Assembly: GCA_027031765.1 (NCBI GenBank) | Contig: JALVPN010000077.1 | Location: forward strand, 8,191-40,190 | Origin: Promethearchaeota archaeon | GTDB lineage: Archaea > Asgardarchaeota > Thorarchaeia > Thorarchaeales > Thorarchaeaceae | Direction: 5' to 3' | Length of the DNA: 32,000 nucleotides | Shown: piece after piece, positions 1 to 32,000 of the stretch | How positions within the stretch are numbered: the stretch's first letter is position 1 | Layout of the letters: the number at the start of each line of letters is the position of its first letter | Position numbers and translations under genes: made by a program | The notes under the pieces: model-generated | Told to the model about the DNA's origin: nothing | The model's database searches: none | What the model saw: only the letters and a program-made list of their open reading frames with translations

Positions 1-808
1 GAGGGTGAGAGAGGCCCTGGAACTCGTCCGTCTGGAAGGGCTCGGTGACAGGCACATACACCAGCTCTCTGGTGGACAGCAGCAGAGGGTGGCCCTGGCC
101 AGAGCACTTTCCATCGAACCGGATGTGCTCCTGCTGGACGAGCCGCTCTCCAACCTGGATGCCAAGCTCAGACTGGAGATGCGCGAGGAGATAATCAGGA
201 TCCAGAAAGAGCTGAGGATAACCACGGTCTACGTGACACACGACCAGCGGGAGGCACTCAGCATCTCCGACATGGTGGCAGTGATGGACCGGGGATACGT
301 ACAGCAGTTTGGCCCTCCAAGAGAGATCTACGCGAGGCCCCAGACCATATTCGTCGCGGACTTCATAGGCCAGTGCACCTTCATCGACGGCGTCATAGAA
401 ACAGTAGGCGAAGAGCTCCATGTCCGCCTGCCCAATGGTGCACTGATCAAGGGTGTCGGGACAATTGATGGCTACCCCTTCGAAGAGGGCGAACAGGTGA
501 AGTGTGCAGTACGGCCCGAAGACCTTCTCATGAGCCGCTCGGACAGCTCCGACAACGAGATTGCCGGTGTCGTGACACGTACCATATACGTGGGCAATTC
601 GCTTGAGGTCTACTTCAAGGTCGGCGACATACCGGCGGAGGCCCTGTTGCCGCCCGACGCTGACGTCAAGATTGGTGACGAGCTCCATCTGTACGCCCCG
701 GTCCGGGATGTGATGGTGCTCCCACTTGGTGGAGTCCACGCCCTCGAGAAGGTGCCGGGACACTACATGGCACGTCAGACCGCCCCTACGACCGCTTCGA
801 GTGCCTAG
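1..808 (+). CDS. ABC transporter ATP-binding subunit (PotA/MalK-like, C-terminal TOBE domain); 5'-truncated by the window edge
   Basis: ABC signature LSGGQQQR, Walker B LLLDEP, H-loop YVTHD and a C-terminal OB/TOBE-like region. Walker A is absent and the frame is open to the window edge. Substrate cannot be assigned. Confidence 0.92.
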   Translation, partial: RVREALELVRLEGLGDRHIHQLSGGQQQRVALARALSIEPDVLLLDEPLSNLDAKLRLEMREEIIRIQKELRITTVYVTHDQREALSISDMVAVMDRGYVQQFGPPREIYARPQTIFVADFIGQCTFIDGVIETVGEELHVRLPNGALIKGVGTIDGYPFEEGEQVKCAVRPEDLLMSRSDSSDNEIAGVVTRTIYVGNSLEVYFKVGDIPAEALLPPDADVKIGDELHLYAPVRDVMVLPLGGVHALEKVPGHYMARQTAPTTASSA

Positions 809-2804
809 TCTGCACAGCGACACCACGACTGAATGCCAGCATCTCGGGCCCGGTCAGGAGTGCACGCCCCACGCCCACCATCTGCCTGTCGGGGCCCAGG
901 ACCACCACCTCCTCTCCGGCCCGCAGGTCATCACTGGCCCATGCCACGAACTTTGCAAGGGCCGAGCGGCCCTTGGCAACATATTCGGCAGCCTCCTCCT
1001 CCATGACAACATGGTACACCTCGTCGAGCCCCGCGTCAATGAGCAGCTGGCCACCCGAATAGGTGGGGGTAAGCAGCCCCGTAGTCGGTACCAGTGTGAA
1101 CACCAGCTCATCACCGGACAGGACATGCCTCACCTTGCCCGTGCTCCGCGATGTCCTCACATCCAGGCGTGACACATCGGACGCGTCAAGCTGCAGACCC
1201 CACTGGAACGCGACGAGTGCGGTGAGTTTCCTTTGCCAGTAGACAGCGCTGCCCGCCGGCGGCATGTGGTCCAGCACACTGGACATGGAGTCAATACGTG
1301 TGACACCGGGGACATGCTCAGAGAGGCGGTCGGTGGGTACAGGTCGCGACAGCCACAGTGCCTCTTCGTACTCGATGCTGTTGACCAGGGCCTGCAGACG
1401 CCGTCCTGCCACTGCGAGGGTCTCGCTGTCGAGAGATGATGGGAACACGCACTGCTGGGCAGGATGGACATGCTCCAGTTCCCAGGGCACCACACCAATA
1501 GGAGTGACGAAGAACAGTAATGTGTCGTCCTGTGATGTTTCTCGCACCCTGTCGACGAGTGGTCCGGTCGTGTCTGCAAAGGGCGGGTCACCGAGAGGGG
1601 GTACGAACACAATGGTGCGTGCCCGCCGGAACGGGTATCTTGTGGCGACGCGGTGGCTGAAACGTAGCACCGCCGGGTGACGTGTCGTCTCGGCGCCTGT
1701 GAAGAGCACGGAGGAGGGGTTCGCAACGGGGTCGTGCCGCTCGATGAGGTCGATGTGCTCCATCATGGCCTGGAATGCCTCATACAGTGCAGGGTGAGCA
1801 CGTGCACGCATGGCTGCAAGCTCGAAGAGCTTGCCCTCTGCAATTGCCACCCGCACACGTCGCATCTCGGCAGCACTCACATACAGGTTGTGACGCATCA
1901 ACACGTAGGCCCGCTCACTCTTGGAATACGCCATGAGCATGTCCACCGAGTCACCGGCACAGACGGGACACTCACACGGCAGTTCCCGCAGCTCATCGAG
2001 GTGTGCAGTGCCAGTGGGGAGCAGCATGCGGTCCGTATCTGCGAACTTGGCATACGACGCAGAGTCGAAGAGGTCGCAGCCGAGCAGGGCGGCCTGTGCG
2101 AAGAACATTGGGTGACCACACCCAAAGAGGTGCACGGGTCTGTCAGGCGGCAGGTGCTGTTTCGCAGCGAGGACTGCACGCACTATGTCCGCATACCGGT
2201 ACTGTTCCATGAGGGGGACCGCACCACCCACAGGGTGCACATCGAAGTCCATCTTTGAGAGCTCCCGTGCAGCGTGGGCGCGCAGATCAGGATATGAACC
2301 GCCCTGCACGGTCCCGGCCAGCAGCATGTCCCCCTTCTCAGCAGTAGAGACCGCAGCACGTTCTAGCGAGACCCGGACATCCTCCTCTACCCGCTGGCGC
2401 CCGACATCCGGGTCCGAGAAGACATCGAGGATTGTGCCGATGTCAGAACCAATCTCCCGCTGGAAACGCACAATGTCAATGGGGTCAATCTCGTCCTCTG
2501 GGAGGTCGTGCACGTACATCTGGAACGTCCCGGAGTCCGTCATCACGGGGCCTGAGAACCCCAGCAGGCTGTGTACACCCTCTTCAAGGGCACGGTCACG
2601 GAACTTGGCGCGTGAACGGATGATGTACGAGTTGGTGATGACCATCTGGTAACCAAAGACCGACGCCATCTCTGCCGGTGGTATCTCGGACTTGCCCGGG
2701 TGCACAACAGGCATTAGGAGGGGGGTGCGCACCGTACCATGGGCAGTGCGGAGGAGCCCCAGCCTGGCAAGACCGTCCTTGGCACGGATCTCGAAGTGAC
2801 TCAT
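786..2804 (-). CDS. tgtA: Archaeosine tRNA-guanine(15) transglycosylase
   Basis: TGT N-terminus (FEIRAKDGLARLG..TP..MPV), catalytic MTDSG, Zn site CECPVC...HN, C-terminal PUA domain (GRSALAKFV...GEEVVV...GVG). 672 aa. Confidence 0.93.
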   Translation of the reverse strand: MSHFEIRAKDGLARLGLLRTAHGTVRTPLLMPVVHPGKSEIPPAEMASVFGYQMVITNSYIIRSRAKFRDRALEEGVHSLLGFSGPVMTDSGTFQMYVHDLPEDEIDPIDIVRFQREIGSDIGTILDVFSDPDVGRQRVEEDVRVSLERAAVSTAEKGDMLLAGTVQGGSYPDLRAHAARELSKMDFDVHPVGGAVPLMEQYRYADIVRAVLAAKQHLPPDRPVHLFGCGHPMFFAQAALLGCDLFDSASYAKFADTDRMLLPTGTAHLDELRELPCECPVCAGDSVDMLMAYSKSERAYVLMRHNLYVSAAEMRRVRVAIAEGKLFELAAMRARAHPALYEAFQAMMEHIDLIERHDPVANPSSVLFTGAETTRHPAVLRFSHRVATRYPFRRARTIVFVPPLGDPPFADTTGPLVDRVRETSQDDTLLFFVTPIGVVPWELEHVHPAQQCVFPSSLDSETLAVAGRRLQALVNSIEYEEALWLSRPVPTDRLSEHVPGVTRIDSMSSVLDHMPPAGSAVYWQRKLTALVAFQWGLQLDASDVSRLDVRTSRSTGKVRHVLSGDELVFTLVPTTGLLTPTYSGGQLLIDAGLDEVYHVVMEEEAAEYVAKGRSALAKFVAWASDDLRAGEEVVVLGPDRQMVGVGRALLTGPEMLAFSRGVAVQTRHSKRS

Positions 2805-3063
2805 GATGGGTCATCACGGGCGGAGCTGCGCATTGGATGAATCTTTTGATAGTGCGAGGACTGCTGACGGGACGGGACACCACATGTGTGTGACGCCTGC
2901 ACGCGGGCTGCTGGTGACATGCGACATGGTGGCATGATACAGTACATGTGGGTATGGGCGGGTGTACACGGTCTGGTGACTGACCGATGGGGTACAGGGG
3001 CCAGCACCGGCCCCTCCATGAAGTGGGGCTGGCCAGTGGGGCGACTGCCAGTGGAATCAATGC

Positions 3064-3069
3064 TATAAG
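3064..3069 (+). promoter_or_regulatory. Putative TATA box for hflX
   Basis: TATAAG about 26 nt upstream of ATG 3095, compatible with a leaderless transcript. Confidence 0.5.
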
Positions 3070-3094
3070 TCAAAGGGGCAACATGCACTGCAAG

Positions 3095-4381
3095 ATGGAA
3101 ACAGGCACCGCCGTGCTAGTCCAGCGCAGATCGCCTGAAGAACCAGACCTGATGGACGAGTTCGAGGCCCTTGCTGAAACGGCAGGCTACACGGTCATCG
3201 GAAAGTTCGACGTAGTGGGCCCGCCGTCTGCTAGGTTCGGCATCCGGACCGGGAAGGTCGAGGAGATAGGGACATGGATTGAACACCGACAGCCGGACTT
3301 TGTGCTCTTCGCGCCGGCGCTCAGGTCGGGCCAGATGTTCAGGTTGATGGAGGAGTGGGGGGTCGAGGTACGCGACAGGACACAGCTCATCCTTGAGATC
3401 TTTGACAGGCACGCACGTACACCACAGGCAAAGCTCCAGATAGAACAGGCACGTCTGAGCTACGAGCTGCCGTTCCAGAGGCACCAGATCAGGATGCGCC
3501 TGCAGAGGGAGCACACAGGGGACAGGCCGACCACCGAACAGGTCGGTGCTGGAGAGGACCTGCTCAACATGAGGGTGAGGGAGATACGCAGGCGGATAGC
3601 CCACATACGTCGCAGGCTCACCGAGATCTGGCGGGCCCAGGACCTGAAGCGGAAACAGCGTGACCAGAGGGGCTTCTACGAGGTGGCGCTGGCAGGCTAT
3701 ACGAATGCCGGGAAGAGCACCCTGCACCGGGCACTGACCGGCTCCGAGGTCGAGGTCGCAGACGGGCTGTTCACCACCCTTTCGACAAAGGCGTCGTTGC
3801 TCGGGACACCCGGGCGGCGCACAGTGCTGATAGACTCTGTGGGCTTCATCAGTTCGCTCCCCCGCGACCTGTTGGATGCGTTCCGGACCACCCTGCAGGA
3901 GATTGCCGATGCCGATGTCATTGTCCTCGTAGTGGACGGGTCGGACAGCACGGACGAGATCATGAGGAAGACCGCGACCTGTACCAGCACGTTCCTGGAG
4001 ATAGGTGCCAATGGTATACCAGTCGTGGTGGCCATGAACAAGGTCGACCTGCTGACGGAGGCCGAGGTCGAGGAGAGGCTGGACGTACTCAGGAGCACAT
4101 ACGAGAGCGTTGTCCCGGTCTCAGCCATGCATGGGATCAACCTGCAGACACTCGTGGCCGAGGTCGAGAAACGGCTGCCACCTCTTGAACACTACCAGCT
4201 CTCATTGGAGTATGGTGACGAGTCTGCATCACTCATATCGTGGCTGCACGAGGTGGGACGCATTGAGCACAAGGAGTACAGTGCACATGGAGTGCGGTTG
4301 GATGTCGCACTCACGGCGGACATTGCTGCCAAGTTGTCGAGGATAGTCCCACCGGACAGGATCCGCAGGAGAGGCCACTGA
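3095..4381 (+). CDS. hflX: GTPase HflX
   Basis: DRTQLILEIF..HA...AKLQIE.A.L.Y motif; G1 GYTNAGKST, G2 LFTTL, G3 DSVG, G4 NKVD. Start placed at ATG 3095 (ATG 3083 is an alternative); the track start at 2987 lies upstream of the TATA box. Confidence 0.93.
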   Translation: METGTAVLVQRRSPEEPDLMDEFEALAETAGYTVIGKFDVVGPPSARFGIRTGKVEEIGTWIEHRQPDFVLFAPALRSGQMFRLMEEWGVEVRDRTQLILEIFDRHARTPQAKLQIEQARLSYELPFQRHQIRMRLQREHTGDRPTTEQVGAGEDLLNMRVREIRRRIAHIRRRLTEIWRAQDLKRKQRDQRGFYEVALAGYTNAGKSTLHRALTGSEVEVADGLFTTLSTKASLLGTPGRRTVLIDSVGFISSLPRDLLDAFRTTLQEIADADVIVLVVDGSDSTDEIMRKTATCTSTFLEIGANGIPVVVAMNKVDLLTEAEVEERLDVLRSTYESVVPVSAMHGINLQTLVAEVEKRLPPLEHYQLSLEYGDESASLISWLHEVGRIEHKEYSAHGVRLDVALTADIAAKLSRIVPPDRIRRRGH

Positions 4382-4456
4382 ACACGGTGCCCACGTGGGA
4401 ACATTCTTTTGAGTGCGCACACCGCCAGTATGAGAGCTTGAGGAGGTATGTGAGAA

Positions 4457-5122
4457 GTGATAGCCCTTCGACTGAAGGCACCAGAGAAAATCCTTGAGGC
4501 GCTGGAGGGACACGAGAAGATAGTGCTCTTTGGGGACTCCGGGTGTGCCCAGCTGTGTGATGTGGGCGGACTGCTCCAGCTCGAGGACATGGAGGACTTC
4601 CTGACAAGGAACGGGAAGACCGTCCTCGGTGCTGTGTTCGTCGAGGGTGGCATCTGCAATGGCCCTGTCTTCAGGAGTACGGTGCAGGAGCAACGGGCAG
4701 TGATAGACAGCGCCGACGCACTGCTGGTACAGGCCTGTGGTGTCGCAGTACAGACCATTGTAGAACACATCCCGGAGAAGGAGGCCTTCCCTGCGGCTGA
4801 CTCGATGTTCCTCGGGGTTTCAAGGGGGCGTGGGACACACTCCGAGCTCTGCGCGATGTGCGGGGACTGCATCCTCCACCTGACCGGCGGGATATGCCCA
4901 CTGGCCCGCTGTGCGAAGGGGATACTCAACGGCCCCTGCGGTGGCTCCATGAACGGCAAGTGCGAGAGGGATGAGGACACTGACTGCGCATGGCAGCTCA
5001 TCTACGACAGGCTGCGGGCACTGGGAAAGCTCGACAACATCCGGAAGGTGTGGGAGATGAAGGACTGGAGGAGCTCACATGGGCCGCGGGTCATCTCGCA
5101 CCATGGAGGCGCAATAGCCTAA
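4457..5122 (+). CDS. metV: MetV-type Fe-S/Zn partner of methylenetetrahydrofolate reductase (MTHFR C-terminal-like domain)
   Basis: Cys pattern CAMCGDC..TGGICP..RCAK..LNGPCGG..GKCE...DCAW; GGAGGT ribosome-binding site before GTG; immediately upstream of metF. Confidence 0.85.
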   Translation: MIALRLKAPEKILEALEGHEKIVLFGDSGCAQLCDVGGLLQLEDMEDFLTRNGKTVLGAVFVEGGICNGPVFRSTVQEQRAVIDSADALLVQACGVAVQTIVEHIPEKEAFPAADSMFLGVSRGRGTHSELCAMCGDCILHLTGGICPLARCAKGILNGPCGGSMNGKCERDEDTDCAWQLIYDRLRALGKLDNIRKVWEMKDWRSSHGPRVISHHGGAIA

Positions 5123-5170
5123 AGATAATAAGGGGTCTCAGCCGGTCGAGTCCAGAAACACGAGGAGAGG

Positions 5171-6103
5171 ATAACACTCGGTAGCGGAACACGGCTGCAA
5201 CAGTCACTGGAAAGAGAAGGCCTGACCATCACCGGGGAAATCGTACCCCCCCGCGGTGCCAGCCCGAAGGCCCTGCTTGAGAAGGCACGGGCGGTCGCTG
5301 CGGACTGTGTCGCCATCAACATCACGGACAACATACGCGGGAACCCAGCAATGAGCAGCATTGCAGCCAGCCACCTGATATGTGACGTGGGTGCCGAACC
5401 AATACTCCAACTGTCGACACGCGACAGGAACCGCATACTGCTTGAGAGCGAGCTGTATGGCGCCCATGCGCTTGGCATCAGGAACGTCCTCTTTGTGACT
5501 GGCGACCACACGCTGCTCGGCACCCATCCGCATGCAAAGATGGTCTATGACCTCGACTCGATACAGGCCCTCCAGCTGGCCTCGGAGCTCATGCATGGCA
5601 GGGACCTGGCGGGAAAGGAGCTCGATGGTACACCGTCGTTCTATCTGGGCTCCACCTTCAACCCGTACGCAGACCCCATGGAGCTCCATGCCTGGCGGGT
5701 CGAGAAGAAGCGGGATGCCGGGGCACAGTTCTTCCAGACGCAGGCAGTATACGATGTCGGGCGGTTCAGAGACTTCATGGCACAGATACGGGGCCTCGGA
5801 GTGTACGTGCTCGCCGGGATATACGTCCTGAGAGGGCCGAAGACCGCGAGGTTCATGGACGAGCGCGTGCCGGGGATATACATCCCAGAGGAGATAATTG
5901 AACGGCTCGAGAAGGCTGGGGAGGGCCTGAGTGGCAAGGAGGCCCGGGCCCGCAGACGGGAGGAGGGCATAGCGATAGCCCTTGAGACCACAAGGGAGGT
6001 GATGAGGGTGCCGGGGGTGCACGGTATTGACCTGATGGGGACGGGCTGGGAGCCACACATCACACGCTTCATCGAATCTGCAAGCGGACAGCAGGAGGGA
6101 TAG
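5171..6103 (+). CDS. metF: Methylenetetrahydrofolate reductase, MetVF type; probable non-canonical (ATA) start
   Basis: Motifs TGDH..GTHP.AK.V.DLDS, EKK..AGAQFFQTQ.VYD. The conserved N-terminal GEIVPPRG and AINITDN lie upstream of the first ATG (5351), so the true start is further 5'. Start coordinate uncertain. Confidence 0.85.
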   Translation: MTLGSGTRLQQSLEREGLTITGEIVPPRGASPKALLEKARAVAADCVAINITDNIRGNPAMSSIAASHLICDVGAEPILQLSTRDRNRILLESELYGAHALGIRNVLFVTGDHTLLGTHPHAKMVYDLDSIQALQLASELMHGRDLAGKELDGTPSFYLGSTFNPYADPMELHAWRVEKKRDAGAQFFQTQAVYDVGRFRDFMAQIRGLGVYVLAGIYVLRGPKTARFMDERVPGIYIPEEIIERLEKAGEGLSGKEARARRREEGIAIALETTREVMRVPGVHGIDLMGTGWEPHITRFIESASGQQEG

Positions 6104-6107
6104 GAGG

Positions 6108-7025
6108 TTGTTCGTGTTCAAGAAGGAGCAACAGGTAATAGAGATTGGAGGCGTGAGCGTAGGCGGGCAGCCCGGGGAGCACCCCACCGTACTGATAGGT
6201 GGCATGTTCTTCAAGGGCCAGCCCATCGTCAAGAACACAAAGCAGGGGATATTCGACGAGGAGATGGCCCGTGAGTGGGTCGACCTTGCCAACGACATGG
6301 TGATCCGCACAGGACACCCGCTCATCATACAGGTGTACGGCCGCACCGAGACCGCCATGGAGCGTCACATAGGCTGGCTCGCAGAGAACTTCGACGGGCC
6401 CTTCATGTTCGAGTCGACGAACGCAAAGGCGCGGGTGAGAGGGATTGAGTACTGCAACGAGACCGGCCTCCATGACAGGGCAATCTACAACTCGGTCAAC
6501 CTGTCGATGAAGGACGATGAGAAACAGGTCCTGTCCAACAGCCGCATTGACTCCGCAGTTGTCCTTGGCTGGTCGCCACGCGCCACGAGCCTTGAGGAAC
6601 GGATGGAAACAGTAGGGGCAATGATTACGGAGGCCCGTGAGATGGGGCTCCAGCGGCTGCTCGTGGACCCTGCAACTCTGCCCGTGGGCGCAGGGTACGG
6701 ACTCGAACTGCGCACTATGATTGCGATAAAGTCACAGCACGGTCTGCCGACCTGTCTGGGCCCCCACAATGCGCCCTCGGCGTGGCAGTTCATCAAGCAG
6801 CCCGGCCTTGACGACGAGCCGGCACACCTCTCGGCAGTGGTCGCGGCAACGGTGGCGGCTCAGCTGTTCGCCACAGATGCGGTCATGTATGGCTCGATGG
6901 CACGGACGAGGGAGGCCTTCATTGCGGTTGCCCTGATAGGGAATGCACTCGCAGCCACTGCGGCCGAGGCATCCCATGCACTCGGGGTGGACAGGCAGCT
7001 CTTTGAACCGCCCACATCGTTCTGA
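6108..7025 (+). CDS. mtrH: MtrH-family pterin methyltransferase, divergent paralog 1
   Basis: MFVFKKEQQVIEIGGV..GGQPGEHPTVL, AIYNSVN, GPHNAPSAW; TTG start. Confidence 0.85.
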   Translation: MFVFKKEQQVIEIGGVSVGGQPGEHPTVLIGGMFFKGQPIVKNTKQGIFDEEMAREWVDLANDMVIRTGHPLIIQVYGRTETAMERHIGWLAENFDGPFMFESTNAKARVRGIEYCNETGLHDRAIYNSVNLSMKDDEKQVLSNSRIDSAVVLGWSPRATSLEERMETVGAMITEAREMGLQRLLVDPATLPVGAGYGLELRTMIAIKSQHGLPTCLGPHNAPSAWQFIKQPGLDDEPAHLSAVVAATVAAQLFATDAVMYGSMARTREAFIAVALIGNALAATAAEASHALGVDRQLFEPPTSF

Positions 7026-7048
7026 TATCTGGCAGGTGGTGGTAGACG

Positions 7049-7741
7049 GTGGGGCAGAGTGCTGACAGGCAGTGGCCGCCGGTGCCAGGCGACTTCATTG
7101 TGGGCGACCCGGGACACCCGGTGGCCATATGCACGCTCGGTAAGAAGATTGATGTTGACTGTGAGTACGCCATAATCGGGACGTGCAAGACCGAGAACAT
7201 AGGGATAGAGAGGGTCATTGTGAACATAGTCTCGAACCCAAGGGTCAGGTACCTGATACTCGCAGGCCCAGAGGTGCCGGGTCACAGGACGGGACAGTCC
7301 CTCAAGAGCCTGTATGAGAACGGGGTCGATAGCAAGACCCGGCGGATTGTGGGTGCGGAGGGGGCGATACCGTTCATTGAGAACGTGCCCCTTGAGGCGG
7401 TCGAGCGGTTCCGTCAGCAGGTACAGCTCGTCAACATGCTGAACATCACCGACCCGTCGAGGATTGCGGACACCGCTGCAGAGCTCGCACGCAAAGACCC
7501 CGGCGAGTTCCCGGACGGACCCATGTGGGTGGACTTTGGCACGCACCAGGGTGCCACCCGCGTCCTCACTCCGGGCGGTGCGGTTGCCATTGTCCCGGAG
7601 CTCGGTATTGCGCTCGACCCGTGGACGTCGCTGGTGTCATCACGGGACGCCATGGTGATAGTCTCAGTGCACCCATCAACCGTGGTCGCAGAGTTGCAGG
7701 AACAGGACGGTGGACACGTGATTGTTGTGAGGGAGGTATGA
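7049..7741 (+). CDS. mtrA: MtrA-family corrinoid protein, soluble, with an MtrB-like C-terminal extension
   Basis: CKTENIGIERVIVNIVSNP..RYLIL.G.EVPGH.TGQ...NG....I.GA.GAIPFIEN, with the Co-ligand His in the GH motif retained. No hydrophobic membrane anchor seen. Confidence 0.9.
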   Translation: MGQSADRQWPPVPGDFIVGDPGHPVAICTLGKKIDVDCEYAIIGTCKTENIGIERVIVNIVSNPRVRYLILAGPEVPGHRTGQSLKSLYENGVDSKTRRIVGAEGAIPFIENVPLEAVERFRQQVQLVNMLNITDPSRIADTAAELARKDPGEFPDGPMWVDFGTHQGATRVLTPGGAVAIVPELGIALDPWTSLVSSRDAMVIVSVHPSTVVAELQEQDGGHVIVVREV

Positions 7742-7747
7742 CAGACA

Positions 7748-8683
7748 GTGTTCGTGTTCGAACGTGAGCAGCAGATCTTTGACATCGGTGGTGTCACGGT
7801 CGGTGGCACTCCGGGAGAGAACCCGACCGTCCTTGCCGGGACGATATTCTACTCCGGTGACAAGACCGTCCGCGACGCCCGTACGGGCGAGTTCGATGCG
7901 GCGGAGGCGGAGAGGCTGGTCACGACACAGGACGAGCTGTCAGACATGACGGGCAACCCGGCCCTCGTCCAGGTGTTTGCACAGTCGCCGCGTGCTGTGG
8001 AGAGGTACATCGACTTTGTGAGCGAGGTCACTGATGCGCCGTTCCTGATAGACTCCACAGACCCTGAGACACGGGTCGCGGGGCTCCGTCATGCGGAGGA
8101 GGTGGGGCTGCTCGACAGGGCGGTGTACAACTCCGTCAACATCTCAATGACCGAGGACGAACGGATGGCCCTCTCCGAGATGGGACAGCTGTGTGCGATA
8201 GTCCTTGCTTTCAACCCCCATGACGCGACGATTGCAGGGCGCAGGGCCGTCCTCGAGTCAGGGACGCCGGAGATGGGAGAGGGGCTGCTTGAGACCTGTG
8301 AGAAGGTGGGCATCAACAGGCCACTCATAGACACAGCAATGACCTCCCTCGGGGCCGGGGCGGGGCCCGCCGTGGCATTCACCCTCGTTGCAAAGAGCCT
8401 CTATGGCTATCCCACCGGGTGCGGTATACACAATGCCGTGTCGTCGTGGCCATGGCTGCTGGGACTGAAGCGACACGACAAAGAGGCATACCGCACCTGT
8501 GATGTCGCGTCCAACGTCATCGTACAGCTGATGGGCGGTGACTTTGTCCTCTACGGGCCCATAAAGAATGCCAGGCTCGTGTTCCCTGTGGCTGCAATGG
8601 CAGACGCGCTCGCGGCCGAGTGCGTGAGCATGGAGCTCGGTGTCAGTCCGGCCGATGGGCACCCGTTCAGGCGGCTGGTATAG
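7748..8683 (+). CDS. mtrH: MtrH-family pterin methyltransferase, canonical-like paralog 2
   Basis: GGTPGENPTVLAGTIFY, PFLIDST, RAVYNSVN, GCGIHNAVSSW, GDFVLYGPI.NA. Confidence 0.92.
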   Translation: MFVFEREQQIFDIGGVTVGGTPGENPTVLAGTIFYSGDKTVRDARTGEFDAAEAERLVTTQDELSDMTGNPALVQVFAQSPRAVERYIDFVSEVTDAPFLIDSTDPETRVAGLRHAEEVGLLDRAVYNSVNISMTEDERMALSEMGQLCAIVLAFNPHDATIAGRRAVLESGTPEMGEGLLETCEKVGINRPLIDTAMTSLGAGAGPAVAFTLVAKSLYGYPTGCGIHNAVSSWPWLLGLKRHDKEAYRTCDVASNVIVQLMGGDFVLYGPIKNARLVFPVAAMADALAAECVSMELGVSPADGHPFRRLV

Positions 8684-8698
8684 GACGGGTGTAGCAGT

Positions 8699-10108
8699 AT
8701 GCCCACAAGGCCCACATTTGTGCGCCCGCCACGCATGGGCACGCTGTCACTCAGGAAGGGGCCGTTCTATACGGTGGCCTCTGTAGAACTCGGTAATACC
8801 ACCACCAAGTGTGTGGTAGTGACGACCGACCTCAGGACAGCGCGCATGTACATGCTGGGAAAGCTCGTGCGTCTGACGCGTGAGGCAAGACCACCGCGGG
8901 AGGGGGAGCTGGTCTTTGGGAGGACGCTCACTGGCACACCGCTCACACGGGAGTCCGTGGCAGAGCTGGTCGCCGAGACCCTCACGGGAGCTGTAAGGCA
9001 GGTGAGGCTGGACATTGAGCGCGACCTCCACTTCGTCGTCCGGTCCACGGGCGTGACCGCAGGGTTCGCCACACCGTCAGAGGTCGGCGAGATGGTCAGG
9101 GCCCTTGCCCAGGGCTGTCTGCAGGCCGGGATCCCGCCACGGAAGATGACAGCATCAATCTCACTCGACAGGGTCCCACCAGGGCTCCGGCGCTACAGCC
9201 TCCTTGACAGGGTCTACTTTGATGGGGCGGTGGCCGGGACGCGTCCCCCGGCGGCAACGGAAATCGTAGCAAATGAAATGGAGGGGGAGCTGGTCACTGC
9301 CGGACTGAAGGGTGCCGCAAAGAACACGCAGGTCGACTTCAGGAACCCTGTCATGACCCTGGACTTCGGCACCACACTGGCCGGACGCGTGACTGACGAG
9401 TCGTACCCCTATGCAGATACCATTGGCTCGTTTGCGGGGCTTGGTGGGGCGATACCGGACGCCCTCGTCCGTGGTGCAGGCCTTGCAGACCCGGTCACTG
9501 GTTGCGTCCTTGATGTCGAGGCCCCGAAACGGTACAGCGTGGAGGTGGGCGAGTGGCTCGAAAAAGTGCACTCGCTTGTGGATGTGCGGACAGTCCCAGC
9601 TGGTACCACCAGGTTCGGCACGGTGCCCGTAGACACCAGGGCAGCGGACGAGTCAGGGGTCGTGCTGATAGGCGTCGACGCTGGGAGGAACGGGTCTGCC
9701 CTGTCGGAGCTGGAGAGACTGGGCGCGGAGGTCTACGAGGCGGGCGGACTGGGACTGCTGATGGGCCTTGTCGACCGGGTGCAGGTACAGACAGTGCAGA
9801 GGCTCGTGAGCACCGCGGAGGAGGAGGGCATCGTGCTCCCCCGGACGGCACTTGGCCTGACAGGAAGGGGGATTACGACTGGCACGAAGCCGCGACTGGT
9901 CACAAAGTACCTGACCACTGCGAGCGGCGAGCCCTGGACAGAGTCGCATGTCCTGCTCATGGTAGAGGACGGGCTTGCCCTCGGAGCTGCGGTAGCGGCC
10001 CGCTGCATGAACTCCATGGGGACTCCCAAGCACCCGATAGGTGGCCGTCAGGGTGACGGGTGCGTGCTGGCCGCGCGGCGCGAGGCACAGAAGGGCCGTA
10101 CTGGATGA
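8699..10108 (+). CDS. Methanogenesis marker protein 14-like (DUF2114), predicted ASKHA/actin-like ATPase fold
   Basis: YTVASVELGNTTTKC, VFGRTL.G..LTRESVAELV, FVVRSTGVTAGF, ANEMEGEL.TAG.K, DFRNPV.TLDFGTTLAGR, GLGGAIPDAL. Confidence 0.85.
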   Translation: MPTRPTFVRPPRMGTLSLRKGPFYTVASVELGNTTTKCVVVTTDLRTARMYMLGKLVRLTREARPPREGELVFGRTLTGTPLTRESVAELVAETLTGAVRQVRLDIERDLHFVVRSTGVTAGFATPSEVGEMVRALAQGCLQAGIPPRKMTASISLDRVPPGLRRYSLLDRVYFDGAVAGTRPPAATEIVANEMEGELVTAGLKGAAKNTQVDFRNPVMTLDFGTTLAGRVTDESYPYADTIGSFAGLGGAIPDALVRGAGLADPVTGCVLDVEAPKRYSVEVGEWLEKVHSLVDVRTVPAGTTRFGTVPVDTRAADESGVVLIGVDAGRNGSALSELERLGAEVYEAGGLGLLMGLVDRVQVQTVQRLVSTAEEEGIVLPRTALGLTGRGITTGTKPRLVTKYLTTASGEPWTESHVLLMVEDGLALGAAVAARCMNSMGTPKHPIGGRQGDGCVLAARREAQKGRTG

Positions 10109-10174
10109 GGAAGACCTATCAGGCCACGGCCCCGTGTCAGGGGCGGCCGAGAGAGCACAGGAGGTCACCGGTCA

Positions 10175-10948
10175 GTGCTTGTCATCCCCATCAGGACCAG
10201 GGTCATCAGACCCGACGACAACATAGTGGATGTGATACTCGACGGCCTTGCCAGGGCTTGCCACGAGCTCCGTGAAGGGGACATCCTAGGGATTGCTGAA
10301 ACACCACTGGGGACGACGGAGGGGCGGGTGATTCGCCTGTCAGACGTAGTTGTGAGTGACAGGGCACGAGACCTTGCACAACGCTACGACATGGTACCGG
10401 AGGTCGCGCAGCTCGTACTGGACGAGGCCGACGAGGTCCTCGGAGGTATCCCACACGTGCTCCTCACAATCAAGAACAACACACTGATGGCCAATGCCGG
10501 GGTCGACAAGTCGAATGTGCCACCGGGCTACGCATCACTGTTGCCCGAAGACCCGGCAGCCAGTGCAGCACGGATACGGGAGGAGGTGGCCAGGCGCCTC
10601 GGCATAGGAGTGGGCGTAATCGTGATAGACAGCCGTACGCAGCCGCTGCGGCTAGGCAACGTAGGGATGGCCCTTGCTGTGGCGGGGTTCCGGCCCGTGG
10701 TCGACGAGCGTGGCAGGACAGACCTCTTCGGGAACGTCCTGCGCGTGACGCGACGTGCTGTTGCTGACAACCTGGCCTCTGCGTGCACTGCGGTGATGGG
10801 TGAGGCCGACGAGGCAGTCCCAGCGGCACTGATAAGGGATGCGCCCGTCGAGTACACGGACACTGTCCACGACTCGTCAGAGATGTGGATTTCACCCGAG
10901 GAGTGCATGTACATGGCAATCTTTGAGCAGTGGAGACGCGGGATGTGA
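10175..10948 (+). CDS. cofE: Coenzyme F420-0:L-glutamate ligase
   Basis: IPIRTRVIRPDDNIV, ANAGVDKSN, DS..QPLRLG.VG.A, D.RG..DLFG..L.VT, ADNLASA...VMGEA.E..P. Confidence 0.88.
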   Translation: MLVIPIRTRVIRPDDNIVDVILDGLARACHELREGDILGIAETPLGTTEGRVIRLSDVVVSDRARDLAQRYDMVPEVAQLVLDEADEVLGGIPHVLLTIKNNTLMANAGVDKSNVPPGYASLLPEDPAASAARIREEVARRLGIGVGVIVIDSRTQPLRLGNVGMALAVAGFRPVVDERGRTDLFGNVLRVTRRAVADNLASACTAVMGEADEAVPAALIRDAPVEYTDTVHDSSEMWISPEECMYMAIFEQWRRGM

Positions 10949-10952
10949 CTTC

Positions 10953-11014
10953 GAAAGAAAGAGAGAGAGAGAAAGAGAGAAAGAGAGAAAGAAAGAAAGA
11001 AAGAAAGAAAAGGG
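10953..11014 (+). repeat. 62-nt pure homopurine tract made of (GA)n and (GAAA)n microsatellite units
   Basis: GAAAGAAAGAGAGAGAGAGAAAGAGAGAAAGAGAGAAAGAAAGAAAGAAAGAAAGAAAAGGG read directly; no pyrimidines. Confidence 0.97.
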
Positions 11015-11063
11015 CGATTCATTAGGCTAGGCAAGCGGACCGTATGACGGGAGACTGAGAACA

Positions 11064-12404
11064 GTGGGAAGACCAATAGTCCTCTTTGATGTCGCGTCGG
11101 CAGGTGCATCCGGGGACATGTTCCTGTCAGCACTGATAGACCTGATTGGGGACGACGAGGCCATACTCCGAGTCGCAGCAAGCATGCTGATCTACGACCC
11201 GACGCTACGGGTAAACGTCACACCTGTCACAGTGGGGGACACTGAGGGCAAGAGGCTCGATATCACCCTAGACACAGGGGTCAGGTTCGAGCCGCAAGCA
11301 ATGCATGAGGTGCTCAAAGAGGTCGCAACCGAGCTTGAGCTCTCAGAACACGGCCTCGAGACCGCAGAGCGGATGCTGGACATACTGTTCACCGCCGAGA
11401 GCAAGGCACATGACACGCCGGTGGATGAGCTGCACCTCCACGAGGTCGGCTCCATAGACACGGTTCTTGACGTCGTTGGGGTAGTGTACCTCCTTGAGAA
11501 GGCTGGTCTCCTCGGTGCAAAGTTCATCTCCACTCATGTGGCAATTGGCCAGGGCAGCATCGAGACCGAACACGGCGCGTTCGAGGTGCCAGTGCCAGCC
11601 GTTGCGGAAATCCTTGTTGCACATGACATCCCATTCCACAGGAGCACAGCCCAGACCGAGACCCTGACCCCGACAGGGGCCGCTATACTGGCGGCGCTTG
11701 CGGAGGACTACGTCGACTCGACTGAGGGCATCGAGTTGGAACGTTCCGGGGTGGGTTTCGGAACTCGCGACCTGGGCGAAACGCCGAACGCGATGCACAT
11801 ACACATCTGTCGCGGGACGGCACCAGCACGAGAGGCCGCCGAGATGACACGGGAAGCAGAGGCGGAAGGAGCAAAAGAGGCCGCGGCACCAGTTGAGGCC
11901 CCAGAGGCCGACCGGAGGCTTGAGACGTTGACGGGTTGGGACACTGACGAAGTGGTAGTCCTCGAAACGAACGTTGACGATGTCGATGGCGAGACCATGG
12001 GTACGCTCTTCGACGCACTGCTGGACACACATGGTGTGTTTGATGTGGTGGCAATCCCGGCATATGGGAAGAAGAACCGTCCGTGCCTGGTCGTAAAGGT
12101 GATTGCTTCGGCTCGGGCCCTCGCGGAGGTCCCCGACATCCTAGTGAAACACCTGGGGACAATTGGGGTGCGGTATACCACGTGGCGCCGCGTGAAAGCG
12201 ACCCGCGAAACCGTCGTCTGCAGGATTGATGTGGAGGGCAAGGAGTACATGGTGCGGGTGAAGGTCTCACGGAGTGCGGACGGCAGTGTGGTGAATGTCA
12301 AGCCAGAGGCCGATGATGTGAGAAAGGTCGCACGTGAGACCGGCATCCCGACGCGGTTCCTGCGGCCAATGATCATACTACAGGCGAAGGCGGTCACCGA
12401 GTAG
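11064..12404 (+). CDS. larC: LarC-family nickel insertase (fused N- and C-terminal halves)
   Basis: GASGDMFLSAL, HLHEVGSIDTVLDVVG, ETLTPTGAAIL, LETNVDDVDGE, KKNRP, TIGVR, VKPE.DD. Confidence 0.9.
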   Translation: MGRPIVLFDVASAGASGDMFLSALIDLIGDDEAILRVAASMLIYDPTLRVNVTPVTVGDTEGKRLDITLDTGVRFEPQAMHEVLKEVATELELSEHGLETAERMLDILFTAESKAHDTPVDELHLHEVGSIDTVLDVVGVVYLLEKAGLLGAKFISTHVAIGQGSIETEHGAFEVPVPAVAEILVAHDIPFHRSTAQTETLTPTGAAILAALAEDYVDSTEGIELERSGVGFGTRDLGETPNAMHIHICRGTAPAREAAEMTREAEAEGAKEAAAPVEAPEADRRLETLTGWDTDEVVVLETNVDDVDGETMGTLFDALLDTHGVFDVVAIPAYGKKNRPCLVVKVIASARALAEVPDILVKHLGTIGVRYTTWRRVKATRETVVCRIDVEGKEYMVRVKVSRSADGSVVNVKPEADDVRKVARETGIPTRFLRPMIILQAKAVTE

Positions 12405-12418
12405 GCGGTCGCAGTGGA

Positions 12419-14662
12419 CTACTGGCCATGCGTAACAGCAAGGTGCAGGTAGTGTGCCGGCACAAGCTCTTCAAATGCACGCAGACACATCCGTGCATAC
12501 GCATCAGGGTCGTAGCGTGTCGACGGGACCACAAGTGGGAGTGCGAGGACACGGCCGGTCTGGCGGGTGACCCCAGGCTCTACGACGATGTAGTCGACCA
12601 CTTGGCCGGCGTGCAGGTGCATGCCATGTGCAGCGAGCTGTTGTGCTGCAACAGCTGCTGGGGAGAGGACCCGGTGTTCACCGGGACTCCTTGAGAGGCG
12701 CTCGTGGACGACCAGGTCACGGATGTCAACATCCCGCTCGTACAGGCGGTCGATGAATGTCTGACAGACCTCTCGGGCCTGTGGGAGCATCTTGAGAAAA
12801 CCCCTGCGTCCATGTCCGCGGGCCAGTGTACGGAGCACTGCCATCTGACAGTCGTACACGTACGTGCAGGTATCGCGTCGCCGGAGGGCCAGCCCCCGCG
12901 CCTTGATTGAACCATTGTAGAAGAGGCCATAGTACCGGTTGATGGGCGCGAGCCGTGGGCGCGAGCGCAGCGATGGGATGACCATCCAGTCATAGATACC
13001 ATTCGAACGCATGGGGATGTCCACCTCTCCAGTCACCAGCTCGCAGAACTCCTCCACAAGGTGCACATCAGGGCCATCGGCGTGTCTCAACCAGATTGAG
13101 TCCACAATCCCATGGATGACCTCGAAGCCCATGTCCTCTGCAATGTCCTTTGCACGCAGGAGGACATCACGGCCAATGGCCGTGACGGCAGCGTGCGCCT
13201 CCGCACGACCGAACCGCGCGTTCCGGAAGCCAAGATAGCCGAAGCAGGACACGAGCACGCCCTTCAGTGTGTGTTGCATCCGTCCGTAGCGGTCTGCATC
13301 ACGGCCCTCAGTCACCAGCCTCTTGAATGCATCCCGCTTTGCAATGACCAGTCTGAGTGCCTCGGGTATGATACCACGCCTCTGTCTGCACACCTTGAGC
13401 CCGAGCCCCGGGACTTCGACACATGACCGCTGGTCGTAGGGGCACTCGTGCCCCATGCATATGGTCTCGGGGCTGATGTTACGGGTCAACATCAGGGTGG
13501 GGTACATTGATGCAAAGTCGCACTCGACCACGTCCTCGTACACGTCGGGTGAGGGCTGTAGGACCAGGCCACCACGGTCAGCAGCGCTCAGACTGGACAC
13601 GGACTTGAGGGACTCTGGGTTACGCCCGACAGGGGGGACGAGGATGTCGAGCTTGTATGCAGTGTAGGTCTGGATAGCCGCATTGACCCCACCAATCGAC
13701 ATCCGGGCCGCCTGCTGGGGCCGTATCAGGGCAATCCGTGACGCCTCGACAATACCCTCTATTCCCTGCGGCGAGTAGTATAGGCTGGTCTCTTCGTCCA
13801 CATGGATGCGCCCGTTCAGCAGGACTGGCGGGCCGGGGCGGTACGCGACGTGGTTGTACTGCCAGAAGGACTGCGGCCGCGGTGCCCTAACACTGAGTGG
13901 CGAGCCATCACGGGAGAGCACGAGGTCGATGCCGTGGGCACGTGCACGGTGTGCAAGGTGTGGAAAGAGGAATCCATCACCACCACGGGTGATGACCACA
14001 TCGGGGTCGATCCGGTCGAATGTGTCCTGGAAGGAGAGGAGCGTATCACGTTCGTCCGGACACTGTACCCGGTATACCCTGTCACGTTGTCTCAGGGCAA
14101 TGCACTCTACCGGGTCATCCCTGTGGGGGACGAGGTGCTCACCCCTTGTACATACAGCCAAGTGCACCGTGGTGAGTGGTGGGACTGTGTATTCCGTGTC
14201 CTCACGCCGGTCCAGACACTGCACGGCCCGTGCTACTGGGCCCTCCCTGTAGATGCGCACGCGTCCGAACGGGAACACATCATGCCCTATGAAGAACTGC
14301 TGCACCGGGTCAATGTCGGCATGGAAGACTGTTGCACCAGGCAGTCTGCGCAGGTCACGGGCCAGTGACGGCACCGAGAGGGGGGTCGTGCGGACCCGTA
14401 TGACTGGACGGCGGGACGAGTCATAGACCGAAACGAACCTGTATACCAGGGAGACCTCCCGGACGGCGGGATGAGAGCTGACAGCAGTCAGCAGGTACTT
14501 TTGGTCACCGCAAGACTGGAGACAGGGAGACGACACGAAGAGGGACGGGTAGAACTCGTAGTCGAGGGCGTCCGTGCGGCCCCCGTCCTTGACCCAGAGG
14601 ACCAAACAGTCCTTGGAACGGTTGATGTCTGCATCAAGTAACCAGCAGTCCTGCCAGCTCAT
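12419..14662 (-). CDS. polB2: Family B DNA polymerase, PolB2 group (degenerate catalytic and exonuclease motifs)
   Basis: Motif A DFASMYPTLM, motif B K..LVSCFGYLG, motif C HGIVDS (canonical YGDTDS); no ExoI DxE; ATGA overlap with the upstream small gene. Confidence 0.88.
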   Translation of the reverse strand: MSWQDCWLLDADINRSKDCLVLWVKDGGRTDALDYEFYPSLFVSSPCLQSCGDQKYLLTAVSSHPAVREVSLVYRFVSVYDSSRRPVIRVRTTPLSVPSLARDLRRLPGATVFHADIDPVQQFFIGHDVFPFGRVRIYREGPVARAVQCLDRREDTEYTVPPLTTVHLAVCTRGEHLVPHRDDPVECIALRQRDRVYRVQCPDERDTLLSFQDTFDRIDPDVVITRGGDGFLFPHLAHRARAHGIDLVLSRDGSPLSVRAPRPQSFWQYNHVAYRPGPPVLLNGRIHVDEETSLYYSPQGIEGIVEASRIALIRPQQAARMSIGGVNAAIQTYTAYKLDILVPPVGRNPESLKSVSSLSAADRGGLVLQPSPDVYEDVVECDFASMYPTLMLTRNISPETICMGHECPYDQRSCVEVPGLGLKVCRQRRGIIPEALRLVIAKRDAFKRLVTEGRDADRYGRMQHTLKGVLVSCFGYLGFRNARFGRAEAHAAVTAIGRDVLLRAKDIAEDMGFEVIHGIVDSIWLRHADGPDVHLVEEFCELVTGEVDIPMRSNGIYDWMVIPSLRSRPRLAPINRYYGLFYNGSIKARGLALRRRDTCTYVYDCQMAVLRTLARGHGRRGFLKMLPQAREVCQTFIDRLYERDVDIRDLVVHERLSRSPGEHRVLSPAAVAAQQLAAHGMHLHAGQVVDYIVVEPGVTRQTGRVLALPLVVPSTRYDPDAYARMCLRAFEELVPAHYLHLAVTHGQ

Positions 14663-14931
14663 CGTTGTGACTCCAGCTCCGCCTCTAGTCCTTCGACCCG
14701 CGACTCCAGGGCCTCAATGTCCTCGATAATGCCCAGCAGGGCCATCAGGAACACGACCTCAGTGACCCGCGGTGTGACTGCCACTGTACCGGCATCGGCG
14801 TACTGGCGTGCATAGTCAAAGATGCGTGCAAGGCGGGCGCGGCGGGATGGAGTGAGGACTCTGGAGAACGCATGCCACCGTTTCTCTTCGGCATCTACTG
14901 CGTCCCTGAAAGTGCGCACTGTGCGGCCCAC
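14659..14931 (-). CDS. Small alpha-helical PolB2-associated protein (about 90 aa)
   Basis: GRTVRTFR....E..RW..F.R.L....R...F.YAR..A.A pattern typical of the small protein encoded next to PolB2, plus a coiled-coil tail. Start moved to GTG 14931 from the track's 15159. Confidence 0.75.
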   Translation of the reverse strand: MGRTVRTFRDAVDAEEKRWHAFSRVLTPSRRARLARIFDYARQYADAGTVAVTPRVTEVVFLMALLGIIEDIEALESRVEGLEAELESQR

Positions 14932-15200
14932 CGTATAACACACCTCACCAGGGTTTTCCATGGACAGGTAGGGGATGGGTGAGGGCATGACCAACTGTGC
15001 GGACGCTTCTGAGGTTTGCTGATGGCAGCAGTCTGCGAGGACAGACAGAAACGGCAAGGGCGGGTGACCGAAAGTAAAGGGCAAAGTACAGACGGGTAGG
15101 ACGGAGGGCCCGCACAGCCGGCCGCCGGGGGCTGCCATAGGACAGGGGTTGCGCCACACGACAGCACCGTGATACCCCGCCGCAAAACAGAACGAGGAAC

Positions 15201-15208
15201 TTTAATAA
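15201..15208 (+). promoter_or_regulatory. Putative TATA box for Rab-like GTPase 1
   Basis: TTTAATAA in a GC-rich intergenic region. It lies too close to ATG 15216 for that ATG to be the start. Confidence 0.5.
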
Positions 15209-15278
15209 CGGCCATATGTTACAGGCACACAGTCCCACTCATACGAATACGAGTCTGGCCGTCCAAAGATTCAGTGGG

Positions 15279-15854
15279 GTGCTCAAAATAGTAACTGCGC
15301 TGTTCAAAGTAATCCTCATGGGTGATGGCTCCGTCGGAAAGACAAGCCTGCGACGGGTGTACATGGGCGAGGGGTTCAAGGCATCGTACATGATCACAAT
15401 AGGGGCCGACTTTGCCGTCAAGAAGATGACCCTAGAAGGAGGCCACGATGTCAGCATTCAGATCTGGGACCTGGCAGGCCAAGAACACTTCAAGAGCGTC
15501 CGCTCCACGTTCTACCGTGGTGCCCAGGGTGCACTCGCAGTGTACTCCACAGTGGAACGGAGCTCCTTCGAGAACATTGAGAACTGGGTGGAAGAGTGCT
15601 GGAGCAACGCAGGCAAGAAGATTCCAGTCGTGTTGATTGGGAACAAGATTGACCTCCGGGAACAGTTCATAGACAACCCCGTAATGCGCCAGACCATTGT
15701 CACTACTGAGGAGGGACAGGCCCTAGCCGACAGAATTGCCCAGCGGGGCGTCCACGCGTCCTTCATAGAGACCTCTGCCAAGACCGGGAAGAACGTCGAG
15801 GCTGCATTCCTCGAACTGATAATCAGGATCTTGGAGGCCGGCGGGCTCTCATAG
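15279..15854 (+). CDS. Rab-like small GTPase 1
   Basis: G1 GDGSVGKTS, switch I TIGADF, G3 WDLAGQE, YRGA, G4 NKID, G5 ETSAKTG; no C-terminal prenylation Cys. Start is GTG 15279 or ATA 15288. Confidence 0.93.
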   Translation: MLKIVTALFKVILMGDGSVGKTSLRRVYMGEGFKASYMITIGADFAVKKMTLEGGHDVSIQIWDLAGQEHFKSVRSTFYRGAQGALAVYSTVERSSFENIENWVEECWSNAGKKIPVVLIGNKIDLREQFIDNPVMRQTIVTTEEGQALADRIAQRGVHASFIETSAKTGKNVEAAFLELIIRILEAGGLS

Positions 15855-15960
15855 GCACCTTGACAGCTGATCATTACATTGCCCTGCCCATGGCAAGATG
15901 TTGGGCACTGGGCCAGCCGACCAGATGAGGCAATCAGGGTGCTCGGTCAACCGCGGCAGG

Positions 15961-17175
15961 TCAGGCGGTCATGAGCACGCACGCGGATATGCGCTGGTAG
16001 AACTCACTTGCAGCGGTCTGGAGCACTTCAGGGGCGTCAGACATCGTGTGTATTTGCAGCTGACACTTCTTCGAGACCAGGTCACCGACCATCAGGACAT
16101 GGAGGACGACCTTCAGTCCCGTATAGCTACCTGTGCCAGCGGCCTTCAGGGATGCCATCAAGACACTGCTTTCACGACGGGTCTTGCAGTCGAAGGTGTG
16201 GAGGTTGCACCTGTCGAGCATGTCCCTGATGGCCTCGAACATCGTCACGGGGTCTACAGGCACCTCGTGCTCACGACTCCACCCCTTCATGGCCCGCAGG
16301 AGAGTGGCCTCTTCAGATGGCGAGATGTTGAGTGGTTCCAGCCGCTCGAAAAATGTCCGGACGGTGCAGTTCCCCGCAGGTGCAGACGCCCGCTGGCCGT
16401 CGACATCTGTGAACACCACCAGCGGGACAATCTCTCCCTCTATGCACTCGCGTGTCGCTGACATCTCAAACGTGACAGACCGTGCCTCTCCAGGTCCAAT
16501 ACGTGGGACTGTCCGCACAGTGCCATCGACCGGTCTCAGGCTGTCGGCCGGGTAGGCGAGCAGGCGTACGTCCACGTCAGTGATTGGGCCCTGCGTGTCA
16601 TTCGACACCCGGATCCTGAAGGTGACAGTCCCATCATTGACTGAGAGCTCGTTTGAGACTGAAACATCCATCCTCGTCCGGATGGGCACGGGGTCTAAGG
16701 ACATGGGCGCGGCAGGCTGGGAAACTGCTGTGGAAACGACCACCTGTGGGCGCTGACTCCCGGGTGTCCCCTGAGTGTGAGAATGGAGCACGGCCCACTC
16801 GTGTGCATACTCAGCTGCCTGCACTACCATCTCCAGAGGGTCGTCTTGGGCCAAGGCGAGGGTGTCCGACACCCCACTGGGGTCGATGGTGGTGAGGAAG
16901 ACAAGGGCTGCTGCGCGTACCTCTCCGGTGTCGTCATGACAGGCAATCTCAAGGCCCCCAATGGCCTCGGGCCCAAACTCAGCAAGCCGACATACAGCAA
17001 GGAGCCGGGTCTCAGGCTCGCCCGCGAGAGATGCGTCCTTGCATGCCTGTAGAGACCTCAAGCCCGACAGCATACGCGAGAGAGGGGGGTCAGACTCCTC
17101 AAGAAAGAGGGCCCGTCGTAGGCGTGAGAGGATGCCGCCAGAGTCATCAGGTGTGTTCTCCATGCCCGGACTCAT
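15961..17175 (-). CDS. HEAT-repeat protein with C-terminal Ig-like + platform (adaptin/coatomer appendage-like) domains
   Basis: HEAT-like RLLAVCRLAEFG.EAI..L....HDD..EVRAAA...L; low-complexity linker; beta-sandwich (FRIRVSNDTQGPITDVDVRL...IGPGEARSVTFEM...GEIVPLVVFTD); alpha/beta C-terminal domain. Confidence 0.7.
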   Translation of the reverse strand: MSPGMENTPDDSGGILSRLRRALFLEESDPPLSRMLSGLRSLQACKDASLAGEPETRLLAVCRLAEFGPEAIGGLEIACHDDTGEVRAAALVFLTTIDPSGVSDTLALAQDDPLEMVVQAAEYAHEWAVLHSHTQGTPGSQRPQVVVSTAVSQPAAPMSLDPVPIRTRMDVSVSNELSVNDGTVTFRIRVSNDTQGPITDVDVRLLAYPADSLRPVDGTVRTVPRIGPGEARSVTFEMSATRECIEGEIVPLVVFTDVDGQRASAPAGNCTVRTFFERLEPLNISPSEEATLLRAMKGWSREHEVPVDPVTMFEAIRDMLDRCNLHTFDCKTRRESSVLMASLKAAGTGSYTGLKVVLHVLMVGDLVSKKCQLQIHTMSDAPEVLQTAASEFYQRISACVLMTA

Positions 17176-17209
17176 ATGCCCACTTCATACTGGGCCCACT
17201 TCTGAGGCG

Positions 17210-17216
17210 ATATAAG
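17210..17216 (-). promoter_or_regulatory. Putative TATA box for the HEAT/appendage gene
   Basis: CTTATAT on the minus strand about 35 nt upstream of ATG 17175. Confidence 0.45.
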
Positions 17217-17421
17217 GTTATGGCACAACACAGCGGTGCAGTGGCACCACACTGTTTTGTCGGCCGGGGGACTGAGGACGTAGAGGGCGCTGTGGAGCAG
17301 CAGCAGTACAAACAACATGAGAGTTGACACCCGGACTGACGACAGTGTTGCAACTAGCAACTTTTTAGGGGAATACCGTCATAGCGAGCTACGACCCCCC
17401 CCCCACCATGAGGCGCATCAT

Positions 17422-18552
17422 ATGAGCGAGCACGAACTCACACTGTTCTTGAGACCAGAGACCATCAAGCCGCCTGCCGAGCACGGCTCCGAGCTCACAC
17501 GGAGGATTGCACTGAACCATGCAGGCCGATTGATTGCTGTGGGAATGCAGGACAAGAGCATCCGGCTATACGATGCAACCAACTTCGAGGAGATCCAGAA
17601 GCTCCAGGACAACTTCCTGAGCACGGCTCTGGCATTCAGTCCACGAGGGGACACTGTGGCATCTGGTGGTGTCGACAGGGTGGTAAAGATATGGGACATA
17701 AGGACGGGCGAGGTGCTCACGACACTGGAAGGGCACACATACCCGATTCTCGGGCTCTCGTTCTCACCTGACGGTAGCAGGCTCCTCTCAGCCAGCGGAG
17801 ACACGACGCTCATAGTCTGGGATCTCAACAGTGGCACCGAGTCCAGCAGGCTCAGGGGCCACAAGTTATACGTCATGTCCTGCGACTGGCATCCAGAGGA
17901 CGACCTCGTCGTGTCGGGGGCTGTCGACGCCACCATTGCACTGTGGGACCCGAACACTGGCAAGATGTTGGGCCAGTACGGCGAACACAGGACCGCGGTC
18001 CATGTGGTCAGGTTCTCCCCACAGGGTGACAGGCTCCTGTCCACATCATCGGACATGACGTGCAAGGTCTGGGACGTGGGCGGGGAGAGCGTCAGGCCCG
18101 TGCACACCCTTCAGGGGCACACAGCAGAGGTGAGGACGGCCACATGGAGCAGTGACGGAGAGCTCATCGCCTCAGGGTCCAGTGAGAAGGAGCTCTTCCT
18201 CTGGTCACTGGACTCACTGCAGGTGGAGGGGGAGGCACGTACAGCTGGGGAGATTGACGGGATAGAGTGGTTCCCTAGCAAGAAGGAGTTCGTCACAGCC
18301 GACAGTTCGGGGGCAATTACCCGCTGGCGCGTACAGGAGCTGTCCATTGTCCTGGCGCCATTCCGCGACCTGCTGGCAGAAATCCAGGCAGACAGCACAG
18401 GGGCGCACCGTGAGGAGCACATCCGCCAGTTTGACGACCTCGTGCAGCGCTACGGTGAGGAGACCCTGAAGGACAAGAGGGTGTTCTATCTGATGTGGCA
18501 GTGCAAGCGTGCACTGGGGCTCCTCAAGGGCAGACCAGCCGGTACACGGTGA
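17422..18552 (+). CDS. WD40 beta-propeller protein (about 7 blades) with a short helical C-terminal domain
   Basis: Repeated GH...FSPxG..L.S.S.D..V.IWD units (VVKIWD, LIVWD, IALWD, CKVWD, LFLWS, ITRWR); GAGGCG ribosome-binding site 6 nt before ATG 17422. Confidence 0.92.
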   Translation: MSEHELTLFLRPETIKPPAEHGSELTRRIALNHAGRLIAVGMQDKSIRLYDATNFEEIQKLQDNFLSTALAFSPRGDTVASGGVDRVVKIWDIRTGEVLTTLEGHTYPILGLSFSPDGSRLLSASGDTTLIVWDLNSGTESSRLRGHKLYVMSCDWHPEDDLVVSGAVDATIALWDPNTGKMLGQYGEHRTAVHVVRFSPQGDRLLSTSSDMTCKVWDVGGESVRPVHTLQGHTAEVRTATWSSDGELIASGSSEKELFLWSLDSLQVEGEARTAGEIDGIEWFPSKKEFVTADSSGAITRWRVQELSIVLAPFRDLLAEIQADSTGAHREEHIRQFDDLVQRYGEETLKDKRVFYLMWQCKRALGLLKGRPAGTR

Positions 18553-18568
18553 CCCCGTAACCCCCGGT

Positions 18569-19096
18569 TCACTGCTTCGTCGCGTCAATCATTAGTCGAC
18601 AGAGCATGGCGAATGCCTCTTCTACATTCTCTCCTGTCAACGCACTCGACTCAACATAGAGAAAACCATTGGCCTCCGCATACTCCTTGCCCTCGTCGGT
18701 TGCGACCACCCTGCTGTCGGTAAGGTCCACCTTGTTTGCTACGACCACCATCGGTACTTCCCGCCCGATATTGCTGAAACCCTCCTCTTTCCACCGGTCG
18801 AGGTTCAGGAAGGTGCGTCGCCGGGTCACATCAAAGACCAAGAGGCCCCCACGAGCACCCCTATAGAACCCCTGCCTGACGACTTCGAAACGGGGCTGTC
18901 CTGCAAGATCCCAGACTTGGAGCACGACGTTTGCGTCACGGTCGAGCAGTGACACCCTCTTGATTGCAAAGTCGGAGCCAATGGTACGTTTGTAGTCGGC
19001 CTCAAAAAAGTCCTGTGTGAACCGCAGGGTCAGTGCTGTCTTCCCGACCGCGCCGTCCCCAAGCATGACGACCTTGAACCGGTACTCAGCGGGCAT
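18569..19096 (-). CDS. Rab-like small GTPase 2
   Basis: G1 GDGAVGKTA, TIGSDF, WDLAGQ, FYRGA, NKVD, ESSALTG; no prenylation motif. Start ATG 19096 after GAGGATG. Confidence 0.93.
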   Translation of the reverse strand: MPAEYRFKVVMLGDGAVGKTALTLRFTQDFFEADYKRTIGSDFAIKRVSLLDRDANVVLQVWDLAGQPRFEVVRQGFYRGARGGLLVFDVTRRRTFLNLDRWKEEGFSNIGREVPMVVVANKVDLTDSRVVATDEGKEYAEANGFLYVESSALTGENVEEAFAMLCRLMIDATKQ

Positions 19097-19328
19097 GTGA
19101 CACACATCCTCGGTGGCTCACGGGTCGCGAGACCCTATAATCGTGACGCAGTCCAATGGCAGGACGCAAGTCGCTAGCGCAGGCCTCCCTTTTGAAGATT
19201 GCCTATTGCAACAAAGAGATGCGTGTTGCCTCCGACCAGTAGCGGCAGCACGCACTACTGACGGTGGCGGCACGTACATGCGCACTGGTCGTTGTTGCGC
19301 AGCATGTGGGTCATTGAGGCCAGTATTG

Positions 19329-19335
19329 TTTAATA
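19329..19335 (+). promoter_or_regulatory. Putative TATA box for the roadblock gene
   Basis: TTTAATA about 45 nt upstream of ATG 19380. A divergent candidate (TATAAT at 19136-19141) may serve Rab-like GTPase 2. Confidence 0.4.
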
Positions 19336-19379
19336 GCAGATTGGAAGAGCAAGGTACTGCTGGCATGGGGTGAAACAGG

Positions 19380-19760
19380 ATGAAGCGACCGGACTACGTG
19401 TTACTCGCTGAGATACTTACCGAGATGAACATGGAGGGTGGCTACACGGCATCTATTCTTGCCAGGGCAGATGGTCTGCTCGTGGCCTCTGCAAAGACCC
19501 CATCTGTGGACCAGGACATTGTGGCCGCCATGGCCGGGTATGTGTCTGCGACCGTGGAGAGGATGCGGGACGAACTCGCACTCGGGAATGTGCATGACAT
19601 CACCGTGAGGTGTTCAGAGGGCAAGGCGGTGTTCAAGAAGGTGCCGGTGACGGGGGAGGACCTGATCCTTGCAGCACTGATGCCAAGGGGGATACGATAT
19701 CACGCGAGACTCCTCGGCAAGACCGCGACAAAGATAGCGAGGATGTTCGGTAAGCAGTAG
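19380..19760 (+). CDS. Roadblock/LC7 (MglB/LAMTOR-like) domain protein
   Basis: 126 aa; SILARADGLLVAS, DIVAAMA......ERM..EL.LG....I.V....GK; GGGGTG ribosome-binding site. Confidence 0.88.
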   Translation: MKRPDYVLLAEILTEMNMEGGYTASILARADGLLVASAKTPSVDQDIVAAMAGYVSATVERMRDELALGNVHDITVRCSEGKAVFKKVPVTGEDLILAALMPRGIRYHARLLGKTATKIARMFGKQ

Positions 19761-20032
19761 GTAGGACGCACAGGTCGTGTCACGGTGGTGTCGTACTTCA
19801 TCCCCACAGTGCCACACGGCACCATGCAAGAGGACACTGTGTCTGGACGCGCACCTGCACAGCGCCGTACGACTTCTGGACTACAGTAGACATGGGGACT
19901 CTTGGCCAGCACCAGCAGGTGGTCACAGGACAGTGGGCCTGACACGGGCAAGGTGAGGGGCCTGTCAAAAGATTCAAGAGAGTAGGTAGCACCACGCCCT
20001 TGATGTCACCTCAATCCTAGGAGTGCAGCTGA

Positions 20033-20356
20033 GTGGCGGAGAACACCGGAACGGCAGACACGGACAATGCGGACGGGGCAATTGAGATACTGTTCTTCAA
20101 GTCTGACAGCTGCCCGTTCTGCCCCCGGGCCGAGGAGGTGATCCGTGAGGTCATCGGGGAGTTCGACCCCGGCGTGTTCAGACTCGTCGTCATCAACGTC
20201 TCGGAGAAGCCGGAGGTCGCAGAGGAGTATGGCGTGTTTGCCCTGCCCACCGTCGTTGTGGGTGGCATGTCAGTGACTGGAGTCCCCGAACCCGAGATGC
20301 TGGTAAAGATTATTCTCGGTTCAAGACTCTCAAGGAAAAGGAGAACGACCAGATGA
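20033..20356 (+). CDS. Thioredoxin-fold protein (CPFC), KaiB-like in sequence
   Basis: CPFC motif, INVSEKPEVAEEYGVFALPT cis-Pro loop; ATGA overlap with kaiC 1. Confidence 0.85.
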   Translation: MAENTGTADTDNADGAIEILFFKSDSCPFCPRAEEVIREVIGEFDPGVFRLVVINVSEKPEVAEEYGVFALPTVVVGGMSVTGVPEPEMLVKIILGSRLSRKRRTTR

Positions 20357-21096
20357 GCAAGTTCACAATTGAGCGCGTCAGGACCGGCATCCCCGGTCTG
20401 GATGAGCTGATTGAGGGCGGGTTCCCCAGAGGGGATACCATCCTTGTCGCAGGAAAGGCAGGCACTGGCAAGAGCATCCTTGCAGTGCAGTTCCTGTACA
20501 AGGGGGCAACCGAGTACAACGAGCCCGGTGTGCTCGTGACTCTGGAAGAGCCGCCCCACCTGATAAAGAGGAATATGATGAGGTTTGGCATGGACCTCGA
20601 GAGACTGGAGAGGGAGGGACTGCTTGCAATAGTCGACCTGTCACCGTCCAAAGAGAGGACGCCGGTCATGGTCGGGGAGTATCCCAGTTTTGACCTCTCA
20701 GGACTGGAGGCAATAATCCTCAGTCATATCCGACGCATAAAGGCCAAGCGGGTGGTCATTGACACGCTCTCAATAATGGCATACAAGTTCCGGAGCAGGG
20801 ACATCCTCCGGGAAGAGTTCTTCAAACTGTGTGCGAGCATTACCGGCGAGGGGTGCACCCTGTTGCTCACCAGCGAGATCCCGGCACAGGACACCGGACT
20901 CGGCGTCTTTGACATTGAGACCTTCCTCGCATCGGGAGTAATCGTCCTGTACAACGAGAAGATCAGCGAAACGTCACGTTCGCGCTCAATTGAAATACTC
21001 AAACTGCGCGGCTCAAAACACAGCTCACGTATCCACTCGATGCGGATAACCGACGAGGGGATCCGTGTATGGCCGGGTGAGATACCCGGACACTGA
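20353..21096 (+). CDS. kaiC: KaiC/RAD55-family single-domain ATPase 1
   Basis: TGIPGLDELIEGGFPRG, Walker A GKAGTGKS, catalytic TLEE, Walker B VVIDT, R-finger ILKLRGSKH. Confidence 0.92.
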   Translation: MSKFTIERVRTGIPGLDELIEGGFPRGDTILVAGKAGTGKSILAVQFLYKGATEYNEPGVLVTLEEPPHLIKRNMMRFGMDLERLEREGLLAIVDLSPSKERTPVMVGEYPSFDLSGLEAIILSHIRRIKAKRVVIDTLSIMAYKFRSRDILREEFFKLCASITGEGCTLLLTSEIPAQDTGLGVFDIETFLASGVIVLYNEKISETSRSRSIEILKLRGSKHSSRIHSMRITDEGIRVWPGEIPGH

Positions 21097-21126
21097 CCGA
21101 CAACACTGTAGTGTGGAGTGTGACCT

Positions 21127-21834
21127 ATGAGGCCAGAAGTGAGGACAACAAGCAGGCGCCGCGCACTGACGGCACGGCCCATGATAGACGACCTTGTGAA
21201 GTTCGGCCAGTTGACACAGGTCTCGTACGTGCTTGTTGGCCCGCTGGGTTCCGGCAAGACCACATACGCTGAGGCGTTCATTGCCGAGGGGCTGAAGCAG
21301 GGCTTCCCTGGGGTGTTCGTCACCACGGACGTGTCGCCACGGGTCATAAGGAATGACATGAGCCGCCATGGATGGCCTGTGGAACGGTACGAGCAGTCAG
21401 GACAGATGGTGTTCATTGACGGGTACTCAGAACGGATGGGGGCACCAAAGATGGGCAGTGCCCGCGCCCTGACAAAGGTCGATGACATAAGCGAGCTCGG
21501 TATTGTGCTGTCCGAGGTCCTCGAAGGCCTTGTGGTGGCGCGCGTGGTCGTTGACAGCCTGTCGACCCTGATCCTCCACTCAGCACCCACCACCATGCCA
21601 CGGGCTGTCCAGAGGCTGAGTGGCCGCATCACACAGAGCTCGCACAGCATAATGTACATCCTTGAAGAGGGTGTGCACGACGACAAGGTGTACGCTACAT
21701 TCTCGTATCTCATGGACGCTGTGCTCAGGTTCCGACTCGTCGAACGTGAGGGACAGACAGTCCACCAGGTGCGGATGGAGCGGATGCGTGGCACAGAGGC
21801 CTCACGTGAGTGGCACGACTTTGTGCTCGAATGA
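21127..21834 (+). CDS. KaiC/RAD55-family single-domain ATPase 2 (catalytic EE replaced)
   Basis: Walker A GPLGSGKTT, VTTDV in place of the EE motif, FIDGYS, Walker B VVVDSLS, RMERMRG. Confidence 0.88.
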   Translation: MRPEVRTTSRRRALTARPMIDDLVKFGQLTQVSYVLVGPLGSGKTTYAEAFIAEGLKQGFPGVFVTTDVSPRVIRNDMSRHGWPVERYEQSGQMVFIDGYSERMGAPKMGSARALTKVDDISELGIVLSEVLEGLVVARVVVDSLSTLILHSAPTTMPRAVQRLSGRITQSSHSIMYILEEGVHDDKVYATFSYLMDAVLRFRLVEREGQTVHQVRMERMRGTEASREWHDFVLE

Positions 21835-21948
21835 GAGGGCGGCCTGTCGTCGCAGGGTATCCCCTCTGGTCACCCCCTCATGGTCTGCAGCTGGGGATCC
21901 CGGGGCTGCCAACAAATCATCATGACACCAACCGGTGCGCTCTCAAAG

Positions 21949-21956
21949 TTTTTAAT
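21949..21956 (+). promoter_or_regulatory. Putative TATA box (with A-rich upstream element) for the helical-repeat gene
   Basis: CAAAG-TTTTTAAT about 42 nt before TTG 21998, which has a GAGGAG ribosome-binding site. Confidence 0.55.
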
Positions 21957-21997
21957 CAACCCCAGTCGAACTTCAGAAGGCTTGAGGAGAGCACACG

Positions 21998-24298
21998 TTG
22001 AGGAAACTGATTGTCGCGACATTACGGGAGATACTCTGTGCATCAATGTCACTCGATGATGGACTGTCAGCAATCCAGAACATATCCATAGGGCACACGG
22101 AGGAGTCGGACATCCCATATGACATTGCAAGGGCAATAGAGGAGATACTCCTCCGTAGACCGGGACTGGCAAGTGCCAAGTTGATGGAGTTGACAGTACG
22201 CCTCTCCTCGGACCCGGACCGGACGCTCCCAAAGATGTTGATGCTCCTTGACACGAGGTCCAACACTGCATATAGGAGGGGCGAGTGCGAGATACTGCCA
22301 GATATCCAAGCCCTACCACAGCTGCTGGACATCCTTGGCGAGCTGTCCAGCGCAGTCATGGACGGGCTGTCCCTGAACCTCAGACCACTGATCCCGTTCC
22401 TTGCAGACGAGATGCTCATGACGCTGACATCCATAGTCGACCGGGGACACCCCGCGTCGACGCGGCTTGCAGTCAGGGAGACCCACCACCTCGCGAGCAT
22501 CCTAGTAGACAGGGGCTTCTACGAGTGTGCGGAGCTGCTCTTGGAGGCGCTCGTACGGGTCGCGGCCGAGGTGCAGGACGAGAGGCTCTACTTTGAGGTC
22601 GCCATCGACCATGCCGTCGTACTGACCGAGACCGGTCTCTACAAGCAGGCACGGACTATCCTCGAAGACCTTGAGAGGAGGGTCAAGGAGAACAGTGACG
22701 TGGCCGCACAGGCGGCAGTGGCCCTGCAGATTGCAGTGAACGAGACCCGTGATGACACTGTGGACCATACCACTGCAAGGGCGTCTGCGGACAGGGCGGT
22801 CGAGCTGCACCGGCTGGCAGTGGAACAGGGGCGCATGGCGCCTGACGAACTGGCCGTTGCCGAGCTGACGGTGGGGGTGAACATCTTGGCCAACGGCTGG
22901 CGGGAGGCCGTCCCACAGGCAATGGAGCGTCTGGAGGCCGGGCTTGCGGTCTACGAGGAGATGGACTCGCTCACCCAAAGACAGGCCTCCCACTGTTTCA
23001 AGGTCCTGGCCGGACTGGGGTTTGCGCACGGCCTGCTGAGTGACCACGACAATGTGACTCTGAGCATCAGGTACCTGAGACGTGCTGAGGCACTGTTGAG
23101 GGAGTCTGTGAAACCAGAGGAGGACATCACAGAGAAGATTGCTGCATGTGAACACTGCATTGGCTGGGTGTGTCTGTGTTCGGAGTCCGACGAACACTGG
23201 GAGCTGGGCATCGACGCCTTCAGAAAGGCCACCGAGTTGCGTCGTGCCCTTGTCGGTGAGGGGCGGCTGTCATGGCTCGCCCTACTCGGTAGCGAGCTTG
23301 GCCATGCACTGTCGTTGATACGGACTGCAGGAAGGATGGACGAAGGGCTCCAAGAACGCCTCGTAAGGATTATGCACCAGTATACCCTGTTGTTCCCGAC
23401 CGATCTGCGGGCCTTCGAAGAGGCTGCCATTGCTACCTACAACATTGTGTGGCTAGCCTCACGACATGGGGCGGAGCTGTCACAGGAGTTGCTCCGACTC
23501 CTTGAGGACATAGACAGGATGTTGACCGATGCGACGCCTGTGGAGGACTCTGTCTTCGTGCGCGGGATCTCCCTACTGATGCCATACCTGAAGTCGGACT
23601 GGAGAGCACTGCGGTACAGGGCCGAGGCCCTGCTCCATGCTGGCGGCCCACTCAGGGACGTGGTACTGCTGATGAGCACGCTGGCAAAGATGCGCATCGC
23701 TCTAGACTACATGACCCTAGAGAGCATCACGCAGGTGATAACGGGTCATGACGGACAACTGGACGGCACCGACGAGCTAATGGCGAGGTACTGGGACGGA
23801 CAGGTCGTACTTGCAAGGGCAGTGGCAGCATTCTACGGTAACAAGGACTACACTACACTCGCCCAAGGGCTGTACGACGCGGCCGTGATGCTCAGAGGCG
23901 TACTACATGCAACGACCGACTTTGAAGAGGCTGCCGAGTTTGTAAGGGCCACGGCCGGCTCGCTAGCGGGTGTACTCCTGAGGTTCGCAACGGCCCTGGA
24001 GAAGACCTACGGCGCGAGAATAGAGAAGAGCACCCCCGACATCACCCCAGCAGACCTTGAGGACACGGGCTTCAACTTCATCCTGTCAGAGGACTGGATT
24101 GGACTGCTGAAGATAACCAACGCGTATCTTGAGATGGTGGAGAGAGCAGAGCTGGCCCAGGCAATGCCATACCTCAACGCAGTCTTCTCAAACATTGCAA
24201 GTGCACTACGGATGATGGACCGCATTGCAATGGTCGACAGGCGCATGCTGAACAGGCTCGGCGAGGAAATGAACAGGCGGTACTATCTCAGGCGCTGA
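21998..24298 (+). CDS. Large alpha-helical TPR-like/solenoid hypothetical protein (766 aa)
   Basis: Long ORF with TPR-like helical pairs (GFYECAELLLEAL, GLYKQARTILEDL, LEAGLAVYEEM, ACEHCIGWV...AFRKATELRR); no catalytic motif recognised. Confidence 0.75.
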   Translation: MRKLIVATLREILCASMSLDDGLSAIQNISIGHTEESDIPYDIARAIEEILLRRPGLASAKLMELTVRLSSDPDRTLPKMLMLLDTRSNTAYRRGECEILPDIQALPQLLDILGELSSAVMDGLSLNLRPLIPFLADEMLMTLTSIVDRGHPASTRLAVRETHHLASILVDRGFYECAELLLEALVRVAAEVQDERLYFEVAIDHAVVLTETGLYKQARTILEDLERRVKENSDVAAQAAVALQIAVNETRDDTVDHTTARASADRAVELHRLAVEQGRMAPDELAVAELTVGVNILANGWREAVPQAMERLEAGLAVYEEMDSLTQRQASHCFKVLAGLGFAHGLLSDHDNVTLSIRYLRRAEALLRESVKPEEDITEKIAACEHCIGWVCLCSESDEHWELGIDAFRKATELRRALVGEGRLSWLALLGSELGHALSLIRTAGRMDEGLQERLVRIMHQYTLLFPTDLRAFEEAAIATYNIVWLASRHGAELSQELLRLLEDIDRMLTDATPVEDSVFVRGISLLMPYLKSDWRALRYRAEALLHAGGPLRDVVLLMSTLAKMRIALDYMTLESITQVITGHDGQLDGTDELMARYWDGQVVLARAVAAFYGNKDYTTLAQGLYDAAVMLRGVLHATTDFEEAAEFVRATAGSLAGVLLRFATALEKTYGARIEKSTPDITPADLEDTGFNFILSEDWIGLLKITNAYLEMVERAELAQAMPYLNAVFSNIASALRMMDRIAMVDRRMLNRLGEEMNRRYYLRR

Positions 24299-26378
24299 CC
24301 CCATGGGGTACGGGCCTGTAGTCTGCCGACCGGGCCCCCCAAGTGGCCCACCCCGATGTCGATGTGCGGATCTCGGCCGCCAGGCCAAAGGACTCCCGCA
24401 CCGGTATCTCGGCGACGATCCGGTACAGCGTCCGCTCCGCATCGATAGCGAGCACCTCACCCTTTCTGCGTGCGAGGACGGATGTTAGTACTCCGACGTA
24501 CTCTTCCGGCGTGCTAATCTCAAGGTGCGCCCATGGCTCCATGAGCACCGGGTCACCGGTCACTATACTGGCCCTTGCCGCATCAATCAGTGGTTGGGTC
24601 ACCTCACGCCACGAGGTCTCAGGGCCCTGGTACCGGATGTCAGCCCTGCTGATGACGAGCGCCAGACGACGCATCCTCTCACCGGCCACAGGCCCATAGC
24701 GGATCACATTGCGGAACGCCTCACGCACCCACTCTGCAGCCTCAGACTCCGGGTCGACCGAGCCGGAAACGTCGAGCATGGTGCATGCAGTGTGTGGCTC
24801 ATGGTCAAGCAACGTGCCAGCAGTGTCCGGCCCTGACCCGGTGGGTGCTAACAGGGCCCGCACGGCAAACTCACTCACCTCCCCCCCACCGGCCACACAT
24901 ACCTCGCCGTCATGGGACAGCTGCTCCTTTAGGAGGACCATCGGCTTGCCAAGGACCACGTGGACACCCTGACGGGCGAGCTTCTCCACCGTGACCTCTA
25001 TGTGCAGCTCGCCAGCGCCAGAGAGCAACATCTCACCGGTCTCTGGGTTGACCTCGAACTGCAGTGCCGGGTCCGTCTTCACAAACTCACGTATTGGCCC
25101 CTCAATCCGCCCCAGGTCAGACAGCACCTTCGGCTCAATCGTGAACGTTACGACCGGTTCAGTGGGGTACCGCAGCTCGCTGATCGGGCACATATCATCG
25201 ACTGAGGGGTCGACAAGCGTGTCACCGGTTGCAATCCCCGTAACGCCCGTAAGGAAGGCCAGGTTGCCCGCAGGTACGGCAGGGAGTGACACCCGCGTCC
25301 GGGACATCCTGATACCGACCTGCAGGGTCTTGTCGGTACGGCCCGTGCGCACCACCCGGAGCGGGCGTCCACGTTCCAGAGTGCCTGAGAACACGCGGGC
25401 CACGGCCACAACCCCTGCGTGCCGGTCGGGTCTGGTCTCGCCGATGAGGAGGACACATGGTGCTGTAGGGTCGCATGACAACAGCCCCCTGCCGACATCA
25501 GACGACTGGTCACCGTCCCAAAAAGCAGGCACACGATAGCGCTGCGCCACCGTAGGGGGAGGGACCGTACGCACGAGGGCATTGAGGGCGGCACGGGCCA
25601 CCGGGTACTTGTCAGCAAGGGACATGTGCTGTCCTGTGGCGTATGCACCCACGACCTCGCTGACAATCTCCATGAAGGCGGTGGCAAGAGAGGCACGGTC
25701 GTGCTTACCACCAGCATGCCGGACGAGGTCTTCAAGTCCGACGCCCCACTTGTGCAGGGCCGACCCGATTACGAGCGACCCACGCAGGAATGAGACCTCC
25801 CACTGTCGGAGCAGGCTGTCGTCCAAGTACTTGCCAAGCATGGCGTTGAACTCACGGACGACCCTGTCGATTGAGGCAGCAACGCGTGGCGCGTCAAGAT
25901 GCTTCTCCCTACACAGACGGTCCACCTTGTTCACCATGAGCACCGGACGGACAAGCTCCTCCATGGCCTGCCGCGTAACGGTCTCCGTCTGCACCATGAT
26001 GCCCTCAATCACATCTACCACGATGAGTGCGCCGTCTGTCAACCGGAGGCTGCGGGTGACATGGCTCGAGAAGTCGATGTGACCGGGTGTGTCCACCAAG
26101 TGCACAAGGTGTTCTCTGCCCTCAAACTCATGCACCAGAGTGATGCCAGAGGCCTTTATTGTGATGCCCCGCTCCTGTTCGATACGGTCGTAGTCAAGGA
26201 GCCGTGCGGATGCTGCTACCTCCTGTGACAGCAGGCCGGAGGCTGCTATGAGCGAGTCAGTCAGGGTCGTCTTCCCATGGTCGATATGAGCAATCACAGT
26301 GCAGTTGCGGATCCGGTCGTGCTGTGATACAAGACCTGCCACTCTCTCGGTGACGAACTTCTTGTAGAGGTGCGACAC
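24288..26378 (-). CDS. Archaeal EF-2 paralog (aEF-2p-like) lacking the diphthamide His motif
   Basis: AHIDHGKTT, RGITI, DTPGHIDF, NKVD, GAGELHIE, LMEP, PVRESFG; domain IV loop reads DIRYQGPETSW with no HRG. Confidence 0.88.
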   Translation of the reverse strand: MSHLYKKFVTERVAGLVSQHDRIRNCTVIAHIDHGKTTLTDSLIAASGLLSQEVAASARLLDYDRIEQERGITIKASGITLVHEFEGREHLVHLVDTPGHIDFSSHVTRSLRLTDGALIVVDVIEGIMVQTETVTRQAMEELVRPVLMVNKVDRLCREKHLDAPRVAASIDRVVREFNAMLGKYLDDSLLRQWEVSFLRGSLVIGSALHKWGVGLEDLVRHAGGKHDRASLATAFMEIVSEVVGAYATGQHMSLADKYPVARAALNALVRTVPPPTVAQRYRVPAFWDGDQSSDVGRGLLSCDPTAPCVLLIGETRPDRHAGVVAVARVFSGTLERGRPLRVVRTGRTDKTLQVGIRMSRTRVSLPAVPAGNLAFLTGVTGIATGDTLVDPSVDDMCPISELRYPTEPVVTFTIEPKVLSDLGRIEGPIREFVKTDPALQFEVNPETGEMLLSGAGELHIEVTVEKLARQGVHVVLGKPMVLLKEQLSHDGEVCVAGGGEVSEFAVRALLAPTGSGPDTAGTLLDHEPHTACTMLDVSGSVDPESEAAEWVREAFRNVIRYGPVAGERMRRLALVISRADIRYQGPETSWREVTQPLIDAARASIVTGDPVLMEPWAHLEISTPEEYVGVLTSVLARRKGEVLAIDAERTLYRIVAEIPVRESFGLAAEIRTSTSGWATWGARSADYRPVPHGVSA

Positions 26379-26383
26379 CGAGG

Positions 26384-26974
26384 CTACCTCACCTTGAGCT
26401 CGTAGACCTCCAGCGGGACTGATGTCTCCTCAGAACACTCTGAGCACCTGAAGATGACAGCACTGTCTGTCCGACGCACCTCCTCACGCAGGGGGTGGCC
26501 ACACTTGCAGACGAACCCCACCAGCCTTGCAGGGTTACCCACAACAAGGCCGTGTGCCGGCACATCGCGTGTCACAACGGCGCCACTGCCGACCATACAG
26601 TACTCGCCGAGGACCGTGTTGCACACGATGACGGCATGTGCACCAATTGAGGCGCCACGCCTGACGAGCGTCTTGCCGACCTCCCAGTCCTGACTGAAAG
26701 CACGGGGGTACAGGTCATTGGTGAAGGTCATGTGTGGGCCGCAGAAGACATCGTCCTCGATGGTGACCCCATGGTAGACGGACACACCATTCTGTATCTT
26801 CACATTGTTGCCAATGACGACATCGGCGTCTATGTAGACACCCTTACCAATATTGCATCCCTCGCCAATCCTGGCGGCACTCCGCACATGGGCAAAGTGC
26901 CAGATCCTAGTACCCTTGCCAATCACGGCACCGTCGTCAACTACTGCCAGTGGGTGGACGAAGAAGTCGCTCAT
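26384..26974 (-). CDS. Hexapeptide-repeat N-acetyltransferase (WbpD/WlbB-like) with a C-terminal Zn-ribbon
   Basis: IG.GTRIWHFAHV, IGNNVKIQNGVSVY.GVTIEDDVFCGP..FTND..PR, VGNPAR..G.VCKCG...CSEC. Confidence 0.88.
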   Translation of the reverse strand: MSDFFVHPLAVVDDGAVIGKGTRIWHFAHVRSAARIGEGCNIGKGVYIDADVVIGNNVKIQNGVSVYHGVTIEDDVFCGPHMTFTNDLYPRAFSQDWEVGKTLVRRGASIGAHAVIVCNTVLGEYCMVGSGAVVTRDVPAHGLVVGNPARLVGFVCKCGHPLREEVRRTDSAVIFRCSECSEETSVPLEVYELKVR

Positions 26975-27009
26975 CTTGTTTCACAGCGACGGGAGGGGTG
27001 TTTCACGAG

Positions 27010-27615
27010 TTAACTCTTTCCCCGCCGGTCGCGCTCGGTGTCCGACAGCCACAGGGAACCACAGTAGAGATGAGTGCCCGGACATGCAACGCACTTCTCC
27101 TGGGCGAACCGCCGGCATGTCTTACAGTCGAACCCACATGGCGCCGTCGAGTCGGCGCTCTTCTCAGGGGCCAGGTCGATTGGCAGGAAGGTGGGTACCA
27201 CAGGGGCATTACCGAACCACGCCTCTGAACGACGGACTCCCTCCTCAACTCTGAGGCTACACGTGCCAAGGATGGACTCCAGTGACACCATGTCCTCAGC
27301 AACTATCACTGCGAAGAGGTTGTACCGTCCGGTGACCGGTGCCAGCATGATGAGACGCGGACAGTGCCGGTACTTCTCAACAATGCGATGGGTCACCTCC
27401 ATGTTCTCGGTCTCGATTGCAAGGAACACAATCTTGGCATCAATCGCATCACCATTGACAGCTGCAGTGACCCGCAACAGGTTGGACTCGCGGAGCTTGT
27501 CCAGCCGCTTGCTCACAGCTACATGCGACATACCGAGCTCCCGCCCAATCGTCGTGAGGCGCTCCCGCCCGTTTGCCATGAGGATGGATATCAGTCGTTT
27601 GTCAATGCCGTCCAA
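27010..27615 (-). CDS. Lrp/AsnC-family transcription regulator with a Cys-rich C-terminal extension
   Basis: DGIDKRLISIL..NGR..L..IGRELGMSHVAV..RL..L HTH; RAM domain (VTGRYNL); tail CGFDCKTC.......CVACP; GGAGTG ribosome-binding site before TTG. Confidence 0.88.
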   Translation of the reverse strand: MDGIDKRLISILMANGRERLTTIGRELGMSHVAVSKRLDKLRESNLLRVTAAVNGDAIDAKIVFLAIETENMEVTHRIVEKYRHCPRLIMLAPVTGRYNLFAVIVAEDMVSLESILGTCSLRVEEGVRRSEAWFGNAPVVPTFLPIDLAPEKSADSTAPCGFDCKTCRRFAQEKCVACPGTHLYCGSLWLSDTERDRRGKS

Positions 27616-27656
27616 TCAAGACCACTCCACTGGAGGTTACGACGAGAAACTTACGT

Positions 27657-27689
27657 CCCCGGAGGGGTTAAAAATGCTCCCCAAAGGGG
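27657..27689 (-). promoter_or_regulatory. Putative lrp TATA box flanked by two CCCC-N3-GGGG palindromes
   Basis: CCCC-GGA-GGGG (27657-27667), TTAAAAAT (27668-27675; ATTTTTAA on the minus strand), CCCC-AAA-GGGG (27679-27689). Confidence 0.5.
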
Positions 27690-27691
27690 GG

Positions 27692-28315
27692 TCAGACGGA
27701 GGCCGCCGCAGGCCAGTCGTGTTCGTAGATGTGGGCGTTCACAGACAGGGTCGTGATACTGCGTGGCGGTACTCCAATGCACCCGGAAACGTGCGAGAGC
27801 AGTTCGCCGAGGGCATACATGTTGGCCGGCCATGCACCATACATGTCGTTGGAACGTATCATGACCGAGAGGTCAAGGGCACCCTCATGCAGCATGAAGA
27901 CAAAGTGGTTGAGGCATGGGACCTCATCACTGACGGTGTCGCGGCGTGGATCCCAAGTGGTGGCCACTGCACGACGACTGTTCGGCTCCGCACGTAGCTT
28001 CTCGATGATATATGAGACCTGGTCTATACGTTCGGATCCCCAGGCGTTCAGGCGCTCGCCATAGGTGTACTCAAAGTCAAGACGGTCGGGGCTCAGGAGC
28101 TGAGTTGCGTAGCGTTCGTGGAGTACGGACTCGCTGAACGGGTACAGGGGGCTCACACGTTCGACGAGGGGCTCTTGGACATGGACCATGACGTTGTCTA
28201 GCCAGCGCGTCTTGAGACCGCGTTCGTCCACACGGGTCTTGCCCTCACACATTATCTTTCGCACAACGCGGGTCCACGCATCAACAGGGTTCCGGGCACG
28301 GATGTACAGCGGCAA
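27692..28315 (-). CDS. thyA: Thymidylate synthase, short archaeal type
   Basis: F.YTYGERL, DQV.YII.KL...P.SRRAV...W, catalytic VPCL, IRSNDMYGAWPAN, NAHIY. Start moved to TTG 28315 (GAGGTG ribosome-binding site 6 nt upstream). Confidence 0.88.
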   Translation of the reverse strand: MPLYIRARNPVDAWTRVVRKIMCEGKTRVDERGLKTRWLDNVMVHVQEPLVERVSPLYPFSESVLHERYATQLLSPDRLDFEYTYGERLNAWGSERIDQVSYIIEKLRAEPNSRRAVATTWDPRRDTVSDEVPCLNHFVFMLHEGALDLSVMIRSNDMYGAWPANMYALGELLSHVSGCIGVPPRSITTLSVNAHIYEHDWPAAASV

Positions 28316-28747
28316 CAGCACCACCTCTGCGAGAGCGTCCGACCAGCGGGACCGAGTGACGGCTTCTCGACACACTGTTGGGCGTACAAGTGTGCTGCAC
28401 ATACTGTTGGGCGCTCTCGCTTCTATGAGGCCACGGACGGACGTATTTAAGGTTAGACAAGACAGACGGATGACTGTGGTCTGTCGTCGGCCGAGCATCG
28501 GGGGGTCATGTGGCCTTTAAGAGGGACTGTGTAGGATAACTGCTGTGGCCCCCATCTCATCGACCATACGTATTAGCGGCACCACGCATCAGATGTGGGA
28601 TGACAGAATGGATGGAAATGGTGACGACCACCATGTATCATGGCACGGGATGTCGTGTCAAAGTGACGGCAGACTGTGGCCCACGCCCGGGAGGGCCCCA
28701 GGGGCATCTGGAGGCCGTTCCATGCAGGTGTCTCATAGACAAAACGC

Positions 28748-28754
28748 TTTTATT
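28748..28754 (+). promoter_or_regulatory. Putative TATA box for the glutaredoxin-nrdD operon
   Basis: AAAACGC-TTTTATT, about 90 nt before the glutaredoxin start. Confidence 0.45.
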
Positions 28755-28842
28755 GCCGGTCACGAGAGGTAGTCCGCGTGCCTGTCGTCGGCAGAAACGG
28801 CAGGTGTCAGATGAGCCGGGAGGACTGTACTCGCCGTTGACG

Positions 28843-29112
28843 ATGCTCTACGTCATAACTCAGGAGCAGTGCCCAAACTGTCCCGCTGCAAAGGCAGTGG
28901 TGGAGGAGGCACTGGCCGGTACAGGGATTCCTGTACGAATAGTGGACCTCAAGGAGATGGATTCAGACTTTGAGTTCACACTCCTCGAACACCAGGTCTT
29001 CATTGCCGCGACCCCGAGCATCATTATTGAGGACAACGGCTCACTGAGGCTCCTCAGCAGCGGGGCTGTGCCCACAACCGAGGAGGTCCGCAATGCCGTC
29101 GGAGTGGAGTGA
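28843..29112 (+). CDS. Glutaredoxin/NrdH-like thioredoxin-fold protein (CPNC)
   Basis: LYVITQEQCPNCPAAK, ATPSIII; ends 6 nt before nrdD. Start is ATG 28843 or TTG 28837; the longer track ORF spans the putative promoter. Confidence 0.82.
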   Translation: MLYVITQEQCPNCPAAKAVVEEALAGTGIPVRIVDLKEMDSDFEFTLLEHQVFIAATPSIIIEDNGSLRLLSSGAVPTTEEVRNAVGVE

Positions 29113-29118
29113 TACAAG

Positions 29119-31266
29119 ATGACCGAGATATACGCATCAATCCCTGATAGTTTCATGGGAATAGCACGCCGTGAGAAGAAGCTCCCGCGGGTAAGGACAA
29201 CACGAGGGACACTGGAGCCCTTTAGGGCCGAGAAGATAATGGAGAGCCTCACCCGTGAGGCGGGCCTCACAAGGGCTGACGCCGAGCTGGTGGCCGTCAG
29301 GGTCATGGACAGGATTGCCTCGTCAGGCATCAAGTTCCTCTCAGGCCCGCTCATCAGGGAGATGTGCAACAGCGTCCTTGCCGAGATGGGCCTTGAGAGG
29401 GAACGGATGATGTACACCAGAGTGGGTGTACCAATGTACGACCTGAACCTCCTCATCAGGAGCCCTGCCGACCACACGTCCAATGCGAACCTCATGCGGA
29501 ACCCAGAGACCATCGCAAAACTGGTACACGACCAGGTCATGGAACAACACACGTACCTGATCCTGCCCACACGGCTGGCAGACGCACACATGCGTGGTGA
29601 CATCTACGTCAAGGACAGGGAGTACTTCTCGACCCGGGACTACTGTGCCACATGGGATCTCAGACAGGTGCTGCTCCTCGGCATTGCCCCTGACGGGCTG
29701 GGTGGCATGCACTCAAGTGCTGCGGGCCCTGCCAAGCACCTCACGGTGGCCGTCAACCATGCAGCAATATGGCTGGCAGCAGCCCAGAGCTCGTTCGCTG
29801 GTGGTCAGGGCTTCTTCTACTTCAACACTTTCCTGGCACCGTTCCTGCGGGGACTGCCCTACGAGGCTGCGCGACAGGCCGCACAGCAGCTTATCTTCAC
29901 GCTCACGCAACAGTACGTGGCCCGTGGTGGGCAGGTAATCTTCTCCAGCGTCGACCTGACACCGGGCATCCCACGGATAATGAGGGACGTGCCTGCTGTC
30001 CTGCCCGGTGGCCGGGTCGGCAGTGACACCTACGGTGACTTCGAGGAGGAGGCACAGCGGTTCTTCAATGCCTTCATGGAGGTCATGATTGAGGGCGACG
30101 CGAAGGGCAAGGGGTTCAGCTTCCCGAAGCCGAACATCGTGCTGAGGGAGGAGTTCATGGGCCCGGAGTTCGACGAGTCGTGGCACCTCGTGGCCGAACT
30201 GACCGCAAAGTACGGGGCGCCCTACTTTGAGAACTACCTGAACTGGCGGTCGTCCATCGAGGCCGGCTGTAGCAGCTGCTGTTCCCACCTCTGGACCGCT
30301 AGCAGTGAGGAGGAGCTGGAGGAGTTCCTCTCCGGGAACATGGTCTTTGGTGCCTCCCAGATGGTGACCCCCAACTTTGGCCGTGCGGCGTGGCTCGGCC
30401 GTGCTGACGAGGACAGGTTCTTTGAGAAACTCGACCACTTCTTGGAACTGTCAAAGGAGGTCATCCTTGAGAAGAAACGGCTGATGGACGAGCTCATCGA
30501 GAGTGGCAGTGTGCCGTTCTACACGCAGCCGAAGCCCAACGGCGAGCCACTGATTGATATGAGCAGGCGGGAGTTCCTCATCGGTACGGTGGGCTTCAAC
30601 GAGATGACCGAGATACTGACGGGGTGCCCGCTCCACGAGCGTGAGGGCGCACGTTTTGCGGTCAGGGTGCTCAAACACCTGAAAGCACGGGCCGCAGAGT
30701 TCGAGGAGGAGACCGGCCTCCGGTTCGGCATCACAAGGACACCGGCCGAGAGCGCTGCTGGACGCCTCGCAGCAAAGGACTACCGTGCATACCCTGGCAT
30801 CCGGAAGTACCTGAAGGGGCAGGCACCCAACGTCTACTACACGAACAGTACGACCCTCTACGTGGGTGCCGACCTGCCACTGAGCGAGCGCATCCGCAAG
30901 GAGGGGATGTTCCACCCGTACCTGGACGGCGGGGCCCTCACACATGTGTACCTCGGTGAGGCACACCCAGACCCGGACGCACTGTGGGCACTGACGAGAA
31001 AGATTGCGACCTCGACGCTGAACGCCTACTTTGCCTTCACGAAGGACGTGATGCACTGCCCCAAGTGTTCCTACCAGTCCGGTATCGACTGGCGGACCGC
31101 AAGGTTCACCTCCACTGACGATGTGGACAGAATAGTCTGTCCGAGGTGTGGCCACGTGGGCGTGGAGGTCTTCTCAAGGATTACCGGGTATGTCCAGGCA
31201 TACTCCTCTTGGAACCCGGCCAAGAAGCAGGAGTTCCTCGACAGGCACAGGTACGTGCTCCAGTGA
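29119..31266 (+). CDS. nrdD: Class III (anaerobic) ribonucleoside-triphosphate reductase with N-terminal ATP-cone
   Basis: ATP-cone (EPFRAEKIMESL.RE...SGPLIRE..NSVL), AGPAKHL, SSFAGGQG, FPKP, TPAES, YYTNS, GGA.TH, Zn site CPKC...CPRC, glycyl-radical loop SRITGY. Confidence 0.94.
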   Translation: MTEIYASIPDSFMGIARREKKLPRVRTTRGTLEPFRAEKIMESLTREAGLTRADAELVAVRVMDRIASSGIKFLSGPLIREMCNSVLAEMGLERERMMYTRVGVPMYDLNLLIRSPADHTSNANLMRNPETIAKLVHDQVMEQHTYLILPTRLADAHMRGDIYVKDREYFSTRDYCATWDLRQVLLLGIAPDGLGGMHSSAAGPAKHLTVAVNHAAIWLAAAQSSFAGGQGFFYFNTFLAPFLRGLPYEAARQAAQQLIFTLTQQYVARGGQVIFSSVDLTPGIPRIMRDVPAVLPGGRVGSDTYGDFEEEAQRFFNAFMEVMIEGDAKGKGFSFPKPNIVLREEFMGPEFDESWHLVAELTAKYGAPYFENYLNWRSSIEAGCSSCCSHLWTASSEEELEEFLSGNMVFGASQMVTPNFGRAAWLGRADEDRFFEKLDHFLELSKEVILEKKRLMDELIESGSVPFYTQPKPNGEPLIDMSRREFLIGTVGFNEMTEILTGCPLHEREGARFAVRVLKHLKARAAEFEEETGLRFGITRTPAESAAGRLAAKDYRAYPGIRKYLKGQAPNVYYTNSTTLYVGADLPLSERIRKEGMFHPYLDGGALTHVYLGEAHPDPDALWALTRKIATSTLNAYFAFTKDVMHCPKCSYQSGIDWRTARFTSTDDVDRIVCPRCGHVGVEVFSRITGYVQAYSSWNPAKKQEFLDRHRYVLQ

Positions 31267-31615
31267 ACGGCAGACCAGCACACGACCCCCTGAACACACC
31301 TGCAGCGCCCCAGTGTGCAGGGGCTCCCCTTCACACCTGTCCAAGGGCTGTCTGACTGGGCCAAGACACTGCAACACACCTTGCGGCCATGACTACAAAG
31401 GGGTCTCGACCCGACAGTCAGGTGGTGCATCCGGCCCACCATCCATACCGTGTCTGTAGGCATCCAGTCAGTCTCGTCTCACGGGAACACTGCACCCGGG
31501 CTGTCGTATTGAGAGGAGCTGCGTACTGCTCCACTGACCAGAGTCCAGTCGGGTCTGTTCGTCAGCCATCATGTCGAGAGTACCGGGCACCAGTGTGATG
31601 GCACGGCGCGGTCAG

Positions 31616-32000
31616 CTACAGGGTGGACACCGAGTCTACGCACTCCTCAATCCTGTCGTATATACGCTCAAGCAGGGTACAGGTACCCCTCTCGACTATC
31701 TCCTGGACGAGGGATGCCTGGTACACGTCAATCCCCAGCCGGTCGGCAAGTGTGCCGTCTTCGCAGAGGACGCGGATGTCCGTCTGGCACCCGTCCACAG
31801 CTCTTGCAGTGTCACGGAGCGGCTCGGCCCTGTACCATGGCTGACCGAGAGTCCACACCATCCTGTAGACGATTTCGGAGAGCACACTGAGGACAACGTG
31901 GTTGGACTCGGGCTCGTATGGCCTCCGGTGCCTGACGGACACATCCCGGATACCGTGTTGCTGACAGATTGCGTAGCCCTGAAGGCCAATGTTGACGGGG
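31616..32000 (-). CDS. Hypothetical protein, 3' part (frame open to the window edge)
   Basis: The frame of track ORF 31616-31942 continues without a stop to the window end (PVNIGLQGYAICQQHGIRDV...). No family recognised. Confidence 0.5.
   Translation of the reverse strand, partial: PVNIGLQGYAICQQHGIRDVSVRHRRPYEPESNHVVLSVLSEIVYRMVWTLGQPWYRAEPLRDTARAVDGCQTDIRVLCEDGTLADRLGIDVYQASLVQEIVERGTCTLLERIYDRIEECVDSVSTL

Follow-up and report, generated by a model that had tools for sequence, protein, structure and literature searches.

Known MtrAH systems

In Thorarchaeia, MtrA and MtrH together with the methanogenesis marker m26 (DUF2114) have already been reported, and the accessible parts of that study describe the role of MtrAH outside methanogens as unclear (Adam et al., 2022; PMC9635834). 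In the wider MtrH family, the positions that correspond to N128, D187, H220 and N221 of the diverged protein described below bind the pterin ring in both MtrH and MtgA (PMC12774963, PMC7154762), and Asp102 is essential in MtgA, where D102A abolishes activity (PMC7154762). In addition, Arg236 of MtgA binds the glutamate of folate. The MtrH-like MtoA is active with tetrahydrofolate (H4F) in vitro, although H4MPT is its presumed native acceptor (PMC8630106).

A conserved mtrH-mtrA-mtrH operon in Thorarchaeia

The window, that is, the whole stretch of 32,000 nucleotides analysed here, comes from a Thorarchaeia genome (95.3% complete, 1.4% contamination), and class-wide counts refer to 87 Thorarchaeia genomes. 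It carries an mtrH-mtrA-mtrH unit of three intact, co-oriented ORFs separated by 23 and 6 nt (Table 1), as the first-pass annotation of this DNA had described it: both outer ORFs belong to the MtrH family and the middle one to MtrA. This unit forms the centre of an operon conserved in Thorarchaeia, (metV)-metF-mtrH1-mtrA-mtrH2-marker 14-cofE, whose gene order appears again in about 35 Thorarchaeota genome loci, a recurrence which argues that the arrangement is not due to chance. Among metagenome loci, mtrA lies 3' of mtrH1 in 42/42, metF lies 5' of it in 32 of 33, and marker 14 follows in 27/27; of the related loci, only about one in two has metV at the 5' end. The conserved frame of metF reaches about 60 codons 5' of its first ATG (5351) and, together with the orthologs, points to an ATA behind a GAGGAGAGG site as the probable start. 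No linked substrate, transporter or partner gene was found at the operon across the loci compared, and a UroD-like protein of the host genome showed neither a homolog in those loci nor a link to the operon.

Table 1. Genes of the operon and the MtrB-like segment of MtrA, in window positions.
Feature	Position	Strand	Support
metV, small subunit of MetVF methylene-tetrahydrofolate reductase	4457..5122	+	PF12225 E=4e-35; synteny
metF, methylene-pterin reductase (probable start)	5171..6103	+	PRK08645 MTHFR domain E=3.8e-53; orthologs; directly 5' of mtrH1
mtrH1, Thorarchaeia-specific MtrH paralog	6108..7025	+	305 aa; TTG start after GGAGG
mtrA, soluble corrinoid carrier	7049..7741	+	230 aa; PF04208 E=1.7e-56
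Putative arm in the MtrA tail, resembling the MtrB N-terminus	7583..7675	+	Profile matches to MtrB
mtrH2, canonical methanogen-type MtrH	7748..8683	+	311 aa; TIGR01114 above cut-off
Methanogenesis marker 14 (DUF2114, m26)	8699..10108	+	TIGR03285 589 bits; PF09887
cofE-family gamma-glutamyl ligase (F420 or pterin glutamylation)	10175..10948	+	TIGR01916 above cut-off; conserved position

MtrE was found in none of the 87 genomes, the host included, and tblastn searches of the host genome with MtrB, MtrC, MtrD, MtrE, MtrF and MtrG from two methanogens gave no match. A full mtr operon elsewhere in that genome, which the first-pass annotation had named as a possible user of these subunits, was not found, and the MtrH/MtrA complement comprises only the two MtrH proteins (H1 and H2) and one MtrA. 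Furthermore, MtrA contains no transmembrane helix, the best 19-residue hydropathy in its tail being 1.38. Since mtrCDE was not found in the genome, MtrE is missing from all genomes of the class and MtrA lacks an anchor, the module is soluble and unable to pump, which bears out the earlier proposal of a cytoplasmic, non-energy-conserving complex. The gene set is real and family-wide, and represents what remains, without the membrane part, of the vitamin-B12-dependent methyl-transfer machinery of methanogens.

The accessible parts of Adam et al. call MtrAH and m26 of Thorarchaeia remnants (Adam et al., 2022; PMC9635834). That the operon is decaying, with H1 as a redundant duplicate, is nevertheless highly improbable and largely refuted by conservation: all genes are intact, their order is fixed in 16 of 17 Thorarchaeia genera, and 27% of columns are at least 99% conserved in H1, against 23% in H2.

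Two MtrH barrels with different pockets

MtrH2 is a canonical, methanogen-type MtrH. It scores 376 bits against TIGR01114 (cut-off 271), has all seven canonical pocket residues (T32, Q75, D102, N128, D195, H228 and N229), shares with its family a basic patch at 238/241/242 and nests among methanogen MtrH in the tree. MtrH1, which is 39% identical to it, scores 249 bits, below the same cut-off, and forms a separate Thorarchaeia clade. The contrast of a canonical second and a divergent first paralog, drawn by the first-pass annotation from six quoted motifs that are all present, holds in both profile scores and phylogeny, and the divergent paralog is not decaying.

Measured against the canonical pocket set (T32, Q75, D103, N129, D196, H229 and N230 in M. 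mazei numbering), H1 keeps five of seven residues, with T32G and D103E in 120/120 sequences. The pocket residues retained are Q75, N128, D187, H220, N221 and K/R230, and the pterin anchors among them (N128, D187, H220, N221) are kept in all 120. The fixed changes are T32G, D102E (codon 6411-6413), Y35F, H38Q and G216C. Changes in H1 cluster at the N8/C7 side and the benzoyl sandwich, and the residues that anchor the pyrimidine ring are retained. Of about 146 other rows of the family alignment, only 1 has Glu at position 102. In addition, the loop after β5 is 8 residues shorter, and R79 and R202 are invariant. The MtgA-type pocket (S32, D75, D102, Y35, H38, Y230) is not matched by H1, which has G32, Q75, E102, F35, Q38 and S224, scores 169 bits against NF047990 (cut-off 550) and lies outside the MtgA clade. 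A basic residue (K/R230) occupies the site of MtgA Arg236 in all H1 sequences; the additional Lys242/Lys243 patch, a proposed binding site for the longer tail of H4MPT, is missing from H1 and present in the H2 family. The closest folds to the H1 AF2 model, which is poor past residue 190 (pLDDT <50), are MtgA of Desulfitobacterium hafniense (6sj8) and MtoA of Methermicoccus shengliensis (8z9u).

The H1 clade has a stem of 1.31 substitutions/site followed by branches as short as those of H2, and 25 of its sites are constant but different, which argues that H1 was re-specialised. A degenerate MtrH clade elsewhere in the tree loses anchors (D102N, D187L/F/M, N221G), whereas H1 keeps D187 and N221; membership of H1 in that clade is ruled out by its retained β6 Asp and β7 Asn and by its different tree position. 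Furthermore, the family Gly at position 216 is replaced in H1 by an invariant Cys, accompanied by invariant His220, Glu102 and Asp187. Strand alternation suggests that Cys216 is probably buried, in the barrel's second layer, and no known Zn/thiol motif was found in the H1 sequence.

MtrA and its MtrB-like tail

His79 of MtrA (codon 7283-7285) is invariant in 30/30 sequences, aligns with 5laa and is the equivalent of the cobalt ligand His84 of methanogen MtrA. The tail of the protein comprises a flexible linker (165-172), an arm (179-209) with an invariant Pro183-Glu184, and a β-hairpin (212-229). It matches PF05440 (top match E=0.0035; 8/38 members) and the NCBIfam MtrB profile (E=0.016), and an hhalign comparison gave E=6e-4. 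When searched as a profile against the PDB, its top match was residues 6-26 of 8q3v_B (E=0.28), whereas a single-sequence phmmer search gave no match; the predicted model places β-strands in the arm. Judged by these profiles, the tail is a predicted homolog of the N-terminal arm with which MtrB docks MtrH dimers, and its arm is a putative docking site for an MtrH dimer. It is likely that the tail takes over the job of the MtrB arm, so that the corrinoid domain would be tethered by a flexible linker to the MtrH dimer, most simply an H1:H2 heterodimer, and could swing from one barrel to the other. An MtrB docking arm fused to MtrA would show how the Mtr pump shrank to a soluble enzyme. The first-pass annotation mentions neither this tail nor marker 14, both of which are informative.

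The same assembly would also admit a structural role for H1. MtrH is dimeric, the MtrB arm lies at the dimer interface, and only one active site is thought to serve MtrA, which would leave the other free to diverge (PMC12774963). H1 may accordingly be a non-catalytic or regulatory partner within an H1:H2 heterodimer, contributing half of the surface on which the MtrA tail docks, with H2 alone loading and unloading MtrA and the methyl partner protein encoded elsewhere. This reading is unlikely, although it is the strongest of the alternatives considered. The change D102E falls on an essential residue, and tandem pairs of a degenerate and an intact MtrH occur in two other Thorarchaeia clusters (L076, L092). 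R211, which pairs with MtrB Glu9, is invariant in H1 (as R202) and missing in H2, and Glu184 of the tail is invariant; this argument is weak, because that Arg is likewise missing from the sister group of H2, where mtrB is a gene of its own. The pocket of H1 is moreover invariant down to its new residues G32, Q38 and E102, unlike that of the degenerate clade, and no other methyl-corrinoid partner (MtaC/MttC-type protein, CFeSP or MesA/MetE) was found in the host genome.

Possible roles of the operon in one-carbon metabolism

Both C1 branches assumed by the first-pass annotation are present in the host genome: an H4F branch (Fhs, FolD, FolP, MetVF, GcvT) and an H4MPT-type branch (Ftr, Mch, Mtd, Mer). 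CdhD/E, a MetE-type or MetH-type synthase and MtrE were not found there, so that neither methyl-pterin would have an outlet unless the two were joined. Across the class, Fhs and Mch are nearly universal (81/87 genomes each), and Mer is above cut-off in at least 41/87 and at E<=1e-60 in at least 50/87, both lower bounds since some matches are split. Thorarchaeia that apparently use outside methyl donors carry a separate, third MtrH copy, accompanied by a corrinoid protein of the classic type and a RACo activator.

The best explanation of the operon, with a probability of about 35%, is a soluble, non-pumping relay that moves methyl groups between folate, at H1, and a methanopterin-type carrier, at H2. 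H1 would exchange methyl groups between MtrA and tetrahydrofolate, the carrier of the adjacent MetF, and H2 between MtrA and the methanopterin-type carrier; these two assignments are the weak steps. The methyl ends of the C1 branches would thereby be joined without ion pumping (MetF <-> CH3-H4F <-> MtrA <-> CH3-H4MPT <-> Mer), in a direction that is not readable from sequence. Oxidised cobalt would be reactivated by marker 14, which also lies 3' of mtrH in methanogen loci. As a lead only, marker 14 may be an ATP-dependent reactivator or chaperone of the MtrA corrinoid; its nearest other clusters are those of EutA, at 0.83, likewise a lead. A search for 'DUF2114' in the main text of the literature returned no paper.

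Several observations are consistent with a relay between the two pterins. The anchors of H1 are kept throughout, whereas the truly degenerate clade loses them, and its tree shape and constant-but-different sites indicate re-specialisation. The basic residue at the folate-glutamate site and the missing Lys patch, which the H2 family retains, are indirect signs of different carriers. In addition, metF is fixed beside H1, both C1 branches coexist with no other methyl sink found, Fhs and Mch are nearly universal, and the related soluble mtxXAH of ANME-2 adjoins purN-glyA-folD and a pterin-binding gene. Other observations stand against it. H1 has Glu at the position of the Asp102 essential in MtgA, and its Gln75 is that of Mtr-type barrels rather than the Asp75 of the MtgA/MtoA group. 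RFAP synthase (MptG) is above cut-off in 1/87 genomes and missing from the other 86, including the host, so H4MPT would need scavenging or a substitute. In the 4 genomes of genus g9 (83-93% complete), the operon is retained with no Ftr, no CdhD and no Mer above cut-off, and a methyl shuttle therefore cannot be its function there. Since MtoA takes H4F in vitro, with H4MPT as its presumed native acceptor, a single barrel could suffice in principle for the exchange, and mtxXAH is itself single-barrelled; two paralogs may thus be unneeded. To our knowledge, no enzyme system has been demonstrated that directly connects the C1 pools of folate and methanopterin at the level of the methyl group, and the relay, if true, would be one.

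MetF normally serves methionine synthase. The operon may itself be an unrecognised methionine synthase of MetH-like logic, in which CH3-H4F is made by MetF, MtrA is methylated by H2, H1 hands the methyl group on to homocysteine, and marker 14 serves as the reactivator of the cobalt; we consider this slightly more doubtful than a structural H1. The methionine synthase domains PF01717 and PF02574 were found in 0/87 genomes, yet aspartate-semialdehyde homocysteine synthase occurs in 15 of them (7 genera), in an operon with asd and aspartate kinase at the loci examined, and the host genome encodes SAH hydrolase. For MesA, MtrA has been predicted to act as the methyl donor (PMC7857596). A synthase would also explain how the operon persists where MptG, Mer, Ftr or Cdh is missing. 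H1 has gained an invariant Cys216 and has invariant His220, Glu102 and Asp187. However, H1 retains all pterin anchors, lacks a known Zn/thiol motif, and its Cys216 is probably buried. PF01717 also gave no match in Methanosarcina acetivorans, so this search would miss synthases of the MesC type; a motif scan, which covered the host genome, found none. Neither aspartate kinase nor homocysteine synthase was found in the host genome, which may simply take up methionine, and homocysteine can also feed cysteine synthesis. E. coli metA, metB, metL and metH had no counterpart in the host genome, in an insensitive test in which E. coli MetF missed the local MetF too. If H1 methylates homocysteine, the operon would be a new, independently assembled cobalamin-dependent methionine synthase built from methanogenesis parts, filling a gap of a whole Asgard class.

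Less probable again is that folate is the sole pterin carrier, with H2 performing the pterin half-reaction, H1 demethylating another donor or methylating another acceptor with a pterin- or purine-like ring, and MetF oxidising or supplying CH3-H4F. The missing MptG and nearly universal folate genes are consistent with it, as are the changes of H1 at the N8/C7 side and benzoyl sandwich with the pyrimidine-ring anchors intact. The accessible parts of Adam et al. likewise hypothesise that MtrAH funnels methyl groups into the Wood-Ljungdahl pathway (PMC9635834). Nevertheless, the operon has no linked gene for a candidate substrate, transporter or partner, and the Thorarchaeia that apparently use outside donors have a separate MtrH set. 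The operon offers a small, fully soluble setting in which to assay MtrAH and marker 14 without the membrane complex.

Comparison with known systems

The closest description is the 'canonical MtrAH' with m26 of Thorarchaeia, which concerns the same lineage and genes, likewise without other Mtr subunits and with m26 tied to Mtr; the accessible parts of that paper (Adam et al., 2022; PMC9635834) do not mention a diverged second MtrH, the fixed metF link, a tail like MtrB or cofE as a neighbour. With the methanogen Mtr complex, MtrA-H (PDB 9qts/9qtp, 8q3v; PMC12774963, PMC10998594), the operon shares a cobalt-His MtrA, a canonical MtrH (H2), an MtrB-type arm and marker 14 after mtrH. It differs in its second barrel and in the absence of MtrCDE, MtrF, MtrG and a membrane anchor, so neither a coenzyme M half-reaction nor Na+ pumping is expected; in place of the separate MtrB, F and G stalk, only the MtrB N-terminal arm is present, apparently fused to MtrA.

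The mtxXAH system of Methanosarcinales and ANME-2 (PMC12978539) resembles the operon in combining an MtrH homolog with a soluble MtrA homolog that has a similar short tail, and it adjoins folate genes in the ANME-2 loci examined (L065-L069). In contrast to the operon, it has one barrel and mtxX, neither metF nor marker 14 was found in the examined loci, and its tail is shorter, without the Pro-Glu and the last hairpin. Identity of the operon with mtxXAH is ruled out by its neighbours metF and marker 14 and its two barrels. A 354-aa ORF after ANME-2 mtxAH, considered as a core methionine synthase, gave no such match and looks DHH-type.

MtgA (6sj8) and MtoA (8z9u) are, like H1, soluble members of the MtrH family, acting as corrinoid:pterin methyltransferases. 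Both carry Asp75 and Asp102 and act together with a classic corrinoid protein (MtgC/MtoC) and a first enzyme specific to the substrate, whereas H1 has Gln75 and Glu102 and stands beside MtrA. In MetH, two barrels are served by one swinging corrinoid together with a reactivator. The likeness to MetH is one of logic only, and that to MesA lies in MtrA as the predicted methyl donor (PMC7857596); neither is homologous to H1, a PF02007 protein without a PF02574 or PF01717 domain or Zn motifs. Finally, the MtrAH fusion of Atabeyarchaeia and Freyarchaeia (PMC11291895) is, like the operon, an Asgard, membrane-free combination of MtrA and MtrH, but it forms a single fused polypeptide of a distinct clade, in contrast to the two-paralog operon with metF and marker 14 described here.

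A soluble operon and its conservation

The first-pass annotation had described an mtrH-mtrA-mtrH trio without mtrCDE at 6108-8683, and three ORFs separated by short intergenic gaps were indeed found there. This genome (GCA_027031765.1, 95.3% complete) contains these two MtrH and one MtrA and nothing further of either family. A genome-wide search for the membrane subunits, proposed as a check, recovered no MtrE and no trace of MtrB, MtrC, MtrD, MtrF or MtrG genes. Among 87 Thorarchaeia genomes, MtrH occurs in 84, MtrA in 78 and MtrE in none.

Coordinates of features in the window
Feature	Position	Strand	Remarks
mtrH1	6108-7025	+	ORF with ribosome-binding site
mtrA	7049-7741	+	ORF with ribosome-binding site
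mtrH2	7748-8683	+	ORF with ribosome-binding site
larC	11064-12404		LarC1-LarC2 fusion, nickel insertion; retained downstream of cofE in almost every related locus
Ras-family small GTPase	15216-15854		typical Asgard eukaryotic-signature gene
WD40 beta-propeller protein	17317-18552		typical Asgard eukaryotic-signature gene
766-aa ORF	21998-24298		no Pfam match; convergent with EF-2-like gene
EF-2-like gene	24288-26378	minus	696 aa

The conserved unit extends beyond this trio. The order metF-mtrH1-mtrA-mtrH2-marker 14-cofE-larC is constant across about 35 genome loci, and decay of the operon is very improbable. In metagenome loci, mtrA follows mtrH1 in 42/42, metF lies upstream in 32/33 and marker 14 downstream in 27/27; metV was found in about half of related loci. 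Methanogen loci, too, have marker 14 (DUF2114, m26) after mtrH, and an earlier paper already ties this marker to Mtr, Thorarchaeia included (PMC9635834). Outside its own family, the clusters closest to it are EutA reactivating factors, a lead only. No ATG, GTG or TTG lies upstream of 5351 in metF, though the conserved frame reaches about 60 codons further (5162-5351); an in-frame ATA at 5171, behind a strong ribosome-binding site, may be the start. The standard start is likewise missing at the expected place in two relatives (L044, L073).

An MtrB-like tail on MtrA

The corrinoid domain of MtrA aligns with solved MtrA structures, its His79 is invariant, and no membrane helix was found in the protein. 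The C-terminus consists of a flexible linker and a beta-rich tail with an invariant Pro183-Glu184. The top Pfam match of this tail was MtrB positions 2-33 (E=0.0035, 8/38 members), NCBIfam again returned MtrB, the top PDB match of the tail profile was MtrB residues 6-26 (E=0.28), and hhalign against MtrB gave E=6e-4. All four scores are individually weak, yet all point to MtrB, the family predicted in advance. In the M. mazei complex, a sheet of MtrB residues 1-23 binds the MtrH dimer interface, and a Glu9-Arg211 bridge joins the MtrB arm and MtrH (PMC12774963). The tail would thus tether the corrinoid protein to a dimer of MtrH. The counterpart of Arg211 is conserved without exception in H1, and H2 lacks it; this pattern is only weakly consistent with an H1:H2 heterodimer, because the sister group of H2 also lacks this Arg.

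Several related arrangements were observed elsewhere. A hot-spring metagenome locus (L111:7001-11139), whose MtrH is sister to Thorarchaeia H2, carries mtrH-marker 14 facing mtrB-mtrA and two small ORFs, with no mtrCDE nearby. MtxA of ANME-2 ends in a short MtrB-like tail. Four Thorarchaeia genomes (L086:4825-5838, L087, L088, L089) encode a second MtrA-like gene with a fused N-terminal 4Fe-4S domain, and a glyoxalase-like gene comes after it.

A canonical and a diverged MtrH barrel

The two barrels share 39% identity, and the proposed contrast between a canonical and a diverged paralog held. H2 scores above the MtrH equivalog cut-off, has 7/7 residues of the M. mazei MtrH pocket and groups in the tree with MtrH of the methanogen type, whereas H1 falls below the cut-off and is monophyletic (support 100), its clade being resolved and its deeper position not. 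The H1 stem is long (1.31 substitutions per site), the branches beyond it are short, and the nearest relatives of H1 are all Ca. Thorarchaeota (56-72% identity). Across 120 H1 sequences, N128, D187, H220 and N221 are kept, Q75 is present in 99%, and G32, E102, Q38 and C216 are fixed. Asp102 is essential in MtgA (PMC7154762), and Glu occurs at this position in about 1/146 other MtrH family rows. Where MtgA has Arg236, H1 keeps a basic residue; extra lysines, proposed to contact the H4MPT tail (PMC12774963), are kept by the H2 family and missing in H1. Taken together, the sequence features suggest that the H1 pocket is re-shaped and active; they do not identify its ligand.

That H1 is a structural partner is a less likely alternative. 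Degenerate MtrH stands in tandem with an intact paralog in two other Thorarchaeia clusters, and H1 is unlike that degenerate clade, which has lost D187 and N221. These tandems (L076:3299-5143, L092:1211-3055), probably pseudo-enzyme heterodimers, adjoin a classic corrinoid protein, a RACo activator and a UroD-like gene; the degenerate clade also includes P0157, P0160 and P0214.

Possible methyl carriers of H1

The first-pass annotation had proposed that H1 and H2 prefer different carriers; H1 would thereby link the folate and methanopterin pools via MtrA, to which we assign a probability of roughly one in three. This genome encodes enzymes of both C1 branches (Ftr, Mch, Mtd and Mer; Fhs, FolD, FolP, GcvT and MetVF). 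Searches of it yielded no CdhD/E, no synthase of the MetE or MetH type and no corrinoid protein of the classic methylotrophic kind. With no other methyl sink found, both methyl-pterins would be dead ends unless linked by the Mtr module, and this is the strongest argument for the shuttle. Against it, only 1/87 Thorarchaeia has an RFAP synthase (MptG) match above cut-off, although Mch occurs in 81/87 and Ftr in 62/87, and the genus g9 keeps the operon with no Ftr or Cdh and no Mer above cut-off. Across the class, Mer is above cut-off in at least 41/87, some matches being split, and CdhD-family matches occur in 49/87. H4MPT synthesis is likewise reported incomplete in the cultured Asgard Prometheoarchaeum, so H4MPT uptake is possible. 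That folate is the sole pterin carrier and H1 serves another donor or acceptor is quite unlikely. MtoA is active with H4F in vitro (PMC8630106), and a single barrel may therefore suffice for pterin exchange. The ANME-2 mtxXAH module adjoins folate genes: purN, glyA, folD and a pterin-binding (FolP-like) gene lie within 3 kb after mtxX-mtxA-mtxH (L067:1845-10321, L069, L181, L182).

Methyl transfer to homocysteine by H1 is unlikely. No PF01717 or PF02574 methionine synthase was found in the 87 genomes, by a search blind to MesC, yet homocysteine synthase (PF01837) occurs in 15, none with a recognised methionine synthase; SAH hydrolase is present in this genome, and MtrA is the predicted methyl donor for MesA (PMC7857596). 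H1, however, retains its pterin anchors and shows no known Zn motif, and the homocysteine operon is absent from this genome. Elsewhere this operon comprises homocysteine synthase, a UPF0280 protein, asd and aspartate kinase (L125:6753-11303, L126-L130).

Comparison with known systems

Altogether, the operon is a conserved, soluble, non-pumping Mtr derivative that combines an MtrA-MtrB-arm fusion with one canonical and one re-specialised MtrH, and from this architecture we infer a tethered two-barrel relay. MtrAH with m26 in Thorarchaeia is already described (PMC9635834); our literature search found no paper on the second MtrH paralog, the metF link or the MtrA tail. The module resembles the first half of Mtr in its working and is similar in this respect to the MtgA/MtoA systems, but it belongs to neither group.

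Follow-up and report, generated by a model that had tools for sequence, protein, structure and literature searches.

The mtrA-like gene of the window, the 32,000-nucleotide stretch of Thorarchaeia DNA analysed here, probably encodes a soluble form of MtrA whose C-terminus carries a homologue of the N-terminal arm of MtrB. This arm would clamp the protein to a dimer of the two MtrH proteins encoded by the flanking genes. Mtr is the sole energy-conserving step in many methanogens, and the arrangement of MtrH and the mobile MtrA domain has been visible only since the cryo-EM structures of 2024-2025.

The gene occupies positions 7049..7741 of the forward strand, and the segments given below within these limits lie on the same strand. 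It begins with GTG, ends with a TGA stop codon at 7739-7741, and encodes 230 amino acids. The protein is composed of a corrinoid-binding domain (residues 4-166; 7058..7546), a flexible, disordered linker (residues 167-178; 7547..7582), and a 52-amino-acid, all-beta tail. The Pfam MtrA match (PF04208, E 1.7e-56) is confined to residues 4-166, and Foldseek places this Rossmann-like domain on 5laa with 54% identity and an rmsd of 1.2 A. Solved MtrA domains can be aligned only as far as residues 156-167, and full-length mtrA models stop aligning at residue ~165-170. His79 sits in the motif GPEVPGH, which aligns to SEVQGH in 5laa, and is unchanged across 41 orthologues. It occupies the position of the cobalt-ligating histidine (His84 in M. 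marburgensis numbering). Against TIGR01111 the protein scores 192 bits, below the equivalog cut-off of 249 bits. The linker has low pLDDT (below 50 at residues 165-172 in the AF2 model), and its sequence varies among orthologues. A Foldseek search with the full-length AF2 model returns MtrA domains only.

In this reading frame, codon 179 starts at window position 7583. From there to the TGA, the translation is identical to the one quoted in the initial annotation, which had described the protein as continuing past the corrinoid domain. The tail consists of an MtrB-like arm of three short strands (residues 179-200; 7583..7648), which holds the invariant Pro183-Glu184 pair and the Pfam MtrB match, and a C-terminal beta-hairpin extension (residues 201-230; 7649..7738). 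When modelled by AF2 with 41 orthologues, the protein has a confident MtrA domain, the disordered linker, and six short beta strands. The tail modelled alone has a mean pLDDT of 84 and the same six strands, with no helix predicted. A search at E <= 1e-5 yielded 1,292 orthologues. The best 120 of these are 221-250 amino acids long, mostly 227-232, cover the query nearly end to end, and are Thorarchaeota wherever they are named. In an alignment of 31 diverse tails, Pro183, Glu184 and Gly222 are invariant. The hairpin extension is kept in these 31 representatives, and the motifs HPS and GT(I/L)L..(K/R)E are conserved in it.

Residues 179-200 (VAIVPELGIALDPWTSLV...), with which the tail begins, are similar to the MtrB N-terminal arm. 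Among 24,736 Pfam models scanned, the sole match of the tail is MtrB (PF05440), with an E-value of 0.003-0.0045 and a score of 18 bits against a cut-off of 27. The match spans profile positions 2-33 of 94; positions 34-94, which describe the cytoplasmic stalk helix and the membrane helix, are unmatched in the tail. The NCBIfam matches are likewise two MtrB models only (E 0.02-0.09), both below their curated cut-offs: TIGR04166 with 13 bits against 50, and NF002129 with 15 bits against 113. Since these single-sequence scores fall under the curated cut-offs, they constitute sub-threshold similarity and not a formal family match. The Pfam MtrB model is matched independently by 14 of the 31 diverse orthologous tails, and the only other Pfam match among them is of one tail to AHSA1 (E 0.2). 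In the whole 2.95-Mb genome, the best PF05440 match is the MtrA tail (E 0.036), and the runner-up has an E-value of 6.8.

The pattern that the initial annotation had given for MtrB N-termini is real. It matches the MtrB N-termini of 35 genomes of methanogens, ANME and Methanopyri, with MVHVAPEAHLVLDPLTSLL and MSIVRIAPEINLVMDTESG as examples. These 35 distinct sequences, taken from genomes of Halobacteriota, ANME-1 and Methanopyri, formed the MtrB comparison set. Using hhalign, the profile of the whole tail aligned to this set with a probability of 82.7% and a P-value of 9.5e-6, pairing tail residues 179-202 with MtrB residues 4-27. The first half of the tail reached a probability of 91.9% and a P-value of 6.8e-7. 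As a control, 30 column-shuffled MtrB alignments gave probabilities of at most 2.2% and P-values of at least 0.022. The profile comparison proposed as a check on the MtrB relationship came out in its favor, with single-sequence scores staying sub-threshold. By hhalign, residues 201-230 align neither with MtrB nor with the tail's first half, and they have no detectable relative. The tail, proposed to be an MtrB N-terminal segment, is MtrB-like only in its first ~22-30 residues, by both Pfam and hhalign, and not in its last ~30. A second idea, that the tail consists of two copies of an MtrB-like hairpin, was rejected, as hhalign returned nothing for the first half against the second or for the second half against MtrB.

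The likeness can also be approached from the other direction. In a six-frame search of five methanogen genomes with the tail profile, the top match was the N-terminus of MtrB in four of the five (E 0.03-0.05 each), and the coordinates coincide with those of the PF05440 matches. In a library of 1.84 billion representative proteins, this profile found its own family only, with no MtrB at E <= 0.001. A 22-residue motif is hardly able to reach an E-value of 0.001 in a library that large, so the absence of MtrB there is uninformative. With phmmer, the tail matched nothing among the PDB sequences at E <= 10, and a Methanopyrus-type MtrB used as a protein-search query found six close relatives only.

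The predicted fold of the tail was compared with solved structures. In a Foldseek search of 350,542 chains with the tail-only model, the M. mazei MtrB chains 9qtp_E, 9qts_E and 9qts_D ranked 25, 31 and 46. They superpose with an rmsd of 1.5 A over 24-25 columns, at 24-25% identity and a probability of 0.72-0.77. For 9qtp_E, whose identity as MtrB was confirmed, the rmsd is 1.5 A over 25 columns and the TM-score normalized by the target is 0.73, at a probability of 0.77 and with 27 residues modelled in that chain. These matches are not significant in Foldseek terms: the E-value for MtrB is 2.0, and numerous unrelated beta hairpins have similar ranks. With VIA-align, no chain out of 48,161 matched the tail model at Z >= 5; the highest Z was 3.0, by which a known fold is neither assigned nor excluded.

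The arm of MtrB has a known binding partner. The M. marburgensis structure is described as having MtrB disordered over its 30 N-terminal residues, whose binding to MtrH was predicted by AlphaFold (PMC10998594). In the M. mazei cryo-EM structure, as described in PMC12774963, the MtrB arm docks onto the MtrH dimer as a three-stranded sheet, with small hydrophobic residues occupying a hydrophobic pocket where the two MtrH subunits meet. The same description gives two salt bridges, Arg5(MtrB)-Asp5(MtrH) and Glu9(MtrB)-Arg211(MtrH), and has the N-termini of MtrF and MtrG extending the MtrB sheet (PMC12774963). In the hhalign register, Pro183 and Glu184 of the window MtrA correspond to Pro8 and Glu9 of MtrB, and both are invariant. 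Residue 180, the counterpart of Arg5, is not basic.

The genes on either side of mtrA encode the candidate partners. MtrH1, a divergent paralogue, is encoded at 6108..7025 (forward strand; PF02007, E 3.4e-74), and MtrH2, which is canonical-like, at 7748..8683 (forward strand; PF02007, E 6.2e-109). When both are aligned to 9qtp_o, Arg202 of MtrH1 corresponds to M. mazei MtrH Arg211 and is invariant in 28 orthologues, and MtrH2 has Ala210 at this position. Position 5, the Asp5 site, is occupied by Glu in MtrH2 and by Lys in MtrH1. The two proteins thus retain complementary halves of the salt-bridge set by which MtrB is docked in M. mazei.

Homology of the arm, together with the conserved Glu184 and Arg202 of MtrH1, suggests that the tail docks onto MtrH. 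The initial annotation had the protein keep an MtrH-docking element. What stands of this is that the arm is very probably homologous to the element seen experimentally and described in PMC12774963. Because the start of the tail resembles the MtrB arm, the tail probably tethers MtrA to both neighboring MtrH proteins. In the assembly proposed here, a flexible linker of ~12-20 residues would connect the corrinoid domain with a small all-beta module, whose first three strands (residues 179-200) would be the homologue of the MtrB N-terminal arm. Thorarchaeia lack the membrane stalk, so the arm would be carried by MtrA itself. The arm would most likely clamp MtrA to a dimer of MtrH1 and MtrH2, with Glu184 pairing with Arg202 of MtrH1, and the cobamide domain, held on its leash, could then visit the active site or sites of MtrH. 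The hairpin of residues 201-230 would probably complete the sheet in place of the MtrF and MtrG N-termini, making the tail a self-standing mini-domain. We infer the choice of partner between the MtrH proteins, the role of the hairpin and the physiological reaction. A complex prediction of MtrH1, MtrH2 and the tail gave ipSAE values of 0.22 and 0.09, against a mark of 0.32, which count neither way.

A more elaborate scheme builds on the two unlike MtrH proteins. Their complementary residues would fit, speculatively, an obligate heterodimer of MtrH1 and MtrH2 that is clasped asymmetrically by the tail. The cobamide would then shuttle a methyl group between two different pterin sites, for example from or to methyl-H4MPT and a folate-type carrier supplied by the adjacent MetFV. 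We consider this scheme rather unlikely. If it were true, the assembly would be a soluble pterin-to-pterin methyltransferase made from Mtr parts, and possibly a living model of how Mtr was before it had a membrane part, or of a relic left after that part was lost.

An unlikely reading is that the resemblance of the arm to MtrB is due to chance or convergence. The tail would then be an unrelated small beta domain serving, for example, in MtrA self-association, cobamide capping, or recruitment of the DUF2114 ATPase. Such a reading can draw on the sub-threshold standing of every direct sequence match, on the 1.84-billion-protein search with no MtrB among its matches, on the lack of a significant fold match by Foldseek or VIA, and on residues 201-230, more than half of the tail, having no MtrB counterpart; a short strand-turn-strand motif could in principle also converge. 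Against this, independent tests single out the same 22-30 residues and agree on their register, the shuffled controls fail, the invariant Pro-Glu falls where MtrB has its residue salt-bridged to MtrH, and the operon contains two MtrH genes. The tests are individually not formally significant and agree on both segment and register, and residues 179-200 are in our judgement very likely homologous to the MtrB arm. The likeness probably reflects homology and not convergence.

The mtrA operon contains further genes, all on the forward strand. A MetF-like methylene-pterin reductase is encoded at 5351..6103, with its true start probably upstream, and is preceded at 4457..5122 by a MetV-like zinc-ribbon partner of MetF (PF12225, E 4e-35). 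Downstream of mtrH2 are DUF2114, or methanogenesis marker 14 (8699..10108, E 1e-179), and CofE, the F420:gamma-glutamyl ligase (10175..10948), with which the conserved part of the cluster ends. Wherever the contig reaches, 68 of 68 related loci keep the order MetF-MtrH1-MtrA-MtrH2-DUF2114-CofE, these loci being from Thorarchaeota, Hermodarchaeota and Promethearchaeota MAGs. In all 68, mtrA lies between MtrH1 and MtrH2 where the locus is long enough. MetV precedes MetF in many of the loci, and one has an inverted cofE upstream instead. DUF2114 is found directly 3' of mtrH2 in every related locus, and a putative role for it in servicing the corrinoid is plausible.

In the genome, which is 95% complete, there is one MtrA and two MtrH, all of them in the mtrA operon. 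No match at E <= 1 was found to PF04206, PF04207 or PF04211 for MtrC, D and E, none above cut-off to PF05440 for MtrB, and McrA was not found. The search for membrane Mtr subunits covered MtrB, C, D and E. Of 85 genomes in the window's own family, 76 have the tail; of 314 genomes in other families of the same phylum, only 1 has it. That one, from a different Asgard family (L131:815-3512, genome G620), also has the set MtrH1-MtrA(tail)-MtrH2. Its arm reads LPEFNINLDPYTGLV, and the sole Pfam match of its tail is MtrB (E 0.017).

How the arm came to be on MtrA is a separate matter. The initial annotation proposed a fusion of MtrA with the N-terminal part of MtrB. The mtrB gene immediately precedes mtrA in mtr operons, and simple read-through would therefore put the B part at the N-terminus, giving B-A and not A-B(N). 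The A-B(N) architecture reflects either a rearrangement or a different history. In the latter case, the arm would be homologous without MtrB having been fused onto MtrA, as the MtrA tail could be the older of the two or both could derive from a shared mobile docking peptide, and docking to MtrH would be the same. The gene order in mtr operons, the occurrence of the gene set in a second Asgard family, and a weak match in the same register between the MtrB arm and the tails of Methanosarcina MtxA (hhalign P 0.0012) all speak for such a history. The MtxA similarity lacks Pfam support, however, and Adam et al. (PMC9635834) interpret MtrAH of Thorarchaeia as what is left of a complete Mtr, which favors secondary loss and rearrangement. 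We regard a history without fusion as improbable. The least probable reading, to which we give almost no credence, is that the tail arose by decay of the linker and transmembrane helix of MtrA itself; it has in its favor that the tail occupies the position of the canonical MtrA anchor, and against it a low hydropathy, beta strands predicted in place of a helix, full-length mtrA models that do not reach the tail, and strong conservation with invariant residues, unlike a decaying segment.

The highest Kyte-Doolittle mean over 19 residues is 1.38 in the tail, against 2.57 and 2.76 in the anchors of two canonical MtrA (one from ANME-1, one from Methanopyri), and the mean maximum across 120 orthologous tails is 1.13. 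Neither hydropathy nor AF2 places in the tail a C-terminal transmembrane anchor helix of the type found in the MtrABFG stalk. The description of the tail as ending without a transmembrane helix is thereby borne out, and so is the claim that all membrane segments of Mtr are missing, in that the protein holds none and MtrB, C, D and E were not found in the genome.

Several other features of the window were observed. The MetF frame is open for ~73 codons before its first ATG, GTG or TTG, and this upstream segment (5132-5350) encodes the conserved N-terminus of MTHFR (..LTITGEIVPP..), which is also present in orthologues. There is no canonical start codon for MetF from the stop at 5129-5131 to 5351, and a GAGGAGAGG stretch is located at 5159-5167, upstream of the MetF ORF. 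A nearby canonical MetF start is also missing in several other Thorarchaeia loci (L036, L038 and L057). MetF could begin at a non-canonical start codon, or the cause could be something else. Two large ORFs have no Pfam match at E <= 0.001, at 15961-17175 (reverse strand, 403 amino acids) and at 21998-24298 (forward strand, 766 amino acids); the first of these adjoins a WD40 propeller gene (17317-18552). Housekeeping genes are found at 786-2804, 2987-4381, 11064-12404, 12419-14662, 24288-26378 and 29119-31266. Their products include an archaeosine-type tRNA-guanine transglycosylase with a PUA domain, an HflX-like GTPase, a LarC-type nickel insertion protein, a family B DNA polymerase, EF-2, and the anaerobic ribonucleotide reductase NrdD.

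If the proposed docking arm is correct, a soluble version of Mtr with the arm on MtrA would be an easier system in which to study methyl transfer between MtrA and MtrH. It would explain how the 'MtrAH remnants' of Thorarchaeia can still work as one enzyme. The Pro-Glu arm with its hairpin would also serve as a sequence marker by which soluble Mtr modules that function could be told apart from stray MtrA paralogues. The presence of an arm on MtrA bears on the evolution of the Mtr stalk. The MtrAH genes of Thorarchaeia, from the same lineage as the window, were published in 2022 as remnants of methanogenesis (PMC9635834). Among the papers found, none was seen to describe the MtrA tail, its resemblance to MtrB, or the consequence for a soluble assembly, and the term "MtrB" does not occur in the main text of PMC9635834.

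The closest known counterpart of the arm is that of MtrB itself, solved in M. mazei (9qtp, 9qtq and 9qts) and disordered in M. marburgensis (8q3v). The pattern (V/I)x(V/I)xPExx(L/I)x(L/M)DPxT(S/G)(L/V)(V/L) is common to both MtrB and the window tail in the same register. They share the Pro-Glu pair, and the three predicted short strands superpose on the solved arm. In MtrB, the arm is at the N-terminus of a separate protein of 100 amino acids, whereas in the window MtrA it is at the C-terminus. MtrB also has cytoplasmic and membrane helices, both of which the tail lacks. The tail has instead a beta hairpin of ~30 amino acids after the arm that is not in MtrB, and its equivalent of Arg5 is not basic.

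Canonical MtrA of methanogens and ANME (PF04208; 5laa, 5l8x, 8q3v_A, 9qtr_A) has a corrinoid domain that is 42-54% identical to that of the window MtrA and shares the cobalt-ligand histidine. It is anchored by a C-terminal helix in the stalk, whereas the window MtrA has no anchor and no MtrB, C, D or E partners were found for it in the genome. MtxA and MtxH of Methanosarcina, and other soluble pairs of MtrA-like and MtrH proteins, combine an anchor-less MtrA homologue with an MtrH homologue, as here. The window MtrA scores 165 bits against the MtxA model (NF010654), below the equivalog cut-off of 279 bits. The tails of MtxA from four Methanosarcina-type genomes (L123-L126) are ~25 amino acids long (..GD(V/I)IISEEFVMDSxxGIIC..) and are similar to the MtrB arm in a matching register, with an hhalign probability of 19%; none has a Pfam match. 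Other anchor-less MtrA paralogues may, to judge from these sequences, carry their own arm for docking to MtrH or MtxH. In Atabeyarchaeia and Freyarchaeia, as described in PMC11291895, proximity of the two proteins is achieved instead by covalent fusion of MtrA to MtrH. In this company, the MtrA tail is a new architectural variant of the known Mtr system and is not unique to this genome.

Follow-up and report, generated by a model that had tools for sequence, protein, structure and literature searches.

RACo and RamA are ATP-dependent reductive activators of corrinoid proteins. The methyltransferase Mtr carries out the sole energy-conserving step of hydrogenotrophic methanogenesis and is inactive when its cobamide is oxidised; for the methyl-H4MPT:CoM methyltransferase, early studies of cell extracts by Kengen et al. 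reportedly described an activation that depends on ATP. Methanogenesis marker protein 14 (marker 14) is a conserved "methanogenesis marker" to which no function has been assigned for nearly two decades. In structural papers from 2024-2026 the Mtr cofactor was observed in the Co(II) or Co(III) state and its activator was stated to be uncharacterised, and a 2025 paper likewise calls the Mtr activator "as-yet uncharacterised". Borrel 2014 (PMC4153887) and Adam 2022 (PMC9635834) tied the marker, as m26, DUF2114 or arCOG04866, to Mtr. Both papers deal with the family studied here, describe the same Thorarchaeial MtrAH context and conclude in favour of Mtr over Mcr, so that this part of our analysis is not new. 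Neither gave a fold or a mechanism for the marker. Our additions are a structural model with an ASKHA fold, the invariant motifs and cysteines, genome counts against Mcr and RACo, a second Mcr-free lineage and a diverged subgroup linked to MetE.

The window analysed here is a 32,000-nucleotide stretch of a Thorarchaeial genome that is 95.3% complete and contains marker 14 as a single copy. The host had been regarded as a probable non-methanogen in an earlier note on this DNA. Consistent with that view, no McrA match was found in the genome, and the nearest homologues of its marker 14 are Thorarchaeota proteins (57-66% identity; 47-55% to methanogen homologues). The gene lies in a compact run on the forward strand (Table 1), in which the gaps across metF, mtrH1, mtrA, mtrH2 and marker 14 measure 4 to 23 nt. 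The 15-nt spacing reported earlier between mtrH2 and marker 14 was reproduced (stop codon TAG at 8681-8683, ATG at 8699). The MtrA encoded here is the only MtrA match in the host genome. For the metF-like gene, the ORF with a canonical start covers 5351-6103, yet homology begins near 5192: positions 1-271 of the PF02219 profile align from residue 21 of a frame opened at 5132, which has no ATG, GTG or TTG before 5351. Gene order in the operon was identical in all 27 Thorarchaeial loci fetched; the downstream cofE-like and larC-like neighbours are conserved in Thorarchaeia, and the metV-like gene is found upstream in part of the loci. Methionine synthase was rejected as the methyl acceptor in this organism, because its genome has no Meth_synt_2 gene.

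Table 1 Features of the marker 14 locus, with positions in the window
Feature	Position	Strand	Evidence
metV-like gene (DUF5981, C-terminal domain associated with methylene-tetrahydrofolate reductase)	4457..5122	+	PF12225, 119.8 bits
metF-like methylene-pterin reductase	5192..6103	+	PF02219 MTHFR profile
Diverged mtrH-like methyltransferase (MtrH1)	6108..7025	+	PF02007, 250 bits; TIGR01114, 249 bits (below cut-off 271)
Soluble MtrA cobamide carrier	7049..7741	+	PF04208, 191 bits; without C-terminal membrane helix
Canonical-type mtrH (MtrH2)	7748..8683	+	TIGR01114, 376.5 bits (above cut-off 271)
Methanogenesis marker 14 (DUF2114), predicted ASKHA-fold ATP-binding protein	8699..10108	+	TIGR03285, 589.5 bits
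Phosphate-1 motif VELGNTTTK, residues 29-37	8783..8809	+	First beta-hairpin
Cys140 codon	9116..9118	+	Cys in 243/246 homologues
Phosphate-2 motif LDFGTTLAG, residues 221-229	9359..9385	+	
Adenosine-type motif G386-x-T-G389-R390	9854..9868	+	After model strand 384-388
Cys436 codon	10004..10006	+	Cys in 246/246 homologues
Cys455 codon	10061..10063	+	Cys in 244/246 homologues
cofE-like gamma-glutamyl ligase	10175..10948	+	PF01996, 233.8 bits; TIGR01916, 196 bits
larC-like nickel-insertion protein	11064..12404	+	PF01969, 310.9 bits

The 469-residue product matches TIGR03285 (methan_mark_14) over its full length (profile positions 1-445 of 446; cut-off 274 bits) and PF09887 (DUF2114) at 598 bits; the family corresponds to arCOG04866. 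A search of the family turned up no fused or long forms, its longer members carry no extra Pfam domains, and a PDB sequence search with marker 14 returned nothing below E 0.15. Among 246 aligned homologues, 82 columns are at least 98% identical. The two phosphate motifs recognised earlier as ASKHA-type are conserved in these homologues and fall on the hairpins expected for the fold. In phosphate-1 (model strands 23-31 and 35-44), E30, G32 and N33 are identical in 246/246 sequences, K37 in 245/246 and T35 in 244/246; the pattern ExGNxTxK (30-37) has Glu, not Asp, as its acidic residue. In phosphate-2 (strands 218-223 and 226-232; core pattern DxGTT, 222-226), G224 and G229 are invariant, D222 and T226 are kept in 245/246 and T225 in 242/246. 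G386, G389 and R390 of the adenosine motif GxTGR (386-390) are identical throughout. Besides the three invariant cysteines (Table 1), the family has a fourth frequent one, and a Pfam search found no ferredoxin-type or other Fe-S domain in the protein.

The AlphaFold (AF2) model of marker 14 has a pLDDT of 93.9 and shows two RNase-H-like domains of beta-beta-beta-alpha-beta-alpha-beta-alpha topology flanking the nucleotide cleft, the arrangement that defines the ASKHA fold. It matched 146 PDB chains at Z of at least 8, and all 50 entries listed are ASKHA proteins; the best match reached Z 17.7 (rmsd 3.4 over 250 aligned residues). Taken together, sequence motifs and model predict with confidence that marker 14 is an actin/sugar-kinase-fold (ASKHA) ATP-binding protein. 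The fold alone gives no pointer to corrinoid chemistry, since no single subfamily stands out: HgdC/BcrAD-type activators score Z 17.7 (9gai_C) and 15.7 (4eht), and CoaX, AnmK, FtsA and Kae1 tie with these activator ATPases. RACo (3zyy) matched the model in Foldseek at E 4.9e-6. The earlier comparison with corrinoid reactivases stood as regards the fold and the intact nucleotide motifs. DdrA (Z 13.2, rank 37) falls below generic ASKHA proteins such as kinases and FtsA, and no kinship of marker 14 with RACo or EutA was found in sequence. Searched against Pfam, marker 14 has neither of the RACo-type domains PF14574 and PF17651, nor PF08841 (DDR), PF06277 (EutA) or PF01869 (HgdC/BcrAD family), which places it outside the RACE and B12-reactivase families by sequence. 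The family profile aligned to the RACo-like protein of the host genome with an hhalign probability of 1.6% and to E. coli EutA with 0.24%.

These comparisons bear on a rather doubtful alternative in which marker 14 would be a non-redox chaperone that uses ATP to open MtrA for insertion, release or exchange of the cobamide, as DdrAB/PduGH and EutA do for their enzymes, with no electron transfer. DdrA is among the structural matches, and the absence of a recognisable Fe-S domain suits a chaperone. The named clusters nearest to marker 14 by language-model features are all EutA, at 0.83, below the level of 0.9 that counts. This lead found no support in the profile comparison or in the Atlas fold search, which listed only marker 14's own family (TM 0.84) and glycerol kinase (TM 0.53) and no EutA-like model; no EutA structure appeared among the PDB structure-search matches either. 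Operon position and co-occurrence speak for a chaperone as much as for an activase. At one Methanothermobacter locus, marker 14 is followed by a gene for a CobY-like nucleotidyltransferase (TIGR00454, 245 bits) that acts in cobamide loop assembly, although only one examined locus showed this adjacency. Against a chaperone, no DdrB-like partner was seen, and the three invariant cysteines, together with a thioredoxin neighbour described below, hint at redox chemistry.

In phylogenetic profiling, a check called for in the earlier note, marker 14 was found to occur together with canonical mtrA. Within Asgard archaea, marker 14 occurs in 73 of the 76 genomes of the host's own family; outside that family, a single genome has the gene and about 223 lack it. 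None of the 22 Asgard genomes whose MtrA-like domains are all diverged (84-162 bits) and mostly fused carries marker 14. The Halobacteriota set comprised 251 genomes of at least 85% completeness; marker 14 and MtrA are both present in 152 and both absent from 92. The seven discordant genomes comprise four with marker 14 only and three with only a weak MtrA-like match. Marker 14 was present in 15/15 Halobacteriota genomes that have MtrA and lack Mcr. Conversely, nine genomes with Mcr/Acr lack marker 14, six of them without MtrA and three with only weak MtrA-like matches. A second Mcr-free lineage, with genomes of about 1 Mb, carries a cluster of soluble MtrA, MtrH, a gene X, marker 14, core MetE, ThyA and Mch, which links marker 14 with the A/H core in its soluble form. 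Across three phyla, marker 14 tracks canonical MtrA rather than Mcr, making it a reasonable but unproven candidate for a factor that keeps the cobalt cofactor active.

The same counts weigh on the very unlikely reading that marker 14 has a regulatory or structural role, for instance as a partner gating the encounter of MtrH with MtrA or as an actin-like scaffold, or else that it is a functionless leftover in Thorarchaeia. FtsA, PilM, ParM, MreB and actin are among its fold matches, and Adam 2022 (PMC9635834) described the Thorarchaeial genes as 'remnants'. However, a leftover is hard to reconcile with retention in 73/76 family genomes and with the strong sequence conservation, both in the invariant columns and in the identity to Thorarchaeota and methanogen homologues. 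The catalytic-type nucleotide motifs are likewise invariant, and for a scaffold there is no evidence of polymerisation.

In Methanosarcinaceae, no mtr gene lies within 10 kb of marker 14. In 18 Methanolobus-type loci the gene immediately upstream, in the same orientation, encodes a thioredoxin, which we take as a redox hint for marker 14. MptA/FolE2 genes of H4MPT biosynthesis occur nearby in 15 loci of the Methanosarcina type, and locus L090 has an MptE-like gene. A diverged DUF2114 subgroup is flanked by core-MetE genes in all three loci for which DNA was available. Adam 2022 (PMC9635834) reported divergent members of the family from Persephonarchaea, in which Mtr is said to have been lost. 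Two other arrangements were observed. In locus L091, ORFs with DHH_CID and DHHA1 domains precede a diverged marker 14, and in locus L086 a 345-aa ORF with a weak pyrophosphatase match (E 5.8e-4) lies between mtrH and marker 14. BLASTP found no homology between the L091 DHH ORFs and the L086 ORF, and a DHH-phosphoesterase partner was dropped as a candidate.

The pterin and MetE neighbours would fit a role of marker 14 in catalysis, as a kinase or a comparable ASKHA enzyme whose substrate, a small molecule or protein side chain, is needed for methyl transfer from methyl-pterin via a corrinoid to thiols, including homocysteine via core MetE, instead of a role in servicing cobalt. Most of its ASKHA fold relatives are indeed kinases (CoaX, AnmK, glycerol and sugar kinases, MK0840), and the lineage with genomes of about 1 Mb likewise has core MetE after a canonical marker 14. 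We nevertheless consider such a role unlikely: the distribution of marker 14 is far narrower than that of H4MPT or cobamide use (0 of about 223 other Asgard genomes, 0/92 Halobacteriota without MtrA), the host genome keeps the gene despite having no Meth_synt_2 gene, and no substrate can be named.

An activator role at Mtr appears to be vacant in many genomes. Among Methanobacteriota genomes at least 90% complete that contain marker 14, 99 of 143 have no RACo/RamA-family gene, and none was found in the control genome of M. jannaschii. A RACo-family gene is present elsewhere in the host genome and in 58/58 related Thorarchaeial genomes; its long form adjoins MtaC-type corrinoid proteins in three of the five genomes checked. 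CFeSP was rejected as the client of the host's RACo-like gene because the genome has no CdhD match.

Co-folding of marker 14 with MtrA gave a median ipSAE of 0.38 (best control 0.00), with at least 19% of contacts agreeing between runs and a partner pLDDT of at least 69. Of 80 solved complexes, 58 reached the mark used, as did 2 of 110 mismatched pairs; at values of 0.60 or below, it was reached by only 7 of the 80 solved complexes and by both passing mismatches. The co-fold called for in the earlier note passed weakly and lends weak support to the predicted pairing.

We favour the reading that marker 14 is a stand-alone ASKHA ATP-binding protein that services the MtrA-MtrH core and reactivates Co(II) to Co(I), and give it a probability of about 0.38. 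Its client would be the corrinoid methyltransferase core, neither Mcr nor the membrane subunits MtrB-G. Marker 14 would bind MtrA whose cobamide has slipped to the inactive Co(II) state, and ATP binding and hydrolysis would make the one-electron reduction back to Co(I) possible. The electron might pass through the three invariant cysteines, acting either in a metal or Fe-S centre or as a redox-active pair of thiols; alternatively, an external ferredoxin or thioredoxin might supply it. Reactivation or cofactor exchange at MtrA had been the central proposal of the earlier note. The association with Mtr over Mcr, the ASKHA fold and the weak co-fold all agree with it and make it plausible; ATP hydrolysis, MtrA binding, any redox chemistry, and with them ATP-dependent reactivation or exchange itself, are steps that we infer. 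Counted against an activase are the missing Fe-S domain and the lack of likeness to RACo or EutA, the RACo-family genes of the host, which could serve MtrA instead, the distance of marker 14 from mtr in Methanosarcinaceae, the MetE-linked diverged subgroup, and the weak kind of co-fold pass.

The most specific form of this reading, which we put forward tentatively, would make marker 14 the missing activase that reduces the Mtr cobamide in an ATP-dependent manner. The protein would then represent a third ASKHA lineage among corrinoid activators, unrelated to the others in sequence and specific to the MtrA fold, with the electron supplied through the three-cysteine site or by thioredoxin or ferredoxin. 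If true, this would explain how Mtr is maintained as Co(I) in the many hydrogenotrophic methanogens without a RACo/RamA gene. An orphan marker would gain a function, an open step of methanogen biochemistry would gain a gene, and a possible target for methane mitigation would emerge. The soluble Thorarchaeial set of MtrA, MtrH and marker 14 would offer a convenient membrane-free system for testing the idea. If marker 14 is not an activase, it is an ordinary member of a known family whose context has already been published.

Compared with known systems, marker 14 shares with the RACE proteins (RACo, 3zyy and 4c1n; RamA) the ASKHA ATPase fold, a gene placed beside or together with a corrinoid methyl carrier, and the proposed job. 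It differs in lacking their Pfam domains, profile similarity and [2Fe-2S] or [4Fe-4S] domain, and it accompanies a corrinoid protein of the MtrA fold, not of the MtaC/CFeSP type. DdrA/PduG (2d0o) and EutA are likewise ASKHA-type ATPases servicing a B12 enzyme, and E. coli EutA (467 aa) has about the length of marker 14. Beyond the sequence differences given above, these proteins swap damaged cofactor in radical enzymes, whereas MtrA carries methyl groups and alternates between Co(I) and CH3-Co(III). In HgdC/HadI/BcrAD (1hux, 4eht, 9gai) a [4Fe-4S] cluster bridges two subunits via a conserved Cys pair; marker 14 has three invariant cysteines, which may or may not act in a comparable way, and no match to their Pfam family. 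These activators gave the best structural scores, their phosphate-1 motif ends in Lys in a form similar to that of marker 14, and they couple ATP to low-potential electron transfer.

The marker 14 gene belongs to a co-directional run, metF-mtrH1-mtrA-mtrH2-marker 14, whose members are 4-23 nt apart, with metV-like and hflX genes upstream and cofE-like and larC-like genes downstream. Its ATG lies 15 nt past the mtrH2 stop codon (TAG, 8681-8683), as the earlier note had stated, and the family it named is secure (589.5 bits on TIGR03285, cut-off 274; 598 bits on PF09887/DUF2114). The closest homologues are Thorarchaeota proteins (57-66% identity). The window spans 8191-40190 of contig C77 in the source genome (2.95 Mb, 229 contigs, 95.3% complete), and this cluster holds every copy that the genome has of MtrA (one), MtrH (two) and marker 14 (one); McrA was not found in that genome, consistent with the probable non-methanogen proposed before. 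The MtrA has no C-terminal membrane helix. This soluble Thorarchaeial MtrA carries KDPGE at the place where the archaeal ligase Connectase recognises a KDPGA motif in methanogen MtrA. No ATG, GTG or TTG start occurs across the first ~50 homologous codons of the metF-like gene (5126-5351), which would be explained by a non-canonical start at CTG 5194 or ATA 5171, or else by an error in the assembly. Genes for a Ras-family GTPase and a WD40 propeller, both of the 'eukaryotic signature' class typical of Asgard archaea, also accord with an Asgard genome.

Coordinates of marker 14, its neighbours and comparison loci (window positions unless a locus, genome or contig is named)
Feature	Position	Strand	Remarks
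metF-like gene	first canonical start ATG 5351	+	MTHFR profile aligns from ~5192
mtrH1	6108-7025	+	diverged mtrH-like; between metF-like gene and mtrA
mtrA	7049-7741	+	230 aa
mtrH2	7748-8683	+	canonical type; directly before marker 14
marker 14	8699-10108	+	469 aa
Ras-family small GTPase	15216-15854
WD40 beta-propeller protein	17317-18552
RACo-family gene, this genome	L093:2086-3402 (G000:C22)		438 aa
marker 14, G009	C91:8955-10268
MtrA, G009	C86:1976-2458		269-aa frame
Thioredoxin gene	L035:9515-9988	same as marker 14	17 similar loci besides
CobY-like gene, Methanothermobacter	L045:11365-12000		overlaps marker 14 end
~1-Mb lineage locus	L086 (G377:C1:430000-449900)
~1-Mb lineage locus	L087 (G311:C1:338000-357900)
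Diverged DUF2114 + core-MetE-like genes	L088:2551-4836
Diverged DUF2114 + core-MetE-like genes	L089:3-2929
Diverged DUF2114 + core-MetE-like genes	L090:1708-4976		MptE-like gene also present

Gene order and distribution tie marker 14 firmly to MtrA/MtrH. The order hflX-(metV)-metF-mtrH1-mtrA-mtrH2-marker 14-cofE-larC is kept in 27/27 Thorarchaeial loci as far as the contigs reach. In six Methanobacteriota loci the gene lies 0.4-3.5 kb downstream of mtrA..mtrH; Methanosarcinaceae loci have no mtr gene within 10 kb of it. Among 301 Asgard genomes, marker 14 was present in 73 of the 76 from the family to which the window belongs, plus one further genome; MtrA (170-205 bits) was found in 71 of the 76 and adjoins marker 14 whenever they share a contig. 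Other Asgard families include 22 genomes whose MtrA-like domains are all weaker (84-162 bits) and sit mostly within ~500-aa frames; marker 14 is absent from all 22. The single genome outside the family, G009, carries the sample's top-scoring MtrA (221 bits) on another contig than its marker 14, and may represent either a genuine lineage with Mtr or an artefact of binning.

The 251 Halobacteriota genomes (completeness at least 85%; MtrA called with TIGR01111 at E ≤1e-30) comprised 156 with marker 14 and 155 with MtrA, 152 having both and 92 neither, counts that are descriptive and carry no statistical test because the genomes are mutually related. Four had marker 14 without MtrA (two being partial genes) and three a weak MtrA-like hit without marker 14. 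All 15 MtrA-positive, McrA-negative genomes encode marker 14, and the nine McrA/AcrA-positive genomes without it either lack MtrA (six) or have weak MtrA-like hits only (three), so that every informative cell sides with Mtr. The phylogenetic profiling suggested in the earlier note places marker 14 with MtrA in both the Asgard and the Halobacteriota samples, and with MtrA rather than McrA in the latter. That note's reading of the context as Mtr rather than Mcr was right, though already published: arCOG04866 (marker 14) was reported close to the mtr operon in several orders and absent from the Mtr-less Methanomassiliicoccales (Borrel et al. 2014, PMC4153887), and is listed as m26_DUF2114 (MMP1223) by Adam et al. 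2022 (PMC9635834). A mechanism or fold proposal was not found in the literature searched.

A second Mcr-free lineage consists of eight Halobacteriota genomes of 0.9-1.6 Mb with marker 14 and MtrA and no McrA; its nearest marker 14 proteins are labelled Methanocellales MAGs. In both loci retrieved, soluble MtrA and MtrH lie upstream of marker 14, and in the annotated one, L086, soluble MtrA (216 aa) and MtrH are followed by a 345-aa ORF without family assignment, then marker 14, core methionine synthase (core MetE; NF002119, 327 bits), ThyA and Mch. The arrangement suggests an anabolic route in which the methyl group of methyl-H4MPT reaches methionine via a corrinoid. Together with Thorarchaeia, this lineage shows that marker 14 persists wherever the soluble A/H core does, without MtrB-G and Mcr, which rules out any function tied to the membrane part, and with it to the [Fe8S9C] cluster lately described in MtrCDE.

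A diverged DUF2114 subgroup of ~390-aa proteins, 17-23% identical across the multiple alignment and 26-30% within the matched stretches, is encoded divergently beside one or two core-MetE-like genes in 3/3 loci with DNA, and another distant member lies downstream of a diverged MtrH-like gene. This adjacency would also suit an enzymatic role not centred on MtrA, a reading that we consider improbable. Core MetE enzymes reportedly (Schröder and Thauer 1999) receive their methyl group from a methyl-corrinoid; if so, the subgroup's context would still be corrinoid-dependent methyl transfer. No Meth_synt_2 gene was found in this genome.

The phosphate motifs quoted earlier are present (VELGNTTTK, residues 29-37; LDFGTTLAG, residues 221-229), and the ASKHA fold is well established. 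The AlphaFold2 model (32-sequence alignment) has a pLDDT of 93.9 and a pTM of 0.93. All Foldseek matches in the PDB are ASKHA proteins at low TM-scores (0.3-0.4), including the putative kinase MK0840 (E 4e-7), Qri7/TsaD, glycerol kinases, HgdC (1hux), RACo (3zyy, rank 12, E 4.9e-6) and the RACo-CoFeSP complex (4c1n). An independent search was led by the ATPase subunit of 3-methylbenzoyl-CoA reductase (Z 17.7), followed by CoaX (17.6), AnmK and FtsA (17.2), Kae1 (16.4), the HadI activator (15.7) and EutJ (15.3). The fold is therefore certain, yet no subfamily stands out; RACo and DdrA are among the structural matches, and in sequence marker 14 shows no relation to RACo or EutA. A EutA lead from language-model features (0.83, under the level that counts) was unconfirmed by the fold search. 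An alignment of 246 canonical homologues, 120 of them Thorarchaeial and 126 from elsewhere, shows little or no variation in the three nucleotide motifs, has 82 columns with identity of 98% or more, and contains three invariant cysteines, C140 (243/246), C436 (246/246) and C455 (244/246); at position 38, 206 sequences have Cys and 35 have Ser. The family is small, with 133 representatives at the 50% identity level in a set of 1.84 billion proteins, and no fusion to another domain was found. A regulatory, structural or relic role appears the least probable reading.

ATP-dependent reactivation of the MtrA cobamide fits best, ahead of three rivals, at a probability of roughly 0.4. From its distribution, the client of marker 14 would be a cobamide carrier, inactive once oxidised, and the ATP-dependent B12-protein servicing factors encountered here (RACo, DdrA) are all ASKHA proteins. 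Among 151 Methanobacteriota genomes (completeness at least 90%), marker 14 is present in 143 but a RACo-family gene in only 46, leaving 99 marker-14-bearing genomes without a RACo-type candidate; M. jannaschii, one of the control genomes, likewise has none. A thioredoxin gene immediately precedes marker 14 in 18 related loci of Methanolobus type. These observations favour the activator. The co-folding with MtrA proposed earlier weakly supports the predicted pairing: three runs (0.53, 0.38, 0.36) gave a median ipSAE of 0.38 against 0.00 for the best control, with at least 19% of contacts agreeing and partner pLDDT of at least 69. The calibration mark was met by 58/80 solved complexes and 2/110 mismatches, with just 7 of the 80, plus both passing mismatches, at 0.60 or under. 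In one Methanothermobacter genome, the gene overlapping the marker 14 end encodes a TIGR00454/CobY-like nucleotidyltransferase, a type belonging to cobamide nucleotide-loop assembly.

Against the activator count the missing Fe-S domain and the lack of sequence kinship to RACo or EutA. Marker 14 as a non-redox cofactor chaperone is unlikely, and the foremost of the rivals. RACo-family genes in 58/58 related Thorarchaeial genomes also count against activation by marker 14. The only one in this genome has middle and ASKHA domains without the Fe-S N-domain, and sits on another contig among unrelated neighbours with no corrinoid gene adjoining. As neither CFeSP nor an obvious MtaC-type carrier was found in this genome, it might itself serve MtrA. 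Relatives carry forms of ~540-580 aa, ~420-450 aa or both; the long form lies 0.5-3.2 kb from an MtaC-type B12-binding gene in 3/5 relatives checked and so probably has its own clients.

Judged by sequence, marker 14 falls outside the RACE, Ddr/EutA and HgdC families. With RACE proteins (RACo) it shares the ASKHA fold, but neither sequence kinship nor an Fe-S domain; with Ddr/EutA it likewise shares the fold (DdrA, Z 13.2 in the independent search), but has no sequence kinship to EutA. If it works like RACE, Ddr/EutA or HgdC proteins, marker 14 would be a further variant of that kind.

Follow-up and report, generated by a model that had tools for sequence, protein, structure and literature searches.

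Introduction

A gene on a Thorarchaeal contig (Promethearchaeota archaeon; GenBank assembly GCA_027031765.1, contig JALVPN010000077.1) raises the question of whether archaea carry a miniature counterpart of the large subunits of adaptor (AP) and COPI complexes. The gene lies within a stretch of 32,000 nucleotides (positions 8,191 to 40,190 of the contig), here called the window, and an initial annotation made from the DNA letters and their translations had read its product as a complete trunk-hinge-ear protein of about 400 aa and a plausible prokaryotic precursor of the large adaptor subunits. We estimate a probability of about 0.7 that the protein (hereafter HEAT-ear) is instead a soluble member of the Asgard ear family, a two-ended adaptor made of HEAT_2 repeats, a linker and an ear, which was born of domain shuffling within Thorarchaeia and is no AP or COPI precursor.

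Results and Discussion

Gene and coordinates

The reading frame is translated without stops over its full length (Table 1), and all of the motifs quoted in the initial annotation are present in the translation. Orthologs of ∼405–445 aa were found as a single-copy open frame in 41 of 76 genomes from the family to which the window belongs, and because of this conservation we regard the frame as a real gene rather than a chance ORF. The protein has diverged rapidly, at 29–37% identity as compared with 73–84% for the neighbouring GTPase 1 and 54–58% for the WD40 protein. Searches of NCBIfam with the HEAT-ear protein gave no match, and phmmer against the PDB returned noise only (azurin, E 0.3). Sequence analysis establishes HEAT-ear as a predicted soluble, cytoplasmic protein devoid of transmembrane (TM) segments, and no hydrophobic segment was found in 10 of the 11 full-length orthologs. 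A search of sequencing runs produced one DNA match, in a hydrothermal-vent metagenome that is probably the source sample, and no RNA match; this result is uninformative on expression.

Table 1. Features of the HEAT-ear gene and of its neighbours, in window coordinates.
Feature	Position	Strand	Basis or remark
HEAT-ear gene, 404 aa	15961..17175	-	database copy begins at Met5, 400 aa
Basic amphipathic helix, residues ∼12–30	17086..17142	-	hydrophobic moment and alignment
S-L-Q-A-C-K-D-A-S-L-x-G motif, residues 41–52	17020..17055	-	12-sequence alignment
HEAT_2, ∼2.5 PBS-type HEAT repeats, residues 52–132	16780..17022	-	Pfam, PDB profile matches, AF2
Pro/Ser/Gln/Thr-rich flexible linker ("hinge"), residues 133–165	16681..16779	-	AF2 pLDDT, alignment
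Ig-like beta-sandwich, proximal ear lobe, residues 166–277	16345..16680	-	AF2, appendage matches
Alpha/beta platform (TBP-like/helix-grip), distal ear lobe, residues 278–404	15964..16344	-	AF2, AP-4 beta match
Ras/Rab-like small GTPase 1, convergent with HEAT-ear gene	15216..15854	+	Pfam Ras 5.6e-49
WD40 propeller with conserved helical C-terminal tail	17422..18552	+	Pfam WD40 9.6e-51
Ras/Rab-like small GTPase 2	18569..19105	-	Pfam Ras 8.6e-50; syntenic in L001, L002, L004
Roadblock/LC7 protein	19380..19760	+	Pfam Robl_LC7 1.6e-6; syntenic in L001, L002

Fold of the ear

The structure of residues 165–404 was predicted with AF2 from an 86-row alignment of the module, and this model (pLDDT 96.9, pTM 0.86) superseded a first full-length AF2 run based on a three-sequence alignment (pLDDT 50, falling below 40 over the last 137 residues). 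Strands over model residues 7–117 are followed by a platform with the order helix, strand, helix, four strands, helix; the sandwich lobe (model residues 1–113) is all-beta with a pLDDT above 93, and the platform lobe has a pLDDT of 91–98. The top 15 Foldseek matches in the PDB were all appendages of AP-2 alpha/beta2, beta-COP or gamma-COP (E 1.5e-9 to 3.5e-7, ∼240 columns), the single best being beta-COP (E 1.5e-9, TM 0.67). VIA scores were highest for beta-COP (Z 18.5, 225 of 243 residues, rmsd 3.3), followed by AP-2 alpha-adaptin (Z 16.1–16.5, 211 aa), beta2 (Z 14.1) and gamma-COP (Z 13.5–13.8). Single-lobe Ig matches reached Z 10–12.6, whereas the two-lobe appendage matches took in 206–225 residues in one rigid superposition and lay 4–6 Z units higher. 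The platform alone matched that of AP-4 beta (2mj7; Z 13.8, rmsd 2.6), and an ESM Atlas shape search returned eukaryotic coatomer-beta clusters (TM 0.67–0.68, ∼225 residues).

The C-terminal half is thus confidently predicted by modelling to be a bilobed appendage of the adaptin/COPI type, an Ig sandwich plus platform. This upholds the beta-COP/adaptin-like bilobed ear that had been claimed, and the comparison with AP2 and COPI ears by AlphaFold and Foldseek, which had been suggested as a check, put appendages of these proteins at the top. In the appendages of COPI and AP-2 (9qpq_H, 1pzd/1r4x, 1b9k/1w80, 1e42), as in HEAT-ear, the sandwich is followed directly by the platform in the same mutual orientation, and the ear forms the C-terminal end, preceded by a helical-repeat domain and a flexible linker; the P...F pattern that opens their platform also occurs in most relatives of the module. 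Sequence identity to these appendages is only 9–13%. The sandwich of the GAE type and the platform of BBSome subunits BBS9 and BBS1 (6vbu, 6xt9) match the ear as well, over 186–196 residues, but score lower than COPI and AP-2 (Z 10.4–11.7). Unlike what is seen in HEAT-ear, BBS proteins bear propellers at their N-terminus and are built into an octameric complex.

Profile comparisons gave fainter signals. The ear families compared in Pfam were Coatamer_beta_C with Coatomer_b_Cpla and Alpha_adaptinC2 with B2-adapt-app_C. Coatomer_b_Cpla was matched in 7 of 86 module relatives (best E 1.1e-4) and not in the window's protein, and GAE_BBS1 was matched weakly in 8 of the 86; the 25 families listed for module members did not include the other three ear families, which does not prove their absence. 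The sole Pfam match of the window's own protein in the ear was to NEW3/NPCBM_assoc, below threshold (E 0.018–0.049), and the module profile aligned weakly with residues 841–897 of beta-COP in the PDB, at the start of the platform (E 0.07). An ESM-Atlas feature search with residues 275–404 gave a top cluster (score 0.79) containing the AP4E, COP-gamma and Coatomer_g platform families at a share of 11–13%, and is to be read as a lead only.

In alpha/beta2-adaptin, gamma-COP and beta-COP, the Trp that binds ligands lies in the FxxxW motif of the platform. The window's protein does not keep this motif in canonical form and has E289 in place of the F and L293 in place of the W. At the first of these positions 8 of 11 orthologs and 69 of 86 relatives have F, while the second is Arg or Lys in orthologs and Leu or Ile in relatives. 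Since this site is not kept, the function of AP-2 and COPI ears cannot simply be transferred to HEAT-ear. By column counts, W299-x-R301-E302-H303 in the first strand of the platform is invariant in orthologs, and in the alignment to beta-COP W299 falls opposite the second Trp.

N-terminal half and linker

Residues 41–52 are the best-conserved stretch of the N-terminal half, with S41, Q43, C45, K46, D47, L50 and G52 invariant or nearly so among 12 aligned sequences. The helical repeats that follow were assigned by Pfam to HEAT_2 (residues 52–124) in 11 of 12 orthologs, with a best E of 1.8e-16; the match in the window's protein alone is sub-threshold (E 0.012; 18.3 bits, where the cut-off is 27.7). 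The first AF2 model placed helices over residues 42–132 at a pLDDT of 70–80, and the resulting ∼2.5 repeats agree with the two to three that had been noticed. An N-terminal profile matched alphaRep (E 3e-29), E. coli YibA (9.5e-7) and also MTH187 in the PDB. These are HEAT proteins of the PBS-lyase type (HEAT_2/HEAT_PBS; YibA 1oyz, MTH187 1te4), with which residues 52–132 share their repeat type; HEAT-ear differs in having only ∼2.5 repeats, a family-specific invariant motif before them and an ear after them. A Pfam scan of the 12 orthologs with E up to 1 listed HEAT_2, HEAT, Cnd1 and HEAT_PBS, and Adaptin_N was absent among the 11 families listed. The trunk of AP and COPI subunits is ∼500–600 residues of Adaptin_N, as against a structured N-terminal part of ∼90 residues here. 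Judged by these sequence matches, the N-terminal domain is a HEAT_2 domain of the PBS/alphaRep type, a generic prokaryotic type, and not an adaptin trunk.

By eye, residues 133–165 contain much Pro, Ser, Gln and Thr; they vary in sequence and length among orthologs and have a pLDDT of 22–33 in the first AF2 model; for these reasons they are read as a flexible linker, at the place (∼130–170) where a Pro/Ser/Gln-rich hinge had been proposed. In comparison with the hinges of AP and COPI large subunits, this disordered linker is only 33 residues long and poorly conserved, with no recognisable clathrin-box-like conservation. At the other end of the N-terminal half, the helix at residues ∼12–30 has a hydrophobic moment of 0.8–0.95 and a net charge of +4 to +6 in 6 of 10 proteins, values seldom matched by shuffled sequences. 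It is strong in most orthologs but weak in the window's own protein (hydrophobic moment 0.53), and is a candidate membrane- or partner-binding helix.

The ear module across Asgard archaea

Adaptin/COPI C-terminal domains are known from Asgard multidomain proteins (Liu 2021, 10.1101/2020.10.19.343400; Eme 2023, PMC10307638; Makarova 2024, PMC10936438), where the "adaptin appendage region", described from Asgard and other archaea, is the same Ig plus TBP-like module and occurs in very patchy, lineage-specific architectures. The fusions to UFL1/PCI and EAP30/Vps36 in those papers recur among the relatives as UFL1/PCI and one EAP30/Vps36 protein (P0153). In contrast, HEAT-ear is without Vps28-C, steadiness box, longin or UFL1 and lies outside an ESCRT locus; a search for ESCRT parts (Vps28-C, steadiness box, Vps4/ESCRT-III locus) in the protein and its neighbours found none. 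A combination of HEAT_2, linker and ear was not described in the literature searched, which took in Makarova et al. apart from its full architecture lists. We conclude that HEAT-ear is a new domain architecture of an already published Asgard ear module.

The profile of the ear module produced 614 matches, and the module was present in 151 of 301 sampled Asgard genomes. More than 130 representatives, ranging from 200 to 2,800 aa, have nothing but the ear in common; their N-terminal partners include SBBP, PQQ and WD40 propellers, LRR, NosD beta-helix, TPR, UFL1, Zn-ribbon rods and EAP30. The ear is a mobile module that has been shuffled among unrelated N-terminal domains. A TM-like segment lies within 150 aa upstream of the ear in 90 of 149 representatives (∼60%), and because TM segments precede them so closely, most sister ears look like the tails of membrane proteins. 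The N-terminal half joined to the ear in HEAT-ear was, by comparison, found in the 41 genomes of the one Thorarchaeal family and in 0 of 225 other Asgard genomes, bar two generic HEAT matches. Given an ear on many unrelated N-termini and so narrow a distribution, the trunk-hinge-ear order looks like one outcome of shuffling rather than a retained proto-adaptin. In the ear tree, the ears of the HEAT group fall into a single clade (100/100), which sits on a long branch of its own. A recent copying of the ear from the Thorarchaeal Zn-ribbon-rod family was considered and is unsupported, the HEAT-group ears having their own long branch; the architecture may also have originated long ago and independently.

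Gene neighbourhood

GTPase 1 adjoins the HEAT-ear gene in all four orthologous loci. The WD40 gene is divergent and upstream; its start was placed by alignment at Met36 of its ORF, 246 bp from the HEAT-ear gene, while the first ATG (17317) is 141 bp away. In the window 141 bp separate the two ORFs; the distance is ∼142 bp in both L001 and L002, and L004 has 59 bp. Roadblock/LC7 proteins are typical partners of small GTPases (MglB-like). The GTPase1-WD40-GTPase2 cluster is also intact without the HEAT-ear gene in a sister-genus genome (G046). A 152-aa ORF between GTPase 1 and WD40 in another genome (G143) was rejected as a remnant of the gene (hhalign probability 0.2, no similarity). No longin/sigma-like or mu-homology genes were found among the window's ORFs. 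A complex prediction with WD40 residues 36–411, GTPase 1, GTP and HEAT-ear, run without controls, scored 0.00 and speaks neither way on binding. A functional link between HEAT-ear and GTPase 1 or the WD40 protein would be an inference only.

Alternative explanations

That the C-terminal half is a generic CARDB/NEW3-like Ig domain followed by an unrelated domain, its likeness to adaptins being superficial, would suit the sub-threshold NEW3/NPCBM_assoc match and the many single-lobe Ig matches. We give this next to no chance: the best PDB matches are adaptin/COPI appendages over both lobes, so the generic reading fails and is refuted as far as the predicted structure shows; the platform taken by itself finds that of AP-4 beta, and module relatives match Coatomer_b_Cpla. 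A true miniature proto-adaptin, in which the whole chain would be homologous to AP/COPI large subunits and form a minimal coat with the GTPases and the WD40 protein, could draw on the adaptin-like domain order, an ear closest to beta-COP, a helical-repeat N-terminus followed by a disordered linker, and the Rab-like GTPases, WD40 propeller and Roadblock gene flanking it in four Thorarchaeal loci. A fused form would also be notable, because Eme et al. 2023 (PMC10307638) reported that the AP domains of Asgard archaea are "not fused to each other". Such a protein is nevertheless highly improbable in view of the short PBS/alphaRep-type N-terminus with no Adaptin_N listed, the restriction to one of the sampled Asgard families, the identical ear type joined to dozens of unrelated domains, the fast evolution relative to GTPase 1 and WD40, the cluster that does without the gene in G046 and the lack of mu or sigma-like partner genes in the window. 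Several of these points, together with the short, unconserved hinge, speak against the terms "miniature adaptin" and "prokaryotic precursor"; from the claim of a trunk, hinge and ear in ∼400 aa, the ear fold, HEAT repeats and linker survive and the adaptin-type trunk does not. On our preferred reading, HEAT-ear is neither orthologous to the AP/COPI large subunits nor their direct precursor. We see a very slender chance that it is a surviving side branch of the AP/COPI/TSET large-subunit lineage; ear and helical repeat would then have been first joined in an Asgard ancestor, and in Thorarchaeia the protein would still work together with the neighbouring Rab-like GTPases, WD40 propeller and Roadblock protein, as a minimal membrane adaptor under GTPase control. 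The long separate ear branch and the best match to beta-COP are compatible with a side branch.

Helical-repeat effectors bind GTP-bound small GTPases in eukaryotes, and HEAT-ear might likewise serve the local small-GTPase module as an accessory effector or regulator, its HEAT domain binding GTP-bound GTPase 1 or 2 and its ear recruiting further factors. Such a role would be a narrower form of our preferred explanation. The position of the gene between two Ras/Rab-like GTPases, near WD40 and Roadblock genes, in 4 of 4 orthologous loci would fit such a role, as would the divergent arrangement with the WD40 gene. However, synteny extends over the whole region and takes in PolB, LarC and CofE, so that the adjacency may be inherited rather than functional; the alternating gene strands indicate that the neighbourhood is no operon, and the cluster remains intact without the gene in another genus. 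On balance we consider a dedicated GTPase effector unlikely.

Proposed role and significance

As the two-ended adaptor that its anatomy suggests, HEAT-ear would use the ear as a docking hub, where the conserved patch W299-x-R-E-H may bind a partner or a short motif, and the HEAT domain, to which the invariant SLQACKD motif belongs, to bind a second partner; the basic amphipathic N-terminal helix may lend peripheral membrane contact. Because most sister ears look like membrane-protein tails, the protein probably plugs into a putative ear-recognising network shared with them, possibly under the control of the neighbouring Rab-like GTPases. Shuffling of domains within Thorarchaeia would have given rise to the architecture itself.

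In eukaryotes the ears of adaptors and coatomers are hubs of vesicle traffic, and what their history was in prokaryotes matters for eukaryogenesis. A Thorarchaeal lineage has joined an ear, a flexible linker and a helical-repeat domain in the layout of the adaptin large subunits, by the evidence through module shuffling and not by descent. Thor- and Loki-type archaea possess a large family of ears, most of them closely following TM segments, and since this family mostly looks like membrane-protein tails, it suggests an undescribed ear-recognising system in these organisms. The wide ear family may matter more than the single case of HEAT-ear; as a small, soluble protein, HEAT-ear would be a handy bait in the search for such a system.

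The HEAT-ear gene and its surroundings

The HEAT-ear gene is an intact open reading frame encoding a protein of 404 aa (P0001). The window is archaeal, Thorarchaeota in type, and its nearest database relatives are named Candidatus Thorarchaeota; a single sequencing run, a hydrothermal-vent metagenome, was found to contain the stretch. The wider window carries genes for a family-B DNA polymerase (PolB), LarC, CofE, an MtrH/MtrA/MetF-type cluster, KaiC-like ATPases and EF-2, while no mu- or sigma-like genes occur within it. Membrane Mtr subunits are likewise absent from the window beside the Mtr-type cluster.

Features of the window, with the identity of orthologs to its own copy
Feature	Position	Strand	Remarks	Identity
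Mtr-type cluster	4457-10948	+	co-directional MetF-C-like, MtrH, MtrA, MtrH, DUF2114 (methanogenesis marker 14-like) and CofE
166-aa ORF	14659-15159	-	no Pfam match; orthologous loci have a DUF8156 gene here, beside PolB
Ras/Rab-like GTPase (GTPase 1)	15216-15854	+	immediate neighbour; 24-residue N-terminal extension versus orthologs, Ile at their start Met	73-84%
HEAT-ear gene	15961-17175	-	between GTPase 1 and WD40	29-37%
Conserved basic amphipathic helix	17086-17142	-	also in orthologs P0003-P0012
WD40 propeller	17422-18552	+	immediate neighbour; real start Met36 at 17422	54-58%
Second Ras/Rab-like GTPase (GTPase 2)	18569-19105	-
Roadblock/LC7 gene	19380-19760	+
KaiC-like genes	20353-21834	+	two, tandem, single-domain; small ORF directly upstream
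766-aa gene	21998-24298	+	no Pfam match; position filled by 762-766 aa genes in loci L001 and L002

An adaptin/COPI ear in the C-terminal half

As modelled, the C-terminal half of P0001 is an adaptin/COPI ear, consisting of an Ig-like sandwich (residues 166-277) and a platform (278-404). Only two relatives of P0001 were returned by a word-indexed search; an exhaustive profile search recovered 614 proteins, about ten of them full-length orthologs, and over 130 representatives, ranging from 200 to 2,800 aa, match only profile positions ∼180-393. AF2 modelling of residues 165-404 was built on an alignment of 86 rows of the ear module (A2), which raised the model from unusable to a pLDDT of 96.9 and a pTM of 0.86. 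In the model, the sandwich has eight to ten strands and is followed in turn by a helix, a strand, a second helix, a sheet of four strands and a long helix at the C-terminus.

In the PDB, each of the top 15 Foldseek matches was an appendage, from beta-COP, beta2-adaptin, alpha-adaptin or gamma-COP, with E values between 1.5e-9 and 3.5e-7 over ∼240 columns. Alpha-adaptin also ranked first in an independent search over 48,161 chains (VIA; Z 16.1, 211 residues), and a second look with VIA gave Z scores of 18.5 for beta-COP (rmsd 3.3, 225 of 243 residues), 16.0-16.5 for alpha-adaptin, 13.8-14.1 for beta2, 13.5-13.8 for gamma-COP, 13.8 for the AP-4 beta platform (rmsd 2.6) and 11.7 for BBS9; single-lobe Ig matches reached no higher than ∼Z 10-12.6. 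A shape search of the ESM Atlas led to eukaryotic coatomer-beta clusters (TM 0.67-0.68). Sequence signals are weak and point in the same direction: Coatomer_b_Cpla was found in 7 of the 86 module members (best E 1.1e-4), GAE_BBS1 in 8 of 86, and 58 residues aligned to the start of the beta-COP platform at E 0.07. The initial annotation had proposed a sandwich-plus-platform ear like that of beta-COP and adaptins, and the confident model and the near-complete beta-COP superposition bear this out. A generic Ig domain followed by an unrelated domain lacking any platform match is contradicted, as far as a predicted structure can show, by the Foldseek and VIA appendage matches, that to the AP-4 beta platform included; the weak sequence matches to appendages also argue against it.

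The FxxxW positions were read from the beta-COP alignment together with column counts. The Phe is kept in 69 of 86 members of the module family and in 8 of 11 HEAT-ear orthologs, and is E289 in P0001; the Trp position holds Leu or Ile in the module family, Arg or Lys in the 11 orthologs and L293 in P0001. Invariant in the orthologs is W299-x-R301-E302-H303 in the first platform strand, W299 aligning with the second Trp of beta-COP. The ligand specificity of AP-2 or COPI cannot be transferred to this ear.

The N-terminal half and linker

Every sequence string quoted in the initial annotation is present in the translation, and the HEAT repeats and Pro/Ser/Gln-rich hinge that it described correspond to ∼2.5 repeats (residues 52-132) and to a variable, Pro/Ser/Gln/Thr-rich linker (133-165; AF2 pLDDT 22-33). 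Its larger proposal, a complete trunk-hinge-ear architecture in about 400 aa, is supported for the ear but not for an adaptin-like trunk: unlike in adaptins, the trunk amounts to ∼90 residues of generic HEAT, and a stretch of 33 unconserved residues takes the place of the hinge. Pfam gave only a sub-threshold HEAT_2 match for this half of P0001; HEAT_2 was matched in 11 of 12 orthologs (best E 1.8e-16), and Adaptin_N was not among the families listed in that scan. A profile of the N-terminal 170 residues matched alphaRep scaffolds (E 3e-29), E. coli YibA and MTH187 in the PDB, so the repeats are of the prokaryotic PBS-lyase type.

Directly ahead of the repeats lies a nearly invariant motif, S-L-Q-A-C-K-D-A-S-L-x-G (residues 41-52). 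In most orthologs the basic amphipathic helix (∼residues 16-30) is strong, with a hydrophobic moment of 0.8-0.95 and a charge of +4 to +6, values that shuffled sequences seldom reach; in P0001 it is weaker (0.53). The helix might target the protein to membranes or serve as a linear motif for another ear.

Distribution of a mobile module

The ear module was present in 151 of 301 sampled genomes of the phylum, with 71/76 in the window's own family, 63/68 in f9, 5/5 in f16 and 6/7 in f24, and none in several other families sampled (0/28, 0/19 and 0/21). The N-terminal half of the HEAT-ear protein occurs as a single copy in 41 of the 76 genomes of its own family, spanning six sampled genera plus that of the window, and in 0 of 225 other genomes apart from two generic HEAT matches. 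A maximum-likelihood tree built from 86 ears grouped those of the 11 HEAT-group proteins in one clade (100/100) on a long branch, in which P0001 is both deepest and longest. Lacking an outgroup, the tree gives neither age nor direction for this clade.

The ear is a mobile Asgard module, joined elsewhere to SBBP, PQQ and WD40 propellers, LRRs, NosD beta-helices, LVIVD, TPR, UFL1/PCI and Zn-ribbon rods, with one EAP30/Vps36 fusion. In a preprint, Liu et al. (10.1101/2020.10.19.343400) described Vps28/Vps23 fused to C-terminal domains of adaptin/COPI subunits and to UFL1; Eme et al. 2023 (PMC10307638) reported AP domains in Asgard archaea that are not joined to one another; and Makarova et al. 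2024 (PMC10936438) described Ig+TBP "adaptin appendage regions" from Asgard and other archaea. Ears are therefore already published, and since no description of a HEAT_2, linker and ear protein was found in the literature searched, the HEAT-ear protein is a new architecture of a known module.

By a simple hydropathy scan, 90 of 149 representatives have a TM-like segment at most 150 residues upstream of the ear, and many (among P0022-P0153) also have a signal-like segment at the N-terminus and a large region of ectodomain type (SBBP, NosD, LVIVD or PKD). Judged from these sequence features, the ear in most family members looks like the tail of a membrane protein just past its span. The same scan found no TM-like segment in 10 of 11 HEAT-group proteins. 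The window's own genome encodes two ear proteins; the second (G000:C112:2630-3331, -; 667-aa frame) scores much better, at 362 bits. In other Thorarchaeal genomes, the ear of three paralogs (G290:C327:8586-9275, G290:C133:2382-3074 and G236:C1:672142-672831) is interrupted by one in-frame TGA or TAG; these may be pseudogenes, sequencing errors or cases of recoding.

Conservation of the neighbourhood

Three other Thorarchaeal loci repeat the order GTPase 1, HEAT-ear, WD40, GTPase 2, Roadblock, thioredoxin-like and two KaiC-like genes, and a fourth shares part of it. PolB, LarC and CofE are conserved there too, so the shared order reflects general synteny, and because the genes alternate strands the cluster is not an operon. 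In orthologous loci a thioredoxin-fold gene precedes the KaiC-like pair, which in L001 and L002 shows synteny with the GTPase/Roadblock cluster. In a 97% complete genome of another genus (G046), GTPase 1 is followed by the WD40 ortholog (57% identity), without a HEAT-ear gene between them, and then by GTPase 2; the HEAT-ear gene is therefore an accessory, not an obligate, member. The WD40 gene adjoins the two Rab-like GTPases even there. Its product has a conserved helical C-terminal tail of ∼70 residues ending in KRVFYxMWQCKxALGLLKG (also L006:2183-3322). Neither GTPase has a prenylation-type Cys motif at its C-terminus.

Functional implications

P0001 is soluble and combines a HEAT domain of PBS type with an ear of adaptor type, the two joined by a disordered linker. 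We infer a two-ended adaptor: the ear would use its ortholog-specific W-x-R-E-H patch to dock a partner or motif, a different partner would bind the HEAT domain and its invariant motif, and the basic amphipathic helix may contact membranes. The locus gives a weak hint of control by Rab-like GTPases, and the presence of sister ears on the tails of many membrane proteins suggests that a common network recognises them.

Follow-up and report, generated by a model that had tools for sequence, protein, structure and literature searches.

We start from the locus and its genes, given as positions within a window of 32,000 nt (the whole stretch of DNA that was analysed) and on the + strand unless stated. 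A thioredoxin-fold protein of 107 amino acids and of the MJ0307/Thioredoxin_3 type (hereafter Trx; 20033..20356) is encoded directly ahead of KaiC1, a 247-residue, single-domain, CI-like KaiC ATPase (20353..21096; PF06745, 242.6 bits), which is followed by KaiC2, a diverged KaiC-like protein of 235 residues (21127..21834; PF06745, 107 bits; DUF7504, 39 bits). Co-oriented with these genes are, upstream of Trx, one for a Roadblock/LC7 protein of 126 residues (19380..19760; PF03259, 28.2 bits with a cut-off of 23) and, downstream of KaiC2, one for a helical protein of 766 residues (21998..24298), for which the Pfam search returned no match. The latter is probably TPR-like, a call that counts as weak evidence because recognition is low (nearest Atlas clusters TPR, 0.95). 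Divergent from the Roadblock-Trx-KaiC row is the gene of a Rab-like small GTPase (18569..19105, - strand; PF00071, 168.9 bits), an ortholog of Thor-Rab.

The Trx gene starts with GTG directly after an in-frame TGA, with a GGAG 10 nt upstream, and a GGAG is sited 8-9 nt upstream of both KaiC genes. An earlier, sequence-only reading of this DNA had described an ATGA overlap between trx and kaiC1 and a 30-nt gap before kaiC2, and both hold to the nucleotide: the stop TGA of Trx (20354-20356) overlaps the ATG of KaiC1 (20353-20355), and KaiC1 ends at 21096, leaving exactly 30 nt before the ATG of KaiC2 at 21127. The Trx segment quoted there, GVFRLVVINVSEKPEVAEEYGVFALPT, corresponds to residues 47-73. 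The CPFC redox motif is also confirmed, by direct reading of the sequence (residues 27-30; codons TGC CCG TTC TGC, 20111..20122, + strand), and the cis-proline is P72.

Is this thioredoxin a KaiB, as its likeness to the cyanobacterial protein had suggested? In the proposed comparison of profiles, Trx scores above the cut-off of a thioredoxin family (PF13192, Thioredoxin_3; 36.6 bits, cut-off 24.8) and below those of every KaiB model, namely Pfam PF07689 (24.9 bits, cut-off 27), TIGR02654 (20.2 bits, cut-off 145.3) and PRK09301 (20.4 bits, cut-off 110). It is likewise below the cut-off of the MJ0307 equivalog (TIGR00411; 55.7 bits, cut-off 92.75), and its best solved relatives are MJ0307 (1FO5, 63-89 bits by profiles) and MTH807 (1NHO). 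Its nearest language-model clusters are Thioredoxin_3 and none is KaiB, and a search of the genome for a true KaiB found none. Membership in the KaiB family thus fails on the Pfam and NCBIfam cut-offs, on the best relatives and on the presence of CPFC; judged by its sequence, Trx is a thioredoxin of the MJ0307/Thioredoxin_3 type, not a KaiB.

The likeness to KaiB is nevertheless real, though weak. The KaiB HMM that gives 24.9 bits for Trx matches 24 of 25 Thorarchaeota members of the KaiC-linked partners at E<=1e-3 and those of other lineages at 18-26 bits; five thioredoxin paralogs without KaiC linkage have zero matches to it at E<=0.01. A solved KaiB (8FWJ_M) reaches 31.4 bits with the profile of the KaiC-linked partners. 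The predicted structure of Trx (pLDDT 82.5, order b-a-b-a-b-b-a, a single conformation predicted) matches the thioredoxin-like fold of active, fold-switched KaiB (fsKaiB). In a Foldseek search of this model against the PDB the top 50 matches are all thioredoxins, with KaiB absent, and KaiB surfaced only after the model was realigned to the 1000 best PDB chains.

The subfamily to which Trx belongs is narrow and Asgard, a search of 1.84 billion proteins giving 24 cluster representatives at E<=1e-10, and is marked by an invariant GIPEPE motif, an acidic N-tail, a basic C-tail and obligate KaiC linkage. The more distant relatives P0083 and P0084 (E ~1e-11) are not KaiC-linked. C27, C30 and the cis-proline P72 are kept in 65/65 orthologs in the alignment; the strict retention of CxxC fits a catalytic role as well. 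The same genome encodes three canonical PF00085 thioredoxins at other loci, which points to Trx as a specialised paralog, together with a thioredoxin reductase. Another Thioredoxin_3 paralog, one without KaiC linkage, lies at 28600-29112 of the window.

We turn to the two KaiC proteins. KaiC1 conserves, in the alignment, Walker A (GKAGTGKS), the catalytic pair E65-E66, the Walker B D137 and the arginine finger R219, and its orthologs in Thorarchaeota share 76-89% identity. Its earlier description as CI-like is borne out: in alignments to solved KaiCs it reaches 155-181 bits with the CI domain and 67-82 bits with CII; it also has ILKLRG and ITDEGI and is ~47-50% identical to CI. It falls below the cut-offs of the circadian KaiC models (TIGR02655, 206.6 bits, cut-off 408; PRK09302, 162.8 bits, cut-off 546), has no CII domain, and carries F191/L192 where circadian KaiC has the phosphosites S431/T432. 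KaiC2, whose best solved relative is PH0284 (87 bits), keeps Walker A (GPLGSGKT), D143 and R221 and has D68-V69 (TTDVSP) in place of the Glu-Glu pair, these motifs being invariant in the alignment; we propose that it is catalytically weakened relative to an active KaiC1. The ortholog alignments of KaiC1 and KaiC2 contain no conserved cysteine, and the KaiC2 of the window has no cysteine at all. In the KaiC tree the Trx-linked KaiCs form two supported clades, and a single-clade constraint is not rejected (p-AU 0.42), a value that shows just compatibility with a single origin because the group was defined once the tree was already known.

How well is this gene arrangement conserved? Trx is directly followed by KaiC1 in 64/64 Thorarchaeota species-representative genomes, so the linkage that the sequence-only reading wished to see surveyed is indeed kept. 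Roadblock lies upstream of Trx in all 64 loci, and the full order Roadblock-Trx-KaiC1-KaiC2-766-residue protein is also found in 64/64 species genomes, the last gene following KaiC2 wherever the contig allows. The same order holds in the 23/23 same-family genomes with a KaiC1 match, plus one other family in the order. The distance from the Trx stop to the KaiC1 start is -8, -4 or -1 in 57/67 loci; in the others it does not exceed 10 nt. Trx-KaiC adjacency recurs in four further Asgard families (G025, G036/G041, G399 and G030/G040), and none of the KaiC-linked members examined lies outside Asgard archaea. The arrangement of Trx and KaiC1 is far beyond chance, and the linkage, as read from the gene boundaries, is conserved and translationally coupled.

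One of these lineages is 'Ca. Freyarchaeota' (G030, G040). In 8/8 of its sequences TPxY replaces CxxC in the KaiC-linked partner, with both cysteines lost. Its operon runs in the order partner, KaiC, a fusion of a degenerate KaiC to an Arf/Ras GTPase, and Roadblock. As these Cys-less orthologs stay linked to KaiC, the conserved role is probably not disulfide reduction of a substrate. The language-model neighbours of the Cys-less partner are Thioredoxin_3 and glutaredoxin clusters, none of them KaiB.

The neighbouring GTPase and Roadblock genes are the most informative context for the operon. The GTPase matches the 'Thorarchaeota Rab' of 7EZB at 299 bits across 174 residues, and a Ras-superfamily GTPase gene (PF00071) beside a Roadblock/LC7 gene (PF03259) makes an MglA/MglB-like pair, a combination of small GTPase and Roadblock that also stands with the KaiC pair in the Freyarchaeota operon. 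We know of no regulator of the crystallised Thor-Rab GTPase, nor of any GTPase-Roadblock system with a KaiC ATPase or a thioredoxin. The Thor-Rab paper (7EZB) makes no mention of KaiC or thioredoxin (PMC10933270), and our literature searches found nothing on an Asgard KaiC with a GTPase and no paper describing the Trx-KaiC1-KaiC2 module. The neighbourhood, together with one fusion in another lineage, leads us to infer a link between the KaiC/Trx module and the GTPase.

Where on KaiC1 might Trx bind? The complex model of Trx with KaiC1 scores 0.76 (runs 0.77, 0.76 and 0.76) with a best control of 0.00, a mark that is attained by 58/80 solved complexes and by 2/110 mismatched pairs; contacts agree to at least 97%, and the partner has a pLDDT of 79. 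In the modelled interface, KaiC1 residues 94-124 meet Trx residues 22-33 and 56-93, with C27 and F29 inside and beta2 free, as beta2 also is in the fsKaiB-CI complex (PMC6378743). The predicted docking site is thus the B-loop region of KaiC1 (residues 96-118, with SFDLSGL at its end; 20638..20706, + strand, from the alignment and the complex model). Its F113-D114 align with F122-D123 of the B-loop of S. elongatus KaiC, residues that the binding of KaiB and SasA requires (bioRxiv 10.1101/2020.06.17.158394). Trx is therefore predicted to dock on KaiC1 where KaiB and SasA bind. The suggestion that it binds in a KaiB-like way stands to the extent that the model places its active-site face on F113/D114, and is qualified by the chance that the model passes through having memorised the KaiB-CI and SasA-CI complexes already solved (5JWO, 6X61), KaiC1 being ~47% identical to CI.

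As to the residues at this interface, those of KaiC1 do not exceed the remaining protein in conservation. On the side of Trx the conservation is strong, and it is confounded with that of the active site and the fold core. The B-loop F-D motif was also considered as a marker of Trx-linked KaiCs and set aside: it is present in KaiC paralogs without a Trx neighbour too, and the docking site is hence shared by linked and unlinked copies.

Combining the gene linkage, the family assignment and the complex model, we explore what the module may do. The explanation that we favour, at about even chances, is that Trx is not a general reductase and is a dedicated subunit, co-made with KaiC1, that docks on the B-loop in a redox-dependent manner and signals to Thor-Rab/Roadblock. 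Trx would be made stoichiometrically with KaiC1 as its binding subunit. Its active-site face (CxxC, the cis-Pro loop, the beta3-beta4 hairpin and the start of alpha3) would sit on the exposed B-loop, at the site used by fold-switched KaiB and by SasA's thioredoxin-like domain on the cyanobacterial CI ring. The cysteines would make this binding depend on thiol redox state, most likely their role since the predicted interface contains CxxC, which is conserved without exception in Thorarchaeota, while the KaiCs have no conserved cysteine. The KaiC1/KaiC2 pair, one active and one weakened, would then relay redox and nucleotide state to Thor-Rab/Roadblock, perhaps on the TPR-like scaffold. Redox gating of KaiC1 by Trx is what we infer from these features, and in the same spirit we put forward a direction for the signal and an output to the GTPase pair. 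What the predicted docking suggests is an archaeal switch with a possible redox input, and not a clock.

The strongest alternative is an ordinary catalytic thioredoxin that reduces the disulfides of other proteins, possibly those of the cluster, and that shares an operon with KaiC for co-regulation only, with no stable binding to KaiC1. Its best relatives, redox-active MJ0307 and MTH807, the CxxC and cis-proline present in every ortholog aligned and the thioredoxin reductase of the genome all agree with it, and substrates can be imagined in the single, highly conserved cysteines of Roadblock (C78), Thor-Rab (C169) and the 766-residue protein (C14, C392). We nonetheless find it unlikely: the Freyarchaeota orthologs have kept the KaiC linkage and lost the cysteines, the stop-start overlap is specifically with KaiC1, neither KaiC offers a conserved cysteine, canonical thioredoxins are encoded elsewhere in the genome, and the complex model passes while its controls score 0.00.

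A second alternative accepts the complex and reverses its direction: the nucleotide state of KaiC1/KaiC2 would decide whether the Trx active site is covered or exposed, which makes reductase activity towards a target an output of the module, not its input. C27, the nucleophile, and the groove for the substrate are indeed buried in the modelled interface, strict conservation of CxxC would be expected, and a nucleotide-dependent release is plausible because KaiB binds CI only once ATP has been hydrolysed (PMC6378743). Against this, the Cys-less partners of Freyarchaeota are incapable of a redox output, a target is not identified, and the possible memory in the complex model applies equally here; we regard the reversed direction as rather improbable.

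The sequence-only reading had also entertained a timer. That the module is a genuine KaiB/KaiC-type timer, hourglass or oscillator, divided among single-domain rings and with Trx as the KaiB ortholog, is very improbable, since the CI-like identity of KaiC1, the fold shared with fsKaiB and the weak yet consistent KaiB HMM matches are outweighed by KaiB scores under the cut-offs, the absence of a true KaiB, of CII, of S431/T432 equivalents and of KaiA, a KaiC2 without the catalytic Glu pair, and reports of KaiB outside cyanobacteria only with full-length KaiC (PMC5520375).

Returning to Trx as a dedicated KaiC1-binding subunit, we compare the module with systems already known. With T7 DNA polymerase (E. 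coli thioredoxin, 1T7P) and with ASK1, reduced thioredoxin binds a loop of its partner via its active-site surface, without thiol-disulfide exchange. These are precedents for a redox-dependent structural subunit; here the partner family and the biology are different, and the redox dependence is what we propose. Clock KaiB lacks CxxC where helix 1 begins, whereas Trx has a conserved CxxC in the predicted interface; KaiB is also metamorphic, with a ground-state fold and a tetramer of which none is known for Trx. Clock KaiC fuses CI to CII with phosphosites and works with KaiA, while here a single-domain KaiC1 is followed by a weakened KaiC2 with neither phosphosites nor KaiA, and in place of output kinases there is a Rab-like GTPase with Roadblock. 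MJ0307 and MTH807 share with Trx the minimal fold, CxxC and the cis-proline; Trx differs in its score under the TIGR00411 cut-off, its own GIPEPE motif, its acidic N- and basic C-tails and its obligate KaiC linkage. The archaeal KaiC-like signalling ATPases (solved: PH0186, 2ZTS; PH0284, 2DR3) likewise have signalling neighbourhoods in which an active single-domain KaiC is accompanied by a degenerate KaiC-like protein, and inactivated KaiC (iKaiC) domains occur among them (Makarova, Galperin and Koonin 2017, as cited in PMC5847659). In a literature search that excludes Makarova 2017, we met no account of these ATPases having either a thioredoxin-fold partner or a link to a Rab/Arf-like GTPase.

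A more speculative extension, which we consider doubtful, is that KaiB-KaiC descends from an ancestor of which the Asgard Trx-KaiC pair is a living relative. A redox-active MJ0307-type thioredoxin would first have become the B-loop subunit of a single-domain, CI-like KaiC, and loss of its cysteines in certain lineages, as in Freyarchaeota, would have led to KaiB, while in Asgard archaea the redox/ATP module would control a Rab/Arf-like GTPase via a dead KaiC and Roadblock.

If the docking is real, a single-domain KaiC of archaea would have, in Trx, its first candidate partner protein. The docking would also give a natural progression that runs from a thioredoxin with CxxC to a KaiB-like adaptor lacking cysteines, with which the origin of KaiB becomes testable, and a concrete upstream regulator for the crystallised Asgard Rab-like GTPase. 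In the archaea most closely related to eukaryotes, GTPase signalling of a eukaryote-like kind would then be tied to redox and energy state. The parts of the module, all of them small and soluble proteins, lend themselves readily to assays of binding, ATPase and GTPase activity.

We begin by considering the gene row, which lies in a 2.95-Mb Asgard genome of Thorarchaeota type (95% completeness). The thioredoxin-fold protein Trx (107 aa, 20033-20356, +) starts with GTG right after an in-frame TGA, KaiC-like KaiC1 (247 aa, 20353-21096, +) shares the ATGA of its ATG with the Trx stop, and KaiC-like KaiC2 (235 aa, 21127-21834, +) follows 30 nt after KaiC1, the overlap and the spacing both being as the sequence-only reading had them. 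All three genes have a GGAG 8-10 nt 5' of the start. The synteny survey finds the Trx-KaiC linkage conserved: KaiC1 lies directly 3' of Trx in 64/64 Thorarchaeota species-representative genomes, namely those found with a thioredoxin profile. The order Roadblock, Trx, KaiC1, KaiC2, 766-aa protein is kept in all 23 genomes of the same family in which KaiC1 was matched, and one further family of the order shares it. In the Thorarchaeota genomes, KaiC1 is followed, as far as the contig reaches, by KaiC2, the gene for the 766-aa protein and a convergent EF-2-like gene. On the 5' side of Trx come Roadblock, then a divergent Rab-like GTPase, then genes for WD40 and 404-aa proteins, and last another Rab-like GTPase. 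At 57 of 67 loci the KaiC1 start overlaps the Trx stop by 8, 4 or 1 nt, and at none are the two separated by more than 10 nt; the KaiC1-KaiC2 gap is 9-57 nt, except for a 4-nt overlap in a distant locus (genome G399, another Asgard family).

The ten-gene island kept across Thorarchaeota (flanks 15216-19760 and 21998-26378) reads Rab-like GTPase, 404-aa protein (-), WD40, ortholog of the crystallised Thorarchaeota Rab (18569-19105, -), Roadblock (19380-19760, +), Trx, KaiC1, KaiC2, 766-aa TPR-like protein (21998-24298, +) and EF-2-like GTPase (-). At their 3' ends, the last two genes share 11 nt (24288-24298).

The next question is what kind of protein Trx is. Thioredoxin_3 is the top Pfam match (36.6 bits, cut-off 24.8), and KaiB, at 24.9 bits, falls short of the 27 set as its cut-off; in NCBIfam the MJ0307 family comes first (55.7 bits, under the equivalog cut-off) and KaiB reaches about 20 bits. 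The solved relatives that score best with a profile built from 25 family members are MJ0307 (1FO5, 63 bits) and MTH807 (1NHO). With a broader profile of all KaiC-linked partners these reach 89 and 74 bits, while true KaiB (8FWJ_M) reaches only 31 bits, level with classical thioredoxins. The AlphaFold model (pLDDT 82.5) is a minimal b-a-b-a-b-b-a thioredoxin fold whose top 50 Foldseek matches are all thioredoxins, and the language-model neighbours are Thioredoxin_3 clusters. Because of these rankings, relatives and neighbours, we assign Trx to the MJ0307/Thioredoxin_3 kind, outside the KaiB family. KaiB membership is ruled out by the sub-cut-off HMM scores, the CxxC and the single-domain KaiC partner, and the same features set the arrangement apart from KaiB systems.

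The parallel with KaiB that had been drawn from the sequence thus survives in part: Trx has the fold that KaiB adopts on binding KaiC and matches the KaiB HMM weakly, but fails its cut-off. This HMM gives weak matches (18-26 bits) to KaiC-linked partners of all lineages; in a small sample of related sequences, it matches 24 of 25 Thorarchaeota KaiC-linked members at E<=1e-3 (best 1.3e-7) and none of five unlinked Thioredoxin_3 paralogs at E<=0.01. The CxxC, said to be kept where KaiB has none, is indeed kept, C27, C30 and the cis-proline P72 being invariant in 65 orthologs. Since the window genome has three canonical PF00085 thioredoxins elsewhere and a thioredoxin reductase, and a search of it for true KaiB found none, the Trx gene is a specialised paralog. 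Its subfamily is narrow: in 1.84 billion proteins, only 24 cluster representatives match at E<=1e-10. Another protein of the window with a Thioredoxin_3 domain (170 aa, 28600-29112, +; PF13192, 33.4 bits) has no KaiB match, and a Thorarchaeota CxWC paralog family (MILLFTS.HC.WC) is unlinked to KaiC in the loci examined.

The most informative result comes from other Asgard lineages. In the family named 'Ca. Freyarchaeota' in NCBI sources (G030 and G040), an operon encodes a thioredoxin-fold protein, KaiC, a KaiC-like::GTPase fusion and Roadblock/LC7. The fusion (380-420 aa) joins a KaiC-like domain with degenerate Walker A, somewhat nearer KaiC2 (38 bits) than KaiC1 (27 bits), to an Arf/Ras-like GTPase with 33% identity to the window Rab-like GTPase, itself orthologous to the Thorarchaeota Rab that has been crystallised (7EZB, 299 bits). 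Two genomes of another family (G036 and G041) have Trx (CGFC), KaiC and then a Gtr1/RagA-like GTPase, and G399 has Trx, KaiC and a degenerate KaiC (DUF7504). These lineages bear on the leading alternative, in which Trx is an ordinary reductase acting on conserved single cysteines of neighbouring proteins. The invariant CxxC suits it; the Freyarchaeota partner, however, has TPxY in place of CxxC (8/8 sequences) and still precedes KaiC, and therefore cannot serve there as a reductase. We consider this alternative unlikely. In the KaiC tree, thioredoxin-linked KaiCs form two supported clades apart from unlinked paralogs; joining them into one is not rejected (p-AU 0.42), but the group was defined only after the tree was seen.

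Two of these loci have further genes. In G399, a 117-aa ORF (locus L133, 5674-6027, -) with a weak PF00085 match (18.9 bits) lies directly 5' of the linked thioredoxin, which would make a tandem of thioredoxin-fold genes in front of the KaiC pair. In G036 (locus L134, 3535-6714, +), ORFs of 139, 100 and 152 aa with no significant Pfam matches lie 5' of the Trx-KaiC-RagA-like row, and a divergent TPR protein lies downstream.

We turn our attention to the two KaiCs. KaiC1 (PF06745, 242.6 bits) is CI-like, as had been noted from its motifs: solved CI domains score 155-181 bits (about 47-50% identity) vs 67-82 bits for CII. It conserves Walker A, the catalytic Glu pair, Walker B and the Arg finger, and of the whole row it is the best conserved gene (76-89% identity). 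Its B-loop, the exposed CI loop where KaiB and SasA bind, ends in SFDLSGL, and F113-D114 align with S. elongatus KaiC F122-D123, which are required for binding both (bioRxiv 10.1101/2020.06.17.158394). KaiC2 (PF06745, 107 bits, with a DUF7504 match too) retains Walker A, Walker B and the Arg finger, but an invariant D68-V69 stands where KaiC1 has the Glu pair, and it is probably a nucleotide-binding subunit with poor hydrolysis. No cysteine is conserved in either protein, and KaiC2 lacks cysteine altogether. Within the genome, the paralog nearest to KaiC1 (40% identity; contig C144, 76502-77197) lies about 8 kb from, and non-adjacent to, another thioredoxin-like ORF (85285-85521).

The complex of KaiC1 and Trx was predicted with alignments built in this analysis and scored against controls. 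The score is 0.76 (runs 0.77, 0.76 and 0.76; contact agreement at least 97%, partner pLDDT 79) vs 0.00 for the best control; among solved complexes 58 of 80 reach the mark for this score, and among mismatched pairs 2 of 110 do. The predicted interface takes in the B-loop and next helix of KaiC1 (94-96, 100, 102-118, 120-121, 123-124, 146) and, on Trx (22, 24, 26-29, 32-33, 56-57, 60-61, 63-73, 75, 77-86, 89, 92-93), the CxxC face, the cis-Pro loop, the beta3-beta4 hairpin and the start of alpha3, leaving beta2 free. Fold-switched KaiB on CI likewise touches the B-loop with its C-terminal half and keeps beta2 open for KaiA and CikA (PMC6378743), a published description that the predicted docking matches. 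All seven residues invariant across KaiC-linked partners (F22, P60, G67, P72, G77, G83, P85) fall in the predicted interface. Trx entropy is 0.32 bits there vs 1.22 elsewhere, a contrast confounded with active site and fold core; a comparison of the KaiC1 interface with its remainder gives no such contrast. The likeness to the KaiB-CI complex thus stands as predicted B-loop docking; the pass, however, may merely echo the KaiB-CI and SasA-CI complexes, which are already solved. We take the model as a likeness to KaiB/SasA docking, not as proof of Trx-KaiC1 binding.

On comparative genomics and this single in-silico docking, we propose that Trx would be a co-translated binding subunit of KaiC1, docked on the B-loop and working much as fold-switched KaiB or the SasA N-terminal domain does on CI; the odds of this are about even. 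Its thiol state would probably decide binding, since the CxxC lies in the predicted interface and is strictly selected in Thorarchaeota while the KaiCs are without conserved cysteines; reduced thioredoxin on T7 DNA polymerase or ASK1 is a precedent, and we rank such gating as less likely than binding itself. The converse, that KaiC gates thioredoxin activity, would also place the CxxC face against KaiC1, and we judge it somewhat more doubtful than the reductase. A true Kai timer, the other half of what the sequence-only reading had allowed, is scarcely credible, KaiC1 having F191/L192 at the KaiC phosphosite positions S431/T432.

Returning to Trx as a binding subunit, we would place the output at a small-GTPase switch, in the window the Rab and Roadblock, because GTPase, Roadblock and the fusion of a dead KaiC with a GTPase recur; the 766-aa protein, weakly TPR-like, is perhaps a platform for it. 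Such a module would bear on KaiB evolution and Asgard GTPase regulation. KaiB outside cyanobacteria is reported only alongside full-length KaiC, and 250-aa KaiCs without KaiB (PMC5520375). The Thorarchaeota Rab paper makes no mention of KaiC or thioredoxin (PMC10933270), and our search on Asgard, KaiC and GTPase found no paper, a 2017 survey of archaeal KaiC-like ATPases lying outside its scope. Finally, three loci of another Asgard family (L111, L121 and L127, in genomes G122, G117 and G124) encode proteins about 660 aa long. Their N-terminal region looks PAS-like and precedes a thioredoxin-like domain that shares, over about 70 residues, 35-38% identity with the window Trx; these may be sensor-thioredoxin fusions.
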